Position numbers and translations under genes: made by a program
Source of the DNA: Acutalibacteraceae bacterium
GTDB lineage: Bacteria; Bacillota; Clostridia; Oscillospirales; Acutalibacteraceae
Direction: 5' to 3'
DNA: 64,000 nucleotides
Assembly (NCBI GenBank): GCA_045546915.1
Contig: JAZQDU010000008.1
Location: 34,291-98,290, forward strand
Part shown: positions 1-64,000 of the stretch, one piece after another
Layout: the number at the start of each line of letters is the position of its first letter
Position numbering within the stretch: position 1 is the stretch's first letter
Notes under the pieces: model-generated
Databases searched by the model: none
Told to the model about the DNA's origin: nothing
What the model saw: the letters and a program-made list of their open reading frames with translations, nothing else

Positions 1-1
1 A

Positions 2-2047
2 TATGCAAACACCGAAAAAATAATTGATGTTATAAATATGTTTTCCTGTGGAAACGTCGGTGCTTCGTGGAATATACGCGAGACGTTTTTTGTAGCCAAA
101 GAAACTGCAGAGCAGACCATTAAAATTTTGGGCGCTTATATTTGTAATGTAAGATTCGGCGACATGAAGGACGGGAAAAAAGTACTGCTTGGTGACGGCG
201 AGTTGCCGGTAGATGAGTTTGTTTTTGCATTGCGTTCGCTTAATTATGAGGGATATGCAGTTGTCGAGCCGAATGACGAAATTAATAATAACGATATTGT
301 TTTCACTCATTATGTTAATTTTATGTTGAGCGTTACCGACAGTTTCAGCAACAAACATACAGTTCAGCATAACCGTTCTAAAACAGGTGAGTTTGTTTGG
401 GAAAGATACTCGGTTATCGATAAAACCTTTTCTCAGGTGCTTGATACCATGGTAGACTATTTTCCTGACCAATATGCTTTCAAATACACAACGCTTGATT
501 ATACGAGAACATATTCGGAGTTTAGGCGTGACGTTGACCGCGTAGCGGCATCGCTTATAGCAATGGGCGTTAAACCCGGATATCATGTTGCAATTTGGGC
601 AACCAATGTGCCTCAGTGGTTTTTGACGTTTTGGGCAACTGTTAAAATAGGTGCTGTGCTTGTAACCGTAAACACTGCTTATAAATTACATGAGGCTGAG
701 TATCTGCTTCGTCAGTCAGATACTCATACTTTGGTTATGATTGAGGACTGTAAAGACTCAAATTATAAGGAAATCATTGAAACACTTTGTCCCGAACTTA
801 AAACTTTAGAGGCAGGCAAACCGCTTCATTGCAAAAACTTGCCGTTCCTTAAAAATATTGTAACGGTAGGCTTTAATATGGATGGCTGCCTTACCTGGGA
901 GCAAATGCTTGACCTTTCTGATCGAGTGCCGGTAGAGGAAGTTCGTCGCAGGGCTGCAGAGGTAAAACCGGATGATGTATGCAATATGCAGTACACCTCG
1001 GGTACAACCGGATTTCCAAAAGGTGTTATGCTCACCCACAGAAACATTGTAAATAACGGTAAAATAATAGGCGATAGAATGGATTTGTCCACCGCTGACC
1101 GTATGATGGTTCAGGTGCCGATGTTCCATTGTTTTGGCATGGTGCTTTCTATGACTTCTACCATGACACACGGCGGTACACTTTGTCCTATGCCGTATTT
1201 TTCACCAAAATCTTCGCTTGCTTGCATAAATAATGAAAAAATCACCTGTTTTAACGGTGTTCCTACCATGTTTATTGCTATGTTTGCGCATGAGGATTTT
1301 GCCAAGACTGATTTTTCCTATATCCGTACCGGTATTATGGCGGGTGCGAACTGTCCTGCTGACCTTATGAGAAGAGCCGCTGATGAAATGAATATGAAAG
1401 AAATTATCAGCGTTTACGGACAGACCGAAGCATCTCCCGGTTGCACAATGGGTGAGGTTAATGAGGATATCGACCACCGTGTTGAAACGGTTGGTTCGGC
1501 ATTCCCGGGTGTCGAATGTAAGATTATCGACCCTGAAACAGGTGAAGAACTGCCCGACGGTGAAAACGGCGAGTTTGTCGCACGCGGATATAACATTATG
1601 AAGGGTTATTACAAAATGCCTAAGGCAACAGCTTCTACTATTGATAAAGAGGGCTGGCTTCATTCGGGCGATATTTGTTGCCGCACACCCGACGGATATT
1701 ATAAGGTTACAGGTCGTCTTAAAGATATGATTATCCGTGGCGGTGAAAACCTTTATCCGAGAGAAATTGAGGAGTTCTATTTGGGACACAGCAAGGTTAA
1801 AGATGTTCAGGTTGTTGGTGTTCCCGATAAGCGATACGGTGAAGAGGCCTGTGCTTGGATAATTCTTAAAGACGGCGAAAGTTCCGACGAGAATGAAATG
1901 AGGGAGTATGGTAATAGTTTCATGGCTCGTCATAAGGTTCCGAGATACTTTATATTTACAAATGAGTTCCCGATGAATGCCGCAGGTAAAATTTTGAAGT
2001 ATAAAATGCGTGATATGTCGATCGAAAAACTCGGCATTGATGGTTGA
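2..2047 (+). CDS. AMP-dependent acyl-CoA ligase with an N-terminal xylose-isomerase-like TIM-barrel segment; 5' partial because the frame is open to the window edge
   Basis: No in-frame stop between nt 2 and the ATG at 38. AMP-binding motifs YTSGTTGFPKGVMLTH, YGQTE, HSGD and GKILK are present. The first ~110 aa (..NYEGYAVVEP..) resemble the C-terminus of sugar-phosphate isomerase/epimerase TIM barrels. Confidence 0.75.
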   Translation, partial: YANTEKIIDVINMFSCGNVGASWNIRETFFVAKETAEQTIKILGAYICNVRFGDMKDGKKVLLGDGELPVDEFVFALRSLNYEGYAVVEPNDEINNNDIVFTHYVNFMLSVTDSFSNKHTVQHNRSKTGEFVWERYSVIDKTFSQVLDTMVDYFPDQYAFKYTTLDYTRTYSEFRRDVDRVAASLIAMGVKPGYHVAIWATNVPQWFLTFWATVKIGAVLVTVNTAYKLHEAEYLLRQSDTHTLVMIEDCKDSNYKEIIETLCPELKTLEAGKPLHCKNLPFLKNIVTVGFNMDGCLTWEQMLDLSDRVPVEEVRRRAAEVKPDDVCNMQYTSGTTGFPKGVMLTHRNIVNNGKIIGDRMDLSTADRMMVQVPMFHCFGMVLSMTSTMTHGGTLCPMPYFSPKSSLACINNEKITCFNGVPTMFIAMFAHEDFAKTDFSYIRTGIMAGANCPADLMRRAADEMNMKEIISVYGQTEASPGCTMGEVNEDIDHRVETVGSAFPGVECKIIDPETGEELPDGENGEFVARGYNIMKGYYKMPKATASTIDKEGWLHSGDICCRTPDGYYKVTGRLKDMIIRGGENLYPREIEEFYLGHSKVKDVQVVGVPDKRYGEEACAWIILKDGESSDENEMREYGNSFMARHKVPRYFIFTNEFPMNAAGKILKYKMRDMSIEKLGIDG

Positions 2048-2060
2048 TAGGGGTGGTATT

Positions 2061-2861
2061 ATGCACCCTATAGTTGATTGTCACTGTCATATATACCCCG
2101 AAAAAATTGCCTCAAAAGCCGTAGAAAGTATCGGAAAATTTTACGATATTCCTATGGTTTGTGGTGGCACTGTTTCGGACATGATTAATGCCGAAAGAAA
2201 AGCAGGGGTTACGCATTGTATTGTTTTTTCGGTTGCAACTAAACCTGCACAGATTCAATCTATCAATAATTTTATCGCAGGAGAAGTGAAAAAATCGGAC
2301 GGGTTTATGACGGGACTCGGCACTTTGCACCCGGATAGCACCGATGTTGAGGGTGATATTGAACACCTTATTTCATTAGGGCTTAAAGGTGTAAAATTCC
2401 ATCCAGATTTTCAAAAGTTCGCAATAGACGAAGAACGTGCCGTTAGAATTTATGAAATTTGCGACAAAAAGGGCTTGCCTGTACTTTTTCATACAGGGGA
2501 CAGCCGTTATAAATTTTCTAATCCCGAAAATGTAGAGCCGATACTTAAAAGATTTAAAAATCTTACAGTAATAGGCGCTCATTTGGGCGGTTGGTCAATT
2601 TGGGAAAAGGCTGTTGATACTTTGAGTAAGTACGACAATTTTTATGTAGATTGTTCGTCGGCACTTTATGCGATAACACCCGAAAAAGCCAAAGATGTAA
2701 TAAGAAAATACGGCGCTAAACGGGTAATGTTTGCTACCGATTATCCAATGTGGAACCCTAAAGAAGAACTTGAACGTTTTTATGCTTTGGGGTTAACAAA
2801 GGAAGAAAATGAGCAAATTCTTTATAAAACCGCAAAAAAAGTATTCAATTTATCGATTTAA
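2061..2861 (+). CDS. Amidohydrolase-family (TIM-barrel metal-dependent) hydrolase
   Basis: ATG at 2061 follows GGGGTGG. The N-terminus is HPIVDCHCHIYPE (HxH metal motif), with later ..FHPDFQ.., ..FHTGD.. and ..FATDYP... The 2010 start in the ORF track overlaps the upstream gene. Confidence 0.7.
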   Translation: MHPIVDCHCHIYPEKIASKAVESIGKFYDIPMVCGGTVSDMINAERKAGVTHCIVFSVATKPAQIQSINNFIAGEVKKSDGFMTGLGTLHPDSTDVEGDIEHLISLGLKGVKFHPDFQKFAIDEERAVRIYEICDKKGLPVLFHTGDSRYKFSNPENVEPILKRFKNLTVIGAHLGGWSIWEKAVDTLSKYDNFYVDCSSALYAITPEKAKDVIRKYGAKRVMFATDYPMWNPKEELERFYALGLTKEENEQILYKTAKKVFNLSI

Positions 2862-2875
2862 AGTGAAATAAATGC

Positions 2876-2904
2876 TTGACAAATTGAAAATTTGAGCGTA
2901 TAAT
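2876..2904 (+). promoter_or_regulatory. Sigma-A type promoter (TTGACA-17-TATAAT)
   Basis: TTGACA at 2876-2881, an exact 17-nt spacer, TATAAT at 2899-2904. It lies directly upstream of the T-box leader. Confidence 0.75.
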
Positions 2905-2910
2905 ACAGTA

Positions 2911-3190
2911 AAATCTTTAAAGGCTATGACGAAGACGGAGAATTTTTAGTTCTCACAGAGAGTCGGGGATGGTGTGAACCCGACAGAATGAAAAGTTCAA
3001 TCCCATCACTTCCGAGCCGAAGACCTGAACGTTTTTATTAGTAGGCGTCTTCCGTGACTGCTACGTTAGTGCATAGGATTTGTCAGAATCCGAAGTGGCG
3101 TTTTTACGCAATTTGAGTGGTACCGCGGGTACGAATAGTTTGTTCGACTCGTCTCAAAGAAAACCTTTGAGACGAGTCTTTTTATTTTTC
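2911..3190 (+). promoter_or_regulatory. T-box riboswitch leader, predicted specifier AUC (Ile)
   Basis: Stem I base is GGCUAUGACGAAG (2922-2934) paired with CUUCCGAGCC (3009-3018), a GA/K-turn. AG bulge CAGAGAGUCGG, distal loop GGUGUGA, T-box motif AAUUUGAGUGGUACCGCG (3110-3128) and a terminator are present. The 3' side of the specifier loop reads ..CCC AUC A|CUUC, with the codon at 3005-3007. Confidence 0.85.
3146..3190 (+). terminator. Intrinsic terminator of T-box leader 1
   Basis: GACTCGTCTCAAAG / CTTTGAGACGAGTC 14-bp stem followed by TTTTTATTTTT. It sits 3' of the T-box motif and 5' of the RBS. Confidence 0.85.
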
Positions 3191-3208
3191 TTGAAAGGAG
3201 AAACCAAA

Positions 3209-5476
3209 ATGAGTACAAAAAACACAATGACTGAATTATCCGAGGTTGCATCGCGAATTAAGGAGATGCGCGAGATAATGGGTTGGACGGCAGCCGAAAT
3301 GGCCGAAAAGACCGAGGTGACCGAAGAAATTTATAATATGTACGAAAGTGGTGAGGATGACCTTCCGTTCTCGTTTATTTATAAATGTGCTAAGGTGTTT
3401 GATATTCAGATGACACAGTTGCTTGAAGGTAAAACAGCAAGACTGTCATCGTATACTGTCACAAGAAAGGGTCAAGGACAGACCACTGTTGATGAGGATG
3501 GCATTGTTATACGCAATCTGGCTCCTAAATTTAAGGATAAAATCTCCGAACCATACATGGTACGTTATGAATATTCGGCAGAGCTTCAAAACCGCCCCAT
3601 TCATTTGACAACCCATTCAGGTCAGGAGTTTGACCTTGTTTTGGAAGGCTCCTTGAAGGTTCAGGTTGGAGAACATACTGAGGTTCTCAATGAGGGCGAT
3701 AGTATTTATTACAATTCTTCAACACCCCATGGTATGATTGCCGTTGGCGGTAAGGACTGCGTTTTTTGTGCAGTTGTTCTTCCCGGTGAGGAAACTGAGG
3801 AGCAGACCGTTACTAAAAGTATTGCAAGGGCTCGTTCAACGCAAACTCTCGTTTGTGAGAAGTTTGTTAAGGCAGAAGAGGACGAAAACGGATGTTTGAA
3901 ATCTATCGAATTCCCTAATAAAGAAACTTTTAACTTTGGTTTTGATATAGTAGACGGTATCGCTGAAAAATATCCCGAAAAATTAGCGATGATTCATGTT
4001 GACAAAAATATGACCGAGCGTAAATTTACGTTTGCTGATATAAAGAGAGCGTCTTCGCAGGTTGCTAACTATTTTGCATCACTTGGGATCAAAAAAGGCG
4101 ACCGCGTAATGCTCGTTCTTAAAAGACATTATCAGTTCTGGTTTTCTATGGTAGCATTGCATAAATTAGGTGCAATAGCAATTCCTGCTACACATCAGCT
4201 TAAAGACCACGACTTTGAGTATCGCTTTAATGCAGCAGGTGTTTCGGCGATTGTTTGTACCTCGGATGACGATGTTTATAAAATTGTAGATGTAGCGCAA
4301 GCAAAATCTCCCACTCTTAAAACCAAAATTTTGGTTGGTGGTAGCGCTGAAGGTTGGCACGATTTTGATGCTGAATACGGTAGGTTTTCGGGTAAGTTTA
4401 ATCGTACTGAAGATTCATCGTGCGGTGACGAAGCTGCTTTGATGTTCTTTACTTCGGGCACTACCGGTAATCCTAAAATGGCTTGCCATAAGCATACCTA
4501 TGCGTTAGGTCATTTTGTTACCGCTAAATATTGGCATTGTTGCGAACGTGAGGGATTACACTTAACCATTTCCGATACAGGTTGGGGTAAATCTCTTTGG
4601 GGTAAACTTTACGGTCAGTGGTTGTGCGAGGGGGCAGTCTTTGTATATGACTTCGACCGCTTTAATGCTGCCGATATTTTACCAATGTTTGCAAAATACA
4701 ATATCACTACCTTCTGTGCACCTCCTACAATGCTCCGTATGTTAATTAAGGAAGATTTGTCTAAGTACGACCTTTCTTCTATCCACCATATGACCACTGC
4801 AGGCGAGGCGTTAAACCCTGAAGTATTCCGCCAGTTTGAGGCTGCTACAGGCTTGCAGATAATGGAAGGCTTCGGTCAGACCGAAACAACACTTACTATA
4901 GCAAACCTTGTAGGTACTACTCCAAAACTCGGTTCTATGGGTAAAGCATCACCTCAGTACAATATTGATATAGTCGACCCTGACGGCAACTCGGTACCAA
5001 CGGGTGAAACGGGTGAGATTGTTATCCGCCTTGACGGTAATACTCCTTGCGGACTGTTTAAGGAATATTATCTTGATGACGAAAAGACAAACGAGGCAAT
5101 TTATGACGGTATGTATCATACAGGCGATACCGCATGGCGTGACGAGGACGGTTATTTCTGGTACGTAAGCCGTATAGATGACGTTATTAAGTCTTCGGGC
5201 TACCGTATTGGACCTTTCGAAATCGAAAGCGTAATTATGGAATTGCCGTATGTTTTAGAATGTGGTGTTTCGGCGGCACCTGACGAGGTTAGAGGTCAGG
5301 TTGTAAAGGCAAGTATTGTGCTTACAAAGGGTACCGAACCTACCGAGGAACTTAAAAAAGAAATTCAAGCTTATGTTAAAGAGCATACGGCACCGTATAA
5401 GTATCCGAGGGTTGTTGTTTTCCGTGACGAATTACCTAAAACTATAAGCGGTAAGATTCAAAGAAATAAACTTTGA
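3209..5476 (+). CDS. Fusion protein: XRE-type HTH + cupin domain + AMP-forming (medium/short-chain) acyl-CoA synthetase
   Basis: AAGGAG at 3195-3200 precedes the ATG at 3209. The N-terminus has an HTH (IKEMREIMGWTAAEMAEKTEV..) and a cupin (HSGQEFDLVLEG..GDSIYYNSSTPHGM). The synthetase part has FFTSGTTGNPKM, GFGQTETT, YHTGD, SSGYRIGPFEIE and PKTISGKIQR. Confidence 0.88.
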   Translation: MSTKNTMTELSEVASRIKEMREIMGWTAAEMAEKTEVTEEIYNMYESGEDDLPFSFIYKCAKVFDIQMTQLLEGKTARLSSYTVTRKGQGQTTVDEDGIVIRNLAPKFKDKISEPYMVRYEYSAELQNRPIHLTTHSGQEFDLVLEGSLKVQVGEHTEVLNEGDSIYYNSSTPHGMIAVGGKDCVFCAVVLPGEETEEQTVTKSIARARSTQTLVCEKFVKAEEDENGCLKSIEFPNKETFNFGFDIVDGIAEKYPEKLAMIHVDKNMTERKFTFADIKRASSQVANYFASLGIKKGDRVMLVLKRHYQFWFSMVALHKLGAIAIPATHQLKDHDFEYRFNAAGVSAIVCTSDDDVYKIVDVAQAKSPTLKTKILVGGSAEGWHDFDAEYGRFSGKFNRTEDSSCGDEAALMFFTSGTTGNPKMACHKHTYALGHFVTAKYWHCCEREGLHLTISDTGWGKSLWGKLYGQWLCEGAVFVYDFDRFNAADILPMFAKYNITTFCAPPTMLRMLIKEDLSKYDLSSIHHMTTAGEALNPEVFRQFEAATGLQIMEGFGQTETTLTIANLVGTTPKLGSMGKASPQYNIDIVDPDGNSVPTGETGEIVIRLDGNTPCGLFKEYYLDDEKTNEAIYDGMYHTGDTAWRDEDGYFWYVSRIDDVIKSSGYRIGPFEIESVIMELPYVLECGVSAAPDEVRGQVVKASIVLTKGTEPTEELKKEIQAYVKEHTAPYKYPRVVVFRDELPKTISGKIQRNKL

Positions 5477-5479
5477 TAC

Positions 5480-5508
5480 TTGACAAATAGCGACATATTT
5501 GGTATAAT
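5480..5508 (+). promoter_or_regulatory. Sigma-A type promoter with extended -10 (TTGACA-17-TGgTATAAT)
   Basis: TTGACA at 5480-5485, a 17-nt spacer ending in TGG, TATAAT at 5503-5508. It starts 4 nt after the upstream stop codon. Confidence 0.75.
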
Positions 5509-5514
5509 TCCAAA

Positions 5515-5792
5515 ATAAAGGCTTTGACGAAGAGGGCAGGATTTTTAGTGTTTTCAGAGAGTCGGCGTTGGGTGTGAGTCCGGCATCACGTTTTCTTTGC
5601 TTGTAACTTCTGAGCTGAAAGGAAGAACAGCGTTTTGCTTAGTAGAACCTTTCCGTTACGGCTACGTTAGTGCATAGGGCTTAGTGAGCCTGAGTGGTGC
5701 GAATATAGTGTTTGCGCAATTTGAGTGGTACCGCGGGATATAAAGTTTTTATAGCTCGTCTCAAAGGAAATGCTTTGAGGCGGGCTTTTATT
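5515..5792 (+). promoter_or_regulatory. T-box riboswitch leader, predicted specifier GUA (Val)
   Basis: Paralogous to leader 1. Base is GGCUUUGACGAAG (5520-5532) paired with CUUCUGAGCU (5607-5616). It has CAGAGAGUCGG, a GGUGUGA loop, AAUUUGAGUGGUACCGCG (5718-5735) and a terminator. The specifier loop reads ..UU GUA A|CUUC, with the codon at 5603-5605. Confidence 0.85.
5753..5792 (+). terminator. Intrinsic terminator of T-box leader 2
   Basis: AGCTCGTCTCAAAG / CTTTGAGGCGGGCT stem (with G-U pairs) followed by TTTTATT. Confidence 0.8.
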
Positions 5793-5845
5793 GTAAAACC
5801 TATGGTTTCGCCTCGAAAGACAACTTCTATTTTTGGAGGTACTTT

Positions 5846-8152
5846 ATGAAGACAACCGGTCTCGAATTTAAAATTAAAGAAATGGCTAAGCGTATTGCCG
5901 ACCTTAGAGAGATTGTCGGCCTTACCACAGCCGAAATGGCACTTCACACCGGTGTTAGCGAAGAGGAGTATCTTGCTTGCGAGGCAGGCGAGCGCGACCT
6001 TAACTTTGCTTTCCTTTACCGCTGTGCTTTAGCGTTAAAGGTTGACGTTACCGATATTATTGAGGGTAGCAGTCCCCGTCTTGCAGGCTATACGGTGACA
6101 AGAAGGGGAGAAGGTCAGCGAATTGAGGAGGCTCATGGGCTTAGATACTACAATCTTGCCGCATCGTTTAAAAATCGTATTGCTGAGCCTTTGTATGTTG
6201 TTACCGAATATAACGAGGAAGCACAGAATGCCGATATCGAACTCACTGCCCACCAGGGACAGGAGTGCGATATAATCATAAAAGGTGCTCTAAAAGTTCA
6301 GATTGGCGACCATGTTGAGATACTTCACGAAGGTGACAGCATATATTATGACAGTTCGGTTCCTCACGGAATGATTGCGGTTGAAGGTAACGAATGTACC
6401 TTTTATGCTATTGTTCTTAACCCTCAGGGTGAACCTATTGACCATATGGTTCACGGTGGTGTTAAAGAGTTTACATTGGCTTCAAAGCGTCCTTCAGTTG
6501 CTCATGAGATGGCTGTGGAGGACCGCGTTTGGGAGGACTTTGTAATTCCTACCGAAAACGAGAATGGAACAATTACTAAAATTGACTTTAAGAATGAAGA
6601 TAACTTCAACTTTGCTTTTGATGTTATCGACCGATTAGGTCGTGAAAAGCCTGACAAATTGGCAATGGTTCATCTTGACCGCGAACGTAATGAACGCAAG
6701 TTCACTTTCGCTGATATAAAACGTGCTTCGTCGCAGACTGCTAACTACTTCAAATCTTTGGGTATTGGCAAGGGCGATAAAGTTATGCTTATCTTAAAGC
6801 GTCATTATCAGTTCTGGTTCTCAATTTTGGCTTTACATAAACTCGGCGCAGTTGCTATTCCTGCAACCAATCAACTTAAAGAGCACGATATTACTTATCG
6901 TATCAATGCCGCAGGCGTAAAAGCGGTTATTTGTACTGCCGACGGCGAAGTGTCCAACGAGGTTGATATTGCTGCCAAACACTGTGAGTGCTTAGAGCAC
7001 AAGATTATGGTTGGCGGTAAAAAGGATGGCTGGAGAAACTTCGATGAGGAGTATAGCCTCTATACCGGTAAGTTTGAACGTACCGATGATTCGCCAAAAG
7101 GCAACGATACTATGCTTATGTATTTCACTTCGGGTACAACAGGCAATCCTAAAATCGCAGTACATAACTATAAATACCCGTTAGGACATTTTATAACTGC
7201 AAAATACTGGCATTGCGTAAACCCTGACGGAATTCACTTTACCATTTCAGATACAGGTTGGGCAAAGGCTGCTTGGGGTAAAATTTATGGTCAGTGGCTT
7301 TGCGAAACCGCATTGTTTGTTTACGATTTTGATAGATTTGATGCTGCAGATTTGTTGCCAATGTTTGCAAAATATAGCATTACTACATTCTGTGCGCCGC
7401 CTACAATGCTTCGTATGCTTGTTAAAGAGGATATTTCAAAGTATGATTTGTCTTCGGTTGAGCATATGACTACAGCAGGTGAGGCACTAAATCCTGAGGT
7501 GTTCCGTCAGTTTGAAAAGGCAACGGGACTTCAGATTATGGAAGGTTTCGGTCAGACCGAAACAACCTGTGCGCTCGCAAACCTTGTCGGAACAAGAACA
7601 AAGGTTGGCTCAATGGGTAAACCAGTACCGCTTTATGATATTAAATTGCTTGATGCCGACGGTAAAGAGGTAAGCGTTGGCGATGTAGGTGAAATATGTA
7701 TCAACATTTCTGAAAAAGTGCCGTGCGGTTTGTTCTGCGGTTATTTTAACGATAAAGAAAAAACCGATGAAGTTTGGCATGACGGATTCTATCATACCGG
7801 CGATACAGCATGGAAAGACGAAGATGGATATTTCTGGTATGTCGGACGTGTTGACGACGTTATCAAGTCATCTGGTTATCGCATAGGACCGTTTGAGATA
7901 GAAAACGTTATTATGGAATTGCCGTATGTTTTGGAATGTGGCGTTTCTGCTGCACCTGACGAAGTAAGAGGTCAGGTTGTTAAGGCAAGTATTGTACTTA
8001 CTAAAGGCACAGAGGCCACTGAAGAACTCAAAAAAGAAATTCAGAATTATGTCAAAAACAGAACAGCACCGTATAAATATCCGAGAATAGTTGTCTTCCG
8101 TGACGAATTACCCAAAACAGTTAGCGGAAAGATTCAACGTAATAAACTTTAA
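5846..8152 (+). CDS. Fusion protein: XRE-type HTH + cupin + AMP-forming acyl-CoA synthetase (paralog of 3209..5476)
   Basis: GGAGG at 5835-5839. Same three-domain layout as its paralog. The C-terminal ~110 aa are nearly identical to the paralog, while the central region is more diverged. Confidence 0.88.
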   Translation: MKTTGLEFKIKEMAKRIADLREIVGLTTAEMALHTGVSEEEYLACEAGERDLNFAFLYRCALALKVDVTDIIEGSSPRLAGYTVTRRGEGQRIEEAHGLRYYNLAASFKNRIAEPLYVVTEYNEEAQNADIELTAHQGQECDIIIKGALKVQIGDHVEILHEGDSIYYDSSVPHGMIAVEGNECTFYAIVLNPQGEPIDHMVHGGVKEFTLASKRPSVAHEMAVEDRVWEDFVIPTENENGTITKIDFKNEDNFNFAFDVIDRLGREKPDKLAMVHLDRERNERKFTFADIKRASSQTANYFKSLGIGKGDKVMLILKRHYQFWFSILALHKLGAVAIPATNQLKEHDITYRINAAGVKAVICTADGEVSNEVDIAAKHCECLEHKIMVGGKKDGWRNFDEEYSLYTGKFERTDDSPKGNDTMLMYFTSGTTGNPKIAVHNYKYPLGHFITAKYWHCVNPDGIHFTISDTGWAKAAWGKIYGQWLCETALFVYDFDRFDAADLLPMFAKYSITTFCAPPTMLRMLVKEDISKYDLSSVEHMTTAGEALNPEVFRQFEKATGLQIMEGFGQTETTCALANLVGTRTKVGSMGKPVPLYDIKLLDADGKEVSVGDVGEICINISEKVPCGLFCGYFNDKEKTDEVWHDGFYHTGDTAWKDEDGYFWYVGRVDDVIKSSGYRIGPFEIENVIMELPYVLECGVSAAPDEVRGQVVKASIVLTKGTEATEELKKEIQNYVKNRTAPYKYPRIVVFRDELPKTVSGKIQRNKL

Positions 8153-8157
8153 AGATT

Positions 8158-8814
8158 ATGAAAAGAGTAACACTTTTTGCAGGTCATTATGGAAGTGGCA
8201 AGACCAATATTGCGGTAAATTACGCGTTGTGGCTTAAAAGTCAGGGTAAGGATGTTATGATTGCTGACCTTGATATTGTCAATCCGTATTTTCGCACTAA
8301 GGACAGCGCTAAGGAGTTGGCGGACGCGAATGTCGAACTTATTTCGCCGCAGTTTGCAAATTCCAACGTTGACCTACCTGCGCTTCCTGCTGAGACCTAT
8401 AAGATAATTCAAAACAAGCAAAAATTTGCCGTGCTTGATATAGGCGGTGACGACCGAGGGGCGTATGCTTTAGGTCGTTATGCACCTGCTATTTTGGAAG
8501 AAAACGATTATGAAATGGTTTTTGTTGCCAACTTTTCAAGACCTCTCACAAGAACGCCCCAAGAGGCATTAGAGGTTATGCGTGAGATAGAGCAGGCAGG
8601 AAAAATCAAGTTTACGGCTATTGTTAATAACTCCAATATTGGAGAATTAACGACCGCAAATGACGTTTTGCAAACTAACGAAAAAGCAAAGGCTTTAAGT
8701 GAACTGTCAAGGCTGCCCGTAATTATGACAACGGCAGAAAAAAGAATAGCCGATGAATTACAATTAAAAATGCAAAATGTTTTTGCACTTAATTTACAGA
8801 AAAAACTTTTTTAA
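8158..8814 (+). CDS. P-loop NTPase of the MinD/ParA/CooC-like (SIMIBI) type
   Basis: N-terminal Walker A GHYGSGKT, then ..IADLDIVNPY.. and ..VLDIGGDD... It starts 6 nt after the synthetase stop with no terminator, so it is co-transcribed. Confidence 0.7.
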   Translation: MKRVTLFAGHYGSGKTNIAVNYALWLKSQGKDVMIADLDIVNPYFRTKDSAKELADANVELISPQFANSNVDLPALPAETYKIIQNKQKFAVLDIGGDDRGAYALGRYAPAILEENDYEMVFVANFSRPLTRTPQEALEVMREIEQAGKIKFTAIVNNSNIGELTTANDVLQTNEKAKALSELSRLPVIMTTAEKRIADELQLKMQNVFALNLQKKLF

Positions 8815-8829
8815 AAAGGGGAAAAGAAT

Positions 8830-9036
8830 ATGGCAAAGGTAACGTTTGATACCGACATTTGCAAAGGCTGTGGACTTTGTGTTACGGCCTGTCCTAAGGG
8901 CATTGTTAGGCTTGCTACGGACAAAATCAATAAAAAAGGATATTCTCCTGCGGAAATTACCGATGAGTCGAAATGCATTGGTTGTGCTTTCTGTGCAACC
9001 ATGTGTCCCGATTGCGTAATTACCGTTGAGAAATGA
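8830..9036 (+). CDS. 2x[4Fe-4S] ferredoxin; delta subunit of 2-oxoacid:ferredoxin oxidoreductase
   Basis: 68 aa with two CxxCxxCxxxCP motifs (CKGCGLCVTACP, CIGCAFCATMCP). It immediately precedes the alpha subunit. Confidence 0.85.
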   Translation: MAKVTFDTDICKGCGLCVTACPKGIVRLATDKINKKGYSPAEITDESKCIGCAFCATMCPDCVITVEK

Positions 9037-9046
9037 GGTGTAAATA

Positions 9047-10108
9047 ATGGCAGAAAAAGTACTTATGAAAGGTAACGAGGCTATTGCAGAGGCCGCTATC
9101 AGAGCAGGTTGTATGCATTACTTTGGTTATCCTATTACTCCGCAGACCGAAATTGCGGCTTATATGGCTAAAAGAATGCCTAAAATCGGCGGTGTATTTC
9201 TTCAGGCCGAGAGCGAAGTTTCGGCTATTAATATGGTTTATGGCGTTGCAGGTACCGGATACCGTGTAATGACTTCTTCGTCAAGCCCCGGTATTTCGCT
9301 TAAAGGCGAGGGCATTTCATACCTTGCCGGTAGTGACCTCCCTGCACTTATCGTCAATGTTCAGCGTGGCGGCCCCGGTCTTGGTGGTATTCAGCCTTCA
9401 CAGTCTGACTATTTCCAGGCAACTCGTGGCGGTGGACACGGTGACTATCATATTCTTGTTCTTGCACCTGCATCGGTTCAAGAAATGGCAGATATGACCG
9501 CAAAGTGTTTTGACCTTGCCGATAAATACCGTATGCCTGCTATGATTTTGGCAGACGGTACAATGGGTCAGATGATGGAACCGGTTGAACTTCCTGAACC
9601 TACCGAATACAAAAAGGAAAAAGATTGGGCGGTAACCGGTACAAAATGTGAGCGTAAACACAATATTATAAACTCTCTTTATCTCCAACCTGATGAACTC
9701 GAAAGAACTAACTTCGAGCGTTTTGAGCGTTATAAGCAGATTGAAGAGAACGAGACCATGTACGAAGAGTTTATGATGGAGGATGCCGAGATTTGCGTTG
9801 CAGCGTTCGGCATTGCTGCACGTGTTTCTAAAAACGCTATTATAGCAGCAAGGGCAGAGGGTATTAAGGTTGGTATGATTCGCCCGATTACTCTTTGGCC
9901 GTTCCCGAAAAAGCCTTTCTTAGAGGCAGCCGACAAGGTTAAAGAATTTATCTCGGTTGAACTTTCAATGGGTCAGATGATTGAAGACGTTAAACTTGCC
10001 ACTGAGTGCAAAAAGCCCGTAACTCTTTGCAACCGTACCGGTGGTATGATTCCCGAACCCGAGCAGGTGCTCGAAGCAATCAGAAAAGCAGCAGGAGGTA
10101 ACAAGTAA
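9047..10108 (+). CDS. vorB: 2-oxoacid:ferredoxin oxidoreductase alpha subunit (VorB-like, 3-methyl-2-oxobutanoate dehydrogenase (ferredoxin) type)
   Basis: N-terminus VLMKGNEAIAEAAIRAGC..FGYPITPQTEI is typical of OFOR alpha subunits. GAGGTG RBS. Substrate class is inferred from the T-box context, not from sequence alone. Confidence 0.8.
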   Translation: MAEKVLMKGNEAIAEAAIRAGCMHYFGYPITPQTEIAAYMAKRMPKIGGVFLQAESEVSAINMVYGVAGTGYRVMTSSSSPGISLKGEGISYLAGSDLPALIVNVQRGGPGLGGIQPSQSDYFQATRGGGHGDYHILVLAPASVQEMADMTAKCFDLADKYRMPAMILADGTMGQMMEPVELPEPTEYKKEKDWAVTGTKCERKHNIINSLYLQPDELERTNFERFERYKQIEENETMYEEFMMEDAEICVAAFGIAARVSKNAIIAARAEGIKVGMIRPITLWPFPKKPFLEAADKVKEFISVELSMGQMIEDVKLATECKKPVTLCNRTGGMIPEPEQVLEAIRKAAGGNK

Positions 10109-10863
10109 TGGCAGTTGTATTCCAAAAACCTAAGTCTTTGACCGATGCACCGCTTCATTACTGTCCCGGTTGCACACACGGTATTATTCATCGACTTGTT
10201 GCCGAGGCTATTGATGAACTCGGTATTGAGGGCAAGACCATAGGTGTTGCTCCTGTTGGCTGTGCTGTTATGGCATATAACTATTTCGCTTGCGATATGG
10301 TAGAGGCTGCTCACGGACGTGCACCCGCGGTTGCAACAGGACTTAAAAGAGCGTTGCCTGAAAACATTATTTTCACCTATCAGGGTGATGGCGACTTGGC
10401 TTCTATCGGTATGGCTGAAACTGTTCATGCCGCAACAAGAAATGAAAATATCACCGTTATTTTCGTAAACAATGCAATTTATGGTATGACCGGTGGTCAG
10501 ATGGCACCGACTTCTTTGCCCGGTCAGGTAACACAGACCTCTCCTTACGGACGCGATGTTAACACTGTGGGTTACCCCATTCGTGTTTCCGAAATGCTCG
10601 CAACCTTGGAAGGCCCTGAGTTTATTCAGCGTGTTGCAGTCAACAATGTTAAAAACGTAATGTCTGCTAAAAAGGCAATTAAAAAGGCATTCCAGAATCA
10701 GGTTGAGGGCAAAGGCTTCTCGCTTATTGAGGTTGTTTCAACCTGTCCTACCAACTGGGGTATGACACCTGAAAAGGCACTTAAATGGGTTGATGATAAT
10801 ATGTTGCCTTACTATCCTCTTGGTGTGTATAAGGACAGAAGTGCCGCAAAGGAGGAAAAGTAA
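10108..10863 (+). CDS. 2-oxoacid:ferredoxin oxidoreductase beta subunit (TPP-binding)
   Basis: YCPGCTHG.., a GDGD motif and ..NNAIYGMTGGQ.. match the TPP/[4Fe-4S] beta subunit pattern. The start overlaps the alpha stop (TAATG). Confidence 0.85.
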   Translation: MAVVFQKPKSLTDAPLHYCPGCTHGIIHRLVAEAIDELGIEGKTIGVAPVGCAVMAYNYFACDMVEAAHGRAPAVATGLKRALPENIIFTYQGDGDLASIGMAETVHAATRNENITVIFVNNAIYGMTGGQMAPTSLPGQVTQTSPYGRDVNTVGYPIRVSEMLATLEGPEFIQRVAVNNVKNVMSAKKAIKKAFQNQVEGKGFSLIEVVSTCPTNWGMTPEKALKWVDDNMLPYYPLGVYKDRSAAKEEK

Positions 10864-11403
10864 ATGAGTACTGTTAATATGCTTATTGCCGGCTTTGGCG
10901 GACAGGGTGTTCTTTTCGCAGGCAAGTTTATTGCCTACAAAGGTCTTTTAGAAGGTAAGGAACTTTCTTGGCTTCCTTCTTACGGCCCTGAGATGCGTGG
11001 TGGTACTGCTAACTGCAGCGTTATTTTAAGTGATATCCCCGTAGGCTCACCCATCGTCTCAAAACCCGATGTGCTTATGGCAATGAACCTCCCGTCGCTT
11101 GATAAGTATGAAGATACCGTTGTTTCGGACGGATACATTTTTGTAGATTCAACGCTTATCGACCGAAAGGTAGTCCGTTCTGATGTTAAGGCTTTTTATA
11201 TTCCTGCAACCAGACTTGCAAAAGAAGCAGGTTTCCCCACACTTGCCAATATGATTATGGTTGGCAAAATTATAAAAGAAGCAGGCATTGTTTCGCATGA
11301 GGGACTTACCGATGCTCTTAAAAAGGTAGTTTCAGCCAAGCGCGCAGAACTACTTGACGTTAACCTTAAAGCCATCGAAATTGGTTACAACTACGAAGGT
11401 TAA
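10864..11403 (+). CDS. 2-oxoacid:ferredoxin oxidoreductase gamma subunit
   Basis: N-terminus ..IAGFGGQGVLFAGK.. and ..SYGPEMRGGTA.. are typical of gamma subunits. It starts 1 nt after the beta stop. Confidence 0.85.
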   Translation: MSTVNMLIAGFGGQGVLFAGKFIAYKGLLEGKELSWLPSYGPEMRGGTANCSVILSDIPVGSPIVSKPDVLMAMNLPSLDKYEDTVVSDGYIFVDSTLIDRKVVRSDVKAFYIPATRLAKEAGFPTLANMIMVGKIIKEAGIVSHEGLTDALKKVVSAKRAELLDVNLKAIEIGYNYEG

Positions 11404-11411
11404 TTTTTAAA

Positions 11412-11440
11412 ACGGAAGTGATTTTTCACTTCCGTTTTTT
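11412..11440 (+). terminator. Intrinsic terminator ending the oxidoreductase operon
   Basis: ACGGAAGTGA / TCACTTCCGT stem followed by TTTTTT. Confidence 0.85.
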
Positions 11441-11496
11441 GTATATAAAAATATTTTTTGCCAATAATAATATCACTACAACAAAGGAGGATATTT

Positions 11497-11679
11497 ATGG
11501 CACTCACATCAAAAGAACTTTCATGGATTGAAGACCAGATGAACCTTGAGCAACTCATGGTTAAAAAGTATGAGTCGCTTGAAAGTATGGCAACCGACGA
11601 AACGGTTCGTATGCGAATAAAGAATGCAACCGAACGTCATAAACAGCATTTTAACAAACTTATGGAACATTTGAACTGA
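11497..11679 (+). CDS. Small CotF-like spore coat protein partner
   Basis: AAAGGAGG precedes the ATG at 11497. 60 aa, helical, paired with the Coat_F-like gene downstream. The 11458 start in the ORF track is a non-ATG extension. Confidence 0.55.
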   Translation: MALTSKELSWIEDQMNLEQLMVKKYESLESMATDETVRMRIKNATERHKQHFNKLMEHLN

Positions 11680-11688
11680 GGTGAAAAT

Positions 11689-11952
11689 ATGCAGGAGAAA
11701 AAAATGCAGGACAAAGACATTATGGACGATATTTTGACCGCTGAAAAGCATGCAGCACTTAATTATTCGATGTTTGCGAATGAGTGCGCTACAGCCGGTA
11801 TTCGTAATGACGTAATGAACCTTATGAACGACCAGCATAAATTGCAGTCGGAAATTTTTGATTTTATGAGTACCCGCGGTTGGTATGCTCCCGAACAAGC
11901 CGAGACTCAAAAAATTCAAAAAGCCAAACAGAAGTTTATAAATTTACAGTAA
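11689..11952 (+). CDS. Spore coat protein F (Coat_F) family protein
   Basis: The DILTAEKHAALNYSMFANEC....FDFMSTRGWY pattern is typical of the Coat_F domain. Confidence 0.65.
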   Translation: MQEKKMQDKDIMDDILTAEKHAALNYSMFANECATAGIRNDVMNLMNDQHKLQSEIFDFMSTRGWYAPEQAETQKIQKAKQKFINLQ

Positions 11953-11953
11953 T

Positions 11954-11992
11954 AAAAAACCTTCACGAACAATAAATGTCGTGAAGGTTTTT
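11954..11992. terminator. Bidirectional intrinsic terminator
   Basis: AAAAAACCTTCACGA...TCGTGAAGGTTTTTG lies between convergent genes. Confidence 0.8.
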
Positions 11993-11994
11993 GC

Positions 11995-14073
11995 TTATAC
12001 TCTGAAAATTAAATCGCCATAAGAGGGAACAGGCCAGTATTCCTTGGCAGTAATTTTTTCGGCATTGTCAACTGCTGTACGAAGTTCGTCCATAATCGGG
12101 ATGATTTCGTCATGGAACATATCAGCTTGCTCTTTTCCGCAAAGTTTCGCTGCAAAAAGTGTTTTTTCTTCAAGTTCGTTCGATTTATCGTAAATAAAAT
12201 CATTTATAGTTGAAAGTTTACCTAAAATTGAGATTTCAGCCTTGCAAGCATTACCAAATTTGTTTTTTGCTTCAATAGCAGTAGCGAATTTGGTTGTATA
12301 TCTTACAATGGCGGGAATATAATCCTTACGAATCATATCAATAGCCGTCATGGCCTCAATGTTAATGGTTTTGGAGTAACTTTCAAGTTGTATTTCATAA
12401 CGTGAGCGAATTTCGGTCTCGCTGAAAACCTTGTGCTTTACAAAAACATCAATGTTTTTTGGCTCAATCATTTGAGGGAGTGCCTCTACGGTTGAAGCAA
12501 GGCTCAGAAGACCTCTCTTGGCGGCTTCGGCTTTCCATTCATCTGAATAACCGTTTCCGTTAAAAATAATGCGCTTGTGTTTTTTAACGGTGTCGCGTAC
12601 AAGTTCGTGGACTGCTTTTGTAAAGTCTTCTGCGTTTTCCAACACATCGGCAAACTCGCACAAAGCCTCAGCGACTATGGTGTTAAGTACTACATTGGGT
12701 TCGGCAACCGAGTCTGATGAGCCCAACATTCTAAACTCAAACTTGTTACCGGTAAAGGCGAAGGGTGATGTGCGGTTGCGGTCGGTGTTGTCTTTTGGGA
12801 AGGTTGGCAGAACGTCAACACCGAGTTTCATTTTAACTGCTTTTGCATCGGTGTAGTCAGAGCCGCTTTCAATAGACTCTAATATTGCCTGTAATTCGTC
12901 GCCTAAGAAAATAGATACAATAGCAGGCGGTGCTTCGCCTCCGCCCAAACGGTGGTCATTAGCAGCCGTTGCTACCGAGACTCTCATCATGCCCTGATAT
13001 TCGTCAACTGCCTTAATAACAGCGGCAAGGAAAAGCAAAAACTGTGCATTTTCAGACGGTGTTTTGCCGGGGTCGAGAAGATTAAGTTCTGTGTCGGTTG
13101 ACAAAGACCAGTTATTGTGTTTTCCGCTGCCGTTTACACCTTTAAAGGGTTTTTCATGTAAAAGGCAAACAAGACCGTGCTTTAAAGCGACCTTTTTGAG
13201 CATCTCCATGGTTAACTGGTTGTGGTCAACCGCTACATTGGCGGTGCCAAAAATCGGTGCCAATTCGTGCTGTGCGGGGGCTGCCTCATTGTGTTTGGTT
13301 TTGGCCATTACACCAAGTTTCCACAACTCTTTATCAAGGTCTTGCATAAAGGCAGAAATCCTGGGTTTTAACGCACCGAAATAGTGGTCATCAAGTTCCT
13401 GTCCTTTGGGAGCAGGTGCTCCAAAAAGTGTGCGGCCACAGTACATAAGGTCTTTTCTGCCGTCATAGTATTTTTTATCTACAAGAAAATATTCCTGCTC
13501 GGGACCTGCCGTTGTTATTACGCGGTTGGCAGTAGTGTTGCCAAAGAGACGTAAAATTCTTAAAGCCTGAGTTTCGAGTGCCGACATCGAACGAAGTAAA
13601 GGAGTCTTTTTATCCAAAGCGTCGCCGGTATATGAGCAAAAAGCAGTTGGAATACAAAGAGTGCCTTCTTTAACGAATGCGCACGAAGTCGGGTCCCATG
13701 CGGTGTATCCTCTGGCTTCGCAGGTGTCGCGAAGTCCGCCTGAAGGGAAAGAGGAAGCATCAGACTCGCCCTTAATTAATTCCTTGCCCGAAAACTCCAT
13801 TATAATATGTCCGTCTTCGCCGGGGGCAATAAAACTGTCGTGCTTTTCGGCAGTAATATTGGTCATAGGCTGGAACCAATGAGTGTAGTGTGTTGCACCT
13901 TTTTCAATGGCCCATTCCTTCATAACCGTGGCTATTGTGTTAGCAACGGTTTTGTCTAAAGGTTTGCCTTCATGAATGGTTTTTTTAAGAGCCTTGTATG
14001 CTTCGCTGGGCAATCTTTCTTTCATGACTGCCTCGCTAAAAACCTCACTTCCGAAAATTTCGGTGATTTTCAT
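11995..14073 (-). CDS. glnN: Glutamine synthetase, type III
   Basis: ~692 aa. N-terminus [14 protein letters not shown].. plus conserved GS catalytic-region strings (..[10 protein letters not shown].., ..[12 protein letters not shown]..). GGAGG lies 8 nt upstream of the ATG at 14073. Confidence 0.85.
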
Positions 14074-14136
14074 TTTTTCAACCTCCAAAAGGTTTAGTAA
14101 AAAGGTTTTTGATACCTCAGATTATTTATGTTGCAA

Positions 14137-14164
14137 ATTATACCACTTATATCGGTTAAGTCAA
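14137..14164 (-). promoter_or_regulatory. Sigma-A type promoter for the glutamine synthetase gene (TTGACT-16-TGgTATAAT on the minus strand)
   Basis: On the plus strand, ATTATA at 14137-14142 and AGTCAA at 14159-14164. Confidence 0.6.
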
Positions 14165-14361
14165 CAACCGTTATACAAAAACTAATATAATTCGTCAAAA
14201 TACAATGTTTTTGTTAATTTGTTAACAAGTGACATAATTTTTTGCGGTTTGTAATGTAAAAATAGTACTCAAAGTTAATAAAATTAACTCAAAGCACTGT
14301 GCGAAATGAAGTGCTGACAATTAAATCTTTAAAATTTTAAGCAAAAATATGTTACTAACAT

Positions 14362-14393
14362 AAAAAAACACCCTGAGTTTTAAACTCAGGGTG
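14362..14393 (-). terminator. Intrinsic terminator
   Basis: CACCCTGAGT / ACTCAGGGTG stem with a T-run on the minus strand, just downstream of the stop at 14403. Confidence 0.8.
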
Positions 14394-14402
14394 TAGGTGG
14401 GT

Positions 14403-14684
14403 TTATTCGTCTTCGTCATCTTCGTCCGTCTGACTGGGAACCTCTTTATAAAGGTTAAAACGGAACAAAAGACTCTCGTCTTCGGGCTTAGAACAACGCA
14501 ACGTTGCCTCATGAATAACAGCGCCTTTTAAGATGTTGGCAATACCCATCATTTGGCAAAGTTTGGATTTTAGATTTAAAACGTCGCCTTCATTGGTTTC
14601 AAGGAAAACGTCGCCTTCGCATTTGTCCAAAGTTTGCATAAAATCGGCAATGTCAATATCGTGCATTACAATAAATTTTTGCAT
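14403..14684 (-). CDS. Small hypothetical protein with an acidic C-terminal tail
   Basis: GGAGAG RBS (14691-14696) precedes the ATG at 14684. 93 aa ending ..TDEDDEDE. No family recognised. Confidence 0.5.
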   Translation of the reverse strand: MQKFIVMHDIDIADFMQTLDKCEGDVFLETNEGDVLNLKSKLCQMMGIANILKGAVIHEATLRCSKPEDESLLFRFNLYKEVPSQTDEDDEDE

Positions 14685-14830
14685 TTTTAACTCTCCTAAA
14701 ATTATTAGTTTATCCAAGCACATTATAACATTAATTTTTTATAAGTCAAGTTTTATTGTTCACAGTTTGTTTGATTGACAGCGGGTTTTAAGAGGTGTAT
14801 AATTATTAAAACTAAAAAGGGAGTGATACG

Positions 14831-16429
14831 GTGAAAAACGCATTGAGATTAATAAGTTTATTGCTTGTCGGCGTTTGCTTGTTTTTAACAGTTTCTTGCA
14901 AAGGTAAAAAACAACCGACTTTTTTGCAACTGTCAGAAACGCCTTATGTCACCGTTACCCCGACCAGTGAGGTTGTAAAACGATATAATGATGAGTTTAC
15001 CGATACCTTTGTGCCGTCGGATGATTATGGCACACTTGTTCCCTTTGTAGGTGAGTTTTATCAGTATAAAAGCGATGAGCAATCGTCTGACATGACGATT
15101 TCGTTACCGGCATACGGTTTGTGTACGGTTGACGGTGCAATAGTAGTGGACCCCGTTTATGACGGCGTTATTACGCATACATTAAAGGGCGGGGTGCTAT
15201 ATGAACTGCTGATAGGCTCAGACGATGCATCATTGGCGCAGAAGCGTTTGCTTATTCCGTCAGATGGCCGTTGGGTAACCGAGTTGTCGGCTAATAATTC
15301 GGTTTCAAAGTTAAGTAGCGAGGATTTTTATATATTAGAACGCACAAGGACGGTAAGACGTAACAAGAAAAAGGAAAAACTTGTATATTACGATTTTTAT
15401 TCGTATGAATCAAAGTTTTTGTTTACCTTTGATAAAAAACTTACTTTCGCTGAAAACACTTCTTTTACGATAGGTGAGTTTGACGATTCGTTTGCACCGG
15501 TAAACGTTGCGGTTACAACCGAAACTACCGAAAAAGGGCCGGACGGTAAGAACGTCGTTAAAAAAGAGGTTGAAACCAAAGGGTATTTTATAAACAAAAA
15601 AGGCAAACAGGTTTTTAAAAACGAAGAGTTTTTAAAGGTTGAAGCGTTTTATAACGGACTTGCCGTAGTGTGCAATAAAGAAGGTCTTTACGGTGTTATT
15701 AAGTCTAACGGCAAGTACTTAATTAAGCCACAGTATAATATTATTAACCGTAATACAACCGAGGGGTACTTCGCTTGCGGTTTGGACAGTTATTTTCTTA
15801 TTCTTGATGCAAACGGCATTACTGTTTCTAAAATCCCGTGCGAAAATGCCGATATAGAGGTAATAGGTACTGAAAAGTTGATATATAAAAAGACGCTCAA
15901 ATACACAGGAAAGACCGAGTTTTTCTCGTGTGTTACGGGAGGTGCTTTTGTTTGTACCGAAACAGGTCAGTTTCCTGACCCTGATAGCGGTAAAAACGGT
16001 TTGTTTTCTTGTACATACAGCGGAGTTACCGATATATTTAAAAGTGATGGAAACTCTGTTGCACAGTTTAATGATTTCGGCAGGATTGCAGGTGTTTGGG
16101 GAGACATTGCGGTAATTGTCAGCAAAAACGGGTCTAAGACTGCCGTTCTTAATATAAAAAGCGGTGAAAAATCGGATTGGATTGATGCATCTTTTTCAGG
16201 ACAGGTTTTTAACGGTAAATATGTTGTGCTAAAATCCGAGCAAAATTATATGCTTTATAACGGGCTTTTAAATGAGTTTGAAACCCAAACAGCCGATTTT
16301 ATAACTACTTTTGAAACTTTTGATAATTCATATTTGAGTGTTACTGATGGCGGATTTGTCACATTGTTTATGTCGGATATGAGCATTTTAATGCGTTACC
16401 GTTACAAAACGGAGGTGGCAAGTCGATGA
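14831..16429 (+). CDS. WG-repeat (KWG-like) lipoprotein
   Basis: GTG start after GGGAG. Lipobox LTVSC. Repeated ..GL..V...G.YG.I...GK.LI.PQY.. WG-type units. Confidence 0.6.
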   Translation: MKNALRLISLLLVGVCLFLTVSCKGKKQPTFLQLSETPYVTVTPTSEVVKRYNDEFTDTFVPSDDYGTLVPFVGEFYQYKSDEQSSDMTISLPAYGLCTVDGAIVVDPVYDGVITHTLKGGVLYELLIGSDDASLAQKRLLIPSDGRWVTELSANNSVSKLSSEDFYILERTRTVRRNKKKEKLVYYDFYSYESKFLFTFDKKLTFAENTSFTIGEFDDSFAPVNVAVTTETTEKGPDGKNVVKKEVETKGYFINKKGKQVFKNEEFLKVEAFYNGLAVVCNKEGLYGVIKSNGKYLIKPQYNIINRNTTEGYFACGLDSYFLILDANGITVSKIPCENADIEVIGTEKLIYKKTLKYTGKTEFFSCVTGGAFVCTETGQFPDPDSGKNGLFSCTYSGVTDIFKSDGNSVAQFNDFGRIAGVWGDIAVIVSKNGSKTAVLNIKSGEKSDWIDASFSGQVFNGKYVVLKSEQNYMLYNGLLNEFETQTADFITTFETFDNSYLSVTDGGFVTLFMSDMSILMRYRYKTEVASR

Positions 16430-17325
16430 AAAAAATTATAGCAGTTATTTTGAGTGGGGTTTTTATTTTTGCCTTGTGCTCATGCAAAAATAAAGTTGAA
16501 AACGAAAGGTTCTCAGAGGGCAGTATAATTATTACTGCAGATAATTTGCCAAAAATTGCGGTAACCGAAGCCAACCTTAACATTGCCGTAAATCTTGTTT
16601 CGGCTGTGCTTGGGTGTGATGTGAAGGATGCCGAGAGTCTTGTTTTTGTTTGCAAAACTCCCGACGAGTGTTACAGAAAATTGGCGACCGGGGAAAGTGA
16701 AATAGTTATAGCACATGAGCCGTCGGGCAAAACACTTGAATTTTTAGCACAAGAGCAGGTGATCTTGCAAAGCAGCGTGATTGCAAACGACGCGTTGGTT
16801 TTTACGGTTAGTGCTCAAAATCCTGTTTCAAATCTTACTATTGAGCAAATTAAAGGCATATATAGTGGAGAGGTTACCGATTGGTCTTCTGTTTCGGGTA
16901 ACCAAGGCACTATAAAACCATTCATGCAAGGCGAAAATTCAGCAGCCGCCGATGCTTTTAACGGTTGCTTGAATGTTGACACAAGCAGTCTTGCAAAATT
17001 TTTTAAGAGTATAACAACCAAAGAAGGCACATTTTCGATTCCGCTTGAATTTGATAACGGAGAGTTTTCAATAGGTTACGCACTTTATTATGATATGTTG
17101 ACCCAATCGGCCGATAAAAACGGAAAACACAAATTGTTGTCGGTTGACGGCGTTTTGCCCGACGGTTCGACGGTTCAATCCGGTACATATCCGTTGTTAA
17201 CCGATATTGTGGTAGCAACAAACCAGAATAACGGCTCCACTGCAAAGTTGTTTTATGAATGGATTTTATCCGAACAGGGTATGAGGATTATTGCAAATTC
17301 CGGCGTTATATTAAATGTGAGATAG
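16426..17325 (+). CDS. PstS-family (PBP type 2) substrate-binding lipoprotein
   Basis: Lipobox ALCSC. ..IKGIYSGEVTDWSSVSG.. is the typical PstS-like signature. The start overlaps the upstream stop (ATGA). Confidence 0.6.
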   Translation: MKKIIAVILSGVFIFALCSCKNKVENERFSEGSIIITADNLPKIAVTEANLNIAVNLVSAVLGCDVKDAESLVFVCKTPDECYRKLATGESEIVIAHEPSGKTLEFLAQEQVILQSSVIANDALVFTVSAQNPVSNLTIEQIKGIYSGEVTDWSSVSGNQGTIKPFMQGENSAAADAFNGCLNVDTSSLAKFFKSITTKEGTFSIPLEFDNGEFSIGYALYYDMLTQSADKNGKHKLLSVDGVLPDGSTVQSGTYPLLTDIVVATNQNNGSTAKLFYEWILSEQGMRIIANSGVILNVR

Positions 17326-17327
17326 GG

Positions 17328-17356
17328 TTGACAAAGAAAAAAACAGATTATATAAT
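17328..17356 (+). promoter_or_regulatory. Sigma-A type promoter (TTGACA-17-TATAAT)
   Basis: TTGACA at 17328-17333 and TATAAT at 17351-17356. Confidence 0.75.
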
Positions 17357-17362
17357 GAATAA

Positions 17363-17583
17363 ACCTTGAACTTGGGAAAAATTAATTTTAAGAGGTGAGA
17401 GTTTAATGGACGCAGGCAGTAGTATTGGTATTGAGCCGCGAGGGATTTTTTTGGAAAACGGCATGCGTCTGTTTTTCTCTTGATTTAAAAATCACCTTGC
17501 CTTAATACCGGATGGGAAGTCGTGTTTGGCGGTTTCTCATCTTCTTATTTGCCTAAAATTTCAACAAATAAGGAGTAGGTGTT
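17363..17583 (+). promoter_or_regulatory. Long structured 5' leader of mgtE; possible Mg2+-responsive (M-box-like) element
   Basis: The ~220-nt untranslated leader contains AGAGGTGAGAG (compare the M-box GGUGAGG), GACGCA/TGCGTC and AAGAG/CTCTT pairings, and a downstream TCACCT that can pair with AGGTGA. The match to M-box is only partial by eye. Confidence 0.35.
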
Positions 17584-18948
17584 ATGGAGGAAATAGAAGT
17601 TTTTGTTTTAGAGGTTAAAAAACTTTTGCAAGAACGCAGTTTTGTAAATCTCAGGGCGTTGTTGCAGGACCTCAATCCCGCTGATATAGCGGCTTTATTC
17701 GAGTATACGGAGGCAAAAGAAGTTCCGCTTTTGTTTCGCATTTTGCCAAAGGAACTGGCGAATGAGGTTTTTGCTTATCTTGATAATGACAAGCAGGAAT
17801 TACTCATTAAAAGTTTTAACGACCACGAACTTAAAGAGGTTATTGCCGACCTTTTTCTTGATGATACGGTTGATATCATTGAAGAAATGCCGGCTAAGGT
17901 CGTAGCACGAATTTTACAGGCAGCCGACCCCGCGTTAAGGCGTCAAATCAACGAACTGTTAAAATACCCCGAAGACAGTGCGGGTAGTGTTATGACGGTT
18001 GAATATGTATCGTTGCATAAGGATAGTACCATTGCCGAGGCGTTTAAAAAGATACGCAGAGAAAGTATCAATAAAGAAACGGTTTATACCTGCTATGTTA
18101 CCGAAAACCGTAAACTTATAGGTACGGTATCGGTAAAAGACTTGCTTTTGGCTAAAGAGGAACAATTGGTATCCGATGTAATGGAGACCAACGTAATATA
18201 TGTTGATGCTTATGAGGATAAAGAAGAGGTTGTAAAAACCTTCTCAAAATATGACGTTTTGGCGTTGCCCGTTGTCGACAACGAGCAGAGGATAGTAGGT
18301 ATAATCACGGTTGACGATGCCATTGACGTTTTAGAAGCAGAGGTAACCGAAGACATTGAAAAAATGGCGGCTATTACCTCGACCGACCGTCCTTATATCA
18401 AGACGAGTGCTTTTTGTATTTGGAAGAGCCGTATACCATGGCTTTTGTTGCTTATGCTTTCGGCAACGCTTACCGGCAGTATTATCAGTTCGTTTGAAGA
18501 TGCATTGACGGCATTTCCTATATTGGTTGCATTTATTCCTATGCTTATGGGTACCGGAGGTAATGCAGGCGGACAGTCGTCGGTAACCGTAATACGCGGA
18601 ATTGCGGTAGGAGAAATAGGACTTAAAGATATATTTAAGGTACTGAGAAAAGAATTTTGCGTTGCACTGCTTTGCGGTGTCACTTTGGCTGTAGCAAATC
18701 TTTTAAAAATTATACTGGTAGATAATCTTTTGTTGCACGAAGGTGTGACGATGGGTGAAACTATGGTTGTAAGCATAACGCTGATAATCACAGTTTTTGC
18801 CGCAAAAATTATAGGTTGCACGTTGCCTATACTTGCAAAAGCCTTAAAACTCGACCCCGCTGTTATGGCAAGTCCGTTTATAACTACAATAGTTGATGCT
18901 TTATCTCTTGCCGTTTATTTCTTTGTTGCGGCTAAAATATTGTTTTAA
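17584..18948 (+). CDS. mgtE: Magnesium transporter MgtE
   Basis: N-domain, tandem CBS region and C-terminal TM domain with ..MLMGTGGNAGGQS... AAGGAG RBS. Confidence 0.9.
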   Translation: MEEIEVFVLEVKKLLQERSFVNLRALLQDLNPADIAALFEYTEAKEVPLLFRILPKELANEVFAYLDNDKQELLIKSFNDHELKEVIADLFLDDTVDIIEEMPAKVVARILQAADPALRRQINELLKYPEDSAGSVMTVEYVSLHKDSTIAEAFKKIRRESINKETVYTCYVTENRKLIGTVSVKDLLLAKEEQLVSDVMETNVIYVDAYEDKEEVVKTFSKYDVLALPVVDNEQRIVGIITVDDAIDVLEAEVTEDIEKMAAITSTDRPYIKTSAFCIWKSRIPWLLLLMLSATLTGSIISSFEDALTAFPILVAFIPMLMGTGGNAGGQSSVTVIRGIAVGEIGLKDIFKVLRKEFCVALLCGVTLAVANLLKIILVDNLLLHEGVTMGETMVVSITLIITVFAAKIIGCTLPILAKALKLDPAVMASPFITTIVDALSLAVYFFVAAKILF

Positions 18949-18950
18949 AA

Positions 18951-18997
18951 ATTCTCCCTGTTAGGATGTTTATCATGCCTTGCAGGGAGAATTTGTT
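18951..18997 (+). terminator. Probable intrinsic terminator
   Basis: ATTCTCCCTG / CAGGGAGAAT stem with a long loop and a weak T-run. Confidence 0.5.
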
Positions 18998-18998
18998 A

Positions 18999-19026
18999 TT
19001 GACAAAATTCGATAAAATGGTATAAT
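18999..19026 (+). promoter_or_regulatory. Sigma-A type promoter (TTGACA-16-TGgTATAAT)
   Basis: TTGACA at 18999-19004 and TATAAT at 19021-19026. Confidence 0.65.
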
Positions 19027-19128
19027 ATATTCAAAGTGTTCAAACAAATTTTTAAATATCAAAAAATGAACATTTGTTACACGTAAACAGTCAAATTTAT
19101 GTAATTTTTAGCAAGAAGGGGTATAAAA

Positions 19129-20118
19129 ATGAACATCAAGAGAGTTTTATCATTAGTTATTTGCGTAGTGTTAAGCCTTGTGTGTTTTGCCGGATGCGGT
19201 AAAGGAAAAGAAACAGTGTTGATTTACACAAGTCAAGAGGATTATGTTATTGAAGATTTAAAAGTAAGACTTGAGGAAAAATTTCCCGATTACGATATAG
19301 TTATTGAGTATATGTCGACCGGTGACCATGCTGCAAAACTTCTTGCAGAGGGTAAGGAGACCGACTGCGATATCACTTATGACCTTGAGTATCCTTATAT
19401 GCAGAAGTTGGATGAAAAGGGATTTTTAGCAAATATTACTGAAATCATCGATGTAAATGCGTACGCAAAAGAGTTGCTTGAGAGTGATACTTATATTCCT
19501 CAACTTCGTAACGGCGGTGCGATTATCATCAATACTGAATTGCTTGCCGAAAAAGGTCTTAGTGAGCCTAAAAGTTATCAAGATTTGTTGAATCCTCAGT
19601 ATCGCGGACTTATTTGTATGCCAAGTCCCAAATCGTCGGGCACAGGTTATATGTTCTTACATTCGCTTGTAAATGCTTGGGGCGAGGACGCAGCGTTTAA
19701 TTATTTTGATGCTTTGAGTGAAAATGTTTATCAGTTTACTGCTTCGGGTTCCGGCCCTATTAACGCACTTTTACAAGGTGAGGCTGTAATTGGTCTTGGT
19801 ATGACCAGTGCTGCTGCAAATAAAATTACCGATGCACAGGCACCTTTTAAAATTGTTTTCTTTGAAGAAGGCTCACCTTACTCTATGTACGGACAGGGGA
19901 TAATAGAAGGCAAGCAAGAGAGGGAATGTGTAAAAGAAGTATTTAAGTATTTGGCTGAAGAATATCCTGATATTTTATGTTCTAAATATTTCCCTGAGCG
20001 CATCTTTGAGGAAAAGACGTTCTCGGCACCTAATTATCCCGAAAATATTAAGTATGCCGATATGAGTAATTCCACCCCCGAAGAAAAAGAGAGGTTACTT
20101 GCAAAGTGGAAATATTAA
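19129..20118 (+). CDS. ABC transporter substrate-binding lipoprotein (Fe3+/aminoethylphosphonate/thiamine-like family 1 SBP)
   Basis: Lipobox FAGCG. Size and context fit: it is followed by an ATPase and a fused double permease. Substrate not determinable. Confidence 0.65.
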   Translation: MNIKRVLSLVICVVLSLVCFAGCGKGKETVLIYTSQEDYVIEDLKVRLEEKFPDYDIVIEYMSTGDHAAKLLAEGKETDCDITYDLEYPYMQKLDEKGFLANITEIIDVNAYAKELLESDTYIPQLRNGGAIIINTELLAEKGLSEPKSYQDLLNPQYRGLICMPSPKSSGTGYMFLHSLVNAWGEDAAFNYFDALSENVYQFTASGSGPINALLQGEAVIGLGMTSAAANKITDAQAPFKIVFFEEGSPYSMYGQGIIEGKQERECVKEVFKYLAEEYPDILCSKYFPERIFEEKTFSAPNYPENIKYADMSNSTPEEKERLLAKWKY

Positions 20119-20882
20119 GCAAAAGTAAAAAACTTGAAATAAGAAATCTTTACAAGCGTTACGGTGAAAACGTAACGCTTGATAACGTTAGTTTTGATGT
20201 TTATGACGGTGAGTTTCTGTCTATATTAGGTCCATCGGGCTGTGGAAAAACAACAATTCTCCGCATACTCGTAGGACTTCTTGAACCTACAAGCGGGTCA
20301 GTTTTTGCTGACGGAAAAGATATAACCAAAGCGGCACCAAACGAACGTGGAATGGGCATTGTGTTCCAAAATTTTGCATTGTTTGAAAATATGACGGTAT
20401 TGAAAAACGTTGCTTATGCCCTTAAAATCAATAAGAAAACCAAAGCAAACGCAATTGAAACGGCAAAAGCCATGCTCCAAACAATGGGGCTTTCAGAGCA
20501 TATGAACAAAAAGCCGTCGTCTTTGTCAGGCGGACAGCAGCAGCGTGTCGCGATTGCAAGGACTTTAGTGCTTAATCCCGATATCATTTTGTTTGATGAG
20601 CCGATGAGTGCGCTGGACGTTGATACAAGAATTGCATTAAGGCGCGAACTTAAAGAGATTCAGAAGAAGTATGGTACAACAATGATATACATAACCCACG
20701 ACCAAGAGGAGGCTTTTGCTCTCTCTGACCGTATTATGGTTATGGATAATGCTCGACTTATTCAGCTGGATACTCCGCAGAACATCGTTAAAAACCCTGC
20801 AAACGATTATGTAAAAACCTTTGTTGTTGATAATTTGCAGGCAAAATATGATTCAATTAAAAACTATGTGGGTGACCTCTGA
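20106..20882 (+). CDS. ABC transporter ATP-binding protein
   Basis: Walker A GPSGCGKTT, signature LSGGQQQR, Walker B ILFDEP. The GTG start is uncertain. Confidence 0.85.
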   Translation: MEILSKSKKLEIRNLYKRYGENVTLDNVSFDVYDGEFLSILGPSGCGKTTILRILVGLLEPTSGSVFADGKDITKAAPNERGMGIVFQNFALFENMTVLKNVAYALKINKKTKANAIETAKAMLQTMGLSEHMNKKPSSLSGGQQQRVAIARTLVLNPDIILFDEPMSALDVDTRIALRRELKEIQKKYGTTMIYITHDQEEAFALSDRIMVMDNARLIQLDTPQNIVKNPANDYVKTFVVDNLQAKYDSIKNYVGDL

Positions 20883-22480
20883 TGAAAAGTAGTTTAAAAC
20901 CGGTAAGAAAACGCGGTGTCGAGGTCTATAAGTTAATAATGATGTGCGTTTTTTCCGTTTGCCTTTTGTTGCCTATTGGCAGTATGATTTTAGGCATGAC
21001 GGGGGAAGATTTCGTTAAAGTTTTCACCTCGCACGATATCGGAAAAATTATCGGCAATTCGCTTTTAGTATCGCTTACGGCGACGGCAATAACGGTTGTT
21101 GTTGCATATTTTCTTGCAGTCAGCGTTGAACGAACAACCATAAAAGGCAAGGCTGTTTTTGGTGTTATAATGTTGTTACCGATGCTTGTTCCGTCAATTT
21201 CGCACGGTACGGGGCTTGTAATGTTGTTTGGAAACAGCGGTATAATAACCAAAACATTCGGACTTTCTTCCAATATATACGGTTTTTGGGGAATAGTTGC
21301 AGGTTCATTTCTCTATTCTTGTCCGGTTGCTTTTATAATGCTTCGAGATATTATGCGTTATGAAAACGGGTCACCGTACGAGGCTGCTACAATTTTAGGC
21401 ATACCCAAATGGCGTAGGTTTACCGGAATAACGCTTCCGTTTTTGAGAAAGCCCTTAATTTCGGTGGTTTTTTCGGTTTTCACTTTGGTTGTTACCGATT
21501 ATGGCGTGCCTGTAACGGTTGGCGGAAAGTATAAAACTATTGCGTCGGTTATGTATCAGGACGTTATCGGACAAAGTAATTTCGGCAAGGGCACCGTTTA
21601 TGGTGTAATGTTGCTTGTGCCCGCAATATTGGCATTTGTTATTGACTTTTTAAATAAAGACAAAGGCAATATGGGTTATGTTACAACCAAGGTCACACCG
21701 TCTAAAAGCATTGTGGCAAAGGCTGCCGCATACGGTCTTTGCAGCGTTGTAAGTGTGTTTATTCTTTTGCCTATTGTGTCGTTTTTAGTGTTGGGATTTT
21801 CTAAAAGATATCCTAACGATAAAAGTTTTTCGTTTGATAATTTTAAAAACGTTTTTAAGTCAAAAGGTGATGAATATCTGCTCAATTCAGTGCTAATTGC
21901 ACTTGCGGTGGCTTTAATAGGTGTTACAATTGCTTTCATAACGGCATATTTTACCGCAAGAGCAAAAGGCGGGTTATCTAAAGCCTTGCACCTGATATCA
22001 ATAACGGCCATGGCTGTACCCGGTATAGTGTTGGGACTTTCGTATGTTATTTTTTATAAAGGAAGTTTTGTTTACGGCACAGTGATTATTTTAATTATGG
22101 TAAACATTGTTCACTTTATAGCCTCGCCGTACCTTATGATGTATAATTCGTTTGCCAAGATAAATGAAAATCTTGAAGAGGTCGGTCAAACTTTGGGCAT
22201 TGGCAGATTTAGAATGGTAAAAGATGTTTTACTGCCGCAAAGTATTTCAACCTTGGCTGAAATGTTTTTGTACTTTTTCGTAAACAGTATGATGACCATA
22301 TCTGCAGTATCGTTCCTCTCAACCGCTGCAACCAAACCCATTTCGCTTATGATAAACCAGTTTAACGATTTGGGTAAATTTGGTAATGTTGGTGTTGTGT
22401 CGTTGCTGATATTGGTAATAAACCTTACCCTTCATGCAGTGATAGCGTTGGTAAAATTCAGGTTAAAAAAGGCAAAATAA
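20882..22480 (+). CDS. ABC transporter permease (two fused permease domains, FbpB/ThiP-like)
   Basis: 532 aa, ~12 predicted TM segments, with two BPD-transporter-like halves. Confidence 0.75.
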   Translation: MKSSLKPVRKRGVEVYKLIMMCVFSVCLLLPIGSMILGMTGEDFVKVFTSHDIGKIIGNSLLVSLTATAITVVVAYFLAVSVERTTIKGKAVFGVIMLLPMLVPSISHGTGLVMLFGNSGIITKTFGLSSNIYGFWGIVAGSFLYSCPVAFIMLRDIMRYENGSPYEAATILGIPKWRRFTGITLPFLRKPLISVVFSVFTLVVTDYGVPVTVGGKYKTIASVMYQDVIGQSNFGKGTVYGVMLLVPAILAFVIDFLNKDKGNMGYVTTKVTPSKSIVAKAAAYGLCSVVSVFILLPIVSFLVLGFSKRYPNDKSFSFDNFKNVFKSKGDEYLLNSVLIALAVALIGVTIAFITAYFTARAKGGLSKALHLISITAMAVPGIVLGLSYVIFYKGSFVYGTVIILIMVNIVHFIASPYLMMYNSFAKINENLEEVGQTLGIGRFRMVKDVLLPQSISTLAEMFLYFFVNSMMTISAVSFLSTAATKPISLMINQFNDLGKFGNVGVVSLLILVINLTLHAVIALVKFRLKKAK

Positions 22481-22545
22481 AAAAATCCTCGAACTAACGC
22501 TCACGCCCCATAGGGCGTGGGCAAAACGTTCGAGGATTTTTAGTT
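22481..22545. terminator. Bidirectional intrinsic terminator
   Basis: AAAAATCCTCGAAC ... GTTCGAGGATTTTT outer stem with an inner ACGCCC/GGGCGT hairpin, between convergent genes. Confidence 0.8.
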
Positions 22546-22552
22546 TTAAAAA

Positions 22553-23932
22553 TTAAAAATCAAGTTTCGACTTGATAAAAGCACCAAGTTCTTCTATTTT
22601 AACACGTTCTTGTTGCATCGTATCGCGGTCACGAATGGTAACGCATCCATCGGTTTCCGACTCAAAGTCATAAGTAATGCAGAACGGCGTGCCGATTTCG
22701 TCCTGACGGCGGTAACGCTTGCCAATAGAACCTGCGTCGTCAAAATCAATCATATAATCTTTGCAGAGCATATCGCGAACCTTGCTTGCTTGCTCGGAAA
22801 GTTTCTTCGAAAGGGGAAGAACAGCAGCCTTGAAAGGTGCTAATGCGGGATGCAAGTGAAGTACTACACGTACGTCGTTCCTTTCGGCGTCGACAACCTC
22901 TTCGTCATAAGCGTCGCAAAGGAAAGCAAGCAATACGCGGTCACAACCCAAAGACGGCTCAACAACGTAAGGAATATATTTCTCGTTGGTTTCGGGGTCG
23001 AAGTATTCTAAAGTTTTACCGCTGGCTTCCTGATGACGGCCAAGGTCGTAATTAGTACGGTCAGCAATACCCCAAAGCTCGCCCCATCCAAACGGGAAAA
23101 GGAACTCGATATCGGTAGTAGCCTTAGAATAGAAAGAAAGTTCTTCCTTTTCATGGTCGCGCATACGGATATTTTCTTCCTTTATGCCAAGGTTCAAGAG
23201 CCAATTTTTGCAATAATCTTTCCAGTAATAGAACCACTCAAGGTCTGTATTGGGTTTGCAGAAGAACTCACATTCCATCTGTTCAAACTCGCGGGTACGG
23301 AAAATAAAGTTACCGGGAGTGATTTCATTTCTGAACGATTTGCCTATCTGACAAACACCAAAGGGCAATTTTTTACGGGTGGTACGCTGAATGTTTGCAA
23401 AGTTAACAAAAATACCCTGAGCAGTTTCGGGACGGAGGTAAACTTCGTTTTTAACGTCCTCGGTTACACCTATAAAGGTTTTAAACATAAGATTGAATTT
23501 ACGGATATTGGTAAAGTTTTTGCTTCCGCAATCGGGGCAGGCAATACCGTTTTCCTTAATGTATTCTTCCATCTGTTCAAAGTCCATACCTTCGGCATGA
23601 CCGCCGGCGTCTTCAATAAGTTTGTCGGCTCTGTGACGTGCACGGCAATCCTTACAGTCCATAAGAGGGTCAGAAAAACCGCCAACGTGACCGCTGGTCA
23701 CCCAGGTTTCGGGATTCATGATAATAGCCGAATCAAGACCTACGTTATAGGGTGACTCCTGAACAAACTTTTTAAACCATGCTTTTTTTACATTGTTTTT
23801 GAGTTCAACACCTAAAGGGCCGTAGTCCCAACTGTTGGAAAGACCTCCGTAAATTTCTGAACCGGCATAAACAAATCCACGGTTTTTGGCAAGATTAACA
23901 ACAGTTTCCATGTTTTTGTCTTGATTTAACAT
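22553..23932 (-). CDS. glyQS: Glycine--tRNA ligase (dimeric class II GlyQS type)
   Basis: ..[31 protein letters not shown].. is the hallmark N-terminus. GGAGG lies 7 nt before the ATG at 23932. Confidence 0.9.
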
Positions 23933-24049
23933 ATCCAAACCTCCATATTAACGCAAAAATCATATAGAATAAGTATATAACTTTTTTAGGTTTTGTCAAG
24001 AAATATCGGCTAATTTTAGACATAAAATCTCTTTATGTGTTTGTCGAGT

Positions 24050-24078
24050 TTGACTTTTCAAATATAATGTTATATAAT
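24050..24078 (+). promoter_or_regulatory. Sigma-A type promoter (TTGACT-17-TATAAT)
   Basis: TTGACT at 24050-24055 and TATAAT at 24073-24078. Confidence 0.65.
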
Positions 24079-24149
24079 AAATTCGGTTATTTACATTTAT
24101 TGATGTGTAAAGATGAGTGGATTAATCCTTTCGAAAGGCGGTGTGACCT

Positions 24150-25502
24150 GTGCAGTTGCTTGTTAAGTTTAGAAATACTTTAATGTTCTTTTTAAAGGCA
24201 CTTATGGTCTTTACGCTTACGGCAGGCTTTTTGGGTGTGTGGAAGAATTATTACAGTGAAGTTCGTGCCGGACTTGGAAATTATGCTGTTGTTTTCGTTT
24301 ATGTTGTAATATTTTTAATATTCGGTTCGATATATGACGGCTTTAAGGTCGGTATAGTCAGAGTGCACGAGATGTCGTACAGTCTGTCTTTAGCACTTTT
24401 GTTTTCCAATTTCATTATTTACATAGTTTTAAGCCTTATTGCGGGTAAAATTTTAGCCCCATGGGCTATGATGGTTCTTATGGTTGTTCAGGTTGCAATG
24501 ATAGTTGTGTTGACTTATACTTTGAGTCATGTGTATTATGCACTGTATAAGGCAAGAAGGGTTTTAGCGGTTTTTGCCGTCGAAAACCGTAATGACATCA
24601 TTAAGAAAATGCAACTTATACGCGATAGGTTTATTCTTGATAAGGGTATTACAATAGACCGGTCTATTGATGAAATCAAGGCTGAGATAGATAAATTTGA
24701 TACTGTGTTAATCTGCGATTTTGACCCATCGTTAAAGGCTGAGTTGCTTAAATATTGCTACGCAAACAATAAGCGAATTTACTTTTTACCGTCATCGACC
24801 GATACAGTTTTAAACGGTAGTTATCCTGTGCAGATATTTGATACACCGGTCTTGTTTTTGCATAACGGCGGCTTTTCTATGGAACAGAGAATGATAAAAC
24901 GTGCTGTTGATGTTTTGCTTTCGTCTATCGGAATAATAATTTTAAGCCCTATTATGCTTTTGACGGCACTTGCTATTAAAATTGACGATGGCGGTCCGGT
25001 GATTTTTAAACAGAAAAGAGTAACCAGAAATCAGAGGATATTTAATATATACAAATTCCGTTCAATGAAGGAAAGTAAGACTGATGAGGTTAAAAAAACT
25101 ACCGTTGACGATGACCGCGTGACGAGGGTTGGCAAGATTATTCGACCGCTTAGAATTGATGAAATGCCACAGTTATTTAACATTTTGTTTGGCGATATGT
25201 CGGTCGTGGGTCCGAGACCTGAAATGGTGGAACTTGTTGAAGATTATTCAAAACTTTTCCCCGATTTTAGATTGCGTCACAGGGTAAAGGCAGGTCTTAC
25301 GGGATACGCTCAAATATACGGCAAATATAATACAACTCCTCAGAATAAACTTAATATGGACCTGCATTATATTGAGCATTATTCGTTGCTTGAAGACATT
25401 AGGCTTATTGCTATGACGGTTAAAATTTTATTTGTAAGAGAGAGTACCGAAGGCTTTTCGGAAGCCGACAGTCGCCTTAAAGCGAAAAATAAAGACCAAT
25501 AA
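24150..25502 (+). CDS. Polyprenyl-phosphate sugar phosphotransferase (bacterial sugar transferase, WbaP/EpsL-like priming enzyme)
   Basis: N-terminal TM block, then the C-terminal ..PVIFKQKRVT....FNIYKFRSM....DEMPQLFNIL.GDMS.VGPRP.. signature. Start uncertain (GTG 24150 or ATG 24183). Confidence 0.85.
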   Translation: MQLLVKFRNTLMFFLKALMVFTLTAGFLGVWKNYYSEVRAGLGNYAVVFVYVVIFLIFGSIYDGFKVGIVRVHEMSYSLSLALLFSNFIIYIVLSLIAGKILAPWAMMVLMVVQVAMIVVLTYTLSHVYYALYKARRVLAVFAVENRNDIIKKMQLIRDRFILDKGITIDRSIDEIKAEIDKFDTVLICDFDPSLKAELLKYCYANNKRIYFLPSSTDTVLNGSYPVQIFDTPVLFLHNGGFSMEQRMIKRAVDVLLSSIGIIILSPIMLLTALAIKIDDGGPVIFKQKRVTRNQRIFNIYKFRSMKESKTDEVKKTTVDDDRVTRVGKIIRPLRIDEMPQLFNILFGDMSVVGPRPEMVELVEDYSKLFPDFRLRHRVKAGLTGYAQIYGKYNTTPQNKLNMDLHYIEHYSLLEDIRLIAMTVKILFVRESTEGFSEADSRLKAKNKDQ

Positions 25503-25521
25503 ACCTTTAGGAGGTATTTTT

Positions 25522-26388
25522 ATGGATATGACACTTGTAGTTATGGCTGCAGGCATGGGTAGCCGTTTTGGTGGGCTTAAGCAGGTTGCTGCGGTTGGCC
25601 CTAACGGTGAGGCTATACTTGACTTTTCGGTTTATGATGCGAAAAGAGCCGGATTTAGTAAGGTTGTGTTTGTTATTAAACACAGTATCGAACAAGAATT
25701 TAAAAGTACTGTTGGAAAACGAGTAGAAAAAATTCTCCCTGTTGAGTATGTTTTCCAAGAACTTGATGACCTCCCACATGGATTTACCGTACCCGAAGGA
25801 AGAGAAAAGCCTTGGGGTACAGGCCAGGCAATTCTTTGCTGTAAAGATGTTGTAAAAACACCGTTTGCCGTTATCAACGCTGACGATTTTTACGGAACTT
25901 CGGCTTTTACAAAAATTGCAGAAGGTCTTAAGGGTGACGGATATTGCATGGTTGGATTTAAACTTTGCAATACTGTAACTGAAAACGGTACCGTTTCGCG
26001 CGGTGTTTGTTCGGTTGATGATGACGGTAATTTACAGAATGTTACCGAATACACAAAAATTGACGGCAACTGCCACTATTTTGCTGATGATAATGAGGGT
26101 GACCTTGCACCTGATACGGTCGTTTCAATGAATATGTGGGGCTTTAAACCTGACCTTTTTGAGTATCTTGCGTCAGAATTTGTTATATTTCTTAACGAAA
26201 AGCGTGAAGTTCCTAAAGCCGAATTTTTGTTGCCGGAGGTCGTTGACAAACTTATCAAAAACGGCACCAAAAAAGCAAAAGTGCTGGTTGCTGAGGATAA
26301 GTGGTACGGTGTAACATATAAGGAAGACCTTGATAATGTTGTAAATGCAGTAAAAGCATTTTGTGATGAAGGAAAATATAAATTTTAA
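25522..26388 (+). CDS. Sugar-phosphate nucleotidyltransferase family protein
   Basis: N-terminal VVMAAGMGSRFGG.KQ nucleotide-binding motif. AGGAGG RBS. Confidence 0.7.
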   Translation: MDMTLVVMAAGMGSRFGGLKQVAAVGPNGEAILDFSVYDAKRAGFSKVVFVIKHSIEQEFKSTVGKRVEKILPVEYVFQELDDLPHGFTVPEGREKPWGTGQAILCCKDVVKTPFAVINADDFYGTSAFTKIAEGLKGDGYCMVGFKLCNTVTENGTVSRGVCSVDDDGNLQNVTEYTKIDGNCHYFADDNEGDLAPDTVVSMNMWGFKPDLFEYLASEFVIFLNEKREVPKAEFLLPEVVDKLIKNGTKKAKVLVAEDKWYGVTYKEDLDNVVNAVKAFCDEGKYKF

Positions 26389-26394
26389 GTAGTG

Positions 26395-26949
26395 ATGGTT
26401 TTGGAAAAATATATCAATGAAATAAAATGTGCCGTAACCGAACTTTTAGAGGTCGCGAATCTCAAGAAGGGTGATGTATTGGTAGTAGGTTGTTCAACAA
26501 GTGAAATTGTCGGCAGTAAAATCGGTACAAACTCAGTGCCGGAAGTTGCCGAAACTGTGTGCGGTGCCATAAACGACATTCTTTCACAAAAGGGGATATA
26601 CCTTGCGGCACAGTGCTGTGAACACCTTAACCGTGCACTTATAGTAGAAGAAGAACTTGCAAAGGCTAAAGGGTGGGACATAGTTAATGTAGTTCCGCAA
26701 CCTAAGGCAGGCGGCTCGTTTGCAACTGCGGCGTATAAATTATTTGAAAATGCGGTGGCAGTTGAAACAATAAAGGCAGATGCAGGCATTGACATCGGTC
26801 AAACGCTTATAGGTATGCATTTAAAGTCGGTTGCCGTTCCTGTAAGGCTTGTACAAAAAACGGTCGGTGAGGCTATTCTTTCGGCCGCCAGGGTAAGACC
26901 TAAGTTTATAGGTGGTTGCAGAGCAGTATATAATGAAAATTTAATGTAA
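26395..26949 (+). CDS. UPF0340 / TIGR01440 (DUF436) family protein
   Basis: ..GDVLVVGCSTSEI.G..IG.. and ..AAQCCEHLNRALI.E.. strings are characteristic of this family. Confidence 0.7.
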   Translation: MVLEKYINEIKCAVTELLEVANLKKGDVLVVGCSTSEIVGSKIGTNSVPEVAETVCGAINDILSQKGIYLAAQCCEHLNRALIVEEELAKAKGWDIVNVVPQPKAGGSFATAAYKLFENAVAVETIKADAGIDIGQTLIGMHLKSVAVPVRLVQKTVGEAILSAARVRPKFIGGCRAVYNENLM

Positions 26950-26992
26950 AAAAAACGCGTTGTTCGTACGAACAAGGCGTTTTTTGTTTTAT
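26948..26992. terminator. Bidirectional intrinsic terminator
   Basis: AAAAAAAACGCGTTGTTCGTACGAACAAGGCGTTTTTTG. Confidence 0.8.
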
Positions 26993-27315
26993 TATTCGGG
27001 TTTTGTTTCAACTTCAATTGAAACGGTGCCCCACAGTTCTAAAATATCACTGATTGTAAGTTCTGAAGAACTGCTTTCGGTTGAAGAACCGGAAGAACCA
27101 TCTTTTGAAGATTCAGATGATGGAGTGTCAGAAGAGGTATTTGATGTTGTATCAGAATCAGTACCTTCTGTTGTAGTGCCTGATGATGAATTGTCGGATG
27201 TTGTGCTTTCGGTCGATTCAACAGTTGAATTGCTGTCGGTGTTGTCGGCGTTGCAACCAACAAACAGGCCGAAAACCAACAATATTGAAAGAAGTAAAAT
27301 TATAACTTTATTCAT
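26992..27315 (-). CDS. Small Ser/Thr-rich secreted lipoprotein
   Basis: AGGAG RBS. Signal peptide plus lipobox LFVGC. About 70 aa of low-complexity S/T/D/E sequence. Confidence 0.65.
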   Translation of the reverse strand: MNKVIILLLSILLVFGLFVGCNADNTDSNSTVESTESTTSDNSSSGTTTEGTDSDTTSNTSSDTPSSESSKDGSSGSSTESSSSELTISDILELWGTVSIEVETKPE

Positions 27316-27763
27316 AAATAATCTCCTATGTAAATTACTGCTTCAATATTATACAATACATTTTAATTTTTGTCAAATGTTCGGTTTGCTTTAATGAATT
27401 GTGAAAATTTGTTAATTTTTTGCTTATCGTGAGAGATTAACATAATTTTTTATATGTATTATTAATATACGTTTAGTAATCCACGTTATCAACAAGGTTA
27501 TCCCCAACAAAGGCAAGGTTTTATGCGAAATAAAGGTCGAATTTTGCGATTGCTGTTTATATATTTGTGGAAAACCTTAATAACTTTTAAGGTTATTTAG
27601 TTTACATAATTTTGGAAATTGTATATTATTTAAACCAAAAATACAATTTGTATATGTGTTTATACTTGACAAATTTTTTTGTAATTTACTTAAAGTTGCA
27701 CCAACGTTGTATTAGGTCAGAGGGTTAATTGGAAGCTGCGTTTATTTTGATAAGGAGGTAATT

Positions 27764-29818
27764 ATGAGAAGAATCACAGTTACTGTTGGCCAACATGGTG
27801 ATGCTTGGGCTGATCAAAAGCAAAAACTGGGGTTTTCTGGCGAACATAATGCTGTTCAGATAGTTTTTTCTTTTAAAGACGAAGCATTTCTACACTTTTG
27901 CGGTGCCGAATATTATCGAGTGTCGATTGACGGAAATTACAGTGAAAAACTGTATTTACAAGATGGCGAAGTTAGTTATACAGTGCCTCAGTCGGTAATG
28001 AATTCACCCTCGGTAAACTGCCAACTTATAGGTTATATTGAGGAGGCAGGCTCTCTGTCGCTTATTGCCAAAAGTTCGGTTGTTGAACTTTTGGTTGATT
28101 TTTCTGAGACACCAAAATCGAAAATCGGGCAGGATAACGATGTTTTAGAAAATGCAATAGCCTTATGTAGTAATGCTGCCGAAAAGACCGCATTTGATGC
28201 TGAATTTGTATCACAAAGGACCGAGCAGGTGATAAATGTAGCTCATTCGGTAGAATCGAATGTGGCAAATGCACGTCAATACAGTGTGTCTGCAAAGGCT
28301 TCTGCTAACGAGGCTAAGGGTTGGGCAACTAAAGCGGAAACTTCTGCTACAGAGTCTTTGAGTTATTCGCTTGATGCAAGGCAAACAGCAGAGTCGTTAG
28401 GGGATGTTGCCGATTGTGTTTTTGCAAGAAAATCCGGTCAAGACATAATTATTGATGACATTTCACCTATACCTCATAATATAAAGGTCAAGTTGTCAGG
28501 TGAAAACAGATTGCTTGCAACTGTTTACAAAACCGGTAAAAATCTGCTTATTTATCCATATACTCAGGTGAATTACACATCAAACGGTATATCTTTCACT
28601 GCAAATACTGACGGTTCAGTTACTCTTAACGGACAAAACAATGGTGAAGGCGCAAGCATGTTCTACTTTTTTAAGAGCGGTAGTACAAATATTGTCACTT
28701 CACTTGACAGAGGTGTTTATATCGGCTCGATAAAGCCATCGATTTCAGGTGTTGCGATAGGTGCGGTAACAGAGTCGGATGTTAACATTAATTTCTCGAA
28801 TTGCAAAGCGCTTGTGGATGATACTATTTTTAAATCGTTGTATTTGGGTGTTGAGAGAAACAATCAAACTTATTTTGATAATGTGACGATATATCCCATG
28901 ATTGAGCGAGGCTTTAACCCTACTGCTTATGAGCCTTATGTTGTGCCACAAAGTTTTCAACCGGATGAAAATGGTAATATTGAGGTGCCGAGCCTTTGTC
29001 CTACAACAAGGTTACATGTTAAGATAAATGGTGTGAATATTGAGGCTTACTATCATCGTAAGACGAATAAGGTGTTAGAAGAACTTGTGCTCAAAGGCGT
29101 TGCGTCGGGTAATAACGTGCTGCTTACCGATATTGCCGAGACCGAGCATGATATTAAGGTTACTTTGTCGGGTGATGGTTGTGACACTGCTACGCTTTAT
29201 CAAAGCGGTAAAAATTTGTTTGATGCTTCGGTAGTGAAAAATTATAACAATAAAGGAATCAAGGTAGATTATATTCCAAAATCCGATTGCTTTGTGATAA
29301 ACGGTATTTCAACCGGTGAGGATTATACAAGATATGAGATTAATATACCCTACAAATCAGGTAAAACGTATTTTGCTACTGCTGAGGTTTTAGGGGGTTC
29401 TGTATATGTTCCTACAGGTAAGAATTCGTATTGCATGTTCGGTAATGAAAAGAATAACAGTTTAAAAAATCTAATTAATCTGTCGTTAAGAAATTCAACT
29501 AAAACTGCGAGTGCAACCATAACCGACCACGTTCTTAATCGAGTTTGGTTTTATATTGGAGCAGGCGTTGAGTTTAAGAATTATATTGTTCGTATCCAAC
29601 TTGAAGAGGATACTGCTACTGAACATCAAAAGTATATAGAACCCATTGCAATTAATCCTAATTCAGACGGCAGTTTTACAGTTCCGAGTTTATATCCTGC
29701 AACCAAACTTTATACCGACAAAGAAGATGTCGTTATAACAGCGGAGTACAATCGAGATTTAAGTAAGGTTATAGGAAATCTTACAAACGCAATAATTTCA
29801 TTGGGAGGTAATGTATAA
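27764..29818 (+). CDS. Phage tail fibre / receptor-binding protein with two tandem homologous C-terminal modules
   Basis: The N-terminus resembles baseplate-upper-protein types. An Ala/Ser-rich coiled segment (..ASANEAKGWATKAETSATES..) follows. Then come duplicated ~220-aa modules. Confidence 0.65.
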   Translation: MRRITVTVGQHGDAWADQKQKLGFSGEHNAVQIVFSFKDEAFLHFCGAEYYRVSIDGNYSEKLYLQDGEVSYTVPQSVMNSPSVNCQLIGYIEEAGSLSLIAKSSVVELLVDFSETPKSKIGQDNDVLENAIALCSNAAEKTAFDAEFVSQRTEQVINVAHSVESNVANARQYSVSAKASANEAKGWATKAETSATESLSYSLDARQTAESLGDVADCVFARKSGQDIIIDDISPIPHNIKVKLSGENRLLATVYKTGKNLLIYPYTQVNYTSNGISFTANTDGSVTLNGQNNGEGASMFYFFKSGSTNIVTSLDRGVYIGSIKPSISGVAIGAVTESDVNINFSNCKALVDDTIFKSLYLGVERNNQTYFDNVTIYPMIERGFNPTAYEPYVVPQSFQPDENGNIEVPSLCPTTRLHVKINGVNIEAYYHRKTNKVLEELVLKGVASGNNVLLTDIAETEHDIKVTLSGDGCDTATLYQSGKNLFDASVVKNYNNKGIKVDYIPKSDCFVINGISTGEDYTRYEINIPYKSGKTYFATAEVLGGSVYVPTGKNSYCMFGNEKNNSLKNLINLSLRNSTKTASATITDHVLNRVWFYIGAGVEFKNYIVRIQLEEDTATEHQKYIEPIAINPNSDGSFTVPSLYPATKLYTDKEDVVITAEYNRDLSKVIGNLTNAIISLGGNV

Positions 29819-30006
29819 TGTTTGTTCTCGCACAGTTTGTTAAAAAAGGTCTTTTAGATGCTGTTGGTAAAATGGCAGATTATCAGGTTATTCTTAATTC
29901 GGTGGGTTGGTTTGAAAAGGGAGTGCTTACCGAAGGTGACCTCAGGGATATTGAGACCGCTATTGACAATACAAAAACCGCAGATATAGAAGTTACGGAG
30001 GCATAG
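29818..30006 (+). CDS. XkdX-like small phage protein
   Basis: 62 aa, positioned directly after the tail fibre (start overlaps its stop). It contains ..W...G.LTEGDL..I.., as in XkdX-family proteins. Confidence 0.45.
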   Translation: MFVLAQFVKKGLLDAVGKMADYQVILNSVGWFEKGVLTEGDLRDIETAIDNTKTADIEVTEA

Positions 30007-30007
30007 T

Positions 30008-30295
30008 ATGTCGGTGGCGTTAATATCCGCCGCATCGTCTGTTGTTGTGGGAATTCTTTCTCTAATAGGCGTAGTTATTACCAATAAACAGTCCCATCAA
30101 AAGGTTGCTCATAAACTTGAAACAGCACAGGCTGTAACCGATACAAAACTTGAGGAACTCACAAGAGAGGTAAGAGCCCACAACGATTTTGCTTTAAGGA
30201 TACCTGCCATAAAGGAGCAGGTATCCTTTTTAAGGGAAGATATCAAAGCGGCAAACAATCGCATACAAACACTTGAAATGTACCACCGACAGTAA
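30008..30295 (+). CDS. Phage membrane-anchored coiled-coil protein (XhlA-like lysis accessory)
   Basis: N-terminal TM helix followed by a heptad-like coiled coil. It sits between the tail fibre and the endolysin. Confidence 0.4.
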   Translation: MSVALISAASSVVVGILSLIGVVITNKQSHQKVAHKLETAQAVTDTKLEELTREVRAHNDFALRIPAIKEQVSFLREDIKAANNRIQTLEMYHRQ

Positions 30296-30306
30296 GGGGG
30301 AAATTA

Positions 30307-31047
30307 ATGATAAAACAGTATGAAAAAGGAAAAGCAAAGTCTGTTTCAACCAATTTTAATTCCAAAGAGTTCGATTGCCACGGCAAAAATTGTTGCGATG
30401 TAACCTTAATTGATGAAAGTTTGGTGACAAATCTACAAAAAATCCGTGACCACTTTGGTGCTGCGGTAGTTATAAATTCAGGATACCGTTGTAAAAAACA
30501 CAATAAGTCGGTGGGCGGGGCGTCTAAATCCAAACATCTTGATGGCATGGCAGCCGATATCACCGTTAAAGGAATAAAACCCATTGAGGTAGCACAATTT
30601 TGTGAAAGTATAGGTATTAAAGGTATCGGTCTTTACGGTTGGGGTTGCCATATTGATACAAGAACAAAAAAAGGTTTTTGGGAGTCGGACAAGCAGATTA
30701 AAGTTGCAACCTTTATAGAAAACGAGGGGGTTGTTTCGGTACACGAGTGGAAAAATGCTGCCGAAAAAGACGGGTTTTCATTTGGCAATTCTGTAAGTGA
30801 TAATTGGGATGACAAATGCGAAATTGTAGCAAAAAAAGCGGTGTGCAAAAGAAGAATAGGCATCTATAAGTACAAAAACCTCACTAAAACTGTGCAGATG
30901 GCAGTAGGTATTAAAGGTGACGCTGTAGACGGAAAATTTGGTAAAGAGACAAAGTGCGCAGTGCAAAAATGGCAGAGTTTAAAAGGACTCGAACCGGATG
31001 GTATCGTAGGTCTTAAAACATGGAAAAGGATTTTAGGGGTAAAGTGA
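30307..31047 (+). CDS. Endolysin: zinc peptidase M15 (LAS-type D-Ala-D-Ala carboxypeptidase fold) with a C-terminal peptidoglycan-binding domain
   Basis: SGYRCKKHNKSVGGASKSKHLDGMAADI ... GCHIDTR. C-terminus GKFGKETKCAVQKWQSLKGLEPDGIVGLKTW matches the PG_binding_1 pattern. Confidence 0.8.
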   Translation: MIKQYEKGKAKSVSTNFNSKEFDCHGKNCCDVTLIDESLVTNLQKIRDHFGAAVVINSGYRCKKHNKSVGGASKSKHLDGMAADITVKGIKPIEVAQFCESIGIKGIGLYGWGCHIDTRTKKGFWESDKQIKVATFIENEGVVSVHEWKNAAEKDGFSFGNSVSDNWDDKCEIVAKKAVCKRRIGIYKYKNLTKTVQMAVGIKGDAVDGKFGKETKCAVQKWQSLKGLEPDGIVGLKTWKRILGVK

Positions 31048-31238
31048 TGAAAAAACTTTTAAGCCGATTCAAGTCGTGGGCGGTATGGATGTCAATAGGC
31101 GCGCTTGTAGTGTTTTGTGCTAAGGAATTTGCAGGTGTTGATATCAAAGATTCGGTCGACGGTTTTCTCAATGTGCTCTTGCCGTTGCTTGTGGCGTTTG
31201 GCATTGTGAATAATCCTACCGATAAAAACCATTTTTAA
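31047..31238 (+). CDS. Phage holin
   Basis: The ATG at 31047 overlaps the endolysin stop (ATGA). 63 aa with two TM helices and a polar NNPTDKNHF tail. Confidence 0.65.
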   Translation: MKKLLSRFKSWAVWMSIGALVVFCAKEFAGVDIKDSVDGFLNVLLPLLVAFGIVNNPTDKNHF

Positions 31239-31244
31239 ATTAAA

Positions 31245-31281
31245 GGGGGTGTAATTTTTATAAAAGTTACACTCCTTTTTG
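31245..31281 (+). terminator. Intrinsic terminator
   Basis: GGGGGTGTAA / TTACACTCC stem followed by TTTTT. Confidence 0.7.
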
Positions 31282-31433
31282 TATCAGAAAAGGCAAGTGA
31301 CTTTTCTGACGCATGATAAGGTAAATATTTTTAAAAAGGTGTTGACAACTGCTTGTAATTGTGTTAATATTTTAGGGCGCTCAATGAACTGTGAAGGCTG
31401 AGCGAAGTATAACATACGGCTTCTGCCAAAAAT

Positions 31434-31522
31434 GGAGAGGTATCGAAGTGGTCATAACGAGGCGGTCTTGAAAACCGTTTGGGGGCAACCCCACAAGGGT
31501 TCGAATCCCTTCCTCTCCGCCA
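31434..31522 (+). tRNA. tRNA-Ser (anticodon UGA)
   Basis: GGAGAGG acceptor stem pairs with CCTCTCC. Anticodon loop is CTTGAAA. It has a long variable arm, a GGTTCGAATCC T-arm and an encoded CCA. Confidence 0.9.
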
Positions 31523-31572
31523 TTGTTATTTACAGCTTTGCTGTTTAAATAAAGTAAAAATTAAGGCAACAT

Positions 31573-31663
31573 GGAGTAGTACTCAAGTTGGTGAAGAGGC
31601 GCCCCTGCTAAGGGCGTAGGTCGGGTAACCGGCGCAAGAGTTCAAGTCTCTTCTACTCCGCCA
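31573..31663 (+). tRNA. tRNA-Ser (anticodon GCU)
   Basis: GGAGTAG acceptor stem pairs with CTACTCC. Anticodon loop is CTGCTAA. It has a long variable arm, an AGTTCAAGTCT T-arm and an encoded CCA. Confidence 0.9.
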
Positions 31664-31671
31664 AAACAAGA

Positions 31672-31697
31672 AAGCACCCAAAAGGGTGCTTTTTTGT
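31672..31697 (+). terminator. Intrinsic terminator after the tRNA pair
   Basis: AGCACCC / GGGTGCT stem followed by TTTTTT. Confidence 0.8.
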
Positions 31698-31743
31698 TTT
31701 AGTTTTAAATGTTTTAGAACTCTTGCGCCGGTCGGTGCAGGCG

Positions 31744-31804
31744 TTGAACACGACCGGCGCCTGTGGTGGAAAAGGGGACAATCACAGAACCGTCCCCTGA
31801 TTGT
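31744..31804. repeat. 61-bp direct repeat, copy A
   Basis: TTGAACACGACCGGCGCCTGTGGTGGAAAAGGGGACAATCACAGAACCGTCCCCTGATTGT is identical to 32356-32416. It contains an internal AGGGGAC...GTCCCCT hairpin. Confidence 0.95.
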
Positions 31805-31815
31805 TCTATAATACC

Positions 31816-32277
31816 TTATAATTTCATTGCCATTTCAGATACTGTATTCCATCTTGTATAATCACTTTGAATTTGCTCATATGTTTTTCCAGAGATAGAA
31901 CACCTGTTCAATGATAATTTCAAATTAAACAAGTCCACCATCTTTCTGAACTCGTTTTTTCGGAAGCGATCATTCATAAATATCTCACATTTACACAACA
32001 AGTCATCCGCAAATCTCTCAAGAATAACAGCTGCAGCACCATACATATCGTCACTATTCGTGCTATACAGCGCAATTTCAAATAGAGAATCGAAACTTGG
32101 AAGAGGATCTTTATAAAATCCATTTTCTTTTCCCCAGCCAAAGTCGTATAAAGATGCTTTTATCCAAATTGAATTGTCATTTGGATTAATTGCCGTATTC
32201 TTATCTTTTAATATAAACCCAAAATCAGAAGCGTTGCATTTATTAAATCTCATGCTCATAACAAAATAGTTACCCAT
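31816..32277 (-). CDS. Hypothetical protein (possible orphan immunity-type gene), flanked by the 61-bp repeats
   Basis: AGGAGG at 32285-32290 lies 7 nt before the ATG at 32277. 153 aa, AT-rich. The longer ORF-track version (to 32397) reads through the repeat. Confidence 0.55.
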   Translation of the reverse strand: MGNYFVMSMRFNKCNASDFGFILKDKNTAINPNDNSIWIKASLYDFGWGKENGFYKDPLPSFDSLFEIALYSTNSDDMYGAAAVILERFADDLLCKCEIFMNDRFRKNEFRKMVDLFNLKLSLNRCSISGKTYEQIQSDYTRWNTVSEMAMKL

Positions 32278-32329
32278 CTTCATTCCTCCTATGGCATAAT
32301 TTGTATTAATCCACTTTGTGAAACAAAGG

Positions 32330-32354
32330 CAATCAGGGGACGGTTCTATGATTG
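32330..32354. repeat. 25-bp inverted repeat, left arm
   Basis: CAATCAGGGGACGGTTCTATGATTG is the exact reverse complement of 32567-32591. It differs by 1 mismatch from the 3' parts of the 61-bp repeats. Confidence 0.95.
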
Positions 32355-32569
32355 ATTGAACACGACCGGCGCCTGTGGTGGAAAAGGGGACAATCACAGA
32401 ACCGTCCCCTGATTGTCTTATTATAACCTGTTACGTCTTGCCCTGTAGAAACATAACCATCTGCATTAATCCACCGACCGATCTCAGGATCGTAATAACG
32501 GCTGGATACATAATAGAGACCAGTCTCAATATCGTAAACATACCCGCGATAACGTAAAGGATTTGTCAA
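32333..32569 (-). pseudogene. RHS repeat-associated core fragment (orphan; no upstream RHS body and no toxin domain)
   Basis: The translation [37 protein letters not shown] matches the conserved RHS/YD core end. A stop lies immediately upstream, there is no ATG, and the 3' ~90 nt are repeat sequence. Confidence 0.7.
32356..32416. repeat. 61-bp direct repeat, copy B
   Basis: Identical to 31744-31804. Confidence 0.95.
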
Positions 32570-32591
32570 TCATAGAACCGTCCCCTGATTG
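32567..32591. repeat. 25-bp inverted repeat, right arm
   Basis: CAATCATAGAACCGTCCCCTGATTG. It is followed by TTCAGGCGTAGAACACGACCG, which resembles the sequence preceding and starting copy A, giving an end-to-start junction. Confidence 0.9.
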
Positions 32592-32657
32592 TTCAGGCGT
32601 AGAACACGACCGCAAGAGAAAAAGTTACTTTTATCTTGCGACAAAGAGGAACATTCT

Positions 32658-34025
32658 TTACTGAGATTTTTTAACCGATAGTTTTTTTAATTTGTGCTTC
32701 ATCATAAAATAATCTATCGCAATCGGTATCAGTCCCATAAGCCACGCGACTGGGTTTGAAAACGCAACGCCCGTAAAACCAAATATTGGTGCAAACGTAA
32801 GTGCCGTGCTCGCACGACCTATTATCTCGGTAAAGCCTGAAATAATAGGCATTGTTGCACGTGACAGTGCCTGCAGAGAGTTTTTTATTACAATTAGCGG
32901 AGTAAGAATTACCGAAAGAATAGTGTTTACAACAATGTAAATATATCCGTTGTTTATAATTGTATCAAATTCCGCCTTGCTTATGCCTTCGGACTTTACA
33001 ACAAGATTTAGAGCAAACTTGCCTGCAAATATCATCAGCACCGAAGCAATACCTACCCATATAAGCGACATAATTATCGCGCGTCTGATGCCTTTTATAA
33101 TTCTGCCGTATTCCTTTGCGCCATGGTTTTGTGCAACGAATACCGCAGTAGCAGAGCCTATTGACAAAAGCGGTTGGATAACAAACTGCTCAATCTTGCC
33201 CGCGGCAGTATACGCTGCAACGGCAAGGGTGTTAAGCCCGTTGTAAACAAACGTTGTAATAACACCGCTAATTGAAATCACCATATTTAAAAATGCCATT
33301 GGTATACCTGTTTTCAAAAGCTCTGTTGAAACGCCTTTTTCAAGTCTTAAATCACATTTTTTAAAGTGTAAAAGCGGTTGGCGTTTAACGATATATACTA
33401 TACAGCAAGTGGCAGATATAAACTGTGCAATAACCGTTGCAATACCTGCGCCTTTGGTACCCATATTGCCAAGGATAATAAAGCAAAAATCAAGAATTAT
33501 ATTGATAATACACGCGATAGTCAAAAAACACAGCGGTGTTTTTGAGTCGCCCAGAGCCCTTATCATATTAGATAAAAGGTTAAAAAGCATCGTTGCAAAA
33601 AGACCTGCAAATATCCATATAATATAGTTGTACGACATATCTATTATGTCGGCAGGAGTGTTCATAAGCTTTAAAATCGGCATCGCAAAAACACAGCAAA
33701 ACGTGGTTAAAATCAGAGATATGGCAGTGCCCAGCACAATGCTGTTTGCGAACGCGCGTTTTACAGCGGCTTCGTCTTTTGCACCAAATTTTTGTGCGAC
33801 CACCGCCGAAAAGCCGGTTGTAAGCGATTGAAGTATGCCGTGTGCAAAAAAAACCAGACTGCTTGTTGCGCCAACCGCCGCAAGTGCCCTTACGCCAAGA
33901 ATTTGTCCTACGATTACGGTGTCTGCAATATTATAAAACAGCTGAAAGAGATTGCCAATAAGATACGGCACTGCAAAGCTGAGTATGAGCTTTGTAGGTG
34001 AGCCTTTCGAAAAATCGGTTGTCAT
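32658..34025 (-). CDS. MATE family efflux transporter
   Basis: 12-TM protein with N-terminus ..LILSFAVPYLIGNLFQLFYNIADTVIVGQ... GAGGTG RBS before the ATG at 34025. Confidence 0.85.
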   Translation of the reverse strand: MTTDFSKGSPTKLILSFAVPYLIGNLFQLFYNIADTVIVGQILGVRALAAVGATSSLVFFAHGILQSLTTGFSAVVAQKFGAKDEAAVKRAFANSIVLGTAISLILTTFCCVFAMPILKLMNTPADIIDMSYNYIIWIFAGLFATMLFNLLSNMIRALGDSKTPLCFLTIACIINIILDFCFIILGNMGTKGAGIATVIAQFISATCCIVYIVKRQPLLHFKKCDLRLEKGVSTELLKTGIPMAFLNMVISISGVITTFVYNGLNTLAVAAYTAAGKIEQFVIQPLLSIGSATAVFVAQNHGAKEYGRIIKGIRRAIIMSLIWVGIASVLMIFAGKFALNLVVKSEGISKAEFDTIINNGYIYIVVNTILSVILTPLIVIKNSLQALSRATMPIISGFTEIIGRASTALTFAPIFGFTGVAFSNPVAWLMGLIPIAIDYFMMKHKLKKLSVKKSQ

Positions 34026-34261
34026 AAATTCACCTCTCAAAAAAATATATCATTTTAAAATACTAAATTCAATACCTGAAATAAATTTTCTTGTAATACA
34101 AAACAAAATATAAAGTGCTTTTTTGTTTTGTCGTATATGTATTTTTATAGAACGCTTGAGTTAATTAGTTGTGTTCAATACACTTGATTAATCGACAAAA
34201 AAGTGTTATTATTGATTAAGCTGATTGTTTTCTTTTATAATTACAATAAGGGAGCGAGATT

Positions 34262-35182
34262 ATGGCAATTTTGCGTTTTTTTGAAGGCATACGCAATCCA
34301 TTTTTAGATGCATTTTTTTCAGTTGTAACTAAATTCGGTGAAGAAACTCTTTTTATTCTTTTAGGGCTATTGTTCTTCTGGTGTATTAATAAAAAACAAG
34401 GTTACTATATTTTGTTTATTGGCTTTTTGGGTACAGTTGTAAACCAGTTCTTAAAACTATGGTTTAGAATCCCGCGCCCTTGGGTTAAAGACGAAACTTT
34501 TACAATTGTCGAGTCGGCAAGAGCAGAGGCAACAGGTTATTCTTTTCCAAGCGGACACACGCAGATGGCAGTTGGCAATTTTGGTGCGGTGGCAAGGGTA
34601 AGGGGCGAAAAATGGCTTAGAATAATTTGTATTATTCTTTGCGTTTTAGTGCCGATTTCAAGAATGTATTTGGGTGTTCACACACCTGCTGACGTGCTTG
34701 TATCGTTTGTTATAGCCACTGTGTTGGTGCTTTTGCTTTATCCTGTTATAGGTTGGGCTATGAGTAAAAAACTTAATATGAGAGTTTTCTTAAGTGTTTT
34801 GACAGCCTTTATAGTTGGATATATTCTGTTTGTTGAACTTTATAATTTCCCCGCTGATATTGATGTTCACAATTTCGAAAGCGGTGTGCAAAACGGTTAT
34901 AAAATGCTGGGTTGTATTTTGGCAATGTGGCTTTCATACGAGGTTGACGAGTCTTATACTCATTTTAGCACAAGCGGTTCATTTTTAGTGCAGGTCTTAA
35001 AATTGTGTTTGGGATTGTTACCGGTGCTTGCCATAAAAGCACTCTTAAAACAACCTCTTTACGACCTTTGCGGCGGAATGTTCTTTGCTGACGGAATCCG
35101 TTACTTCCTTGTTGCGGGTTTTGCAGGTACTGTTTGGCCTATGACGTTTAAATGGTTTGCAAAAATAGGCTCTAAAGTGTAG
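34262..35182 (+). CDS. PAP2-family membrane phosphatase
   Basis: Motifs KLWFRIPRP, SFPSGHT and SRMYLGVHTPADV (the three acid-phosphatase motifs), with extra C-terminal TM helices. Confidence 0.8.
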   Translation: MAILRFFEGIRNPFLDAFFSVVTKFGEETLFILLGLLFFWCINKKQGYYILFIGFLGTVVNQFLKLWFRIPRPWVKDETFTIVESARAEATGYSFPSGHTQMAVGNFGAVARVRGEKWLRIICIILCVLVPISRMYLGVHTPADVLVSFVIATVLVLLLYPVIGWAMSKKLNMRVFLSVLTAFIVGYILFVELYNFPADIDVHNFESGVQNGYKMLGCILAMWLSYEVDESYTHFSTSGSFLVQVLKLCLGLLPVLAIKALLKQPLYDLCGGMFFADGIRYFLVAGFAGTVWPMTFKWFAKIGSKV

Positions 35183-35201
35183 ATTTGTCGGAGGAAAACA
35201 G

Positions 35202-36851
35202 TTGAAAACGTTAATTTGTTGTCTTAACTCAAAATATGTTCACGCATCATTGGCACCGTGGTGCTTATTGGCGGGAGTTAAGGAATTTGGTACGACTGTT
35301 GTTACGGCTGAGGTTTTTGAAAGCACCATTAATGCCGACGCATATGAAATTGCAGATAATATTATCGAAAAAGGACCCCAAACGGTGTCCTTTTCGTGTT
35401 ATATCTGGAATATAACCAAAACTTTAAAGGTGTGCCGTCTTGTAAAACAGGCACTTGATTGCACCATTATTTTAGGAGGACCCGAAGTAGCATTCAGACC
35501 GAAAGACGTACTTCAAAATTATGAGTTTGTTGATTTTGTATTGTCGGGTGAGGGGGAAGAGAGTTTTCCTTTGTTGCTTGATACTTTGGCTCAAAACGGC
35601 GATTTATCAGGGGTGCCGGGGCTAAGTTTTTGGAATAACGGGGTTGTTATATCTAACCTTGAAAACCCAAGTGAGGGTACGCCTGTGTCTCCGTACACTG
35701 ATGAATTCTTTGAATCGTTGAACGGCAGAATAAGTTATTTTGAAAGTAGCAGGGGATGTCCTTATCGGTGTGCTTTTTGTCTTTCGGGAAGATGCGGTAG
35801 TTTGCGCTTTTTTGATATAGATAGAGTGAAGACCGACCTTTTGAGGTTGGCAAATAGCGGTACCAAAACAGTAAAATTTGTCGACCGTACATTTAACGCT
35901 AATGCAAAAAGGGCCAATGAGATTTTGACCTTTATCAAGGACAATGTTGGAACAAAAATCCCTAAAGATGTTTGTTTTCACTTTGAAATAGCAGGCGACA
36001 TTTTGAGCGAGAGCACAATGGACATATTGTCCTATATGCCTTGCGGTACAGTACAACTTGAAATCGGTATGCAGTCGTTTAACGAGCAAACACTTAAAGC
36101 AATTAACCGAAAAACCGATACTAAAAAACTTATATCCAATATTGAAAGATTGCTTAAAATGGGTAATATGCATATACATATCGACCTTATTGCAGGACTT
36201 ACATATGAGGATTTTGAGAGTTTTAAGCAAAGTTTTAATATTGGGTACCGATTAAAAGCACATATGTTACAACTCGGTTTTCTGAAACTTTTGCACGGGG
36301 CTGATATGCGTGAACAAAGCGAAAAATATCCTTGCGAGTTTTCAAAAGCGCCGCCTTATGAAGTTGTTTCTACGCCTTGGCTGTCGGTTGACGAAATTAA
36401 TATTATTAAAAGAGCAGAGGATGCAGTTGACCGACTTTACAACAGCGGACGATTCCTTAATACATTAAATTATCTTATTGACGAAAGTAAATTCGACCCG
36501 TTTGATGTATTTTGCAGTTTTGGTAATGCGGTAACCGGTGATAATTTAAGCCTTAAAACCTATTCGCAGGAACTCTATTTGCATTTTAAGGATAGTTGTG
36601 ATGCAAACAGACTCCGAGATGAAATTGTTGAAGATTTGATAATCAGCGGTTGTCACACGCATATACCTGAGCAACTAAAGATGCACGACCCGTTTTATAA
36701 AACGGTAAAATCAAAGTATAAATCGGGCACAGACGAGATAGCATTGCTTTATTCTAAGCAAAAGGTACTGGTAGTAAACCGAAATAACACAAAAGACTTT
36801 CATGGAAGATTAAAGGGAGAGTATTTTGATTTTGAGTCGTTCGGTTGCTAA
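35202..36851 (+). CDS. B12-binding-domain radical SAM protein (DUF4080-type C-terminus)
   Basis: TTG start after GGAGG. The N-terminus resembles a cobalamin-binding domain. Contains SRGCPYRCAFC (CxxxCxxC). Confidence 0.7.
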   Translation: MKTLICCLNSKYVHASLAPWCLLAGVKEFGTTVVTAEVFESTINADAYEIADNIIEKGPQTVSFSCYIWNITKTLKVCRLVKQALDCTIILGGPEVAFRPKDVLQNYEFVDFVLSGEGEESFPLLLDTLAQNGDLSGVPGLSFWNNGVVISNLENPSEGTPVSPYTDEFFESLNGRISYFESSRGCPYRCAFCLSGRCGSLRFFDIDRVKTDLLRLANSGTKTVKFVDRTFNANAKRANEILTFIKDNVGTKIPKDVCFHFEIAGDILSESTMDILSYMPCGTVQLEIGMQSFNEQTLKAINRKTDTKKLISNIERLLKMGNMHIHIDLIAGLTYEDFESFKQSFNIGYRLKAHMLQLGFLKLLHGADMREQSEKYPCEFSKAPPYEVVSTPWLSVDEINIIKRAEDAVDRLYNSGRFLNTLNYLIDESKFDPFDVFCSFGNAVTGDNLSLKTYSQELYLHFKDSCDANRLRDEIVEDLIISGCHTHIPEQLKMHDPFYKTVKSKYKSGTDEIALLYSKQKVLVVNRNNTKDFHGRLKGEYFDFESFGC

Positions 36852-36917
36852 AAATGTTGACTTTACTTTTGTTTTTGAGTATAATCAAACAATGTTTAAG
36901 ATAAAGAGGCGAAAAAA

Positions 36918-37628
36918 ATGAAGAATGAAATAGCTGTACTTATAGCTGCAGGCTTGGGTTCGAGAATGGCACCGCTTACACAAAAAGTACCCAAACCGCT
37001 TGTTAAGGTGCACGGCAAGTCTATGGTAGAAACAATAATTGATGGCTTGCAAATGCGAGGGGTTGACCATATTTATGTTGTGGTTGGCTATCTCAAAGAG
37101 CAATTTCAGTTTTTGTGTCAAAAGCATAATAATATTACCCTTATAGAGAATGAGGAATATACATTTAAAAACAATATTTCGTCAATTCATGCTGCGGCAA
37201 AATATATGGGACAGTCTAATTGTTTCGTTTGCGAGGCAGACCTTTACGTATCCGACCCGTCTATTTTTAATACCGACCTTTCTAAAAGTTGCTATTTTGC
37301 AAAAATGGTAAAAGGTCACTCGGACGATTGGGTGGTCGATACCGATAATAACGGTAGGGCTGTAAGGATTGGAAAATACGGGGAAGATGCTTATAATATG
37401 GTAGGTGTTTCGTATTTGCTAAAAGACGATGCCAAGCATATTGCCGACTGTATTTTAGAAGCGTATAATCATGAAGGCCATGAGCAACTTTATTGGGATG
37501 AGATAGTTGACAGGGAACTGAAAAATATCGAATTATTCGTAAATCCTGTTAATGCAGACCAGATTGTTGAAATTGATTCGGTAGCAGAATTGGAAATAAT
37601 AGACCCTGATTATTTAAAATATAACTAA
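36918..37628 (+). CDS. LicC-like nucleotidyltransferase (phosphocholine/sugar-phosphate cytidylyltransferase family)
   Basis: N-terminus AVLIAAGLGSRMAPLT...PKPLV. ~236 aa. Confidence 0.65.
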   Translation: MKNEIAVLIAAGLGSRMAPLTQKVPKPLVKVHGKSMVETIIDGLQMRGVDHIYVVVGYLKEQFQFLCQKHNNITLIENEEYTFKNNISSIHAAAKYMGQSNCFVCEADLYVSDPSIFNTDLSKSCYFAKMVKGHSDDWVVDTDNNGRAVRIGKYGEDAYNMVGVSYLLKDDAKHIADCILEAYNHEGHEQLYWDEIVDRELKNIELFVNPVNADQIVEIDSVAELEIIDPDYLKYN

Positions 37629-37666
37629 AAAAAAGACCATGTGGCTTCGCCACATGGTCTTTTAAT
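37627..37666. terminator. Bidirectional intrinsic terminator
   Basis: AAGACCATGTGG CTTCG CCACATGGTCTT flanked by A- and T-runs. Confidence 0.85.
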
Positions 37667-37670
37667 TTTA

Positions 37671-38759
37671 TTAAAGGTTTTCTGCCTCAAACTTTTTAAT
37701 GAACTCAACAAGTTTTTCAACGCCTTCGTAAGGCATAGCGTTGTAAATAGAAGCACGCATACCGCCTACTGAACGGTGACCTTTAAGGTTAGACATGCCG
37801 TTTGCGGTTGCTTCTTTAACGAATTTAGCGTTAATTTCGTCGTCTTCTGCACGGAAGGTAGCGTTCATCATAGAACGGCAGTTAGGCTGAACGGGGTTTT
37901 TGAAAAGTTTGCTGTTATCAAGGCAATCGTAAAGCATTTTTGCTTTCTTTTCATTGAGTTCTTTCATTGCGGTAAGACCGCCGATTTCCTTAATCCACTC
38001 GAGTACGAGTTTGCAAATGTAAATGGGCCAGCAGGGAGGAGTATTATACATAGACTCGTTTTCTGCCATAACCTTGTAACTTGCAACGGTAGGAACATAT
38101 GCGGGAAGGTCGTCACGCATAAGGTCTTCACGAACGATTACGATGGTAAGACCTGCAGGAGCAACGTTCTTCTGAGCGCCTGCATAGATAAGACCGAATT
38201 TCGAAACGTCAACAGGCTCACTTAAAATGCAAGAACTCATATCTGCTACGAGGGGAACGTTACCGGTATCGGGAATGTAGTCCCACTTAGTACCGAAAAT
38301 GGTATTGTTAAAGCAAATGTGAACGTAGTCAGCGTTAGGTGTGAGTTTAAGTTCTTCCTGACGGGGAATACGGGTAAAGTTTTCTTCCTTGGTAGTAGCA
38401 GCGAGATTGATTTTATCGCTGTATTTTTGTGCTTCCTTATAAGCCTTGCCCGAGAACTGACCGGTTACTATGTAATCGGCAACACCGGTTTTAAGAAGGT
38501 TCATAGGAACCGATGCAAACTGCATTGATGCGCCACCTTGCAAGAAAAGAACCTTATAATTATCAGGAATGTTCATAACTTCACGAAGAAGTGCTTCAGC
38601 TTCCTTGATAATAACATCATAAACCTTTGAACGATGGCTCATTTCCATAACGCTCATGCCTGAACCTTGATAGTTCATAAGCTCGTCTCTTGACTTTTCA
38701 AGAACGGCTACAGGGAGCATAGAAGGACCTGCAGAGAAGTTGTAAATACGATCGTACAT
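37671..38759 (-). CDS. serC: 3-phosphoserine aminotransferase
   Basis: IYNFSAGPSMLP.. N-terminus, ..FLQGGAS.QF.. and ..YAGAQKN.. (PLP lysine region). Confidence 0.9.
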   Translation of the reverse strand: MYDRIYNFSAGPSMLPVAVLEKSRDELMNYQGSGMSVMEMSHRSKVYDVIIKEAEALLREVMNIPDNYKVLFLQGGASMQFASVPMNLLKTGVADYIVTGQFSGKAYKEAQKYSDKINLAATTKEENFTRIPRQEELKLTPNADYVHICFNNTIFGTKWDYIPDTGNVPLVADMSSCILSEPVDVSKFGLIYAGAQKNVAPAGLTIVIVREDLMRDDLPAYVPTVASYKVMAENESMYNTPPCWPIYICKLVLEWIKEIGGLTAMKELNEKKAKMLYDCLDNSKLFKNPVQPNCRSMMNATFRAEDDEINAKFVKEATANGMSNLKGHRSVGGMRASIYNAMPYEGVEKLVEFIKKFEAENL

Positions 38760-38839
38760 TTAATCATTTCCTTTCAGAAAGTTATTGTTAAGCGAAGTTG
38801 TTAAAAAATTAACAATATTCTTGCTCTTTGACGAGGATT

Positions 38840-38868
38840 ATTATACAACTTTGTGATAAAATTGTCAA
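38840..38868 (-). promoter_or_regulatory. Sigma-A type promoter for serC (TTGACA-17-TATAAT on the minus strand)
   Basis: On the plus strand, ATTATA at 38840-38845 and TGTCAA at 38863-38868. Confidence 0.7.
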
Positions 38869-38930
38869 TACCTGTATTTAAAATAATATAAAAAACTCTT
38901 GGCTTTTATGCAAAACCAAGAGTTTATTTA

Positions 38931-40850
38931 TTATTCTATAACCAAAATAACAGGAGCAAGTGTGTTTACAGGGGTGTTGACAGTGATATTACCGTTGGAG
39001 TTTGTAAAATCAACATTCTCAAAATTGCCGTTAGGTAAGAGCATTTTAATATTGTTGACTTTGCTCTCGACTTTGAGAGGAAGGTCATCTAACGGGTCAA
39101 GACCTATATTAAATACCGCAACAAACAACTTACCGTCGGGTAAATAACCTGCACGCATGTAAACCTCGGCATCGTCGGGGTAGTAAACGGGAAGATTTCC
39201 GGTTTCTTTTAAGAAGTTTACAAACTGTGCTTTTCTTGATTCGTTAAGGAACGAGAAAGCAGTAGTGTAGTTGAATTGAGTAAGGGGATTACCTGCAAAT
39301 ACAATCGAAGTTCCGCCCAATTCGTTTTTGTAAATTGTAGTACCGGGGAAGAGGTTTTCTTTTGTCTTGCCGTCGGGCACGTGGTAAATCATAGAGTCGG
39401 CCTTAACTTGGTCGTTGATAGGCACAAGTTCGCGCGATTCACATTGAGCCTTGGTTAAATGTTGATTTGCATATATAATTTCGCCACTCAAGTTTTTGCC
39501 GGTCCAAGTGTTGACCTTAACACCGGTCAAATAGTCAAATCCGCGGTCTTGCAATCTTTTGGCGCTAATACCGTCCATAACAACGGTGCCTTTAAACATT
39601 TCTTTGATTTCTTCATCGCTAAAATTAGCGTCGCAATCGGATTCAAGGAAAGTAGCACCTGAATTTTCGCTTGAGAAGAATAGCGGTACGCCAAACCTTT
39701 CAAGTACACAGTTTGCCCAACCAACATATATTGAATTTGTGTCAAAACGATAATCGCGTTCATGTGAAAGCGGAATACGGCAACCGATAGGCTTAATCGT
39801 AGGTGCAATTTCCATCAAAGTTCGATAGAAACCACTGTATTTACCCAAAACTTTGCGGTAAACTTCGCCTGATTTAGGCTCGTAATCAATCAAACGGGTA
39901 ATCCAATGCTTAGCACCGGTGGCACCTTCTAAAATTGTGCCGACATAATGTGAATGTAAACTGTAAGCACCTGTACTGTAACGCAACTGCGGGCAAGTAT
40001 CGGTCTCGGCAAGAACATGGTCGACCTTACCTTTGAGTCGAGCAATTTGTGTAGCGGCTCTTATCATGGGACGGGTAAAGTAACGGGCACCTGCAGGGGT
40101 ATAGTTGCCGTTGTTAATTCTGACAGCAGATTCGTTGCCTTTGCCTGCCAAAATGTTGGCAATTTCGTCGGCAAACTCGGCATTGTTACCACAGCAACAG
40201 TAAACACCTTGAATGGTGGGGTCGACCGCATCAATGCCTTCACGCATAGCTTTTGCGGCACCAATGAGTGACTCGCCTTGAGTCTCAATAAAAATATCGG
40301 TTAACGGGTCGTTTTTAGGGTGGCTTAAAACATATTCTCTTAATTCGTCCATTGTAAAGTTTTTGCCCGATTTTTCGTTAAAAGCCTTTACGTGCAACGG
40401 ACAGCAACAACCCTTTTGTGTGCGTGCCATAAGTCTAAAATCGTCATCAACCATAATTACCTTTGGTTGTGCTTTTGCAAGGGCTGACATAGCACCTTTA
40501 ATATAATCTCTAAACCCTTCGTCATAAGGGCAACATACGTTGTCGGGAAGTCCGTTTGTAAGACCGATGTAATTCTGAAAACTAAAAGGATTGTCAAGTT
40601 TATAGCCGTGACCTATTGTTGCCTGCGCTAAAATACCGCAATCAATACCGTCTTTTGCCAAGCGGTCACGGAAAAGTTTATACTGTTCAGCCGCCATCTC
40701 GGCTTTGGGAATAGGCGGGTTGCCTTCTGGCACAAGTCTTATATAAAACAATGCAAGGTCGGCAATGCCGTCAATTGTTTGCCTTTTTATGTCTTCACAA
40801 ACCTCTTCAACATGGTCGGTGAAGAGGGGCATAATTGAATAAGTGAACAT
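38931..40850 (-). CDS. Uncharacterised 639-aa cytoplasmic protein (Cys-rich; possibly glycoside-hydrolase-like architecture)
   Basis: Strong ORF with an AAGGA RBS and no signal peptide. Has GCCCPLH and YCCCGNN motifs and a beta-rich C-terminus. No family confidently recognised. Confidence 0.5.
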   Translation of the reverse strand: MFTYSIMPLFTDHVEEVCEDIKRQTIDGIADLALFYIRLVPEGNPPIPKAEMAAEQYKLFRDRLAKDGIDCGILAQATIGHGYKLDNPFSFQNYIGLTNGLPDNVCCPYDEGFRDYIKGAMSALAKAQPKVIMVDDDFRLMARTQKGCCCPLHVKAFNEKSGKNFTMDELREYVLSHPKNDPLTDIFIETQGESLIGAAKAMREGIDAVDPTIQGVYCCCGNNAEFADEIANILAGKGNESAVRINNGNYTPAGARYFTRPMIRAATQIARLKGKVDHVLAETDTCPQLRYSTGAYSLHSHYVGTILEGATGAKHWITRLIDYEPKSGEVYRKVLGKYSGFYRTLMEIAPTIKPIGCRIPLSHERDYRFDTNSIYVGWANCVLERFGVPLFFSSENSGATFLESDCDANFSDEEIKEMFKGTVVMDGISAKRLQDRGFDYLTGVKVNTWTGKNLSGEIIYANQHLTKAQCESRELVPINDQVKADSMIYHVPDGKTKENLFPGTTIYKNELGGTSIVFAGNPLTQFNYTTAFSFLNESRKAQFVNFLKETGNLPVYYPDDAEVYMRAGYLPDGKLFVAVFNIGLDPLDDLPLKVESKVNNIKMLLPNGNFENVDFTNSNGNITVNTPVNTLAPVILVIE

Positions 40851-41016
40851 AAAAACACGTCCTTAGAACTTTTTATTAAAATATAACATAACAGTAAAAT
40901 TTTTTCAATATTAAAATACATATTTTGCTTAGTTGCTAAATTAAATTTTTGCTTGTAAAAGAGATCTGTTAGTGGTAGAATAAAAGGGAAGAATTTGTCG
41001 AAAGGTGGTGCGTTTT

Positions 41017-43167
41017 GTGAATAAATGTAATGTTACAGTCATAATACCGTCGCTTAATCCCGACCAAAAACTTGAGAGTACTGTTTTAGAACTTGAAAGA
41101 GTCGGTTTTGACGATATAGTCATCGTTGACGATGGAAGTGATAAGCAGTATTTAGGCAATTTTCCAGACCTTGCGTTACATAGTTCATGCACTATTATTC
41201 GCCACAGAAGAAATAAGGGCAAAGGTGCCGCGCTAAAAACAGCGTTTAAATATATTTTAAAATACCGTAACACAAGCGGTGTTGTTACGGTTGATGCTGA
41301 CGGTCAGCATTTGGCTGATGACGTTTTGCGTTGTGCTCAAAAAATGGTCAGCAAAACTAAAGTTGTTTTAGGCTGCCGTGATTTTTCAAATAAAAATGTT
41401 CCTCCTAAAAGTCGGTTTGGCAACATGTTGACCAAGACGATAATGCGTTTGCTTTGCGGTGTCAGTTTGAGTGATACACAAACAGGCTTAAGAGCAATTC
41501 CTTATGAATATCTTTCAACTCTTTTAGAGGTTAAAGGTGACCGCTACGAGTATGAAACCAATATGCTCATAGAGTTTAAAAAGCAATCAATACCGTTTTG
41601 CGAAGTGCCTATAAATACGGTATATATTGACGAAAACAAAGGCACACATTTTAGACCGATTAGAGATTCTTTGCGGGTGTATAGGTTTATACTCTCGTTT
41701 GTATTCAGTTCACTCATAAGCACTATGGTTGAAATAGTGCTGTTTTATGTTTTGCTCAGATTTTTGTTTGACGGCGGTATTTTATTGTCGACTGTTTTAG
41801 CAAGGGTTTGTTCATCGGTTGTTAATTTTACGGTTAACCGAAATGCCGTTTTTAAAAGCAAGGCAAAGATGTCAGACACAATTGTAAGGTATATAGCCTT
41901 AGCAATACCGTTGGTGCTTTTATCGGGTAATGCTGTAAAATTAATTGCGTTTATTTTTAGTGTAGAAAGTGAACTTGCAATTACACTTATAAAGGCGTTT
42001 GTTGATGCTGTATTGTTTTTTGTAAGTTTTCGTATACAGCAAAACTGGGTATTTGCCGGCAAAAAGAAGCAGAAAAAGGAACCTCGTGAAAACAAACCCA
42101 AGTTAACCTTAGGCAAGATTTTTGCACGAGTGGGGATTTCGGTTTTATCGTTTGTTTTGGCCTTAGTAATTGCAGTTTTTTCACTTGTGGGCGTTATTGC
42201 TTATGGACCTAGTACTACAGTACGCGATATGCTTGTGCTTTCGGCAATGCAGGCGAGTGCTACAAAGTGGGTTCCCGGTTTGTTTTTAAGCGACGAAGAG
42301 GTAGAGGCTATTGTTAATTCAAGCCATGATGAAAGCGAACTTATAATATCTCCCGACGGTTTTACCGACATTGAAGGGGGAGATAATGCTGAGGTTGAGC
42401 AGTCGGTTGACGGTATGAAATATATTGCCCGCAATTATCCTAATTTTAAGGCTTATATTCTGCTTGTTGCCGACCCCAAGAGGGTATATGTGGGAGCCTC
42501 TTCGGATAATTATGCTTCGGCTACAGAAGGCAAAATACTTTTTGATATGGCCGAAAAGGAAGACTGTATCGCCATGATAAACGGCGGTGAATTTTCCGAC
42601 CCCGGTGGTAACGGTAAAGGTGCCCAACCTGTTGGACTTACATATTCTAACGGTGAATGTGTTTGGAATGACGGCGCAAAACGAACCTTTATAGGCATTG
42701 ATAAAAACGATAGGTTGGTAGTGCGCGAGGGGCTCACTAAAAGCGAGGCAGACGAGCTTAACATAAGGGACGGTGTATCGTTCCAACGTTCTAATACGCT
42801 TATTAAGTCCGACAGTAGCGGTGTGCATATTTATTATAAAGAAAATAACACCGGTGCTGCTCAACGTACTGCAATCGGGCAACGTGAGGACGGTACATTT
42901 ATCCTTGTTGTTACCGACGGCAGAAGTGTTAACAGTATAGGCGCAACCTACAATGAAGTTATAGATATCCTGGTATCTTACGGTGCAGTTGTTGCGGGTA
43001 TGCTCGACGGCGGCTCATCGGCTATGATGTATTATGAAGATTATTTTAATAAGTATGACGTTGATAAAGATACGCTTGATAAATACCAACTTCAAGGTAT
43101 GACCAATAAATATAAGGCACTTGTTCCGCCCAGAAAAATCCCCACTTATTTTTGTGTTAAAAGGTGA
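41017..43167 (+). CDS. Triple fusion: GT2 glycosyltransferase + GtrA-like membrane domain + phosphodiester glycosidase (NAGPA-like) domain
   Basis: GTG at 41017 follows AAAGGTGGTG. N-terminus VTVIIPSLNPD..VDDGSD..DADGQH (GT-A). The central 4-TM region ..VVNFTVNRNAVF.. is GtrA-like. After another TM comes a C-terminal domain ending ..MLDGGSSAMMYY... Confidence 0.7.
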   Translation: MNKCNVTVIIPSLNPDQKLESTVLELERVGFDDIVIVDDGSDKQYLGNFPDLALHSSCTIIRHRRNKGKGAALKTAFKYILKYRNTSGVVTVDADGQHLADDVLRCAQKMVSKTKVVLGCRDFSNKNVPPKSRFGNMLTKTIMRLLCGVSLSDTQTGLRAIPYEYLSTLLEVKGDRYEYETNMLIEFKKQSIPFCEVPINTVYIDENKGTHFRPIRDSLRVYRFILSFVFSSLISTMVEIVLFYVLLRFLFDGGILLSTVLARVCSSVVNFTVNRNAVFKSKAKMSDTIVRYIALAIPLVLLSGNAVKLIAFIFSVESELAITLIKAFVDAVLFFVSFRIQQNWVFAGKKKQKKEPRENKPKLTLGKIFARVGISVLSFVLALVIAVFSLVGVIAYGPSTTVRDMLVLSAMQASATKWVPGLFLSDEEVEAIVNSSHDESELIISPDGFTDIEGGDNAEVEQSVDGMKYIARNYPNFKAYILLVADPKRVYVGASSDNYASATEGKILFDMAEKEDCIAMINGGEFSDPGGNGKGAQPVGLTYSNGECVWNDGAKRTFIGIDKNDRLVVREGLTKSEADELNIRDGVSFQRSNTLIKSDSSGVHIYYKENNTGAAQRTAIGQREDGTFILVVTDGRSVNSIGATYNEVIDILVSYGAVVAGMLDGGSSAMMYYEDYFNKYDVDKDTLDKYQLQGMTNKYKALVPPRKIPTYFCVKR

Positions 43168-43172
43168 CCGCC

Positions 43173-44234
43173 ATGAAAAGAAAAATGTCTTTGTTTACAA
43201 AGGTTTATATTTCTGTAGTTGCGTGTTTTATGGTGCTTCTTGTGGCGGTGTCGGGATTTCTTTGGTCGGTGCTGTCGGCATATGAAAATACAAGACCGAA
43301 GCACACCGCCCAAGAGGTTTTTGAAGAGTATTTTTTATCTAAAGATACCGATGCGCTTTTAAGCATCGGCACTATGGGAAATAATTTTGAATCACAACAA
43401 ATAAAAGAGCAGGTTTTAAGAGAGCAACTTAATAATAAACAACTGCAATATTTCTCGGTTTCTAAAGACGAAACAAGCCAAAAATATGCTGTAACAGCTG
43501 ACGGTGTAAGAGTGGCTTATTTTACTTTAAGTAAAAAGGAACATAAGAATTTGTTTGGTTTTTACGGCTTTTCGCTTGAATTTATAGAACTGTTTGCCCC
43601 AAACAATATAAACAAAAAAATATTGGTGCCCGAGGGTTATGTTTTGACCATTAACTCGATGGCGGTGGACGAACAATACATAACCAATAAAAAAATTGCC
43701 CACCATACAAATGAATATTTGCCAAGCGGTGAGGAAGGCTTGTATTTGAATGAGTATACCGTGTCAGGCTTTTGTAACGAACCTGATATTAAGGTTACAA
43801 CACCCGATGGAAATGCAGTTGAACTTACCGAAAACCGTGAAACAAAGGTTTTAAGCGCACAAGTTTTGAATGATGAGCAGTTGCAAAACAAGTTTTCGCA
43901 GTATGCAATTAAAGTCGCGACTATTTATACTGAGGTTATGAGTAAAGATGCCGAAAAAGGCGAATTATATCAGTATGTTGATAAAAGTTCGGCTTTTTAT
44001 AAAAAACTCAGAACGGTTGACACCTGGTTCTGGCCACATGACGGATACAAAATAAGAAACACCCAAGCGTCGCAGTTCATTTGCCATTCAGAAGACGTAT
44101 TTTCTTGCCGTGTGACGTTGGTTCAAGAACTTTACACAAAGAAGAATACCGAAATAATAAATGTTGACCTTGTACTTTGTTTTCGAAATGTAAACGGAAA
44201 GAACTTGCTTTATAACGCAGTAACAAACGGGTGA
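43173..44234 (+). CDS. Membrane-anchored hypothetical protein
   Basis: ATG at 43173 follows AAAGGTG. One N-terminal TM helix and a large extracytoplasmic domain. Confidence 0.55.
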   Translation: MKRKMSLFTKVYISVVACFMVLLVAVSGFLWSVLSAYENTRPKHTAQEVFEEYFLSKDTDALLSIGTMGNNFESQQIKEQVLREQLNNKQLQYFSVSKDETSQKYAVTADGVRVAYFTLSKKEHKNLFGFYGFSLEFIELFAPNNINKKILVPEGYVLTINSMAVDEQYITNKKIAHHTNEYLPSGEEGLYLNEYTVSGFCNEPDIKVTTPDGNAVELTENRETKVLSAQVLNDEQLQNKFSQYAIKVATIYTEVMSKDAEKGELYQYVDKSSAFYKKLRTVDTWFWPHDGYKIRNTQASQFICHSEDVFSCRVTLVQELYTKKNTEIINVDLVLCFRNVNGKNLLYNAVTNG

Positions 44235-44238
44235 ATCT

Positions 44239-44796
44239 ATGAACGAATTTGAACTAAAAATTCTTGATTTTATTCAGGATAATATAAAGTGCGGTTTTCT
44301 CGATTTTTTAATGCCTGTCGTCACCCTTTTGGGTGAACACGGAATTTTTTGGATAGTTACAGCGGCAGTTTTGCTGATATTCAAAAAAACGCGTAAAGTA
44401 GGTGCCATGATGGGTGTTGCCTTGCTGTTAGGTTTTATTGTAGGTAATCTTACGCTTAAGCCTTTAATAGCAAGGGTCAGACCATACGACATGCCGGGAG
44501 TGGAAGTACAACTGCTTGTAGAAAGATTAAGCGATAAATCATTCCCTTCGGGGCACACGCTTGCTTGCTTTGAAGCGGCTACGGTGATTTTTATTGCCAA
44601 TAAAAAATGGGGAATTTTAGCGTTGGTTTCTGCTTTTCTTGTGGCATTTTCACGCCTTTATTTATATGTTCATTATCCGACCGATGTGCTTTGCGGTGCG
44701 GTTCTCGGCATATTGTTCGCAACTTTGGCAAGCATTATAGTAAAACGTGTAATTTCTTCATATTATTCTAAAAGAAACCGCTTGACGAAGGAGTAA
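44239..44796 (+). CDS. PAP2-family phosphatase (BcrC/undecaprenyl-diphosphatase-like)
   Basis: KPLIARVRP, SFPSGHT and SRLYLYVHYPTDV motifs. Confidence 0.8.
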   Translation: MNEFELKILDFIQDNIKCGFLDFLMPVVTLLGEHGIFWIVTAAVLLIFKKTRKVGAMMGVALLLGFIVGNLTLKPLIARVRPYDMPGVEVQLLVERLSDKSFPSGHTLACFEAATVIFIANKKWGILALVSAFLVAFSRLYLYVHYPTDVLCGAVLGILFATLASIIVKRVISSYYSKRNRLTKE

Positions 44797-44801
44797 TGTA
44801 A

Positions 44802-45689
44802 ATGGAAAAAGTTTTGCTTATCGTTAATCCCGTTGCAGGCAAGATGAAGGCTAAAACGACCTTGCTTGATGTTGTAACCGCTTTGCAAAAAAGCGGTGAA
44901 TCGGTAACGGTTTTTATAACACAAAGTCGTGGTGACGCCGTAAAAGAAGCAGCATTAGCCGAAAAAAATGGCTTCAAAAAGGTTGTTTGCTTTGGCGGTG
45001 ATGGTACTTTAAACGAGACCATAAACGGACTTATGCAGTCGCAAAGTAAACTGCCGCTCGGCTATATTCCTGCAGGAAGTACTAATGATTTTGCCACGAG
45101 TATGAAGTTGCCGTCGGTACCTAAAAAAAGTGCAGAACTTATTGCAAACGGCACAGTAAAGCCTATTGATATAGGTATTTTTGACGAGCAACGCTACTTT
45201 ACATATGTAGCGGCGTTTGGCGTTTTTACCGCTGCTTCATATAGTGTTACGCAGGACATGAAAAACATTTTTGGCCATTTGGCATATATTCTCGGTGGCG
45301 TTAAAGAAATCGGAAATATTAAAAGTCATCATGTAAAAATCACTATGGGCGATAAGGTGATAGAAGACGACTATATGTTTGGTGCGGTTGCAAATTCAAC
45401 ATCGGTTGCGGGAATAGTGAAACTTGATGAGAGTCTTGTTGATATGAGTGACGGCCAGTTTGAAGTGGGACTTATTAAAAAACCGAAAACAATAGCCGAA
45501 TTAAACAGAATAATTACAGCACTTACAACCTCAAAGTTTGAAAATGGGGGCATTGAGTTCTATAAGGCGTCTGAAGTGACGGTCGAATCGCAAGGTAAAC
45601 TTGACTGGACTTTAGATGGCGAGCATGGTGAGAGCGTAGACAAGGTTATTATTAAAAATTTACATAAGGCTGTGAACTTTATAAAATAA
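44802..45689 (+). CDS. Diacylglycerol/lipid kinase family protein (YegS/DagK-like)
   Basis: ..LLIVNPVAGK.. and ..CFGGDGTLNE.. catalytic-domain motifs. Confidence 0.85.
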   Translation: MEKVLLIVNPVAGKMKAKTTLLDVVTALQKSGESVTVFITQSRGDAVKEAALAEKNGFKKVVCFGGDGTLNETINGLMQSQSKLPLGYIPAGSTNDFATSMKLPSVPKKSAELIANGTVKPIDIGIFDEQRYFTYVAAFGVFTAASYSVTQDMKNIFGHLAYILGGVKEIGNIKSHHVKITMGDKVIEDDYMFGAVANSTSVAGIVKLDESLVDMSDGQFEVGLIKKPKTIAELNRIITALTTSKFENGGIEFYKASEVTVESQGKLDWTLDGEHGESVDKVIIKNLHKAVNFIK

Positions 45690-45714
45690 GTCAGTTTTAT
45701 GTGGAGGAACAGTT

Positions 45715-46692
45715 GTGAAAAAAAGCGTAAAAACAGCTTTGATTTTAGGCGGGGTAACCATTCTTGCGGCGGGTGTTTCAACCTATGTTGCAAGTAAGAT
45801 TTTAGTGTCGGTTGCTACAAAGAGGCAAATTGTCAACTTCCCCAATAAAATGCAGGATAGGTTAACCGGAGGGCTTATTAGCGACCCTAATGCCCAAAAA
45901 GTGCTAAACGCAAGCAAAAATGCCGACCTGCTCCCTACAACGAAGGTTGACATTGAAGGTTTTGACGGTACACCGCTTACCGGTCGCATATATCACGCCG
46001 AAAATACAAAAAGAATTATTGTTGCCATGCACGGATGGCGTTCGAGTTGGCAGATAGATTATGGACTTACTTCTAATTTTTATCACACTAACGATTGTAC
46101 CGTAATTTATCCTGACCAAAGAGGTCAGAATGGTAGCGGTGGTGACCGTATCGGTTTTGGTGTTTTAGAAAGGCACGATTGTCTTGCTTGGATTAATTTT
46201 GCCGTCGAGCAGTTTGGTGAGCAAATACCGATTTATCTGTGCGGTGTTTCCATGGGCGCTACAACCGTTCTTATGACTTCGGGTTTTACTTTGCCTGAAA
46301 ACGTGAGAGGTATTATAGCCGATTGCGGGTTTACGTCTCCTCATGATATTTGGGAACACGTGCTTGATAAGAATTTGCATATAAATTCTAAAATAACCTA
46401 TCCAATAGCCAATGCCATATGTAAACGCGAGGCTAAATTTGACGGGGAAGAGTATTCCACCATTGAGGCGTTGGCGAATAACGACCGGCCGGTACTTTTC
46501 ATTCACGGCTCGGCTGACGGATTTGTACCGCCTGAGATGACCTTTCGCAATTATATGGCATGTAAAGCACCAAAGGAATTGCTTATTGTTCCTGAGGCGG
46601 GTCACGGCATGAGTTATGTGACCGAACCTGAAACTTATGAAAAAACGGTAATTAAGTTCTTTAAAAAGTGTGAAACCGAAGGATTTGATTAA
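45715..46692 (+). CDS. Membrane-anchored alpha/beta hydrolase
   Basis: GTG start after GGAGG. N-terminal TM helix, HGW oxyanion region, nucleophile elbow GVSMGA, and C-terminal ..GSADGFV.. and ..GHG... Confidence 0.75.
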   Translation: MKKSVKTALILGGVTILAAGVSTYVASKILVSVATKRQIVNFPNKMQDRLTGGLISDPNAQKVLNASKNADLLPTTKVDIEGFDGTPLTGRIYHAENTKRIIVAMHGWRSSWQIDYGLTSNFYHTNDCTVIYPDQRGQNGSGGDRIGFGVLERHDCLAWINFAVEQFGEQIPIYLCGVSMGATTVLMTSGFTLPENVRGIIADCGFTSPHDIWEHVLDKNLHINSKITYPIANAICKREAKFDGEEYSTIEALANNDRPVLFIHGSADGFVPPEMTFRNYMACKAPKELLIVPEAGHGMSYVTEPETYEKTVIKFFKKCETEGFD

Positions 46693-46711
46693 AAATCTAT
46701 ATTTGTTAAAG

Positions 46712-46748
46712 CAAAAAAGTTCCCGTCTAATATGACGGGAACTTTTTA
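46712..46748. terminator. Bidirectional intrinsic terminator
   Basis: AAGTTCCCGTC / GACGGGAACTT stem with flanking A- and T-runs. Confidence 0.8.
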
Positions 46749-48776
46749 GTTATATCCGTATGTTTTTACTTGCTTAAAAAGTTTGGTAATTTCGGATTTT
46801 AAGCAGGCATTTTGAGGATTAGAGAGAGTAGGGTCGCTGTTATAAAGTTGCTTTGCGGCAAGACCTGCAGCACGAAACAGTTCCATATCCTCTGATAAAT
46901 CGGCAATTTTGAGCTCAGGAAGCCCATGTTGACGTTTTCCAATAAAATCTCCAGGACCTCTTACTTTTAAATCTTCGTCGGCAATTTTAAAACCGTCAGT
47001 GGTGCTACACATAAATTTTAATCGTTTGCCTGTTTCACCGCCTGTGTACGATGAAAGAAAAATGCAGGTTGACTGATGTTTGCCTCGCCCGATTCGTCCT
47101 CTTAATTGGTGTAATTGCGAAAGACCGAAACGCTCAGCGTTTTCTATAAGCATAATGACGGCATTGGGCACATCAACGCCAACCTCCACGACAGTGGTTG
47201 CAATAAGCAGTTGAATTTCGCCTAAGGCAAAGGCGGTCATAACGGCTGTTTTTTCTTTGGGCTTCATTTTTCCGTGTAAAAGACCAACTTTGTATGAAGC
47301 AAAATCACCCGTTTTTAATTTTTCGTAGTACTCAATTGCTGAGGCAAGGTCAATATTTTCGTTTTCTTCGACCATTGGGCAGATAATATATCCTTGGCGA
47401 CCACGGTTTAAATGTTCCTTAATGTAGTTATATGCTCGGTTGCGTTTGCCGGGGTCTACTAAAAATGTTTCAATCGGTTTTCTGCCTGAGGGAAGGGTGT
47501 CAATAATGCTGATGTCAAGGTCACCGTAGAAAATGAGTGACATGGTGCGGGGAATAGGTGTCGCTGACATAACAAGCATATGAGGGTGGTTGCCTTTAGA
47601 GGAAAGAGTTGTTCGTTGTTCAACTCCAAATCGGTGTTGTTCGTCGGTCACCACAAGACCTAAATTAAAAAATTCAACATCATCTTCCAAAACTGCATGA
47701 GTACCAATCAGTACGTCAATTTCACCGTTTTTCAGAGCCTCTTTAATTTTAAGTTTTTTGGATTTGTTAATAGAACCGGTAAGAACGGCTATATTAATGC
47801 CTTGAGGCTCAAAAACTCGGCTTAAATTATTAAAATGTTGGTTTGCCAAAACCTCAGTCGGTGCCATAATAACCGATTGGTAGCCTTCCTTTGCGGCAGT
47901 AAAACTCAAAGCCGCAGCCACCATGGTTTTGCCCGAACCAACGTCGCCTTGAATAAGTCGGCTCATGGGACGTCCTGAACGCATGTCCTTAACGCAGTCA
48001 TTAATGGCATTTTTTTGTGCATCGGTTAGCGAAAAGGGAAGTAAATCTGCAAACTCTCGGCAGGCAGTGCCGTTTATAATAACATCGGTATGTTTTTTAC
48101 GTCCTTGTTTTTGATATAGTATACCTATTTGAAGGAAAAACAGTTCTTCAAAAACCAACCGCTTGCGAGCAACCTCAATATCACGCATATTTTTTGGAAA
48201 ATGTATGTTTTTTAATGCGGTTTCAAGGTCACACAAGTCAAATTGTTGCCTTATCTCGCTCGGCAAAGGGTCATTGGGCGTAAACTGCTCTAATGCATTG
48301 CCAACTGCTTTTAAAATGACCGATGAAGTAAGACCGGCTGTGGCAGGGTAGATAGGCATTATGTTATTTTCGGTTTCAGCGTAAATATCTGGTGCTGACA
48401 TTTCACATTTGTAAAAGTTGCGCTCTAATTTGCCGTAAAAAAGATATGTTTCGCCTATTTTAATTTTTGATGCCAAGTATTTTTGGTTAAAAAGTGTTAC
48501 CGTGCAGGTCTCTACTTTGTCAGAGATTACAAAACGGTAAAGCATCATGCCTTTGCGTATGTAAACCTCTTCAACCTCACTTTGCACGGTTGCTTTTATG
48601 CAACACGGTCGGTCAAAATAGGCCTCGTGCAACATCAAAGGCTTCGAACGGTCACGGTAATCTCTTGGGTATAAACGTAAAAGAGTGCCGACGTCAGTAA
48701 CGCCGAGTTGCTTAAACAACTCGGCGCGCTTTTCGCCGACACCTTTTAAAAATCTAATGTTATCTTCCGATTTCAT
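46746..48776 (-). CDS. recG: ATP-dependent DNA helicase RecG
   Basis: ..FLKGVGEKRAELF.. wedge N-terminus. Helicase motifs GDVGSGKT and DEQHRFG, plus the TRG motif region ..LHQLRGRIGRG... Confidence 0.9.
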   Translation of the reverse strand: MKSEDNIRFLKGVGEKRAELFKQLGVTDVGTLLRLYPRDYRDRSKPLMLHEAYFDRPCCIKATVQSEVEEVYIRKGMMLYRFVISDKVETCTVTLFNQKYLASKIKIGETYLFYGKLERNFYKCEMSAPDIYAETENNIMPIYPATAGLTSSVILKAVGNALEQFTPNDPLPSEIRQQFDLCDLETALKNIHFPKNMRDIEVARKRLVFEELFFLQIGILYQKQGRKKHTDVIINGTACREFADLLPFSLTDAQKNAINDCVKDMRSGRPMSRLIQGDVGSGKTMVAAALSFTAAKEGYQSVIMAPTEVLANQHFNNLSRVFEPQGINIAVLTGSINKSKKLKIKEALKNGEIDVLIGTHAVLEDDVEFFNLGLVVTDEQHRFGVEQRTTLSSKGNHPHMLVMSATPIPRTMSLIFYGDLDISIIDTLPSGRKPIETFLVDPGKRNRAYNYIKEHLNRGRQGYIICPMVEENENIDLASAIEYYEKLKTGDFASYKVGLLHGKMKPKEKTAVMTAFALGEIQLLIATTVVEVGVDVPNAVIMLIENAERFGLSQLHQLRGRIGRGKHQSTCIFLSSYTGGETGKRLKFMCSTTDGFKIADEDLKVRGPGDFIGKRQHGLPELKIADLSEDMELFRAAGLAAKQLYNSDPTLSNPQNACLKSEITKLFKQVKTYGYN

Positions 48777-48777
48777 A

Positions 48778-50448
48778 TCACTCAACCGAAATAATAAAGT
48801 AGTATACGGGCTGACCGCCGTTAATTAAAGTAACTTCAACATCTGAGCCTAATTTTGCAGATACTGCAGAAGAAATCTTTTGTGCTTCGTTTTCGGTGAC
48901 ATCCTCGCCGAACATAAGGGTTACAAACGAGGTGTCGCGGTTGCTCAAGTTTTTAATAAGTTTCATAACGCACTTTTCAAGGTCGGTTTCGGTAAACGCA
49001 ACCTTGCCGTTAGCAAGTGCTAAAAGGTCGCCTTTGTTAATCTTTTTGCCGTCGTAATCCGAATCGCGTGCGGCAAAGGTAACCTGACCGGTCTGTACGT
49101 TTTCATAACCTTTTTGCATAGCAATTGTATTGGTATCATCGTCAGAATCAGGGTCGAAATTAAGCATTGCAGAAACGCCCTGAGGAATAGTACGTGTAGG
49201 CAAAACTATTACTTTGCGGGTGCTTAACGGAATTGCCTGTTCGGCGGCCATGATAATGTTTTTGTTATTGGGAAGAACAAAAACGGTTGATGCGGGGGTC
49301 TGCTCAATAGCGTTAAGAATATCGTCAGTACTGGGGTTCATTGTCTGACCGCCACTAACAATTTTGTCAACACCTAAATCGTTAAAAAGTTCGTGGATAC
49401 CGTCACCTGCGGCAACCGCAACAAAACCGACTTCTTTTTCAATTTCTACAGGTTCAGCACTTGTCTTTTCGCTTGCGGGAGCAGCACTTTTAGGAGCGTC
49501 ACCCTTTGAGTCGTGTTTGGCTCTTTCGTGTTGGTCACGCATATTTTCAACCTTCATATTGACAAGTTGACCAAATGTAAGACCTTTTTCAAAAGCGTTA
49601 CCGGGATGGTCGGTATGAACGTGAACCTTTATAATTTCTTCATCGTCTACTACAACAACACAGTCGCCAATGGTTTCAAGATAGGCACGAAGTGTTTTAG
49701 GGTCTTTATTTAAATCGTCACGTTTAACGATGAATTCGGTACAGTAGGTGAAAGTAATATCAGCCTCTGATTCAGCAGCGGCATTGCGCTGAGTGGCGGC
49801 AGGAGAACTTGTGGCAGAAGTATCGTTTGCCTCAATAATCACACCGTCTTTAAATACCGAAAGCATACCTTCCAATATAACAACGAAGCCTTTACCGCCT
49901 GCGTCAACAACACCGGCTTTTTTTAGAACAGGTAATATTTCGGGGGTTTCGGCAAGTGCCTTATTTGCACCTTCGAGCAAAGCCTCAAATACTTCAAGAA
50001 CGTCTTTACCGGCTTTGGTTGCTTTTTCGGCATATTCACTGGCTACTCTTGCAACGGTAAGAATGGTACCTTCCGTGGGTTTCATAACGGCATTGTATGC
50101 TGCTTCGACACCAAGTTTCATAGCGTCGCGAAGGGCCACCGAATCCATAACCTCTTTGCCTTTAAGACCTTTTGAAAATCCTCTGAAAAGCAGGGAAAGG
50201 ATAACACCCGAGTTACCTCTTGCACCTCTTAAAAGTGCAGAAGCATTAACATCGGCAACCTTGCTTGCTGTTTCGTCCTTGAGCAGAGCAAGTTCGCGTG
50301 CAGCGTTGCTGATGGTCATCGACATATTGGTGCCGGTATCACCATCGGGTACCGGGAAAACATTAAGTTCGTCTACTGCTTGTTTGCAGTTAATAATGTT
50401 GTTTGCGCCCGAAATCAATGCGTCGCGCAAAATATTTCCGTTAATCAA
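48778..50448 (-). CDS. DAK2 domain-containing fusion protein (YloV family)
   Basis: ..LNVFPVPDGDTGTNM.. DAK2 motif plus a DegV-like C-terminal half. Conserved Asp23-YloV-RecG synteny. The TTG start at 50448 follows AGGAG and is uncertain. Confidence 0.8.
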   Translation of the reverse strand: MINGNILRDALISGANNIINCKQAVDELNVFPVPDGDTGTNMSMTISNAARELALLKDETASKVADVNASALLRGARGNSGVILSLLFRGFSKGLKGKEVMDSVALRDAMKLGVEAAYNAVMKPTEGTILTVARVASEYAEKATKAGKDVLEVFEALLEGANKALAETPEILPVLKKAGVVDAGGKGFVVILEGMLSVFKDGVIIEANDTSATSSPAATQRNAAAESEADITFTYCTEFIVKRDDLNKDPKTLRAYLETIGDCVVVVDDEEIIKVHVHTDHPGNAFEKGLTFGQLVNMKVENMRDQHERAKHDSKGDAPKSAAPASEKTSAEPVEIEKEVGFVAVAAGDGIHELFNDLGVDKIVSGGQTMNPSTDDILNAIEQTPASTVFVLPNNKNIIMAAEQAIPLSTRKVIVLPTRTIPQGVSAMLNFDPDSDDDTNTIAMQKGYENVQTGQVTFAARDSDYDGKKINKGDLLALANGKVAFTETDLEKCVMKLIKNLSNRDTSFVTLMFGEDVTENEAQKISSAVSAKLGSDVEVTLINGGQPVYYFIISVE

Positions 50449-50506
50449 AACTAACACTCCTAACTGCAACGGCCAAAACCGTTGCTGACAAAAAGCTTAT
50501 TTCTTG

Positions 50507-50854
50507 TTATTCTTTAATTCCGTCAACACGAACGGTAACGTTGTTAACGGTAATACCCGTTGCTTCTTTAACAACGTATTTTACTTTGTGGGTAATGCTT
50601 TTAGCAATAGCGTTTATGTTCATACCGTAAGCAACAATAATATGAAGGTCAACATTAATCATATCAAAATCGCCCGAAATACGAATACCTTTATCGGTAT
50701 AATCTTTTTTAGAAAACAAATTTTTAAACTTCTGTTTTCCGTGAGGAGCCATACCGGCAACTCCGAAACAGGATGAAGCGGCATTACCGATAAGTTTTGC
50801 AAAATATTCGTTTGATACGGTAACTGTTCCTATTTTTGTTTCGTAAGCTATCAT
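50507..50854 (-). CDS. Asp23/Gls24 family envelope-stress protein
   Basis: 115 aa; ..GTVTVSNEYFAKLIG.. and ..VDLHIIVAYG.NI... GGAGG RBS. Confidence 0.85.
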   Translation of the reverse strand: MIAYETKIGTVTVSNEYFAKLIGNAASSCFGVAGMAPHGKQKFKNLFSKKDYTDKGIRISGDFDMINVDLHIIVAYGMNINAIAKSITHKVKYVVKEATGITVNNVTVRVDGIKE

Positions 50855-50886
50855 TTATTGTACCTCCGTTTTTAGTATAGTCAAAA

Positions 50887-52488
50887 CTACTTTGTGTTTG
50901 ATATTCCGAAGTATGCGTCGGATGCCGACGATACATTTTCGATTGTAAGTGAAGTATCGCAAACCGTAACACCTAATGTGTAGCAAATAGGAATAAGCGG
51001 CATCTCGGCGTTAAAAGCGTTGATAATATCGGTCAGCGAATATTCGCCATTATAAAAGCCTTTAACCGCTTTAGCGGTATTTAAGTGGTTTAGTGTTTCT
51101 TGGTTTGTTTCGTCTTGCTGGGTTTCGTCTTGCTGGGTTTCGTCTTCCGTTGTATTAGACTCCGGTTCTAATAACCCGTAAGCCAAACTGCCACCTGGGG
51201 TTACGAGTTCGGTTATGTCCATATTAGCGGGAACTCTTGCCTCAGCAATATAAAGGTCAAACCAACCGTTTCTAAGTGAAGAGGTATATTCCTTCCATTC
51301 CATAGGTTTTTCTACAATTGAAATTCCAATAGTTTTAAACTGGTTTGCCAACTGCTTTGCTAATTCAGCACGGCGCGAATTACCGTTATAGTAGACTAAA
51401 CCAAATTCCAACCTTTTTCCTTTAGAATTGACAAAGTATCCCTCTTCATCTTTATTATTATAACCGATACTCTTTAAATAAGCAACCATTATTTCTGTGT
51501 CGCTCGATGAAGATATATTTTGAACACCCTTTGCGTCCTCAAAAACGGGGTTAAAAATACCGGTGGCAGGTGTAGCATAGGTGAAGTATGAGTTTTGGCA
51601 AAGGTTTGCACGGTCAACACAGGCAGAAAGAGCATACCTGAACTGTTCATTTTTAAAGAGAGCTTTGTTGTGGTTGAGTCCCAAAAAAATTAATCTGTTT
51701 AAAGAAATTGTACTTAAGTTGCCCGACATAGGAGGAATAACTCCGTCAGAGAGGTCGGTGCTGTATATGCTTACATTGCCCGACTCAAGGTTGTATTTTG
51801 CAACATCGTTATCGGGAGCGTTTACAAGGTTAATTTCAGCAATGTTAGGTGTTCCCAAAATGTGCGACTGATTGCGGTAAAGTTTTAAATTTGCAAAATC
51901 GGGCACATATCGTCCCGAACCGATAGGCGGCAGAGCAATTTTGTTTTCGTCGGTCAGTTTGTCAGAACCTTTTTTTATAATTGGAAAATCAAGTAGGTTT
52001 TCAAAATAAGGGTCCGCCTTTTTCAAGGTGATGCTAATTGTATCCGAAGACTCTACCGTAATCAACGCGATACTGTTTAGTGCAGATGCATAATAAGTGT
52101 CTGATTCTTTAGCAAGTAAATATGAGTATTCCACATCGTCAGCGGTAACGCGGGAGCCGTCTGAAAACAGAGCATTTTTAAGCGTTACGGTGCACACCTT
52201 TTCGTTTCGTTCAATGCTTTTCGCCAAAACATATTCAGGTTTATATTGGTTGTTAATTCTTACCAGAGGGTCAAAAATAAGTGACGACAACTGACGGTTG
52301 ACCATGGTTTTGGCAAGGTAAGGATTTATGGAATCTCCGTTGCAGTAAAGCAGTCCAAACTGTTTTTGAGTGCGGTTATCAGAGGTTGACGGCTGAGGCT
52401 CTTCATTTTGCGAGGGGTTGTTTTTAGCCGAGCATGAGCAGAGTAAAACAAGACACATAATAAGAAATAAACTGATTACTTTTTTCAT
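50887..52488 (-). CDS. ABC transporter family-5 (peptide/nickel type) substrate-binding lipoprotein
   Basis: Lipobox LLCSC. SBP_bac_5-like length and strings. Contains an (ETQQD)n insert. Confidence 0.7.
   Translation of the reverse strand: MKKVISLFLIMCLVLLCSCSAKNNPSQNEEPQPSTSDNRTQKQFGLLYCNGDSINPYLAKTMVNRQLSSLIFDPLVRINNQYKPEYVLAKSIERNEKVCTVTLKNALFSDGSRVTADDVEYSYLLAKESDTYYASALNSIALITVESSDTISITLKKADPYFENLLDFPIIKKGSDKLTDENKIALPPIGSGRYVPDFANLKLYRNQSHILGTPNIAEINLVNAPDNDVAKYNLESGNVSIYSTDLSDGVIPPMSGNLSTISLNRLIFLGLNHNKALFKNEQFRYALSACVDRANLCQNSYFTYATPATGIFNPVFEDAKGVQNISSSSDTEIMVAYLKSIGYNNKDEEGYFVNSKGKRLEFGLVYYNGNSRRAELAKQLANQFKTIGISIVEKPMEWKEYTSSLRNGWFDLYIAEARVPANMDITELVTPGGSLAYGLLEPESNTTEDETQQDETQQDETNQETLNHLNTAKAVKGFYNGEYSLTDIINAFNAEMPLIPICYTLGVTVCDTSLTIENVSSASDAYFGISNTK
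51107..51149. repeat. 15-bp tandem repeat (~2.9 copies) within the SBP gene
   Basis: GTTTCGTCTTGCTGG x2, then GTTTCGTCTTCCG. It encodes ETQQDETQQDET on the minus strand. Confidence 0.9.
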
Positions 52489-52506
52489 GTTTTCTGCTCC
52501 TTTTCT

Positions 52507-53280
52507 TTATATTTTTATTCTTTTGATATCGGTTGTTTTGCCGGTTTTACGGTCTATTTCAAAAATGCAACCATTAAGCTGGCATTCTCCGTCGGCAAGC
52601 AGGAATTTTACAGGGGTACCGTCTTTAATTCGGGCGAGTGACAATTCATTTTTTACACCCAAAACCGAGTCGGTAGGGCCGGTCATACCAATATCTGTAA
52701 TAAAACCGCAACCGTTTTTTAAAATCTGTTCGTCGGCGGTCAGTACGTGGGTGTGTGTTCCAAAAACGGCTGATACTCGGCCGTCGAGATAATAGGCAAG
52801 TGCCCTTTTTTCCGAGGTTGCTTCGGCATGAAAATCGACTAAAATTATATTTGTTCCGTCTATTTTTGCCGTTTCTATAAGTTGGTCTGCCGTTAAAAAC
52901 GGGTCGTTAGCCTCAGGCAGATAAACCCTGCCTATAAGGTTTATTACAGCAACACGTGTATGGCCTAAATCAAGAACAGTATAACCTTTGCCGGGACCTG
53001 TAGTAATCATGTTGTGAGGTCTTAATAAATAAGGGTCACTGTCAAGACTTTCGAAAATCTCGCGTCTTGTTAAAGAGTGGTTACCGCCGGTTATAATGTC
53101 AGCACCCGCAATATATAAAGATTCGGCAGAAACAGGGGTAATTCCGTTGCCGTCGGCGGAATTTTCGCCGTTTACAATGCAACAGTCAATTTTTTCGTCA
53201 ACTTTAATTTTTGGCAGTACGCGTTTTAAATAATCGCAACCTATACTGCCGCAAACATCACCAACGCAAAGTATACGCAT
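52507..53280 (-). CDS. ymdB: YmdB-family metallophosphoesterase (TIGR00282; 2',3'-cyclic-nucleotide phosphodiesterase-like)
   Basis: MRILCVGDVCG.., ..VNGEN.. and ..DFHAEATSEK.. motifs. Confidence 0.85.
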   Translation of the reverse strand: MRILCVGDVCGSIGCDYLKRVLPKIKVDEKIDCCIVNGENSADGNGITPVSAESLYIAGADIITGGNHSLTRREIFESLDSDPYLLRPHNMITTGPGKGYTVLDLGHTRVAVINLIGRVYLPEANDPFLTADQLIETAKIDGTNIILVDFHAEATSEKRALAYYLDGRVSAVFGTHTHVLTADEQILKNGCGFITDIGMTGPTDSVLGVKNELSLARIKDGTPVKFLLADGECQLNGCIFEIDRKTGKTTDIKRIKI

Positions 53281-53330
53281 TTTCGGCCTCCTCTTTTTTA
53301 GTATATATTTTTAATATTATATCATAATGC

Positions 53331-54215
53331 CTATCTTTTTTCAATCGTTTTTGCTCTTTGCAGAGCAATCAATCCGGCAATAACAAGCATAATGCCCGCA
53401 AACCCGCTGATACCTGGCATTTCGGAAAACGCAATCATTCCGACAACTGTGGTCATACAAGGCTCGATTATCGACAAAACCGATGCTTTTCCCGCCTCGG
53501 TTTTTGAAAGACCGTATGTATAAAGAATATAAGGTAATATTGTGCACAAAATTGAAACGGCAACGCAGTTGATACTGCCTCTTACTGTAGTTATAAGTGG
53601 GATTAATGTTTCAAGGTGACAAATAGGCAGAGAACCGATTAATGCAAATAAAAACGTGTAAAAAGTAATGGTCAAAGCATTGTATTTTTTAGCGGCATAT
53701 TTGCCGAAAATACTGTAGAGTGCATATCCGAATCCTGACAGCAGGCCGTAAATAAAACCCAGTTTAGTGCATCGCAAAGAGCCTGATAAACACATAAAAA
53801 TACAACCGATAAAACATATTAAAAGGCAAATGCATTTAAGAGAGGTAATTTTTTCTTTAAAGAGGGGAGCGGACAGCATGGTTACCCAAAAAGGTGAGGT
53901 ATACATTAAAATGCAGGCAACCGATAAAGAGTTTTCAATGGTCGAGGATATGTAGCAGATGTTAAAAAATAAAAAACTGCATATACCTGTGCCGAAGAAC
54001 ATCCACAAGTCACGCAAATGTATTTTAAAAAGAGAACGGTCTTTTAAAAGTATAATAATCCCCAACACAACAACAGTGATAAAGGCACGAACAGCCACGA
54101 TTTGAACTGATTTAAACCCTAAATCGCTTAAATTTCTTGTAAATATACCAATGGTACCCCAAAGTAAAGCCGAAATAATAATTGATATTTCACCAAGACG
54201 CAATTTTGCTTTCAT
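53331..54215 (-). CDS. EamA/DMT family transporter
   Basis: GGAGGTGG precedes the ATG at 54215. 10 TM helices forming two EamA-like halves. Confidence 0.8.
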   Translation of the reverse strand: MKAKLRLGEISIIISALLWGTIGIFTRNLSDLGFKSVQIVAVRAFITVVVLGIIILLKDRSLFKIHLRDLWMFFGTGICSFLFFNICYISSTIENSLSVACILMYTSPFWVTMLSAPLFKEKITSLKCICLLICFIGCIFMCLSGSLRCTKLGFIYGLLSGFGYALYSIFGKYAAKKYNALTITFYTFLFALIGSLPICHLETLIPLITTVRGSINCVAVSILCTILPYILYTYGLSKTEAGKASVLSIIEPCMTTVVGMIAFSEMPGISGFAGIMLVIAGLIALQRAKTIEKR

Positions 54216-54350
54216 TAATCCGCCACCTCCAAAAACAATACGAGCATTATACAATATCGAAACGCAGTTTTCAACAAATAATGATTACTTGTTGAAAAAT
54301 TTGTCAGTAATTTCAAAGTTCAAATGCAAAATACAAAGACCTTTGTAAAA

Positions 54351-54382
54351 CAAAAACCCCGTTCCAAGAACGGGGTTTTTGT
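54351..54382 (-). terminator. Intrinsic terminator
   Basis: AAAAACCCCGTTC CAA GAACGGGGTTTTT. Confidence 0.85.
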
Positions 54383-54386
54383 TGAA

Positions 54387-54905
54387 TTAGATTTTGTTAT
54401 ACAGTTCATTTATTTCTCGATTTCGTCTTTTTTGTCCAAAGTATTGTGACAAGCAACTTATTGGCAAATATAAGATAAATTGTATTGCTACAAGGCACAG
54501 ATGTATTTTGCCTTGAGGTATTTTTGGAGATGGTATATGCGGTGCAAAAATTGCTTGTGCAATATCTTGTGCTGAAGAAGCAAAGTGTGGACCATAAAAA
54601 TTGATGCTATAGCAAATGATGTGTTGTAATAAAAAAAGAATAATTAGAGTGAAGAAAGATAGAACGATATTATGCTTTTTTTCCTTATAGCCTGTTTTGA
54701 AAAACAAAATAGCTAAACCAACCGACATTCCAATAGTTTCAAGACCAGACCTAACTATTTTTTCTGAAAAAACTGATAATTCAAAAATAATTTCGATTGG
54801 ATATAACAAAAGGATTTCAACCAACAAACCTATCCAAAGCGAACAAAAATAGTTAACGAAAACAGAAAACGCATTGTTGAGAAAAAGTTTTTTACTTGTG
54901 TCCAA
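54387..54905 (-). CDS. Hypothetical integral membrane protein
   Basis: TTG start. ~5 TM segments. AT-rich coding sequence. No family recognised. Confidence 0.5.
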   Translation of the reverse strand: MDTSKKLFLNNAFSVFVNYFCSLWIGLLVEILLLYPIEIIFELSVFSEKIVRSGLETIGMSVGLAILFFKTGYKEKKHNIVLSFFTLIILFLLQHIICYSINFYGPHFASSAQDIAQAIFAPHIPSPKIPQGKIHLCLVAIQFILYLPISCLSQYFGQKRRNREINELYNKI

Positions 54906-54922
54906 TATTTTCGCCCCGCATT

Positions 54923-56101
54923 TTAATTTAATTCAATTTTCAATACTTTACCAATATCGTTTGAAGATATTCCATCTCCACCAAGACCAACATAAAAATC
55001 GTTGCCATTTTTTTCAAAACTTAAAGCACTGCAACTATGATTGAACGAATAAACTTCCGTTAAATTTTCTCCGTTTAAGGCATAGATTGTGTTATTAAAA
55101 TCGTTGTTATTTTTAATAACTGCCAAAACGTAGAGGGTTTCACCGTTGCCTTTATCAACCATTAAATCAGTGACGCAAGCATTGTTAGGTATATTGATTT
55201 TTTTGAAATTTATAAAATCATCGGTTTTGTAAAGATTGCCCATTGATAAATAACAACTATTATTAATAACAGCATCAGCATTAAATAATAATTGGTTTTT
55301 AATCGGTTTATTCATTTTCATTCCGCTGGCCTTAAAAGCTTGGCAGAATTCAAACACGTTGTTTTTTAATTGGAAAAACTCAAGAGTGGTTTTACCATCG
55401 TAATAAGTAATTGTTAAAGCACAGTATAATTTATCGTTTATGTTAAATAAATCAGTAACTCTTTTATATTTAACGTTTGGTGTGTTTTTTAGAGCGTCAA
55501 TAACATTTGTGCCTTTTTTATATAGAGGAATATTGGTGTATTCATTAGTTTCAGGAACAAATTTTACAACAGGGTAATCATTAGTTTCATATCCAACACC
55601 AAAGTAAAAGGCGTTTTTGTAATATGCTGCGTCAAAGGTATGTAAAGCATCCTTTATTTTTGAAAATGTTTGCCATTTACCTTCTTTTAAAACATAATTT
55701 TCTGCATATTCAGGACGTCCTATCGGGTCGGCACCAATCGCAATATTTTCGCCGTTTAAATTTAAAAAACGAATAATAGCCTCTTGTGCAAATGTTCCGG
55801 AATTTATCCATTGTAATGTTTTGTTAGAATACTTAAAAATGGATGTTTCGCCCGAGTTGTAATCAAAGTCGCCATTAGCAACATAAAGTTCATCATTAAT
55901 TATTGAGATATCCCAAGGATTTCTTGCATTGGCAGTTATATTTGTGATTTCGTGAGAACATATTCCCAAATCAATTATAGATGTTTCTGGGCTTGAGTTG
56001 TCGTTGGGTGTAGGATTGCTACTTGTTCCTGTTGTCTCACACGCCGACAAACAGAAAAGCATACAAACAGCAAGCAATAGTGAAATTAATTTCTTTGACA
56101 T
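54923..56101 (-). CDS. Hypothetical lipoprotein (beta-rich, Asn/Tyr-rich)
   Basis: GGAGG at 56110-56114 precedes the ATG at 56101. Signal peptide plus lipobox LSAC. The ORF-track start at 56188 would include the leader terminator. Confidence 0.65.
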   Translation of the reverse strand: MSKKLISLLLAVCMLFCLSACETTGTSSNPTPNDNSSPETSIIDLGICSHEITNITANARNPWDISIINDELYVANGDFDYNSGETSIFKYSNKTLQWINSGTFAQEAIIRFLNLNGENIAIGADPIGRPEYAENYVLKEGKWQTFSKIKDALHTFDAAYYKNAFYFGVGYETNDYPVVKFVPETNEYTNIPLYKKGTNVIDALKNTPNVKYKRVTDLFNINDKLYCALTITYYDGKTTLEFFQLKNNVFEFCQAFKASGMKMNKPIKNQLLFNADAVINNSCYLSMGNLYKTDDFINFKKINIPNNACVTDLMVDKGNGETLYVLAVIKNNNDFNNTIYALNGENLTEVYSFNHSCSALSFEKNGNDFYVGLGGDGISSNDIGKVLKIELN

Positions 56102-56331
56102 TTTTCTTTCCTCCAAAATAAAAAAAGTGCGACAAACGAAGTTATCGCACTGAAAAATGCAAACCCCGATTGTCGCCAAACAAATCAAAATCAGAATGGA
56201 AGTAGTTTCGTCATCCTAATTTGTGGAATTTGCATTTTTACCAAATTCAAAAATTAGGATGCAGAAAAACGGGTATAATATACCCCATAAAAAAGGACTA
56301 CACCATTTTTTGATTATTTGATTTGTTTGGC
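56102..56331 (-). promoter_or_regulatory. Structured 5' leader with an intrinsic terminator (candidate riboswitch/attenuator, or a palindromic insertion)
   Basis: Outer arms are 56175-56199 and 56303-56331. Inner hairpins are 56211-56262 and 56270-56286. The GTGCGA/TCGCAC hairpin (56127-56150) plus a U-run lies immediately 5' of the RBS. Confidence 0.45.
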
Positions 56332-56337
56332 TTAATT

Positions 56338-56366
56338 AGTATATCACACATTTGGAGTTTTTACAA
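56338..56366 (-). promoter_or_regulatory. Candidate sigma-A promoter (TTGTAA-17-TGaTATACT on the minus strand)
   Basis: On the plus strand, AGTATA at 56338-56343 and TTACAA at 56361-56366. The predicted start coincides with the first base of the outer palindrome arm (~56331). Confidence 0.45.
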
Positions 56367-56507
56367 CTATTTATAATAAAAAATAATCCTATTGTAGCGC
56401 AAGCATATTATAAAAGCGGTAGAAAATCAATGCGGAGCATTGTATATCATAAAGCCGACAGTTATATACACTTCGTGTGATGATATACCAAGCCTGTCGG
56501 CTTGAAT

Positions 56508-56541
56508 AAAAAAATCCTCGTTCCGAAGAACGAGGATTTTT
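56508..56541 (-). terminator. Intrinsic terminator after tRNA-Thr
   Basis: AAAATCCTCGTTC CGAA GAACGAGGATTTT. Confidence 0.85.
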
Positions 56542-56617
56542 TGGAGCTGTTAGGCAGACTCGAACTGCCGACCTCATCCTTACCAAGGATGTGCTCTACC
56601 ACCTGAGCCATAACAGC
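56542..56617 (-). tRNA. tRNA-Thr (anticodon GGU)
   Basis: The minus strand reads GCTGTTA..GCTCAGGTGGTAGAGC..CATCC TTGGTAA GGATG..GGCAGTTCGAGTCTGCC TAACAGC T CCA, a 76-nt cloverleaf. Confidence 0.9.
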
Positions 56618-56693
56618 ATATTGACAACGGTATGTATTTTACATCATCTTAATACCGTTGTCAAGACTAATTTTTAAAAATTAAAACATTTTA

Positions 56694-57152
56694 TTATTTT
56701 TTGTCGACAAGTAATTTGTTAAGCTCGTCCATAAAGGTGCTAATATCTTTAAACTGACGGTAAACACTGGCAAATCTTACGTATGCGACTTCGTCTAATG
56801 TCTTAAGTTTTTCCATTACAAGTTCACCGATTCGTTCGCTTGTAACCTCGCGGTCGAGTGAGTTTTGAAGTACTGCTTCAATATCGTCAACTGCGTGTTC
56901 AATATTGTTAATAGAAACGGGACGCTTTTCACATGCTTTGAGCATACCGTTAATAAGTTTGTCTCGGTTAAATACTTCGCGTGATTTATCCTTCTTAATA
57001 ACAATAACGGGCAAACTCTCAATTATTTCATAAGTAGTAAAACGCTTCTGGCATTTAAGACACTCTCTGCGACGGCGGATGCGTTCGCCTTCGTCGGTAG
57101 GTCTCGAATCGATTACCTTGCTTTCTTCATAAGAACAGAACGGACACTTCAT
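56694..57152 (-). CDS. nrdR: Transcriptional repressor NrdR
   Basis: MKCPFC....V.DSRP......RRRREC..C..RFTT.E zinc ribbon plus an ATP-cone. Confidence 0.92.
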
Positions 57153-57297
57153 ATTAAGACGCTCCTAACAATATTGTTTGATTCATTGTAACACATAATC
57201 CACAATATAACAAGAAAAATTTTGAAATTAATGCAATATATTGAAATTTTTTGAGGTTTATGGTAAAATACCGCCGTATTATTATAGAAACAAGGCG

Positions 57298-58020
57298 ATG
57301 TATGTGCAAACTTTCAACAACAGTTTTAAAAAAGGTCTTAGCGACGGTATACCCATAGCACTTGGTTACATAGCTGTTTCATTCGCCTTTGGCGTAATGG
57401 CGGTAAAGGGTAATATACCTGTTTTATTGGCTGTGCTTATTTCAATGACCAACCTTACTTCGGCGGGTCAGTTGGCAGGGTTATCATTAATTATCAGTCA
57501 GGCGTCGTTGGTTGAGGCAGCGTTGACTCAGTTTATCATAAATTTACGTTATTCGCTCATGTCGGTTTCGGTTTCGCAAAAACTGCATAAGTCTGTGACT
57601 TTACCTGAGCGTTTTGCCGTTTCGTTTGGTGTTACCGATGAGATTTTTGCGGTTGTATCGGGCGGTAGGCAAGAGGTAGGCACCAAATATATGTACGGAC
57701 TTATAACTTTACCGTATTTTGGCTGGGCGTCGGGTACTTTGCTCGGTGCTCTGGCAGGTTCAATTCTTCCTGCGTTTGTGTTAAGTGCTTTGGGAATTGC
57801 CATTTACGGTATGTTTATTGCAATTTTTATTCCTCCGTTAAAAAAATGTTCAACCGTTGCGGTGGTTGTTGCTCTGGCTTCATTACTCAGTTGTTGCTTT
57901 GAGTATTTGCCGGTTTTAAATTCGGTATCGTCGGGTTTTGTTATAATAATATGTGCCTGCGTTGCGGCGTTTGTTGGTGCTGTTTTAAAACCCGTTGACG
58001 ACCAATCGGAGGTGGCGTAA
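57298..58020 (+). CDS. azlC: AzlC-family branched-chain amino acid transporter subunit
   Basis: ..GIPIALGYIAVSFAFGV.. N-terminus, multi-TM, directly followed by an AzlD-like gene. The ATG at 57298 is preferred over the TTG at 57241. Confidence 0.75.
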   Translation: MYVQTFNNSFKKGLSDGIPIALGYIAVSFAFGVMAVKGNIPVLLAVLISMTNLTSAGQLAGLSLIISQASLVEAALTQFIINLRYSLMSVSVSQKLHKSVTLPERFAVSFGVTDEIFAVVSGGRQEVGTKYMYGLITLPYFGWASGTLLGALAGSILPAFVLSALGIAIYGMFIAIFIPPLKKCSTVAVVVALASLLSCCFEYLPVLNSVSSGFVIIICACVAAFVGAVLKPVDDQSEVA

Positions 58021-58331
58021 TGCTTGAAATAATAAGTCATATTGCGGTTATGGCGGTTGTTACGTATTTGGTAAGAATGTTGCCGATGGTAATATTCAGA
58101 AACAAAATAAAAAACCGCTTTATAAAATCGTTTCTTTATTATATGCCGTATGCAGTACTTGCCGCCATGACATTTCCTGCTGTGTTTTTCTCAACGGGAA
58201 ACGTTGTTTCGGCGACGGTTGGAGTAGCGGTCGCTTTACTGCTGGCGTTGTTTGAAAAGGGACTTGTTACGGTTGCTGTATCTTCCTGTGTTGCCGTGTT
58301 AGTAACCGATATTTTAATGAAATACTTATAA
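58020..58331 (+). CDS. azlD: AzlD-family branched-chain amino acid transport protein
   Basis: 103 aa, 3-4 TM segments, ..TYLVRMLPMV... The start overlaps the azlC stop. Confidence 0.75.
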   Translation: MLEIISHIAVMAVVTYLVRMLPMVIFRNKIKNRFIKSFLYYMPYAVLAAMTFPAVFFSTGNVVSATVGVAVALLLALFEKGLVTVAVSSCVAVLVTDILMKYL

Positions 58332-58360
58332 AAAAACGAGGTAAAAACCTCGTTTTTTAT
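58331..58360. terminator. Bidirectional intrinsic terminator
   Basis: AAAAAAACGAGGT AAAA ACCTCGTTTTTT. Confidence 0.85.
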
Positions 58361-59055
58361 TTGGGCTGTTCTTTACTGCCTAACGGAATAATTTTTTCAA
58401 AAAGACAGGTGTAGTCGGCAGTTACAAGTCGGTCTTCGTGCAGACTGCCGAAGTACCAGTGCTTAAATTTTACCGACCTTGCAAGTTCTTCAAAATATCC
58501 GTTGAGTTTGTTAACTTGTTCAGGTTGTCCTTTGCGTAATAACATGGCGCTTTTAACCCTCAAAGGTGGTTCGTGGGTGATGATGTAATCAACCTTTAAT
58601 CCTGCTTCGTCAAGGTTGTGCGCTCCGACTGCAAGTTGTTCGGGTGAGGGAAGTTCCTCTCTAAACCAGATACCGTGTTCTTCGGTGTTTCGCACTTCGC
58701 GGTCGTCACTCTCGCCGCCACCGAAGGTGAATATTTTAGTGCCGTCGATATTAAAAATCTGACCTCGCATAAGGTGGAACAGATTTCCGCTTATGCGGTG
58801 TACGTGACCGCCTTTCCAAATAGTTTCATGGCATTTGTTGATTTTACTGAAATTTTCGTGTGTGCCGTCGACAAAACAGACCGTAAACTTTCGGCTGCCT
58901 AAATAGTCAAGCACGCTTTTTTCGGTTTTTCCACCGTTCCAAAGGTAGCCGAAATCACCGCATATAATAAGGATATCTCCTTTTTTTAACTTTCGCCACT
59001 GTGCGTCATAAAGTCGCGATTCGTCTCCATGCATATCACCTGTAACATATATCAT
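58357..59055 (-). CDS. Metallophosphoesterase family protein
   Basis: MIYVTGDMHGD, ..ICGDFG.. and ..GTHEN.. motifs. Confidence 0.8.
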   Translation of the reverse strand: MIYVTGDMHGDESRLYDAQWRKLKKGDILIICGDFGYLWNGGKTEKSVLDYLGSRKFTVCFVDGTHENFSKINKCHETIWKGGHVHRISGNLFHLMRGQIFNIDGTKIFTFGGGESDDREVRNTEEHGIWFREELPSPEQLAVGAHNLDEAGLKVDYIITHEPPLRVKSAMLLRKGQPEQVNKLNGYFEELARSVKFKHWYFGSLHEDRLVTADYTCLFEKIIPLGSKEQPK

Positions 59056-59165
59056 ATCGGCACCACCTTTTTCGAAAAAAATTCAAAATGCTCTTTTCTT
59101 TTTTATAAATGTTTGCTATACTTAATTATAATACTATTTTTCTTTTGATATTGCAAGGAGAAACA

Positions 59166-60527
59166 ATGAAAACCAAGATTTTTTGTGTACTTTTTTGTGT
59201 TGTAATTTTGCTGTCGTGTGTTGCTTTGCCTGCCGTTGCATACACACCGACTAATTTTGACGTTGATGCCGAGGGTGCATTGCTTGTTAATCCCGACACT
59301 GACGATGTTATATATTCAAAAAATGCCGATAAAAAACTTTATCCCGCATCGCTCACAAAGTTGATGACGGCTTTGTTGCTTTATGAGAACACAAGCGACC
59401 TTGATGATGAAATTTTGACCGTTTCTGAAAAAGCATTGAAACTCTTGCAGGGCACAGATTCTTCAATAGGCGGACTTAAAGTCGGCGAGCAGGTTACAGC
59501 CCGACAGATGCTTTATATATTGTTGCTGTCGTCGGCAAATGACGGTGCCAATGTTATCGCTGAGCATGTCGGAGGTACAATCGATGCTTTTGTTGCTTTG
59601 ATGAATCAAAGAGCGTCTCAGTTGGGTATGTCAAATACTCATTATGTGAATGCACATGGTTTACATAACACCGAACATTATACGACCGTTAATGATATGT
59701 ATATACTGACTAAAAAGTTTTTGTCGGTGCCGGTGTTAAAAGAGGTGGCATATTCCGTAAAATATCAAATGCCGGCTACTAACATTTCGGGTGCCCGTAC
59801 ATACACAACCACTAATTTTTTGTTGCTCAATAATGGTCAGAAGTGTACTGCCGAAAAGTATAAAAACCAATCTTATTACTATAAATATGCAAATGGCATA
59901 AAAACGGGATATACCGATGCCGCAGGACGTTGTCTTATTTCAACAGCAACTAAAAACGGTATGACCTATGTGTGTATTTTGATGAACAGTCCTGTTTATG
60001 AGGATGCCCAAAATAAAAGAAACAAGATTAGAATAGAGTTTGGGGATACCAAAGCGCTTTACGAATGGGCTTTTAACGAGTTCGAGTATAAAACTCTGCT
60101 TCAGGGCGGTGAAATAATCGGTGAAGCCCCAGTAGACCTTGCGTGGGATATTGATTTTGTTTCGGTAGCGCCTAAGCAAAGTTTTTCGGCGATTGTCCCT
60201 AAAGTTGCCGATTCTTCAACCGTAAGCACTTCAATTCGATGGTATAACGATGTGTACGATGCACCCATAAAAAAAGGTGACGAAGTAGGAGAATGCGACG
60301 TAATTTTTGCAGGTGAAGTTTTAGGTACGGTCAAACTTATTGCGTCGCAGGATATTGAGCGTAGTAAAATGATGCATTTTATGCGTAATGTTGAGCAGGG
60401 ATTTAATGCGGTAGTTCATTCTACAGCGTTCTATATAATTGTTGGCATTATAGTTGCCGGAGTACTTATTTTTGTTATAACTTGTATTCTGTTGAATATG
60501 CCAAAACGCAGAAAAAGAAGATATTAA
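59166..60527 (+). CDS. D-alanyl-D-alanine carboxypeptidase (serine-type, PBP5/DacB-like)
   Basis: GGAGAAAC precedes the ATG at 59166. Signal peptide, SLTK (SxxK), SAND (SxN), KTGYT (KTG), and a C-terminal TM anchor. Confidence 0.85.
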   Translation: MKTKIFCVLFCVVILLSCVALPAVAYTPTNFDVDAEGALLVNPDTDDVIYSKNADKKLYPASLTKLMTALLLYENTSDLDDEILTVSEKALKLLQGTDSSIGGLKVGEQVTARQMLYILLLSSANDGANVIAEHVGGTIDAFVALMNQRASQLGMSNTHYVNAHGLHNTEHYTTVNDMYILTKKFLSVPVLKEVAYSVKYQMPATNISGARTYTTTNFLLLNNGQKCTAEKYKNQSYYYKYANGIKTGYTDAAGRCLISTATKNGMTYVCILMNSPVYEDAQNKRNKIRIEFGDTKALYEWAFNEFEYKTLLQGGEIIGEAPVDLAWDIDFVSVAPKQSFSAIVPKVADSSTVSTSIRWYNDVYDAPIKKGDEVGECDVIFAGEVLGTVKLIASQDIERSKMMHFMRNVEQGFNAVVHSTAFYIIVGIIVAGVLIFVITCILLNMPKRRKRRY

Positions 60528-60608
60528 ACGTTACTTGTCATTAAAACGAAGTGTTGTAATTTGGTAAAGATTGATAATAAGTTTTTTAAAAAAACGAGCG
60601 TTAATTCG

Positions 60609-60637
60609 TTGACAATTTGAGTGACAGGTAGTATAAT
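60609..60637 (+). promoter_or_regulatory. Sigma-A type promoter (TTGACA-17-TATAAT)
   Basis: TTGACA at 60609-60614 and TATAAT at 60632-60637. Confidence 0.7.
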
Positions 60638-60666
60638 TACTTCATTATTGTGTGTTGGAGATTGTT

Positions 60667-61347
60667 ATGTTGAGAAGAACGATTGCATTTATTTTGTGTA
60701 TATTGATTTTTATCGGCACTCTTTCGGCTTGCAAAGGGGAAGACGCTGTTGATACAAGCAGTGTGGATAATAGTTCCAATGTGTCGGAGCCGGTTGTTTC
60801 CGACCAAAGCGAACCTCAGTCATCGGATACTCAGTCTGAGGTTGTTGAGCAGTCGATTTACGGAATATGGGTAAATAAAATCGATATAACAGTTTTGGTT
60901 GAAAAGTTTATGGCAAGAGAATTCCCCGAATCGGTTGTTGTAGTTGAACCTGTTTTGGTTGACCGCGTTTTGGAACTTTATGATAACAAAAAATGTGTTG
61001 AAACCATAAACGCTGGTAAAGTTTATTACGACGCCATCTTAAAAACGTATACGAAACATGTCCGTTCACTTTATAACGACGTTACTGCTATAAATTACAG
61101 AATAGCCAATTTTAAAACCAAGTATAAAAAAGAAAACGTAACTAAGAATATGAATACTAAATTCACAGGTACGTTTACAGTCAGGGGAGACCCAAAATCT
61201 TCAGGCACCATAACTTTCAGAGGAGAAGGTCTTGACGGACAAAAGAAGTTTACCCTTGAAGGTAATAAGATGACCACTGTAAATATTGTTAACGGAAAAG
61301 CCGACGATACGACCTTGCGTATTTATGAAAAACAATTGGAGGAATAA
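60667..61347 (+). CDS. Hypothetical lipoprotein
   Basis: ATG at 60667. Lipobox LSAC followed by a Ser/Asp-rich linker. Confidence 0.6.
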   Translation: MLRRTIAFILCILIFIGTLSACKGEDAVDTSSVDNSSNVSEPVVSDQSEPQSSDTQSEVVEQSIYGIWVNKIDITVLVEKFMAREFPESVVVVEPVLVDRVLELYDNKKCVETINAGKVYYDAILKTYTKHVRSLYNDVTAINYRIANFKTKYKKENVTKNMNTKFTGTFTVRGDPKSSGTITFRGEGLDGQKKFTLEGNKMTTVNIVNGKADDTTLRIYEKQLEE

Positions 61348-61412
61348 CACAATAATGTAATTCCGCTTGCATTTGTAAGGTAGAGTATATAAATATAAAA
61401 AGGGGAATTTTT

Positions 61413-62414
61413 ATGAAGAAAATATCTGTTTTCTTTTTATGTTTAGCCGTTTTATTGTGTTTAGTGATTACTCCATCGTTACAAGTAAGTGCCGCTGAAG
61501 GGTCATCAGTAAACTGTGTTTGGTCTCTTAAAGGTACTGTCCTCACTATTAAAGGTATCGGTGTTATGGGTAACTATTTTAATGAAGAGTTGCCTTGGGG
61601 TAGAAATATAACAGAGGTTATAATCGTAGATGGAGTCACTGATATTGGAGTTGGTGCTTTTCGAAACTGTAAAAAGTTGGTATCAGTTACCGTTCCTGAA
61701 AGCGTGACTACAATCAGAGGTGCAGCCTTTTTTGGCTGCGAATCTTTGGAAAAGGTTGTTTTGCCGGATGGCATTACAAGAATAGCCGCCGAGGCTTTTA
61801 CTAATTGTTTTAAGTTGAAAGAAATTAATATTCCTAAAAACGTTCAATACATAGATAAGTATGCTTTTATGAATTGTAAACAATTGGTTGAAGTTACAAT
61901 TCCGGATATGTGCGAAGAAATAGGAAATCTTGCGTTTTTTGGTTGTTCAAGTCTTGTTAAGGTTAACGGTGTTTTAAAGAGCGTTGGAATAAGTGCGTTC
62001 CACGGTTGTGAAAAACTCAAAGAAATCAATTTGGATGTTAAGGATATTCCAAGGTGTGCTTTTTATGGATGTAAATCGCTTGAAAAGGTGACTGTATCAG
62101 GGCAATTAAAGTCGATTGAGGTTAATGCTTTTCATGATTGCCTTAAACTTTCGATTGTAGACTACGGCAGTTTTGCTGATAATAGAAATTCTATTAGTAT
62201 GTTTGCAGGTAACGATACAATAAATAACGCCGAATGGAACTATGTTATCGTCGATGACGCTAATAACAGTACCGGAACTGTAGGCAAAGGACAACCTCAA
62301 CAAGAAAACAACAATAAAAATAAATTAATTTTCATTGTCAGTATAATAGCACTTGTTATTATTGTTGCAGGAACGGTTGCGACTGTTGTTTTGCTTAAGA
62401 AGAAAAAACATTAG
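61413..62414 (+). CDS. Leucine-rich-repeat (BspA-type) surface protein with a C-terminal TM anchor
   Basis: Signal peptide. Repeated ~23-aa units (..I.IP..V..I...AF..C..L..V..). C-terminal hydrophobic helix plus KKKKH. Confidence 0.75.
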   Translation: MKKISVFFLCLAVLLCLVITPSLQVSAAEGSSVNCVWSLKGTVLTIKGIGVMGNYFNEELPWGRNITEVIIVDGVTDIGVGAFRNCKKLVSVTVPESVTTIRGAAFFGCESLEKVVLPDGITRIAAEAFTNCFKLKEINIPKNVQYIDKYAFMNCKQLVEVTIPDMCEEIGNLAFFGCSSLVKVNGVLKSVGISAFHGCEKLKEINLDVKDIPRCAFYGCKSLEKVTVSGQLKSIEVNAFHDCLKLSIVDYGSFADNRNSISMFAGNDTINNAEWNYVIVDDANNSTGTVGKGQPQQENNNKNKLIFIVSIIALVIIVAGTVATVVLLKKKKH

Positions 62415-62416
62415 AA

Positions 62417-62450
62417 AACTGTGCACTCAAAAGGTGCACAGTTTATTTTT
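62417..62450 (+). terminator. Intrinsic terminator
   Basis: ACTGTGCAC / GTGCACAGT stem followed by TTATTTTT. Confidence 0.8.
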
Positions 62451-62505
62451 GCAGAAAAGGTCAAAGAAAGTCAAAAAATATTTTAAAAAAATTTAGGAAA
62501 AACTA

Positions 62506-62536
62506 TTGACAAAGCAGAAAAATATGGTAATATAAT
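62506..62536 (+). promoter_or_regulatory. Sigma-A promoter of the hrcA operon
   Basis: TTGACA at 62506-62511. The -10 is either TAATAT (62528-62533) or TATAAT (62531-62536). Confidence 0.65.
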
Positions 62537-62540
62537 GATG

Positions 62541-62567
62541 TTAGCACTCGCAAGAGCAGAGTGCTAA
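62541..62567 (+). promoter_or_regulatory. CIRCE operator (HrcA binding site)
   Basis: TTAGCACTC-N9-GAGTGCTAA is a perfect match to the CIRCE consensus, lying between the promoter and hrcA. Confidence 0.95.
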
Positions 62568-62582
62568 AAGGGTGGTGAGTAG

Positions 62583-63617
62583 GTGGAACTAAGCGAAAGA
62601 AAAAAGATAATACTTGGAACGGTTATAAAAAATTATATAAAAACCGGCGAACCGATAGGCTCTAAAACATTGATAGAACTTTCGGGACTTAATGTTTCGT
62701 CTGCAACGCTTCGTAATGAAATGAGCGAACTTTGTGACCTGGGCTTTTTAGAGCAACCGCATACTTCGGCTGGCAGAAGGCCTACAAGCGCAGGGTATGA
62801 TTTTTATTTTGCCCGTCTTATGAACCGACGCGAAATTACACCCGACCTTAAGGTTATTATCGATAAGATGTTGAACGATGCCGCTAAAGACCCTGAAAAT
62901 CTGGCTTCTCTTGCCGGCGAAGTTTTATCCGACCTAACGGGTTATCCTGCTATTATGGCAACAGTCACAAGGGATGAAACATATATAAGACGTGTCGACA
63001 TTTTACCCATGGGCAGAAGGACGGTTCTTATTTTGCTCATTACTTCCGACGGGTTAGCGAGGAGCCGTATCTGCCGTAGTGCATTTAATCTTGCTCCGGA
63101 GGTTCTTAGTTATTTTGACCGCCTTTGTGCTGCCGATGTAATAGGCACCGAATTATCTCGGTTTACACCTGCATATTTGCAATCGTTGGTTGCAAAAAAC
63201 GGAGGTTTATCACTTTTTATGACTCCGCTTTTATCCAGCGTTTTCGAGATGGTTGAGGACCTTCAGGCTAAGACCATCAGCGTTAAGGGTGAGTCAAATC
63301 TTATGAAGTGTTACCGTAACGATTATGAGGCAAGGGCACTTTTAGGGCTTTTAGCCGAGCAGGAAATGATTTTTTCATTACTTGCAAGCACCAATGACAG
63401 CATAGAAATAGTGTATGGTGATAAAACAGGTATTGAAGAACTTAAACCGTCAAATATAGTTGTTGCAAAATACAGCCTTGGCGGGGAGGATGTTGGCAGA
63501 ATAGGTGTTTTAGGCCCTACTCGTATGGCTTATGAACAAATTATACCGAGTGTAGAGTATTTCGCTCAAAAACTTGGTTCGGTAATGACTCAGGCTATAA
63601 ATGACCTTGAGGAATGA
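62583..63617 (+). CDS. hrcA: Heat-inducible transcription repressor HrcA
   Basis: GTG start. ..ERKKIILGTVIKNYIKTGEPIGSKTL.. winged-helix N-terminus. Context is CIRCE upstream and grpE downstream. Confidence 0.9.
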   Translation: MELSERKKIILGTVIKNYIKTGEPIGSKTLIELSGLNVSSATLRNEMSELCDLGFLEQPHTSAGRRPTSAGYDFYFARLMNRREITPDLKVIIDKMLNDAAKDPENLASLAGEVLSDLTGYPAIMATVTRDETYIRRVDILPMGRRTVLILLITSDGLARSRICRSAFNLAPEVLSYFDRLCAADVIGTELSRFTPAYLQSLVAKNGGLSLFMTPLLSSVFEMVEDLQAKTISVKGESNLMKCYRNDYEARALLGLLAEQEMIFSLLASTNDSIEIVYGDKTGIEELKPSNIVVAKYSLGGEDVGRIGVLGPTRMAYEQIIPSVEYFAQKLGSVMTQAINDLEE

Positions 63618-63647
63618 TATAATAAATAATGAAAGGATTGACGAGAG

Positions 63648-64000
63648 TTGGAAGAAAAGGATGTAAAGGTGAACACGACCGAATCAGAGGCCGGCACCGC
63701 AACTCCCGAAAAGAAATCTAAAAAGAAGAGCGATGCTAAATCGGCAGAGATTGAAAAATTAAAAACACAACTTGCTGAGCAAAAAGATTTGCTTTTAAGA
63801 ACGGCGGCAGAATTTGATAATTATAAGCGCCGTACGCAAGAACATAGTGTTACTGCCGCTGAGTACACAAAAGCACAGATGTTAAAAAAACTTTTGCCTG
63901 TGTTTGATAACGTAGACCGTGCAAATGCAGTCGATAAAGAAAGCCCCGATTATGCTAAAGGGGTCGAACTGACGGTTAAACTTCTTATGGAAGCAGTCAC
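63648..64000 (+). CDS. grpE: Nucleotide exchange factor GrpE (3' partial, runs off the window)
   Basis: My own translation gives ..EIEKLKTQLAEQKDLLLRTAAEFDNYKRRTQE..LLPVFDNVDRA... Start uncertain (TTG 63648 or GTG 63669). Confidence 0.8.
   Translation, partial: MEEKDVKVNTTESEAGTATPEKKSKKKSDAKSAEIEKLKTQLAEQKDLLLRTAAEFDNYKRRTQEHSVTAAEYTKAQMLKKLLPVFDNVDRANAVDKESPDYAKGVELTVKLLMEAV

Follow-up and report, generated by a model that had tools for sequence, protein, structure and literature searches.

T-boxes induce genes upon shortage of an amino acid, AMP-forming acyl-CoA ligases work in the direction of the acyl-CoA, and oxoacid:ferredoxin oxidoreductases are reversible. In rumen bacteria, branched short-chain acids such as 2-methylbutyrate and isobutyrate reportedly undergo reductive carboxylation, as seen in labelling work of the 1960s by Allison, Bryant and Robinson. 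Two described ligases are relevant here: MbcS, which activates 2-methylbutyrate and isobutyrate and hardly isovalerate, and MacsMa (PDB entry 3ETC), whose preferred substrate is 2-methylbutyrate and which completes its two-step reaction with this acid and not with most others, and is also able to adenylate propionate. We found no prior description in the literature of an arrangement that joins T-boxes, such ligases and an oxidoreductase. Here, we describe one in a 64,000-nucleotide stretch of DNA from an Acutalibacteraceae bacterium (the window), in which all features discussed lie on the + strand. Its gene content and leaders point to a tRNA-charging-controlled salvage system that would make Ile and Val from 2-methylbutyrate and isobutyrate, a reading to which we assign a probability of roughly three in four. 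If true, an observation made on rumen and gut bacteria 60 years ago would gain its genes and its control logic.

The locus contains two paralogous transcriptional T-box leaders, each with a constitutive consensus promoter and with a terminator at its end. A default scan of the window at the gathering score of the Rfam T-box model (RF00230; score 93, 219 positions) gave no T-box match. An E-value scan with the same model placed leader 1 at 2917-3159 (90.5 bits, E 1.1e-19) and leader 2 at 5515-5766 (86.7 bits, E 9.6e-19), both slightly below the gathering score and both covering model positions 1-219 of 219, i.e. the full length; the sub-threshold scores arise because the specifier loops are without the canonical AGUA/GAA S-turn. 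Our own covariance model of Stem I (2922-3017 and 5520-5615) scores the two leaders at 73.4 and 78.3 bits, respectively, and sequence comparison identifies leader 2 as a paralogue of leader 1. The motifs CAGAGAGUCGG, GGUGUGA and AAUUUGAGUGGUACCGCG are legible in both, the last forming the T-box sequence at 3110-3127 and 5718-5735, with UGGU in its bulge at 3118-3121 and 5726-5729 by direct reading. The promoters match the sigma-70 consensus TTGACA-17-TATAAT at 12 of 12 positions: P1 (2876-2904), whose -35 box and extended -10 element (TGTG.TATAAT) are kept among 51 anchored Ile-class leaders, and P2 (5480-5508), which also has the TG extension and starts 4 nt past the stop codon of the first ligase gene, in an interval before leader 2 that holds no terminator. 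The intrinsic terminator of leader 1 (3146-3188) has a 14-bp stem with seven G-C pairs followed by a U-run (3146-3178) and folds at -30.7 kcal/mol (z -4.8); the 5' strand of this stem shares sequence with the 3' strand of the antiterminator. That of leader 2 (5753-5796) likewise has a 14-bp stem, in a computed fold, and a U-run (5753-5786). The sequence-only reading of this DNA had already called two full leaders with these promoters, motifs and terminators, and every feature it named lies where it had been placed or at most 3 nt away.

Which tRNAs the leaders would sense is indicated by the Rfam alignment, where AUC-A (3005-3008) and GUA-A (5603-5606) fill the last four places of the loop ahead of the CUUC strand; the specifiers are AUC (3005-3007), read by tRNA-Ile with anticodon GAU, and GUA (5603-5605), read by tRNA-Val with anticodon UAC. 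A T-box of the closest relative (L047; 119 bits with the Rfam model), used as a Leu control, has CUC-A in the same register upstream of a leuA-like gene. The Stem I model was run on 79 related loci of uncultured Clostridia from gut and rumen as well as the window, yielding 127 leaders with the specifiers AUC (60), GUA (39), GUC (4), CUC (14), CUG (6) and others (4), so that the Ile and Val classes proposed from the letters alone recur in 103 related leaders. In these alignments, compensatory changes occur at six of six pairs of the distal helix of Stem I, and at pair 2-106 there are 74 sequences with G-C, 24 with A-U and none unpaired, although the model seeds were picked by a rule demanding a 4-bp basal helix and the 100% pairing there is partly circular. 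The synonymous switch between GUA and GUC, together with the adjoining Leu leaders (CUC or CUG before leuA-like genes), confirms the reading frame. A frame shifted by one base, in which the 'Ile' leaders would present UCN to tRNA-Ser, or sense some other tRNA, and the branched-chain match would be coincidental, is very improbable. It can draw on the missing S-turn motifs and on the base 3' of the Ile specifier, which is A, C or G instead of the usual conserved purine and makes the shifted triplets UCA, UCC and UCG, all Ser codons. The same shift would, however, turn the homologous Val leaders into UAG or UAA stops and the Leu leaders, which stand before leuA-like genes, into a mixture of Ser, Trp and Cys codons. 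The A of AUC is invariant (60/60 Ile leaders), C-AUC-A is unpaired in the minimum-energy fold of leader 1, and the post-codon base varies in the Leu class too, which marks a non-purine at this place as characteristic of the lineage.

Leader 1 gates a single ligase gene, lig1 (3209-5476; 755 aa), and leader 2 gates its homologue lig2 (5846-8152; 768 aa; 63% identity) together with five further genes. By Pfam and NCBIfam, each product is an AMP-forming acyl-CoA synthetase preceded by N-terminal XRE-HTH and cupin_2 domains, an unusual ligase architecture that the sequence-only reading had missed. Genes of this HTH-cupin type come first downstream of 99 of the 103 leaders (58/60 for Ile and 41/43 for Val), and most Ile-leader operons consist of the ligase alone. 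The ligases sort with their leaders: lig1 groups with the Ile-leader clade and lig2 with the Val-leader clade, the latter containing 38 of the 39 Val-leader ligases and not one Ile-leader ligase. One catalytic-domain residue is class-specific, being Gly in 55/55 Ile-class ligases (Gly460 in Lig1) and Ala in 38/38 Val-class ligases (Ala473 in Lig2), as well as in 120/120 further close lig2-type homologues; ligase and specifier thus evolve together. The residue directly follows the conserved Trp of a DTGW motif that aligns with W309-V310 of Acs, V310 being a residue of the acetate pocket. Both ligases differ from acetate-type Acs in having Gly at the position of Acs Trp414, and the alternative Trp of MacsMa is conserved in them. 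The best NCBIfam model for both is MbcS, and the closest solved homologue of lig2 is MacsMa (646 bits, E 5e-193). This homology, the MbcS match and the Gly at Trp414 argue against acetate-specific synthetases, one of the outcomes that the sequence-only reading had named as a refutation. By homology and context, lig1 is a putative 2-methylbutyrate-CoA ligase and lig2 a putative isobutyrate-CoA ligase.

Downstream of lig2, the run of genes proposed earlier was recovered in full. It begins with a P-loop NTPase (8158-8814; Walker A GHYGSGKT), which has weak CbiA/ParA matches below the Pfam cut-offs and no sequence match in the PDB; homologues (44 ORFs across the loci) keep the position between the ligase and the delta subunit, and the protein is probably a maturation or accessory factor. 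Four oxidoreductase subunits follow: delta (8830-9036), with two ferredoxin-like [4Fe-4S] sites (Fer4_7 and Fer4; PorD_KorD below cut-off), alpha (9047-10108), TPP-binding beta (10108-10863; PF02775) and gamma (10864-11403; PF01558, 123.6 bits). The alpha subunit (POR_N and PFOR_II) exceeds the cut-off of the NCBIfam VorB subfamily model (NF005507; 559 versus 399 bits), in agreement with the VOR-type enzyme that had been suggested, and its nearest PDB entries are 1YD7, 8YS5 and 6N2N. The beta subunit matches its counterparts in 8YS5 and 6N2N, and beta, gamma and delta stay below all NCBIfam cut-offs, with 2-oxoglutarate-type enzymes as their best matches. The operon ends at an intrinsic terminator (11409-11448; 13-bp stem, then a U-run), whose hairpin and U-run lie at 11409-11438 and had been placed at 11412-11440. 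In most relatives a branched-chain aminotransferase closes the Val operon; of the 20 Val runs in which any gene comes after gamma, 14 have it in the adjacent position. It scores 483-498 bits on NF009897 (equivalog cut-off 307) and would complete the route from isobutyrate to valine. The Val operon of the window has no aminotransferase, and tblastn found none over the whole 64 kb.

Other roles for these enzymes can be weighed against this gene content. The Ile-gated ligase might activate propionate, leading via 2-oxobutyrate into the ilv pathway, an established anaerobic route to Ile, with the Val-gated set acting on another acid. MacsMa does adenylate propionate, and the specificity of the oxidoreductase is undecidable from sequence. 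We nevertheless regard such substrates as improbable: MacsMa finishes both steps with 2-methylbutyrate and not with most other acids, the Gly/Ala pocket difference suits a pair of C5 and C4 alpha-branched acids, ilv genes were not found in the cluster or the annotated parts of the window, and an aminotransferase directly after the oxidoreductase implies that the product of the latter is already the final 2-oxoacid. Somewhat less improbable, but still unlikely, is that isobutyryl-CoA and 2-methylbutyryl-CoA are made mainly to prime branched-chain membrane lipids through FabH, in the manner of MbcS in S. aureus, with the T-boxes turning on salvage of external acids when there is too little Ile or Val, from which primers usually derive. 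The MbcS match, the Ile-leader operons with only a ligase and the on-when-short logic of T-boxes all suit a primer shortage. The oxidoreductase and, in most relatives, the aminotransferase would be superfluous for primers, however, and run oxidatively they would use up Val when Val is scarce; amino-acid supply is also favoured by the tracking of ligase clade and pocket residue by the specifier and by the adjoining Leu T-box operon with its leuA-like gene. Primer and amino-acid supply are compatible and not mutually exclusive. Finally, oxoacid:ferredoxin oxidoreductases are best known working oxidatively in amino-acid fermenters, and aminotransferase, oxidoreductase and ligase could in principle break Val and Ile down into branched fatty acids, with incidental or decayed T-boxes. 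This is hardly credible, given that induction upon lack of an amino acid is the reverse of a catabolic need, that AMP-forming ligases conserve no energy when cleaving a thioester, and that both leaders, which have conserved counterparts in 103 relatives, are intact, with a promoter, a full match to the model and a terminator.

Salvage of branched acids into amino acids, as the sequence-only reading had proposed, is supported by the specifiers, the ligase homology, the VorB-type alpha subunit and the aminotransferase of the relatives. The comparison across related loci is strong evidence, and each refuting case listed in that reading that could be put to the sequence data came out in its favour. 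In the proposed model, the free 3' end of uncharged tRNA-Ile or tRNA-Val would pair with the UGGU bulge and stabilize the antiterminator, allowing transcriptional read-through. Lig1 would then convert 2-methylbutyrate, and Lig2 isobutyrate, to the acyl-CoA at the expense of ATP (giving AMP), and the oxidoreductase would carboxylate these, with reduced ferredoxin and CO2, to 2-oxo-3-methylvalerate or 2-oxoisovalerate, with an aminotransferase from elsewhere in this genome presumably taking the last step to Ile or Val. The oxidoreductase lies behind the Val leader only and would not be expected to respond to Ile starvation alone; this remains a weakness of the scheme, unless there is basal read-through or another oxidoreductase. 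The cluster probably arose when a leader-plus-ligase unit was duplicated, after which the specifier switched and a single residue of the acyl pocket changed.

A third T-box operon, specific for Leu and missed in the sequence-only reading, is found immediately upstream; position 1 of the window already falls within it. LeuA-like genes come first after 19 of the 20 Leu leaders, and the order LeuA-like, FadD-like, Amidohydro_2 follows CUC or CUG leaders in 19/20 cases. The second of these genes, a TIM-barrel (AP_endonuc_2) fused to a FadD-like acyl-CoA ligase (Pfam, NCBIfam), is represented by its 3' part (2-2047), truncated by the 5' end of the window; by tblastn, positions 2-2038 correspond to residues 146-832 of an 841-aa protein of a relative (L017). 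The last gene encodes an Amidohydrolase_2 family protein (2061-2861; PF04909, 124 bits), assigned to the operon by synteny with L047 (4800-5600), its start being set at an ATG that gives 266 aa (GTG at 2010 in the ORF list). 2-Oxoisovalerate from the Val operon could also feed the LeuA-like enzyme, and the poor use of isovalerate by MbcS is in keeping with the Leu operon having a ligase of another kind, the FadD-like one.

As judged from its sequence, the T-box/ligase/oxidoreductase cluster is a real, conserved and well-supported system. Within it, leader 1 is an Ile T-box 5′ of the ligase gene lig1 (3209-5476), and leader 2 is a Val T-box 5′ of lig2 (5846-8152). The sequence-only reading had described two complete T-box leaders, and both gave full-length matches to RF00230 in an E-value scan of 2800-5900: leader 1 at 2917-3159 (90.5 bits, E 1.1e-19) and leader 2 at 5515-5766 (86.7 bits, E 9.6e-19), each covering model positions 1-219. 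The curated gathering score of this model is 93 bits, which both leaders miss by a few bits; the scan of the whole window at gathering scores returned three tRNAs only and no T-box. In L047, the closest relative among the related loci from uncultured gut and rumen Clostridia, the Ile and Val leaders (L047:5696-5937 and 9694-9949) likewise score below 93, the four leaders lying at 86-91 bits, and a homologous Leu leader reaches 119.3 bits, above the gathering score. The low scores of the Ile and Val leaders are due to a non-canonical specifier loop without the AGUA/GAA S-turn, and standard annotation would therefore miss these leaders in both the window and L047.

Stem I is complete in the Rfam alignment, from the K-turn/GA base through the internal specifier loop and the AG bulge to the distal loop, and the AGAGA and GGUG motifs vary little or not at all across leaders. 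The T-box sequence AAUUUGAGUGGUACCGCG, with its UGGN bulge, is located at 3110-3127 and 5718-5735, and the 3′ strand of the antiterminator (CUCGUCUCA) doubles as the 5′ strand of the 14-bp terminator. The motifs quoted earlier for the leaders were all found in both, as were the promoter and terminator proposed for each and the terminator at the operon end. All lie on the forward strand: the perfect consensus promoters P1 and P2 (TTGACA-17-TATAAT) at 2876-2904 and 5480-5508, the leader terminators, each a 14-bp stem followed by a U-run, at 3146-3178 (leader 1) and 5753-5786 (leader 2), and a third clean intrinsic terminator, which closes the Val operon, at 11409-11438. Another TGGTACCGCG motif, on the minus strand at 35850-35880 (around 35865), lies inside a B12-binding radical-SAM gene (35202-36851) and was rejected as a chance match, not a T-box.

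The covariance alignment with RF00230 also bears out the Ile and Val specifiers read earlier: AUC-A (3005-3008) in leader 1 and GUA-A (5603-5606) in leader 2 occupy the four loop positions that directly precede the 3′ strand of the basal helix, and the Leu T-box of L047, 5′ of a leuA-like gene, has CUC-A in the same register. C-AUC-A is single-stranded in the minimum-energy fold of leader 1 stem I; the single-sequence fold of leader 2 stem I was non-canonical (z +1.3) and was dropped in favour of the covariance alignment. The UGGU bulge predicts an A73 discriminator. No tRNA-Ile or tRNA-Val gene was found in the window, which encodes two tRNA-Ser and one tRNA-Thr only, or in 60 related loci. 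The tRNA-Ser genes form a tRNA-Ser(UGA)/tRNA-Ser(GCU) pair (31434-31663), and the same pair is present at L015:9344-9567, approximately 120 nt upstream of the Val leader of that locus.

To place the two leaders among their relatives, 79 related loci were fetched, and a stem I covariance model made from 99 leaders was used to search all of these loci and the window. This search returned 127 leaders with the specifiers AUC (60), GUA (39), GUC (4), CUC (14) and CUG (6), and four others. The first gene 3′ of the leader encodes a ligase with an HTH-cupin module for 58 of the 60 AUC leaders and 41 of the 43 GUA/GUC leaders, and a LeuA-like protein (HMGL-like plus LeuA_dimer) for 19 of the 20 CUC/CUG leaders. 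Each of the three classes heads a distinct gene set, the Val set including a branched-chain aminotransferase, and the specifier codon agrees with the amino acid served by the downstream genes. The synonymous switches between GUA and GUC and between CUC and CUG fix the reading frame. Read one nucleotide further on, the Ile-class leaders would specify Ser throughout. However, Val-class leaders would present a stop codon in this +1 frame, all leaders are homologous, AUC always keeps its A, and the Leu class also varies in the base next to the codon, making a misread specifier most improbable. Covariation among 98 distinct leaders supports the fold: pair 2-106 is G-C in 74 and A-U in 24 and is never unpaired, and compensatory changes occur in all six pairs of the distal helix; the 4-bp basal helix is not independent evidence, because it was required by the rule used to pick seeds. 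RNAalifold, run on a MAFFT alignment of the 99 stem I sequences, returned the distal helix only, and the basal helices were then specified by hand.

The two ligases, which are 63% identical, are composed of an XRE-type HTH, a cupin_2 domain, an AMP-binding domain (224 bits in both) and an AMP-binding_C domain (74-76 bits), the latter two above Pfam cut-offs. Members of their family abound in uncultured Clostridia of guts and rumens: all of the at least 8000 protein candidates scored were matches, and at least 598 species genomes, counted as one genome per species, contain confirmed matches. The best NCBIfam model for both proteins is MbcS (NF047394), with 441 and 443 bits against an equivalog cut-off of 850, and they are therefore not assigned as MbcS orthologues. 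The MbcS enzyme of Staphylococcus aureus, a methylbutyryl-CoA synthetase, is selective for alpha-branched acids, being active on 2-methylbutyrate and isobutyrate and hardly on isovalerate (PMC10026030). It lacks the HTH-cupin module and supplies lipid primers, and where one MbcS enzyme handles both acids, we propose two specialised paralogues, each with its own tRNA gate. Among solved structures, the best match is 3ETC (646 bits, E 5e-193, residues 250-766), the medium-chain acyl-CoA synthetase MacsMa of Methanosarcina acetivorans, an enzyme that prefers 2-methylbutyrate and has a Gly at the position of a Trp in Acs as well as an alternative pocket Trp (PMC10455477). In addition to the close homology of the catalytic domain, both window ligases share these features, their EGFGQTET and AKYW motifs providing a Gly for the acetate-pocket Trp of Acs (Trp414) and the alternative pocket Trp, respectively. 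In contrast to MacsMa, they have approximately 245 additional N-terminal residues, the XRE-HTH and cupin_2 domains, and belong to two paralogous, T-box-controlled classes that differ by Gly or Ala at one pocket residue.

The division into these classes follows the specifiers. A neighbour-joining tree of 95 full-length ligases groups 38 of the 39 Val-leader ligases in one clade, which includes no Ile-leader ligase. The exception is L013 (7329-12283), in which the Val-leader ligase is closest to, and nearly identical with, the Ile-leader ligase of the same locus and has Gly at the class position; this pair probably results from recent gene conversion between tandem copies. A clean separation of the classes is seen in no more than five alignment columns. 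Four of them lie in the HTH-cupin part and involve conservative changes, and the remaining one, in the catalytic domain, is Ala in 38/38 Val-class ligases (Ala473 in lig2) and Gly in 55/55 Ile-class ligases (Gly460 in lig1); Ala is also found in 120/120 further lig2-type homologues, and MacsMa has Gly after the DxGW Trp, as in the Ile class. The class residue directly follows the Trp of DTGW, which corresponds to W309 of Salmonella Acs (numbering checked), where V310 and T311 come next, residues that we take to be two of the four forming the acetate pocket. It makes chemical sense that the ligase whose proposed acid is smaller by one carbon has the bulkier residue. Leaders 1 and 2 are clear paralogues as well, which fits the duplication of a unit of leader and ligase with a later switch of specifier; Wels et al. 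(PMC2494555) described this mode of T-box evolution. With the Gly/Ala exchange in the pocket going along with the AUC/GUA exchange in the specifier, the pair is a clean natural case of a riboswitch and an enzyme co-evolving their specificity after duplication.

Downstream of lig2, a P-loop NTPase and the delta, alpha, beta and gamma subunits of a 2-oxoacid:ferredoxin oxidoreductase are encoded in this order, an arrangement noticed in the sequence-only reading and recovered by domain search with gaps of 0-15 nt. The oxidoreductase domains are distributed over consecutive genes as two [4Fe-4S] Fer4 domains (delta, ferredoxin-like), POR_N and PFOR_II (alpha), TPP_enzyme_C (beta, TPP-binding) and POR (gamma). 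The alpha subunit passes the VorB subfamily model NF005507 (559 bits, cut-off 399), and beta, gamma and delta stay below every NCBIfam cut-off, with 2-oxoglutarate-type proteins as best matches. Since the nearest oxidoreductases in the PDB are the 2-ketoacid enzyme of Pyrococcus (1YD7) and the 2-oxoglutarate enzymes 8YS5 and 6N2N, substrate specificity cannot be read from sequence alone; a cluster that turns propionate into 2-oxobutyrate is a rival we regard as quite unlikely. The four-subunit composition and the VorB-type alpha subunit are shared with the 2-ketoisovalerate:ferredoxin oxidoreductases (VOR) of Thermococcales and methanogens. Unlike those, the enzyme described here is bacterial, is encoded in one operon with a ligase, a P-loop protein and usually an aminotransferase, and is proposed to be switched by tRNA charging. 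The P-loop NTPase (8158-8814; Walker A motif GHYGSGKT) also sits between ligase and delta in relatives, with homologues in 44 ORFs; it has no sequence match in the PDB and only sub-threshold Pfam matches to CbiA/ParA, and may serve the oxidoreductase as an accessory protein or in its maturation.

In a typical relative, an Ile leader and its ligase are followed by a Val leader, a ligase, the P-loop gene, delta/alpha/beta/gamma and a gene of approximately 355 codons. The product of the latter is a branched-chain aminotransferase (NF009897, 447-498 bits, equivalog cut-off 307), and its gene directly follows gamma in 14 of the 20 Val runs with any gene at this place, so that activation, carboxylation and transamination form one Val-gated unit in most species. 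Some species have a single ligase (L049, L051, L053, L055, L056 and L066), and here an AUC leader drives the ligase, the P-loop gene, the oxidoreductase and, in some, the aminotransferase. The Val operon of the window ends at 11403, ahead of its terminator, without an aminotransferase gene, and none was found by tblastn over the 64 kb; no ilv gene was present among the window genes annotated outside 54387-63617. Genes after the aminotransferase in some loci, considered as possible leuCD, are methionine genes (HTS, Cys_Met_Meta_PP) and a sporulation gene. A carbon-nitrogen hydrolase (PF00795, nitrilase/omega-amidase-like) is encoded beside the aminotransferase at L023:12277-13065 and also in L056, L066 and L027; an omega-amidase would make glutamine-dependent transamination irreversible. 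In the window, a gene for a type III glutamine synthetase (11995-14088) is convergent to the Val operon.

In a T-box, the NCCA end of an uncharged tRNA pairs with UGGN and so stabilises the antiterminator. AMP-forming ligases operate in the direction of the thioester, oxoacid:ferredoxin oxidoreductases are reversible, and rumen bacteria are known to carboxylate branched short-chain acids reductively. In the model we propose, lig1 would activate 2-methylbutyrate and lig2 isobutyrate, and the oxidoreductase, presumably assisted by the P-loop protein, would produce the 2-oxoacids from acyl-CoA, CO2 and reduced ferredoxin, the reaction deduced from the rumen labelling work of Allison, Bryant and Robinson. 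A role in MbcS-like salvage of lipid primers would leave the oxidoreductase and aminotransferase unexplained and is, in our estimate, unlikely. A catabolic function, in which the same enzymes would degrade branched-chain compounds, goes against both T-box logic and the direction of the ligases, and we give it very little weight. Within the proposed biosynthetic scheme, the two switches are arranged in series: P2 begins 4 nt past the lig1 stop codon, and because no terminator lies between them, P1 transcripts enter leader 2, so that induction of the oxidoreductase always needs uncharged tRNA-Val. Under starvation for Ile alone, oxidoreductase supply would depend on basal expression or on another enzyme.

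A second layer of control may reside in the HTH-cupin module (3209-3940 and 5846-6580), which is kept throughout the ligase family and has only a weak match in the PDB, to the HTH_3/cupin regulator 1Y9Q. It may serve in feedback sensing or make the ligase a BirA-like enzyme/regulator. The likeness to BirA-type ligase/repressors, which are also adenylate-forming enzymes with an N-terminal helix-turn-helix, is one of analogy only, as there is no homology; the presence of a cupin domain points to ligand sensing and not to an adenylate as co-repressor, and we picture the module as a possible sensor. No conserved palindrome that could be an HTH operator was found around the promoters, where conservation is limited to the -35 box, an extended -10 and an A-rich upstream stretch.

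The locus extends further 5′. The window gene at 2-2047 runs off the 5′ end and aligns to residues 146-832 of an 841-aa protein, one of a group of fusions (approximately 840 aa) of a xylose-isomerase-like AP_endonuc_2 TIM barrel and a FadD-like acyl-CoA ligase, and is followed by a gene for an Amidohydro_2 protein (2061-2861). In relatives (L047:610-5600; L017:16827-21053), genes for the LeuA-like protein, the fusion and the Amidohydro_2 protein lie behind a Leu T-box (CUC or CUG), and the locus is therefore composed of three tandem T-box units, one each for Leu, Ile and Val. For this genome, the Leu leader is deduced by synteny with L047 (92% identity). The LeuA-like protein, of approximately 460 aa, scores below the equivalog cut-offs for isopropylmalate synthase. 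The FadD-like ligase could activate isovalerate, and the poor activity of MbcS on this acid fits the use of a different ligase in the Leu operon.

A broader reading, to which we assign a probability of roughly one in four, goes further. The cluster would be the only route to Val and Ile, with Leu made via 2-oxoisovalerate, in the large clade of uncultured gut and rumen Clostridia that carries the ligase family, and these bacteria would be obligate cross-feeders on branched acids released by amino-acid fermenters, each acid being let in by its own tRNA-gated ligase. The HTH-cupin module would sense a small molecule, for end-product feedback or as in a BirA-like enzyme/repressor, and the Leu unit would contribute to Leu supply by other chemistry.

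Since the 1960s, anaerobes of the rumen and gut have been known to require or use isobutyrate, 2-methylbutyrate and isovalerate as building material for Val, Ile and Leu, which is why dairy cows receive branched volatile fatty acids in their feed. No assignment of bacterial genes or regulation to this use was found in the literature searched. The cluster is a complete candidate gene set, comprising two ligases with inferred substrate specialisation, a carboxylating oxidoreductase with its P-loop protein and an aminotransferase; its regulatory logic labels each enzyme with its amino acid, and it can serve as a marker to predict branched-acid dependence in metagenomes. Well-known transcriptional T-boxes are those of Bacillus subtilis tyrS, glyQS and the ilv-leu operon, the last a Leu T-box. 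The leaders described here share with them the K-turn base, specifier loop, AG bulge and distal loop, the Stem II/IIA-B and III region, the 14-nt T-box sequence with UGGN, the mutually exclusive antiterminator and terminator, and, as proposed here, control over supply of the cognate amino acid. They differ in the absence of the AGUA/GAA S-turn, in a base 3′ of the codon that is not a conserved purine, in scores just below the gathering score and in the genes controlled, which are acyl-CoA ligases and an oxidoreductase instead of tRNA synthetases, classical biosynthesis genes or transporters. The T-box regulon is thereby extended to acid activation and ferredoxin-dependent carboxylation. Singly, T-boxes, the ligase group, oxoacid:ferredoxin oxidoreductases and the labelling physiology have all been described before, and it is their combination that is new as far as the literature was searched. 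In that literature, including the T-box surveys PMC2494555, PMC3766115 and PMC7778990, no link of T-boxes to acyl-CoA ligases or these oxidoreductases was found, and an earlier mention is possible. The sub-gathering scores, which leave the leaders unannotated in score-reliant pipelines, may be the reason why this link went unnoticed.

Two further observations concern tRNA-related genes and T-boxes outside the cluster. A class II aminoacyl-tRNA synthetase of 461 aa (tRNA-synt_2b and HGTP_anticodon) is encoded on the minus strand of the window at 22553-23938, with no T-box upstream at the Rfam gathering score. Among the related loci, a T-box of 101.8 bits, above the gathering score, is found 5′ of genes for a PaaK-like phenylacetate-CoA ligase and an ACT-domain protein (L070:15572-17675; L068:12644-14283). 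Its specifier loop GAAUUCCU reads UUC (Phe) in the canonical GAA-plus-codon register and UCC (Ser) in the strict model register, and the operon may be an aromatic analogue, in which Phe is made from phenylacetate under a tRNA gate.

Follow-up and report, generated by a model that had tools for sequence, protein, structure and literature searches.

A conserved XRE-like helical and cupin module fused to MacsMa-type acyl-CoA synthetases in gut Clostridia

Two paralogous genes in the 64,000-nucleotide stretch of Acutalibacteraceae DNA analyzed here (the window) encode acyl-CoA synthetases that carry an XRE-like helical domain and a cupin at their N-terminus. We propose that this N-terminal extension, hereafter the module, is dedicated to branched-chain acyl-CoA synthetases and serves them at the protein level as an accessory or sensor unit; we assign this reading a probability of about 0.5. 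A preliminary description of this DNA had suggested a trigger enzyme coupling DNA binding to substrate or product occupancy, with an allosteric or substrate-capturing domain as the alternative. Overall, that interpretation is partly supported, and it is the alternative, a domain that would act on the protein, that appears better supported. The features discussed are as follows.

2876–3178, + strand: control region of gene 1, with a consensus sigma-70 promoter (2876–2904, 12/12), a T-box leader (2917–3159, specifier AUC at 3005–3007; 90.5 bits against a gathering score of 93, E = 2e-19), and a terminator (3146–3178)
3209–5476, + strand: gene 1 (755 amino acids), XRE-like helical domain, cupin, linker, and Macs-type acyl-CoA synthetase (ORF, RBS, Pfam, 3etc match)
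3209–3433, + strand: gene 1 amino acids 1–75, acidic XRE-like five-helix domain, net charge −7 (HTH_3, helices, charge and contact analysis)
3434–3790, + strand: gene 1 amino acids 76–194, inter-domain strands and cupin barrel (Cupin_2, invariant columns)
3614–3616, 3626–3628, and 3728–3730, + strand: gene 1 invariant cupin residues His136, Glu140, and His174
3791–3838, + strand: gene 1 amino acids 195–210, flexible linker (AlphaFold2 pLDDT, boundaries of split proteins)
3839–5473, + strand: gene 1 amino acids 211–755, complete AMP-forming acyl-CoA synthetase of the MacsMa type (intact motifs, sequence and fold match to 3etc)
5480–5786, + strand: control region of gene 2, with a consensus promoter (5480–5508), a T-box leader (5515–5766, specifier GUA at 5603–5605; 86.7 bits, E = 2e-18), and a terminator (5753–5786)
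5846–8152, + strand: gene 2 (768 amino acids), paralogous fused protein (ORF, Pfam, similarity to gene 1)
5846–6427, + strand: gene 2 amino acids 1–194, XRE-like helical domain (amino acids 1–75, net charge −5) and cupin (Cupin_2, gene 1 alignment)
6251–6253, 6263–6265, and 6365–6367, + strand: gene 2 conserved cupin residues His136, Glu140, and His174
8158–11438, + strand: downstream co-directional genes (Pfam Fer4, POR_N/PFOR_II, TPP_enzyme_C, POR), comprising a P-loop NTPase (8158–8814), a four-subunit 2-oxoacid:ferredoxin oxidoreductase (delta 8830–9036, alpha 9047–10108, beta 10108–10863, gamma 10864–11403), and a terminator (11409–11438)

The two proteins share the order of XRE-like helices, cupin, short linker, and complete MacsMa-type AMP-forming synthetase, and are 63% identical overall and 48% identical across the N-terminal ~200 amino acids. 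Gene 1 matches the Pfam models HTH_3 (34.3 bits, cut-off 23; amino acids 18–70), HTH_19 (34.2 bits, cut-off 30.2), Cupin_2 (46.9 bits, cut-off 27.2; amino acids 136–190), AMP-binding (224 bits; amino acids 253–621), and AMP-binding_C (75.7 bits). Gene 2 matches Cupin_2 (41.5 bits), AMP-binding (224 bits), and AMP-binding_C (74.4 bits), and has no HTH match above the Pfam cut-offs (HTH_19, 24.4 bits, below 30.2; HTH_31, 20.1 bits; HTH_3, 16.4 bits). The cupin and the full-length synthetase previously described in both paralogs are thus confirmed, as are the quoted motifs. The helical domain is likewise present in both, but it is too divergent to be called a classic XRE-type helix-turn-helix. 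The synthetase motifs of gene 1 are intact (A3 FTSGTTGNPK, A5 GFGQTET, A7 YHTGD, A8 KSSGYRIGPFEIE, A10 PKTISGKIQR), and the protein matches PDB 3etc with an E-value of 2e-185.

For the module alone, AlphaFold2 predicts five helices (amino acids 3–73) followed by a β-barrel (amino acids 91–191) with a pLDDT of 87.6; the predicted helices of gene 1 span amino acids 3–23, 28–34, 39–47, 54–64, and 68–73. The pLDDT of gene 1 falls below 50 at amino acids 195–210 only, and the domains are placed relative to one another without confidence (pTM 0.56). This segment is the probable fusion joint: stand-alone modules end near amino acids 195–210 of gene 1, and residue 1 of the 552–558-amino acid synthetases of split systems aligns to 3etc residue 24, equivalent to about amino acid 210 of the fused protein. 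Rather than the ~60 amino acids first reported, the linker is about 15–20 amino acids long, the remaining residues being the normal N-terminus of the synthetase.

The T-box specifier amino acid is Ile for the gene 1 paralog and Val for the gene 2 paralog. The ATC specifier is kept in 62 orthologous gene 1 leaders, and GTA or GTC occurs in 26 of 27 orthologous gene 2 leaders. T-box scores and Pfam matches of the downstream genes bear out the setting noted earlier, in which the genes follow T-boxes and adjoin a VOR-type oxidoreductase.

Genomes of ruminant-gut Clostridia carry the same fusion by the hundreds, with more than 120 clusters of full-length gene 1 homologues, and the architecture is no artefact. 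Some fused paralogs form a persisting clade that is catalytically dead, with a dead paralog located beside a live one. The fused genes nearly always lie behind a T-box and usually upstream of a 2-oxoacid:ferredoxin oxidoreductase, which is present downstream in 26 of the 32 related loci with enough sequence.

The module also occurs by itself, as a protein of ~185 amino acids that is 33–45% identical to the fused module over amino acids 9–190. In Methanolobus, Ligaoa, and a third lineage, its gene directly precedes one for an AMP-binding protein of 552–558 amino acids. A search with the stand-alone profile yielded 80 metagenome loci, 32 fused, 26 split with an adjoining synthetase, and 4 with other neighbors; 18 were unscored (15 with too little sequence, 3 missed by the motif search). 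In 22 of the 26 split loci, the two genes either overlap by up to 38 nt or lie no more than 32 nt apart. The Methanolobus synthetase is an orthologue of the characterized MacsMa (3etc, E = 1e-280), and its gene is followed by ferredoxin and oxidoreductase genes; many split loci have no adjacent oxidoreductase. Many Firmicutes split operons, like the fused genes there, are under T-box control. The T-box core motif was not found in archaeal and some bacterial split loci, at which some other regulator must therefore act. A tree built from 50 non-redundant modules places the fused forms inside the diversity of the split ones, showing that the fusion arose once, from an adjacent module-synthetase gene pair.

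The module is under purifying selection, and its cupin is nearly as constrained as the catalytic domain (dN of 0.135 for the synthetase, 0.167 for the cupin, and 0.276 for the helical domain). His136, Glu140, and His174 form a 2-His-1-Glu site that is invariant in the module family, and this triad is accompanied by GQE and GD motifs that are likewise invariant across archaea and bacteria. Such constraint agrees with the earlier proposal of a conserved, functional module in each paralog. The module has also diverged between the two: of the 20 residues that distinguish the Ile paralog from the Val paralog, 13 fall within it, in the helical domain and barrel strands, and none is in helices 2–3.

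The helical domain probably does not bind DNA. All 310 family members examined have a strongly acidic domain. Its mean net charge over amino acids 12–74 is −7.0 for the 190 fused forms, with individual values from −10 to −2, and −5.9 for the 120 stand-alone forms, as compared with +4 to +5 for 434 repressor, +2 for PuuR, +3 for 1y9q, and −4 for the helical domain of HppE; net charge is a heuristic, and among DNA-binding XRE domains it reaches about −2 (DdrOC, counted from alignments), a value shared with the least acidic modules. Aligned to 434 repressor, the module shows no gap up to Pro42, just past helix 3 and the contact loop. In this alignment, Gln17, Gln28, Gln29, Gln33, Lys40, and Arg41 of 434 repressor correspond in the module to A/I/V, E, E/Q/D, A/E/S, an invariant D, and I/L/F, respectively; Phe54 and Ser55 fall on either side of a single-residue gap beside Arg43. 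The structural Arg-Glu pair of 434 repressor is retained. The exposed positions of helix 3 vary freely among close orthologues, charge reversals included. No conserved operator was found among about 100 orthologous promoters, in which the sole enriched inverted repeats were A/T tracts in the UP-element region.

These observations weigh against a fused transcription factor, in which an XRE dimer on DNA would be switched by occupancy of the cupin and/or synthetase, possibly by acyl-AMP as biotinyl-AMP does in BirA, with the enzyme then acting as repressor or activator of its own gene or of others. The module does share ancestry with XRE-cupin regulators (hhalign to PuuR, probability 97%, score 71.1, E = 6e-11; fold match to 1y9q), and the HTH_3 match of gene 1 exceeds its cut-off. 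Characterized XRE-cupin proteins repress enzyme genes in their own neighborhood (PMC7901475), and PuuR is encoded within its own operon, so adjacency alone fits a regulator equally well. The split loci that need some regulator other than a T-box fit as well, as does the persistence of the dead paralogs, which implies some non-catalytic role. We nevertheless consider a DNA-binding trigger enzyme unlikely, given the acidic domain, the replaced contact residues, the freely variable helix 3, the missing operator, the lack of paralog-specific positions in helices 2–3, the sub-threshold HTH matches of gene 2, and the T-box that already controls the fused genes and many Firmicutes split operons. The module also appears to resemble the enzyme HppE slightly more than it does PuuR or 1y9q (hhalign to HppE, score 92.0, E = 2e-14; PDB profile search, 53.2 bits for HppE and 46.6 bits for 1y9q), although a fold search, with HppE at the top (E = 2.8e-14) and 1y9q at 1.3e-13, did not separate the two.

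This closeness raises the question of catalysis. An HppE-like metallo-cupin could carry out a further step coupled to acyl activation, such as the removal of incorrect acyl-adenylates or acyl-CoAs by proofreading or hydrolysis, or a reaction that supplies the oxidoreductase. The best solved relatives (HppE, MPnS, and HEPD) are indeed enzymes with the same layout and His-Glu-His positions, the cupin is nearly as constrained as the synthetase, and MacsMa alone releases acyl-adenylates from many acids before they reach the thioester (PMC10455477), leaving room for a helper activity. The triad is not diagnostic of catalysis, though, since the regulator PuuR keeps the same positions. The route from fatty acid through acyl-CoA and 2-oxoacid to amino acid has no step obviously needing a cupin, and the gene context yields no candidate substrate. 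The hosts, gut Clostridia and methanogens, are strict anaerobes, making HppE-type peroxide or oxygen chemistry implausible. A second catalytic center is thus very unlikely. A passive scaffold that di- or tetramerizes the synthetase or tethers the oxidoreductase, with a purely structural His-Glu-His and no ligand sensing, is distinctly unlikely as well. Cupin proteins of this layout are oligomeric, as in the HppE homotetramer of helical and barrel domains (PMC9088020), the genes are tightly linked and later fused, the dead paralog beside a live one suggests hetero-oligomers, and the paralog-specific residues are placed as expected for interfaces that keep paralogs apart. The invariant triad and GQE and GD motifs exceed the usual needs of a pure interface, and tethering cannot be the general role, because many split loci lack a neighboring oxidoreductase.

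In the accessory or sensor reading that we favor, the N-terminal 195 amino acids would act on protein rather than DNA. Their ancestor was a separate ~185-amino acid gene, which in methanogens and Firmicutes directly precedes the synthetase gene; it fused with that gene once, in one Clostridia lineage (Oscillospirales-type gut bacteria), and the product then duplicated into Ile- and Val-controlled copies. The pathway assignment rests on the observed T-box specifiers and gene context: from these we infer that gene 1 would convert 2-methylbutyrate and gene 2 isobutyrate to the CoA thioester, which the adjacent ferredoxin oxidoreductase would reductively carboxylate to the 2-oxoacid precursor of isoleucine or valine, respectively. 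The cupin site may bind a metal and/or a small carboxylate ligand, with an amino acid, 2-oxoacid, fatty acid, or acyl-CoA as candidates, and the acidic helical domain may have been co-opted for contacts between proteins or as a lid, in the manner of homotetrameric HppE. The module would then tune synthetase activity or assembly by pathway status, leaving transcription to the T-box. The observed ground for this proposal is the architecture, with its conservation, its linkage to synthetases, and its fusion origin, and a helical domain that is acidic and poor in contact residues; ligand binding, allostery, and oligomerization of the module are what we infer from it. MacsMa alone forms 2-methylbutyryl-CoA in vitro (PMC10455477), so catalysis does not need the module.

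We found no paper describing this module of acyl-CoA synthetases, and several known systems resemble it in part. The XRE-cupin regulators (PuuR of E. coli; ErfA, PsdR, and PauR of Pseudomonas; PDB 1y9q) share its two-domain layout, and PuuR has cupin His, Glu, and His at matching positions. The module differs from them in its strongly acidic helical domain devoid of polar or basic contact residues, in the operator not found among about 100 promoters, in about 16 extra inter-domain residues (present in HppE, absent from PuuR), and in being always tied to one enzyme family, here covalently. Among proteins of solved structure, the non-heme-iron phosphonate enzymes HppE, HEPD, and MPnS give the best sequence and profile matches to the module as a whole. 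The helical domain of HppE is likewise acidic and part of an enzyme subunit, and the His-Glu-His of the module aligns with the HAGNE and PH motifs of this mononuclear non-heme-iron enzyme. However, identity is only 20–24%, the module loci have no phosphonate context, and the module is attached to an acyl-CoA synthetase. The trigger enzymes BirA, PutA, and NadR combine a metabolic enzyme and an HTH-type fold in a single polypeptide, and BirA is likewise adenylate-forming. Their DNA binding is documented, whereas every sequence-based indicator of DNA binding is negative for the module, whose genes already have a T-box for transcriptional control. FadD1 of Pseudomonas aeruginosa, an AMP-binding-family acyl-CoA ligase, is a reported promoter-binding transcription regulator, with DNA binding assigned to the AMP-binding domain (PMC12754631); it has neither HTH nor cupin, and its architecture is unrelated. 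The enzyme part is 51% identical to MacsMa (3etc) in a structural alignment, and its best NCBIfam model is MbcS, at 441 bits, far below the cut-off of 850, so it is not an MbcS equivalog. MacsMa prefers 2-methylbutyrate (PMC10455477) and MbcS activates branched short acids (PMC10026030), each having been assayed alone. Neither has a fused N-terminal module (3etc chain, 580 amino acids; MbcS model, 525 positions), but the MacsMa orthologue of Methanolobus is accompanied by the module as a separate upstream gene.

The window carries two tandem paralogous genes, each encoding an N-terminal module of ~195 amino acids (an XRE-like helical domain and a cupin) ahead of a linker and a synthetase of the MacsMa type.

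3209-5476, + strand, gene 1, fused protein of 755 amino acids, good ribosome-binding site
5846-8152, + strand, gene 2, fused protein of 768 amino acids, good ribosome-binding site

The two proteins are 63% identical over their whole length and 48% identical over the first ~200 amino acids. In Pfam, the gene 1 protein matched HTH_3 (34.3 bits, cut-off 23), HTH_19 (34.2 bits, cut-off 30.2), Cupin_2 (46.9 bits, cut-off 27.2), AMP-binding (224 bits), and AMP-binding_C (75.7 bits). The gene 2 protein matched Cupin_2 (41.5 bits, cut-off 27.2) and the same synthetase families, while every HTH match fell below the curated Pfam cut-off. An AlphaFold2 model of the module (89-row alignment, pLDDT 87.6) contained five helices (amino acids 3–73) followed by a barrel (amino acids 91–191). 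Alignment with 434 repressor required no gap up to Pro42, a residue shortly after helix 3 and its contact loop, and the structural Arg10–Glu35 pair, Gly14, Ala21, Gly37, and Pro42 are kept. The preliminary description of a classic XRE helix-turn-helix and a cupin on both synthetases is borne out as to the domains, but the helix-turn-helix is divergent. The linker, put there at ~60 amino acids, spans only ~15–20, as pLDDT drops below 50 only at amino acids 195–210. Synthetases of split systems, in which a stand-alone module gene adjoins a separate synthetase gene, start at a residue aligned with residue 24 of 3etc, equivalent to about residue 210 in the window proteins, and the other ~40 residues are ordinary synthetase N-terminus. 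The full-length AlphaFold2 model had a pTM of 0.56, with a low-confidence linker.

The synthetase part was closely related to PDB 3etc, MacsMa of Methanosarcina acetivorans (E 2e-185; TM 0.77, normalized to the target), whose preferred substrate is 2-methylbutyrate (PMC10455477). Both window proteins have intact motifs A3, A5, A7, and A8 and the A10 lysine, as do 163 of 174 fused relatives. The best NCBIfam model was MbcS (NF047394), but equivalence to MbcS was rejected, as the scores of 441 and 443 bits are far under the curated cut-off of 850. Each of the two window genes has its own 12/12 sigma-70 promoter, full-length T-box leader, and terminator.

2917-3159, T-box leader of gene 1, RF00230 at 90.5 bits, E 2e-19, model positions 1–219
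5515-5766, T-box leader of gene 2, RF00230 at 86.7 bits, E 2e-18, model positions 1–219

Both scores fall slightly short of the Rfam gathering threshold of 93, so a default Rfam scan of the window reports no T-box. The specifiers, as read here, are AUC (3005-3007) for gene 1 and GUA (5603-5605) for gene 2, and we refer to the two types as the Ile and Val paralogs. Related loci have ATC in 62 leaders of 755-amino acid orthologs, and GTA or GTC in 26 of 27 leaders of 762–768-amino acid orthologs. The association of the fusion with T-boxes and with the oxidoreductase, raised in the preliminary description, holds for the T-box, with a core upstream of 100 of 102 fused genes in genome loci. It holds in part for the oxidoreductase, which lies 3' of the fused gene in 26 of the 32 loci with enough sequence. 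In the window, gene 2 is followed by a P-loop NTPase gene, the genes of a four-subunit 2-oxoacid:ferredoxin oxidoreductase, and a terminator.

8158-8814, P-loop NTPase of 218 amino acids between the fused synthetase and the oxidoreductase, weak CbiA/ParA/SRP54 Pfam matches
38-2047, third acyl-CoA synthetase, of a different, FadD-like type (PRK12583), with an N-terminal extension of ~125 amino acids
2010-2861, Amidohydro_2-family gene (124 bits) between the FadD-like synthetase and the first T-box, with a 38-nt overlap with the end of the preceding gene

A homolog of the P-loop NTPase is present in all 26 related loci with the oxidoreductase, and the protein may act in maturation or assembly. 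The extension at 38-2047 has weak similarity to the final third of a TIM barrel of the xylose-isomerase-like kind (AP_endonuc_2 positions 172–232 of 249, E 0.004), and the gene may be a truncated fusion or may have lost its proper start near the window edge.

Reductive carboxylation is an established route in rumen anaerobes and is the basis of the pathway proposed here. 2-Methylbutyrate (gene 1) or isobutyrate (gene 2) would be activated to the acyl-CoA, which the oxidoreductase would carboxylate, and uncharged tRNA-Ile or tRNA-Val would raise expression. We infer these branched short acids as substrates from the T-box specifiers, the neighboring oxidoreductase, and the substrate data for MacsMa (PMC10455477). 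Isobutyrate, 2-methylbutyrate, and isovalerate are needed or used by many rumen and gut anaerobes and methanogens for branched-chain amino acids, and rumen methanogens use branched short acids in isoleucine and leucine synthesis (PMC10658910).

The possibility, considered in the preliminary description, that the N-terminal region is an assembly or frame artefact is ruled out by more than 120 full-length homolog clusters and 80 genome loci. Proteins in the best 120 clusters are all 754–756 amino acids long, except one of 794, are 79–94% identical, and share these Pfam domains; only a few have a name, either 'AMP-binding protein' or 'acetyl-CoA synthetase'. Scanning GTDB with a single genome for each species gave at least 544 relatives of the N-terminal 250 amino acids. 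The best 80 of these belong to Acutalibacteraceae, Oscillospiraceae, Christensenellaceae, 'Ruminococcus', and unclassified Clostridia metagenome-assembled genomes, and the source animals that are named are all ruminants (yak, sheep, goat, deer, or buffalo). In a separate search, fused forms were also labeled Lachnospiraceae and Solobacterium. The architecture is thus already visible in databases under generic names. We found no paper on the fusion or the gene pair in literature on domain architecture, trigger enzymes, T-boxes with an oxidoreductase, reductive carboxylation, and HppE.

A search with amino acids 1–235, covering one representative per 50%-identity cluster, gave 2819 relatives at E ≤ 0.001. 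Many are stand-alone proteins of ~185 amino acids that are 33–45% identical over amino acids 9–190 and keep the conserved motifs. In Methanolobus profundi, Ligaoa zhengdingensis, and a third lineage (3/3), the stand-alone gene is directly upstream, on the same strand, of a gene for an AMP-binding protein of 552–558 amino acids. The Methanolobus synthetase is a MacsMa ortholog (E 1e-280), with ferredoxin and oxidoreductase genes downstream of it. This M. profundi cluster (locus L081, 6001-11111) encodes an HTH-cupin protein of 184 amino acids (6001-6555), Macs (6585-8261), a ferredoxin, an oxidoreductase alpha subunit, and a fused beta/gamma subunit. The cluster is a counterpart of the bacterial locus, which implies that MacsMa-type enzymes of methanogens take part in reductive carboxylation. 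Searching 80 metagenome loci with the stand-alone profile gave both arrangements, and the intergenic gap was −38 to +32 nt in 22 of the 26 split loci.

Arrangement of the module in 80 metagenome loci
Fused: 32/80
Split, synthetase directly downstream: 26/80
Other neighbors: 4/80
Not assessable (too little sequence or missed by the motif search): 18/80

A T-box core and terminator precede the stand-alone HTH-cupin gene in loci L084-L086, L093, L096-L099, L118, and L127, and the Firmicute two-gene operon is therefore under tRNA-sensing control too. The count of at least 6 of 25 split loci with a T-box core is a lower bound, as the first regular expression missed GGTGGTAACGCG in L084-L086. The motif search found no T-box core in archaeal and some bacterial split loci. 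The conserved unit, found in Archaea and Bacteria, consists of the XRE-like/cupin module and a Macs-type synthetase, often with a ferredoxin oxidoreductase, and in Firmicutes it is frequently under an Ile or Val T-box. In a simple distance tree (neighbor-joining) of 50 non-redundant modules, the fused forms are one clade inside the split forms, which argues for one fusion, after which duplication gave rise to the Ile and Val paralogs. Repeated independent fusions, which would make a stronger Rosetta-stone argument, were rejected, as the tree shows one fusion event. It follows that the window proteins represent an old two-gene unit, common to Archaea and Firmicutes, in its fused form.

Constraint on the module was assessed by comparing 47 orthologs with gene 1. 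As dS was saturated (~2), only the ordering of dN is usable: 0.135 for the synthetase, 0.167 for the cupin, 0.276 for the helical domain, and 0.381 for the linker. All regions are under purifying selection, with the cupin constrained nearly as much as the catalytic part, in agreement with the earlier proposal that the module is functional in both paralogs. Twenty positions are conserved within the Ile and Val groups and differ between them: seven in the helical domain, six in the cupin region, and seven in the much larger synthetase. None is in helices 2–3, so the module has diverged, but not at the place where any DNA specificity would lie.

A small clade of fused paralogs has a dead synthetase (proteins P0391 and P0393, also P0160, P0392, and P0394; 56–85% identical to P0160). 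P0391 and P0393 are encoded at L172 3020-5296 and L171 8001-10268. In these dead paralogs the helical domain and the His-Glu-His site of the cupin are preserved, but the ATP-binding A3 loop is destroyed, reading QSYS[YD][GD]MA[KQ] in place of TSGTTGNPK, and A7, A8, and the A10 lysine are variably lost. In both L171 and L172, an intact fused paralog (659-2947 in L172) lies immediately 5' of the dead copy, which lacks a separate T-box core motif; an aminotransferase gene comes after the dead copy in L172. A non-catalytic, possibly hetero-oligomeric role is suggested for these proteins.

The preliminary description proposed a trigger enzyme that binds DNA. As reference we used the residues of 434 repressor that contact DNA in its complex.

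Residues in the family at DNA-contacting positions of 434 repressor
Gln17: A, I, or V
Gln28: E (fused forms), V or L (stand-alone forms)
Gln29: E, Q, or D
Gln33: A, E, or S
Lys38: N, K, or E
Lys40: Asp in 309/310 sequences, Glu in one
Arg41: I, L, or F
Arg43: single-residue gap, flanked by Phe54 and Ser55

Net charge over amino acids 12–74 (a heuristic comparison)
Fused forms (n = 190): −7.0 ± 1.5, range −10 to −2
Stand-alone forms (n = 120): −5.9 ± 2.5
434 repressor: +4 to +5
PuuR (validated repressor, E. coli K-12 sequence): +2
1y9q: +3
HppE helical domain: −4
Four more solved DNA-binding XRE domains (counted from alignments): −2 to +2

Per residue, the gene 1 helical domain is three times as acidic as the synthetase, and exposed helix-3 positions vary among close orthologs, charge reversals included. 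The DNA-contact surface of XRE-cupin regulators, that is, polar or basic residues on a neutral-to-positive domain, was not found in the family. Orthologous own promoters (~100, anchored on −35 and −10, by k-mer counts) had nothing in common except −35, −10, and A/T tracts. Inverted repeats with arms of at least 7 occurred in 39% of these promoters as against 23% in dinucleotide shuffles, but the enriched repeats were all T-tract/A-tract symmetry in the UP-element region, and no conserved operator was seen in these promoters, though a site elsewhere in the genome may exist. Upstream regions of split loci shared no palindrome besides T-box terminators. Contact positions, charge, promoters, and paralog-specific positions are all negative and argue, indirectly, against a DNA-binding role for the helical domain.

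Among solved structures, the profile of the stand-alone family matched HppE first (53.2 bits, E 3e-13, positions 9–182), then methylphosphonate synthase, and then the regulator 1y9q (46.6 bits). The hhalign score was 92.0 for HppE (E 2e-14, 24% identity, probability 98.3%) and 71.1 for PuuR (E 6e-11, 18% identity), and ~16 inter-domain residues common to the family and HppE are missing in PuuR. HppE and 1y9q ranked together in Foldseek; as their fold scores are alike, fold alone does not decide between enzyme type and regulator type. His136, Glu140, and His174 are invariant and align with the HppE motifs HAGNE and PH, which form its iron site. PuuR keeps these positions too, and the triad therefore marks a conserved site rather than catalysis. 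HppE itself is a homotetrameric iron enzyme with a helical domain and a barrel domain (PMC9088020). No phosphonate genes were seen in the gene context, which consists of the acyl-CoA synthetase, the ferredoxin oxidoreductase, and T-boxes.

We favor, with a probability of about 0.5, a protein-level accessory role of the module for the synthetase. The cupin site would bind a metal and/or a pathway carboxylate ligand, the acidic helical domain would be a protein contact or lid, and the unit would modulate synthetase activity or assembly, leaving transcription control to the T-box. MacsMa works alone in vitro (PMC10455477), and the module is therefore dispensable for catalysis itself. A true trigger enzyme or fused regulator would accord with the homology to XRE-cupin repressors, which act on adjacent enzyme genes (PMC7901475), and with the split loci lacking a T-box core, but the negative indicators for DNA binding make it unlikely. 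Adjacency cannot separate the readings, because PuuR is also encoded within its own operon. We are more doubtful still that the module is a passive oligomerization scaffold, and a second catalytic center, at a triad that PuuR shares, seems the least probable reading.

A more far-reaching, tentative reading, to which we give somewhat less than even odds, is as follows. The module would be a metal-dependent site for small molecules, serving as a sensor or as a second active center, and would gate branched-chain acyl-CoA synthesis in response to the end product of reductive carboxylation to Ile and Val or to the 2-oxoacid on that route. The XRE fold would have been exapted as an acidic protein-docking domain, and the two-part unit, conserved from methanogens (separate MacsMa partner) to rumen Clostridia (fused), would be a previously unrecognized regulatory subunit of acyl-CoA synthetases. 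The enzymes of the route are known in outline, and our results imply that biochemical studies of the MacsMa family have left out its natural partner. Should the module prove to be a sensor, the branched-acid pathway would have a protein-level feedback layer, and the module would be a clean case of a DNA-binding fold recycled for protein regulation. For annotation, the labels 'transcriptional regulator' and 'acetyl-CoA synthetase' on stand-alone relatives and fused proteins are both probably misleading.

Like HppE, the module combines a helical domain with a cupin and has His/Glu/His at the metal-site motif positions, but its context is gut Clostridia and methanogens rather than a phosphonate gene cluster, the setting in which HppE-like enzymes carry out Fe(II)-dependent oxidation of 2-hydroxyalkylphosphonates. 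It likewise shares the XRE five-helix fold and C-terminal cupin barrel of XRE-cupin transcription factors, but without their DNA-contact surface. We therefore place it in neither family. Judged by its sequence, the fused protein is a known, MacsMa-like enzyme type joined to a member of the XRE-cupin superfamily.

Follow-up and report, generated by a model that had tools for sequence, protein, structure and literature searches.

A single small gene lying between two tRNA-Ser genes and a MATE transporter gene in this Acutalibacteraceae genome is bracketed by long perfect repeats, which raises the question of whether the locus is a device for exchanging gene cassettes or the remains of more ordinary events. 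The window, i.e. the whole 64,000-nt stretch of DNA that was analysed, carries a direct repeat in which 31744-31804 and 32356-32416 agree at 61 of 61 positions. The identity begins at TTGAAC, as an earlier note on this DNA had stated, and extends imperfectly to about 70 nt at 96%. Between the two copies lies one intact reading frame on the minus strand (31816-32277) with an AGGAGG ribosome binding site. The inverted repeat, described in the same note as 25 bp, is perfect over 26 nt (32330-32355 against the reverse complement of 32566-32591). It was also confirmed that 32591-32612 resembles 31735-31756 (22 nt, 91%), the likeness from which the note had read a joining of the end of the repeat unit to its beginning.

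Common to all of these repeats is a 25-nt core, CAATCAYAGAACCGTCCCCTGATTG, which occurs four times (31779, plus; 32330, minus; 32391, plus; 32567, plus). No fifth copy was found elsewhere in the 64-kb window, all four being clustered at this one locus. Allowing up to three mismatches, the core gave 4 matches in the window versus 0 in 100 dinucleotide-preserving shuffles, and the 34-nt non-core part of the repeat gave 2 matches versus 0 in the shuffles. The repeat architecture is thus far beyond chance. The features from 31434 to 34025 are listed below. The core is named REP on grounds given in the next paragraphs, loci of other genomes carry L numbers, and L140 is the syntenic, cassette-free locus of a related species.

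31434-31522, plus strand: tRNA-Ser(TGA) (ARAGORN; Rfam RF00005).
31573-31663, plus strand: tRNA-Ser(GCT) (ARAGORN; Rfam RF00005).
31663-31700, no strand assigned: terminator-like hairpin, bidirectional, after the tRNA pair; conserved in L140.
31717-31778, plus strand: native, tRNA-derived palindromic region, homologous to the REP-free copy 1 of L140.
31779-31803, plus strand: REP A, CAATCACAGAACCGTCCCCTGATTG; left edge of the 815-nt window-specific segment.
31816-32277, minus strand: putative RHS immunity gene, orphan, intact, 153 aa; AGGAGG ribosome binding site, toxin-linked homologues.
32289-32327, minus strand: 3' end left over from the cognate toxin gene, encoding FVSQSGLIQIMP and a stop; compare the ending GVVSQSGLIQIMP plus stop in L133, L147 and L149.
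32330-32354, minus strand: REP B' (T-type), abutting the toxin remnant; left arm of the 26-nt inverted repeat and one arm of a REP doublet.
32355-32390, plus strand: spacer of the REP doublet, 36 nt; an A followed by 35 nt identical to the native flank 31744-31778.
32391-32415, plus strand: REP B (C-type), match to the 25-nt core.
32420-32563, minus strand: RHS core fragment, 48 codons, cut by a REP at both ends; TIGR03696.
32567-32591, plus strand: REP C (T-type), with TT the right edge of the window-specific segment.
32594-32612, plus strand: X copy 2, CAGGCGTAGAACACGACCG; native, homologous to copy 2 of L140.
32658-34025, minus strand: MATE efflux transporter gene (Pfam MatE, 4.3e-44), 98% identical to the L140 orthologue.

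The 25-nt core is widely distributed. In an exact-match scan of one genome per species it was present in at least 119 stretches, which by their accession prefixes belong to about 90 species-level assemblies. Among the matches listed, the hosts were mostly Acutalibacteraceae and other Clostridia MAGs from herbivore guts, with one cultured isolate, and several copies per assembly were present across the approximately 90 assemblies. The sequences flanking the element varied from place to place. Only 5 of the 164 copies in the matches listed (3%) fell inside ORFs of at least 150 codons, versus 70% for positions drawn at random from these loci. Of 14 loci that encode a 248-aa protein, 12 had the gene between an inverted pair of the element, one copy about 44 nt before the start and the other about 5 nt after the stop. 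Based on its extragenic position and on this inverted pairing, the 25-nt element is a REP, the cognate repeat of a family of RAYT-type HUH/Y1 transposases.

The assignment of the 248-aa protein is supported directly by its sequence. It matched Pfam Y1_Tnp (IS200-like) at 1.6e-15, and its best NCBIfam model was NF047646 REP_Tyr_transpos at 77 bits, just under the 80-bit cut-off. The HUH motif (NHIHLL) and the tyrosine motif (YIHQNP; YxxxNP) were invariant, and the sole PDB sequence match was E. coli TnpA_REP (4ER8, E 0.006). The family is chromosomal in Acutalibacteraceae and related gut Clostridia: the 25-mer gave 0 matches in viral contigs, and the plasmid matches to the RAYT were none of them close, all lying below 40% identity. 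The 64-kb window carries no RAYT gene. A RAYT remnant between REP B' and REP C was considered and rejected, inspection of the sequence revealing no similarity to the RAYT leader or tail.

The stem of the element, CAATCA..TGATTG, encloses a conserved 13-nt loop which also occurs with other complementary stems, namely AAGACA/TGTCTT, AACACA/TGTGTT and ACACAA/TTGTGT. A diverged RAYT in L132 is flanked by the AAGACA-type REP with the co-varied stem AAGACA/TGTCTT. The association of left and right stem types is clear from the counts; a shuffle test of the covariation was weak (22 observed versus a mean of 13.6 and a maximum of 26), a few stem types being dominant. A single REP is a weak hairpin (6-7 bp stem, 13-nt loop, z of -1 to -1.6), and REP B together with REP B' forms a hairpin of -30 kcal/mol with z = -8. 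For these repeats, searches of the window and of seven REP loci against Rfam gave nothing at the gathering threshold, the REP doublet producing sub-threshold matches to generic hairpins. The RHS core motif was present in 4 of the 119 listed REP loci, which rules out REPs as elements specific to RHS loci. A widespread REP-like element unrelated to toxin loci is what the earlier note had itself set against its proposal of site-specific or homology-driven exchange at a toxin locus, and this is what the 61-nt unit was found to contain.

The remainder of that unit was explained by comparison with L140. Gene order is conserved on both sides of this locus, and identity to the window amounts to 98% in the MATE protein and to 82-87% in DNA. 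The two align up to 31778 and again from 32594. The 815 nt in between (31779-32593) are absent from L140 and are therefore called window-specific; they start with REP A and end with REP C and TT. In their place L140 has 164 nt, comprising a duplicate of the 3' portion of tRNA-Ser(GCT), its terminator, a palindromic arm and X (CAGGCATAGAACACGACCG). L140 possesses X-Y without a REP, plus a second copy of X, and TAGAACACGACCGCCGCCTGTGGCGGAAAAAGGGA, again without a REP. In the window, bases 31628-31643 of tRNA-Ser(GCT) recur inverted at 31717-31732 (16/16). The palindromic region that begins there is made up of a left arm, GAACTCTTGCGCCGGTCG, X copy 1, CAGGCGTTGAACACGACCG (31738-31756), and Y, which runs to ..GGAAAAGGGGA, and as DNA it can be drawn as a hairpin of GCGCCGGTCG and CGACCGGCGC. 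Its last 35 nt, 31744-31778, constitute the non-REP part of repeat copy A.

As judged from this alignment, the 35 nt from TTGAAC to GGGGA are native, tRNA-Ser-linked flank, and the 61-nt repeat is this flank plus a REP, copied once more into the islet. The inverted repeat is two REPs in opposite orientation. Repeat copy B shares the T variant with copy A, whereas X copy 2 has the A variant; the extra copy could have arisen by gene conversion, by a REP-associated rearrangement or by target duplication. At 82-87% DNA identity, L140 would be compatible with either gain or loss at the islet. The suggested circle or tandem junction at 32567-32612 was not upheld. X is already duplicated in the cassette-free L140, so this junction is a REP abutting native sequence. 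X copy 2 is followed by CAAGAG and then by a hairpin on the downstream side of the MATE gene, which lies on the strand of the islet and upstream of it. Site-specific exchange at the 61-nt unit fared no better, its core being a widespread REP with a RAYT and its other 35 nt native chromosomal flank.

The gene inside the direct repeat was assigned through its relatives. The 153-aa protein has 141 unnamed homologues, and those with genomic context are found either 11 nt behind an RHS toxin gene or within RHS-CT/immunity arrays (L122, L124-L139, L144, L147-L152, L158-L167). The gene directly follows a full toxin in L124-L139 and L147-L152, and in the window the same 11-nt gap separates it from the retained toxin stop codon. 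Its AGGAGG is located 7-8 nt before the ATG. At the DNA level, 32326-31807 is 99% identical to L133-135 and 96% identical to L132, where the toxin is complete (the RHS protein of L132 has 2362 aa). The relation of the gene to RHS toxins is thereby supported directly, as are the positions of the breakpoints. DNA homology to the toxin-linked copies starts at 32326. The retained toxin C-terminus, FVSQSGLIQIMP plus stop, lies directly upstream of the immunity gene and is immediately preceded by REP B'. The last 12 codons are all that is left of the C-terminal toxin domain in the window, and approximately 676 nt of toxin-coding DNA in L132 correspond here to 128 nt, mostly REP doublet. At the other end, the native sequence beyond the immunity stop codon ends at GGTATTATA, and REP A stands 12 nt past that codon. 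A REP right after the stop codon of the immunity gene recurs in L132, L147, L150, L120 and L153.

The RHS-core-like reading frame within the inverted repeat, said in the earlier note to have a stop directly upstream and to run into repeat sequence, was verified as a match to Rhs_assc_core (TIGR03696, model positions 14-55 of 76, E 1.7e-12; 47.7 bits, cut-off 32.5). Both of its ends coincide with REPs: the frame begins immediately behind REP C and ends, with ..TGYN, at the very point where REP B begins. The window contains no other RHS motif, and no full-length rhs gene stands upstream, the upstream gene being the MATE transporter gene. The linker of the fragment differs from that of the closest toxin genes, ALVDQSSVLGYN, so the core fragment and the toxin tail may come from different genes.

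The 153-aa protein gave a confident AF2 model (pLDDT 92) and no match in Pfam, NCBIfam or PHROGs, no PDB sequence match and no Foldseek PDB fold; a look-up of the exact sequence found it not on record. The C-terminal domain of the toxin likewise has no Pfam, NCBIfam or PDB family. Based on gene context, the 153-aa gene is identified as a predicted RHS immunity gene orphaned by loss of its toxin, which agrees with one of the proposals of the earlier note, that of an orphan immunity cassette left after toxin loss. The gene would presumably be expressed and protective.

The most probable explanation is that the 815-nt islet is debris of an RHS polymorphic-toxin locus, bounded and interrupted by four REPs. 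On this reading the region is genomic debris of a largely ordinary kind rather than a device for swapping cassettes. What the RHS locus would have left between tRNA-Ser(GCT) and the MATE transporter gene is 48 codons of RHS core, the final 12 codons of the toxin, and its cognate immunity gene, still intact. The toxin part would have been lost through deletions or insertions with endpoints at REPs, in whatever order these events took place, and the immunity gene may have been kept as protection against the matching RHS toxin of neighbours. The REPs themselves would be passive, serving as substrates for a RAYT whose gene lies elsewhere in the genome, if such an enzyme acts on the copies in the window. 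They would act as rearrangement hot spots and probably as structural hairpins in transcripts, and not as sites of a dedicated recombinase.

Other explanations were weighed against debris with REPs. The earlier note had proposed a small invertible or excisable segment, and as a switch this would consist of a recombinase flipping about 210 nt so as to toggle a promoter facing the immunity gene. The arms are perfect over 26 nt, and the segment contains a promoter-like sequence, TCTACA-18-TATAAT (32449-32420, minus strand), that is directed towards the gene. However, the arms are ordinary T-type REPs with hundreds of identical copies elsewhere, usually also preceded by T, so perfect identity between them is expected; 10 promoter-like sites were found where 4.7 were expected, which is weak evidence, and flipping the segment would restore no reading frame. 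No recombinase was found within approximately 10 kb by Pfam annotation of the syntenic L140 genes and the ORFs of the window. No contig with the alternative orientation was found, and the two JGI metagenome scans, with the toxin-tail/REP junction and with the native left arm, each gave 0 matches of any kind. Such a switch is considered very unlikely. An integron-like array, or another site-specific array of cassettes, that recombines at the 61-nt unit in a polymorphic-toxin locus would account for repeats that bracket single genes, and GTTGAAC fits the degenerate attC R' consensus GTTRRRY. But 35 of the 61 nt are native flank, present in the cassette-free L140, and the remaining part is a REP that about 90 assemblies carry genome-wide; there is no integrase nearby, and intact RHS loci with the immunity module carry no 61-nt unit. 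The array is contradicted by the L140 comparison and is hardly credible.

The third alternative is an assembly chimera, in which a short-read metagenome assembler joined pieces of different organisms at shared REPs. Every junction between segments of differing affinity does fall at a REP. Contigs from other samples match the immunity module at 99% identity, and the nearest relative matches the flanks at only 82-87%. Against this, the path rejoins the same syntenic chromosome after 815 nt, which would take several consecutive misjoins, and at 25-61 nt the repeats would fit within the final k-mer that is usually employed (k141 in related MAG contig names). The same kind of REP-bracketed cassette was moreover assembled independently from several samples (L153-L156), and a chimera therefore seems very improbable.

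These cassettes bear on a further possibility, that a RAYT acting in trans moved or captured a REP-bounded immunity cassette (a "REPIN with cargo"), the 35-nt repeats being its target duplication. In L153-156, from several independent assemblies or samples, the same immunity gene is located between spo0A and trmO within a perfect inverted pair of ACACAA-type REPs, with 4 toxin codons left. In L120 it lies beside phage lysis genes, an AAGACA-type REP abutting 17 toxin codons. A 3' remnant of a RAYT gene is found just upstream in both L153 and L120, and RAYT genes adjoin RHS-CT/immunity modules in L057 and L132. Bracketing of the immunity gene in these two further contexts hints at more than passive decay. 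In the window, the putative cargo segment 31779-32355 has terminal inverted 25-nt REPs (24/25 complementary) and is flanked by the perfect 35-nt native repeats 31744-31778 and 32356-32390, and relative to L140 the whole islet starts and ends with a REP.

Movement of one such cassette is nevertheless unlikely. The three cassettes differ in the number of toxin codons (12, 17 and 4), in the downstream endpoint and in the REP stem type, which argues for independent formations and not for one spreading element. No shared target motif was seen at the three REP/toxin-tail junctions, L153 has no flanking duplication, and the REPs around RAYT genes are in the opposite relative orientation. Toxin-less, REP-free orphan copies of the immunity gene also exist (L142/143/146, L144/145). 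IS200/IS605-type transposition leaves no target duplication. Recurrent REP-associated truncation, in a process that may be active, fits these differences better than the spread of one element. The broader proposal, that Acutalibacteraceae REP pairs and a RAYT in trans repeatedly capture or carve RHS immunity genes as REP-bounded cassettes that can be placed at unrelated sites, is likewise doubtful. If it were true, toxin immunity would spread without the toxin, and the window (tRNA-Ser/MATE), L153 (spo0A/trmO) and L120 (phage lysis/PIG-L) would be three of its products.

REP debris at an RHS locus combines features of two known systems. REPs, REPINs, BIMEs and their RAYTs (TnpA_REP) have been described in Enterobacteria and Pseudomonas (PMC2817692, PMC3116915, PMC5581495; PDB 4ER8). 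As in those, the repeat here is short, palindromic and extragenic, often just past stop codons, its HUH/Y1 transposase gene lies between two copies in inverted orientation, long hairpins arise from inverted doublets, variants of the stem are paired with diverged transposases, and the system is chromosomal and not found on phages or plasmids. Unlike the classical pairs, it resides in Clostridia; the REP surveys consulted list no Firmicutes, and one RAYT survey goes no further than placing Group 1 RAYTs also in Clostridia. It also differs from classical REPs in the small stem, the conserved large loop and the weakness of the single hairpin. The terminal GTAG tag of the GTAG/CGTC super-families (PMC3733652) is absent and CGTC sits inside the 13-nt loop, which leaves the relation to REP/RAYT itself unaffected. 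The 248-aa RAYT, unlike known RAYTs, has a C-terminal extension ending in the helix-turn-helix-like GISIRQISRLTGVSYY. Unlike known REPs, the 25-mer shows no variation among about 90 species-level assemblies, whereas identity between the RAYTs is only 54-96%.

The gene content resembles the orphan rhs-CT/immunity modules and orphan immunity genes described earlier (PMC3150448, PMC3967940, PMC10539506): an RHS core fragment is kept, the immunity gene is intact with its own ribosome binding site, the same immunity allele stands beside complete toxins in other genomes, and relatives have module arrays (L122, L057, L144). It is unlike them in that the window has no upstream full-length rhs gene, almost nothing of the toxin domain survives, and the breaks fall at REPs. 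The location differs as well, being a hot spot linked to tRNA-Ser, with a phage-type lysis remnant on one side and the MATE gene on the other.

Other mobile systems are more distant. With IS200/IS605 single-strand transposons the elements share an HUH/Y1 enzyme and hairpin ends recognised as structure, but the ends around the transposase gene are inverted and not direct, the repeats vastly outnumber the gene, and there is no sign here that the transposase gene itself moves. Like invertons and shufflons, a perfect inverted repeat bounds a segment of about 200 nt upstream of a gene; unlike them, its arms are generic genome-wide repeats and no invertase is nearby. Integron cassettes, which have an intI integrase nearby and an attC with paired R''/L''-L'/R' sites, differ in that neither intI nor another recombinase occurs in the syntenic neighbourhood, and in that the unit here is native flank plus REP.

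No new recombination system is needed to explain the locus, REP elements and the decay of an RHS toxin/immunity locus being sufficient. The biology of REP/RAYT pairs has been worked out almost entirely in Proteobacteria, and the present repeat, with its small stem and large loop, adds a clear REP/RAYT pair in gut Clostridia, a lineage in which such pairs have hardly been described. The lone immunity gene matches toxins of other members of the same community type, i.e. herbivore-gut metagenomes. The lead to be followed is the repeated REP bracketing of immunity genes of the 153-aa type: should REPs assist in removing toxins or in relocating immunity genes, gut communities would have a new path to "cheater" immunity.

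The immunity protein encoded in the window (31816-32277, minus strand, 153 aa) gave a confidently predicted fold (pLDDT 92), modeled as a small beta sheet and a five-helix bundle, for which no counterpart was found among solved structures. No known family was found for the cognate toxin domain.

Copies of the immunity gene were identified in related loci from other assemblies. In L120 (3130-4450) an orphan copy, 89% identical, adjoins a phage holin/amidase cassette. Here 17 toxin codons remain, abutted by an AAGACA-type REP (25-nt palindromic repeat); a degenerate REP follows the immunity gene stop codon, and the remnant of the tail of a RAYT (REP-associated transposase) gene, together with a REP, is located approximately 700 nt upstream. 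A lone copy flanked by spo0A and trmO was identified in L153 (1980-2800), and also in L154, L155 and L156. This copy retains only four toxin codons and lies between two REPs with ACACAA/TTGTGT stems, which form a perfect inverted pair; a RAYT 3'-end remnant (GVSYYVVQKL*) and a further REP are located just upstream. In L057 (450-5700) a RAYT gene (2618-3364) is located inside an array of RHS-CT/immunity orphans. REPs are situated between the modules of this array, and one RHS-CT ORF begins right at the REP downstream of the RAYT.

The E. coli TnpA_REP chain 4ER8_A has 165 aa, whereas the RAYTs of L078, L109, L051, L003, L092, L028 and L132 are longer (approximately 248 aa) and carry a conserved C-terminal extension terminating in GISIRQISRLTGVSYY(I/V)VQK. 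The end of this extension, to which no Pfam domain was assigned, looks like a helix-turn-helix.

Sequences adjoining the REPs were observed in L011, L024, L035, L049, L075, L081, L114 and other REP loci. Short tandem partial copies of the REP's own 3' half (..CCCCTGATTGGTC..) follow 37 of the 152 REPs, and a conserved element of approximately 70 nt (aaaaccgcccctgattttaaattttaaaa..ccttgatatacaagggtttacggct) precedes 16.

A phage-type lysis remnant, also kept in L140 (the syntenic relative without 31779-32593), lies immediately ahead of the tRNA pair in the window:

27764-31238: whole region, in which the lysis remnant comprises a 95-aa PHROG protein, an M15 endolysin that carries a PG-binding domain, and a 72-aa holin
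27764-29818: 684-aa ORF preceding the lysis remnant; no match in Pfam or PHROG; not present in L140

Within 9385-9735 of L140, a stretch of approximately 125 nt is directly duplicated; it covers the 3' part of tRNA-Ser(GCT) together with the terminator and a palindromic arm. The window has a second, inverted copy of 16 nt of tRNA-Ser(GCT): 31628-31643 recurs at 31717-31732. The tRNA-Ser(GCT) repeats of both look like traces left by earlier integrase-type events at the tRNA.
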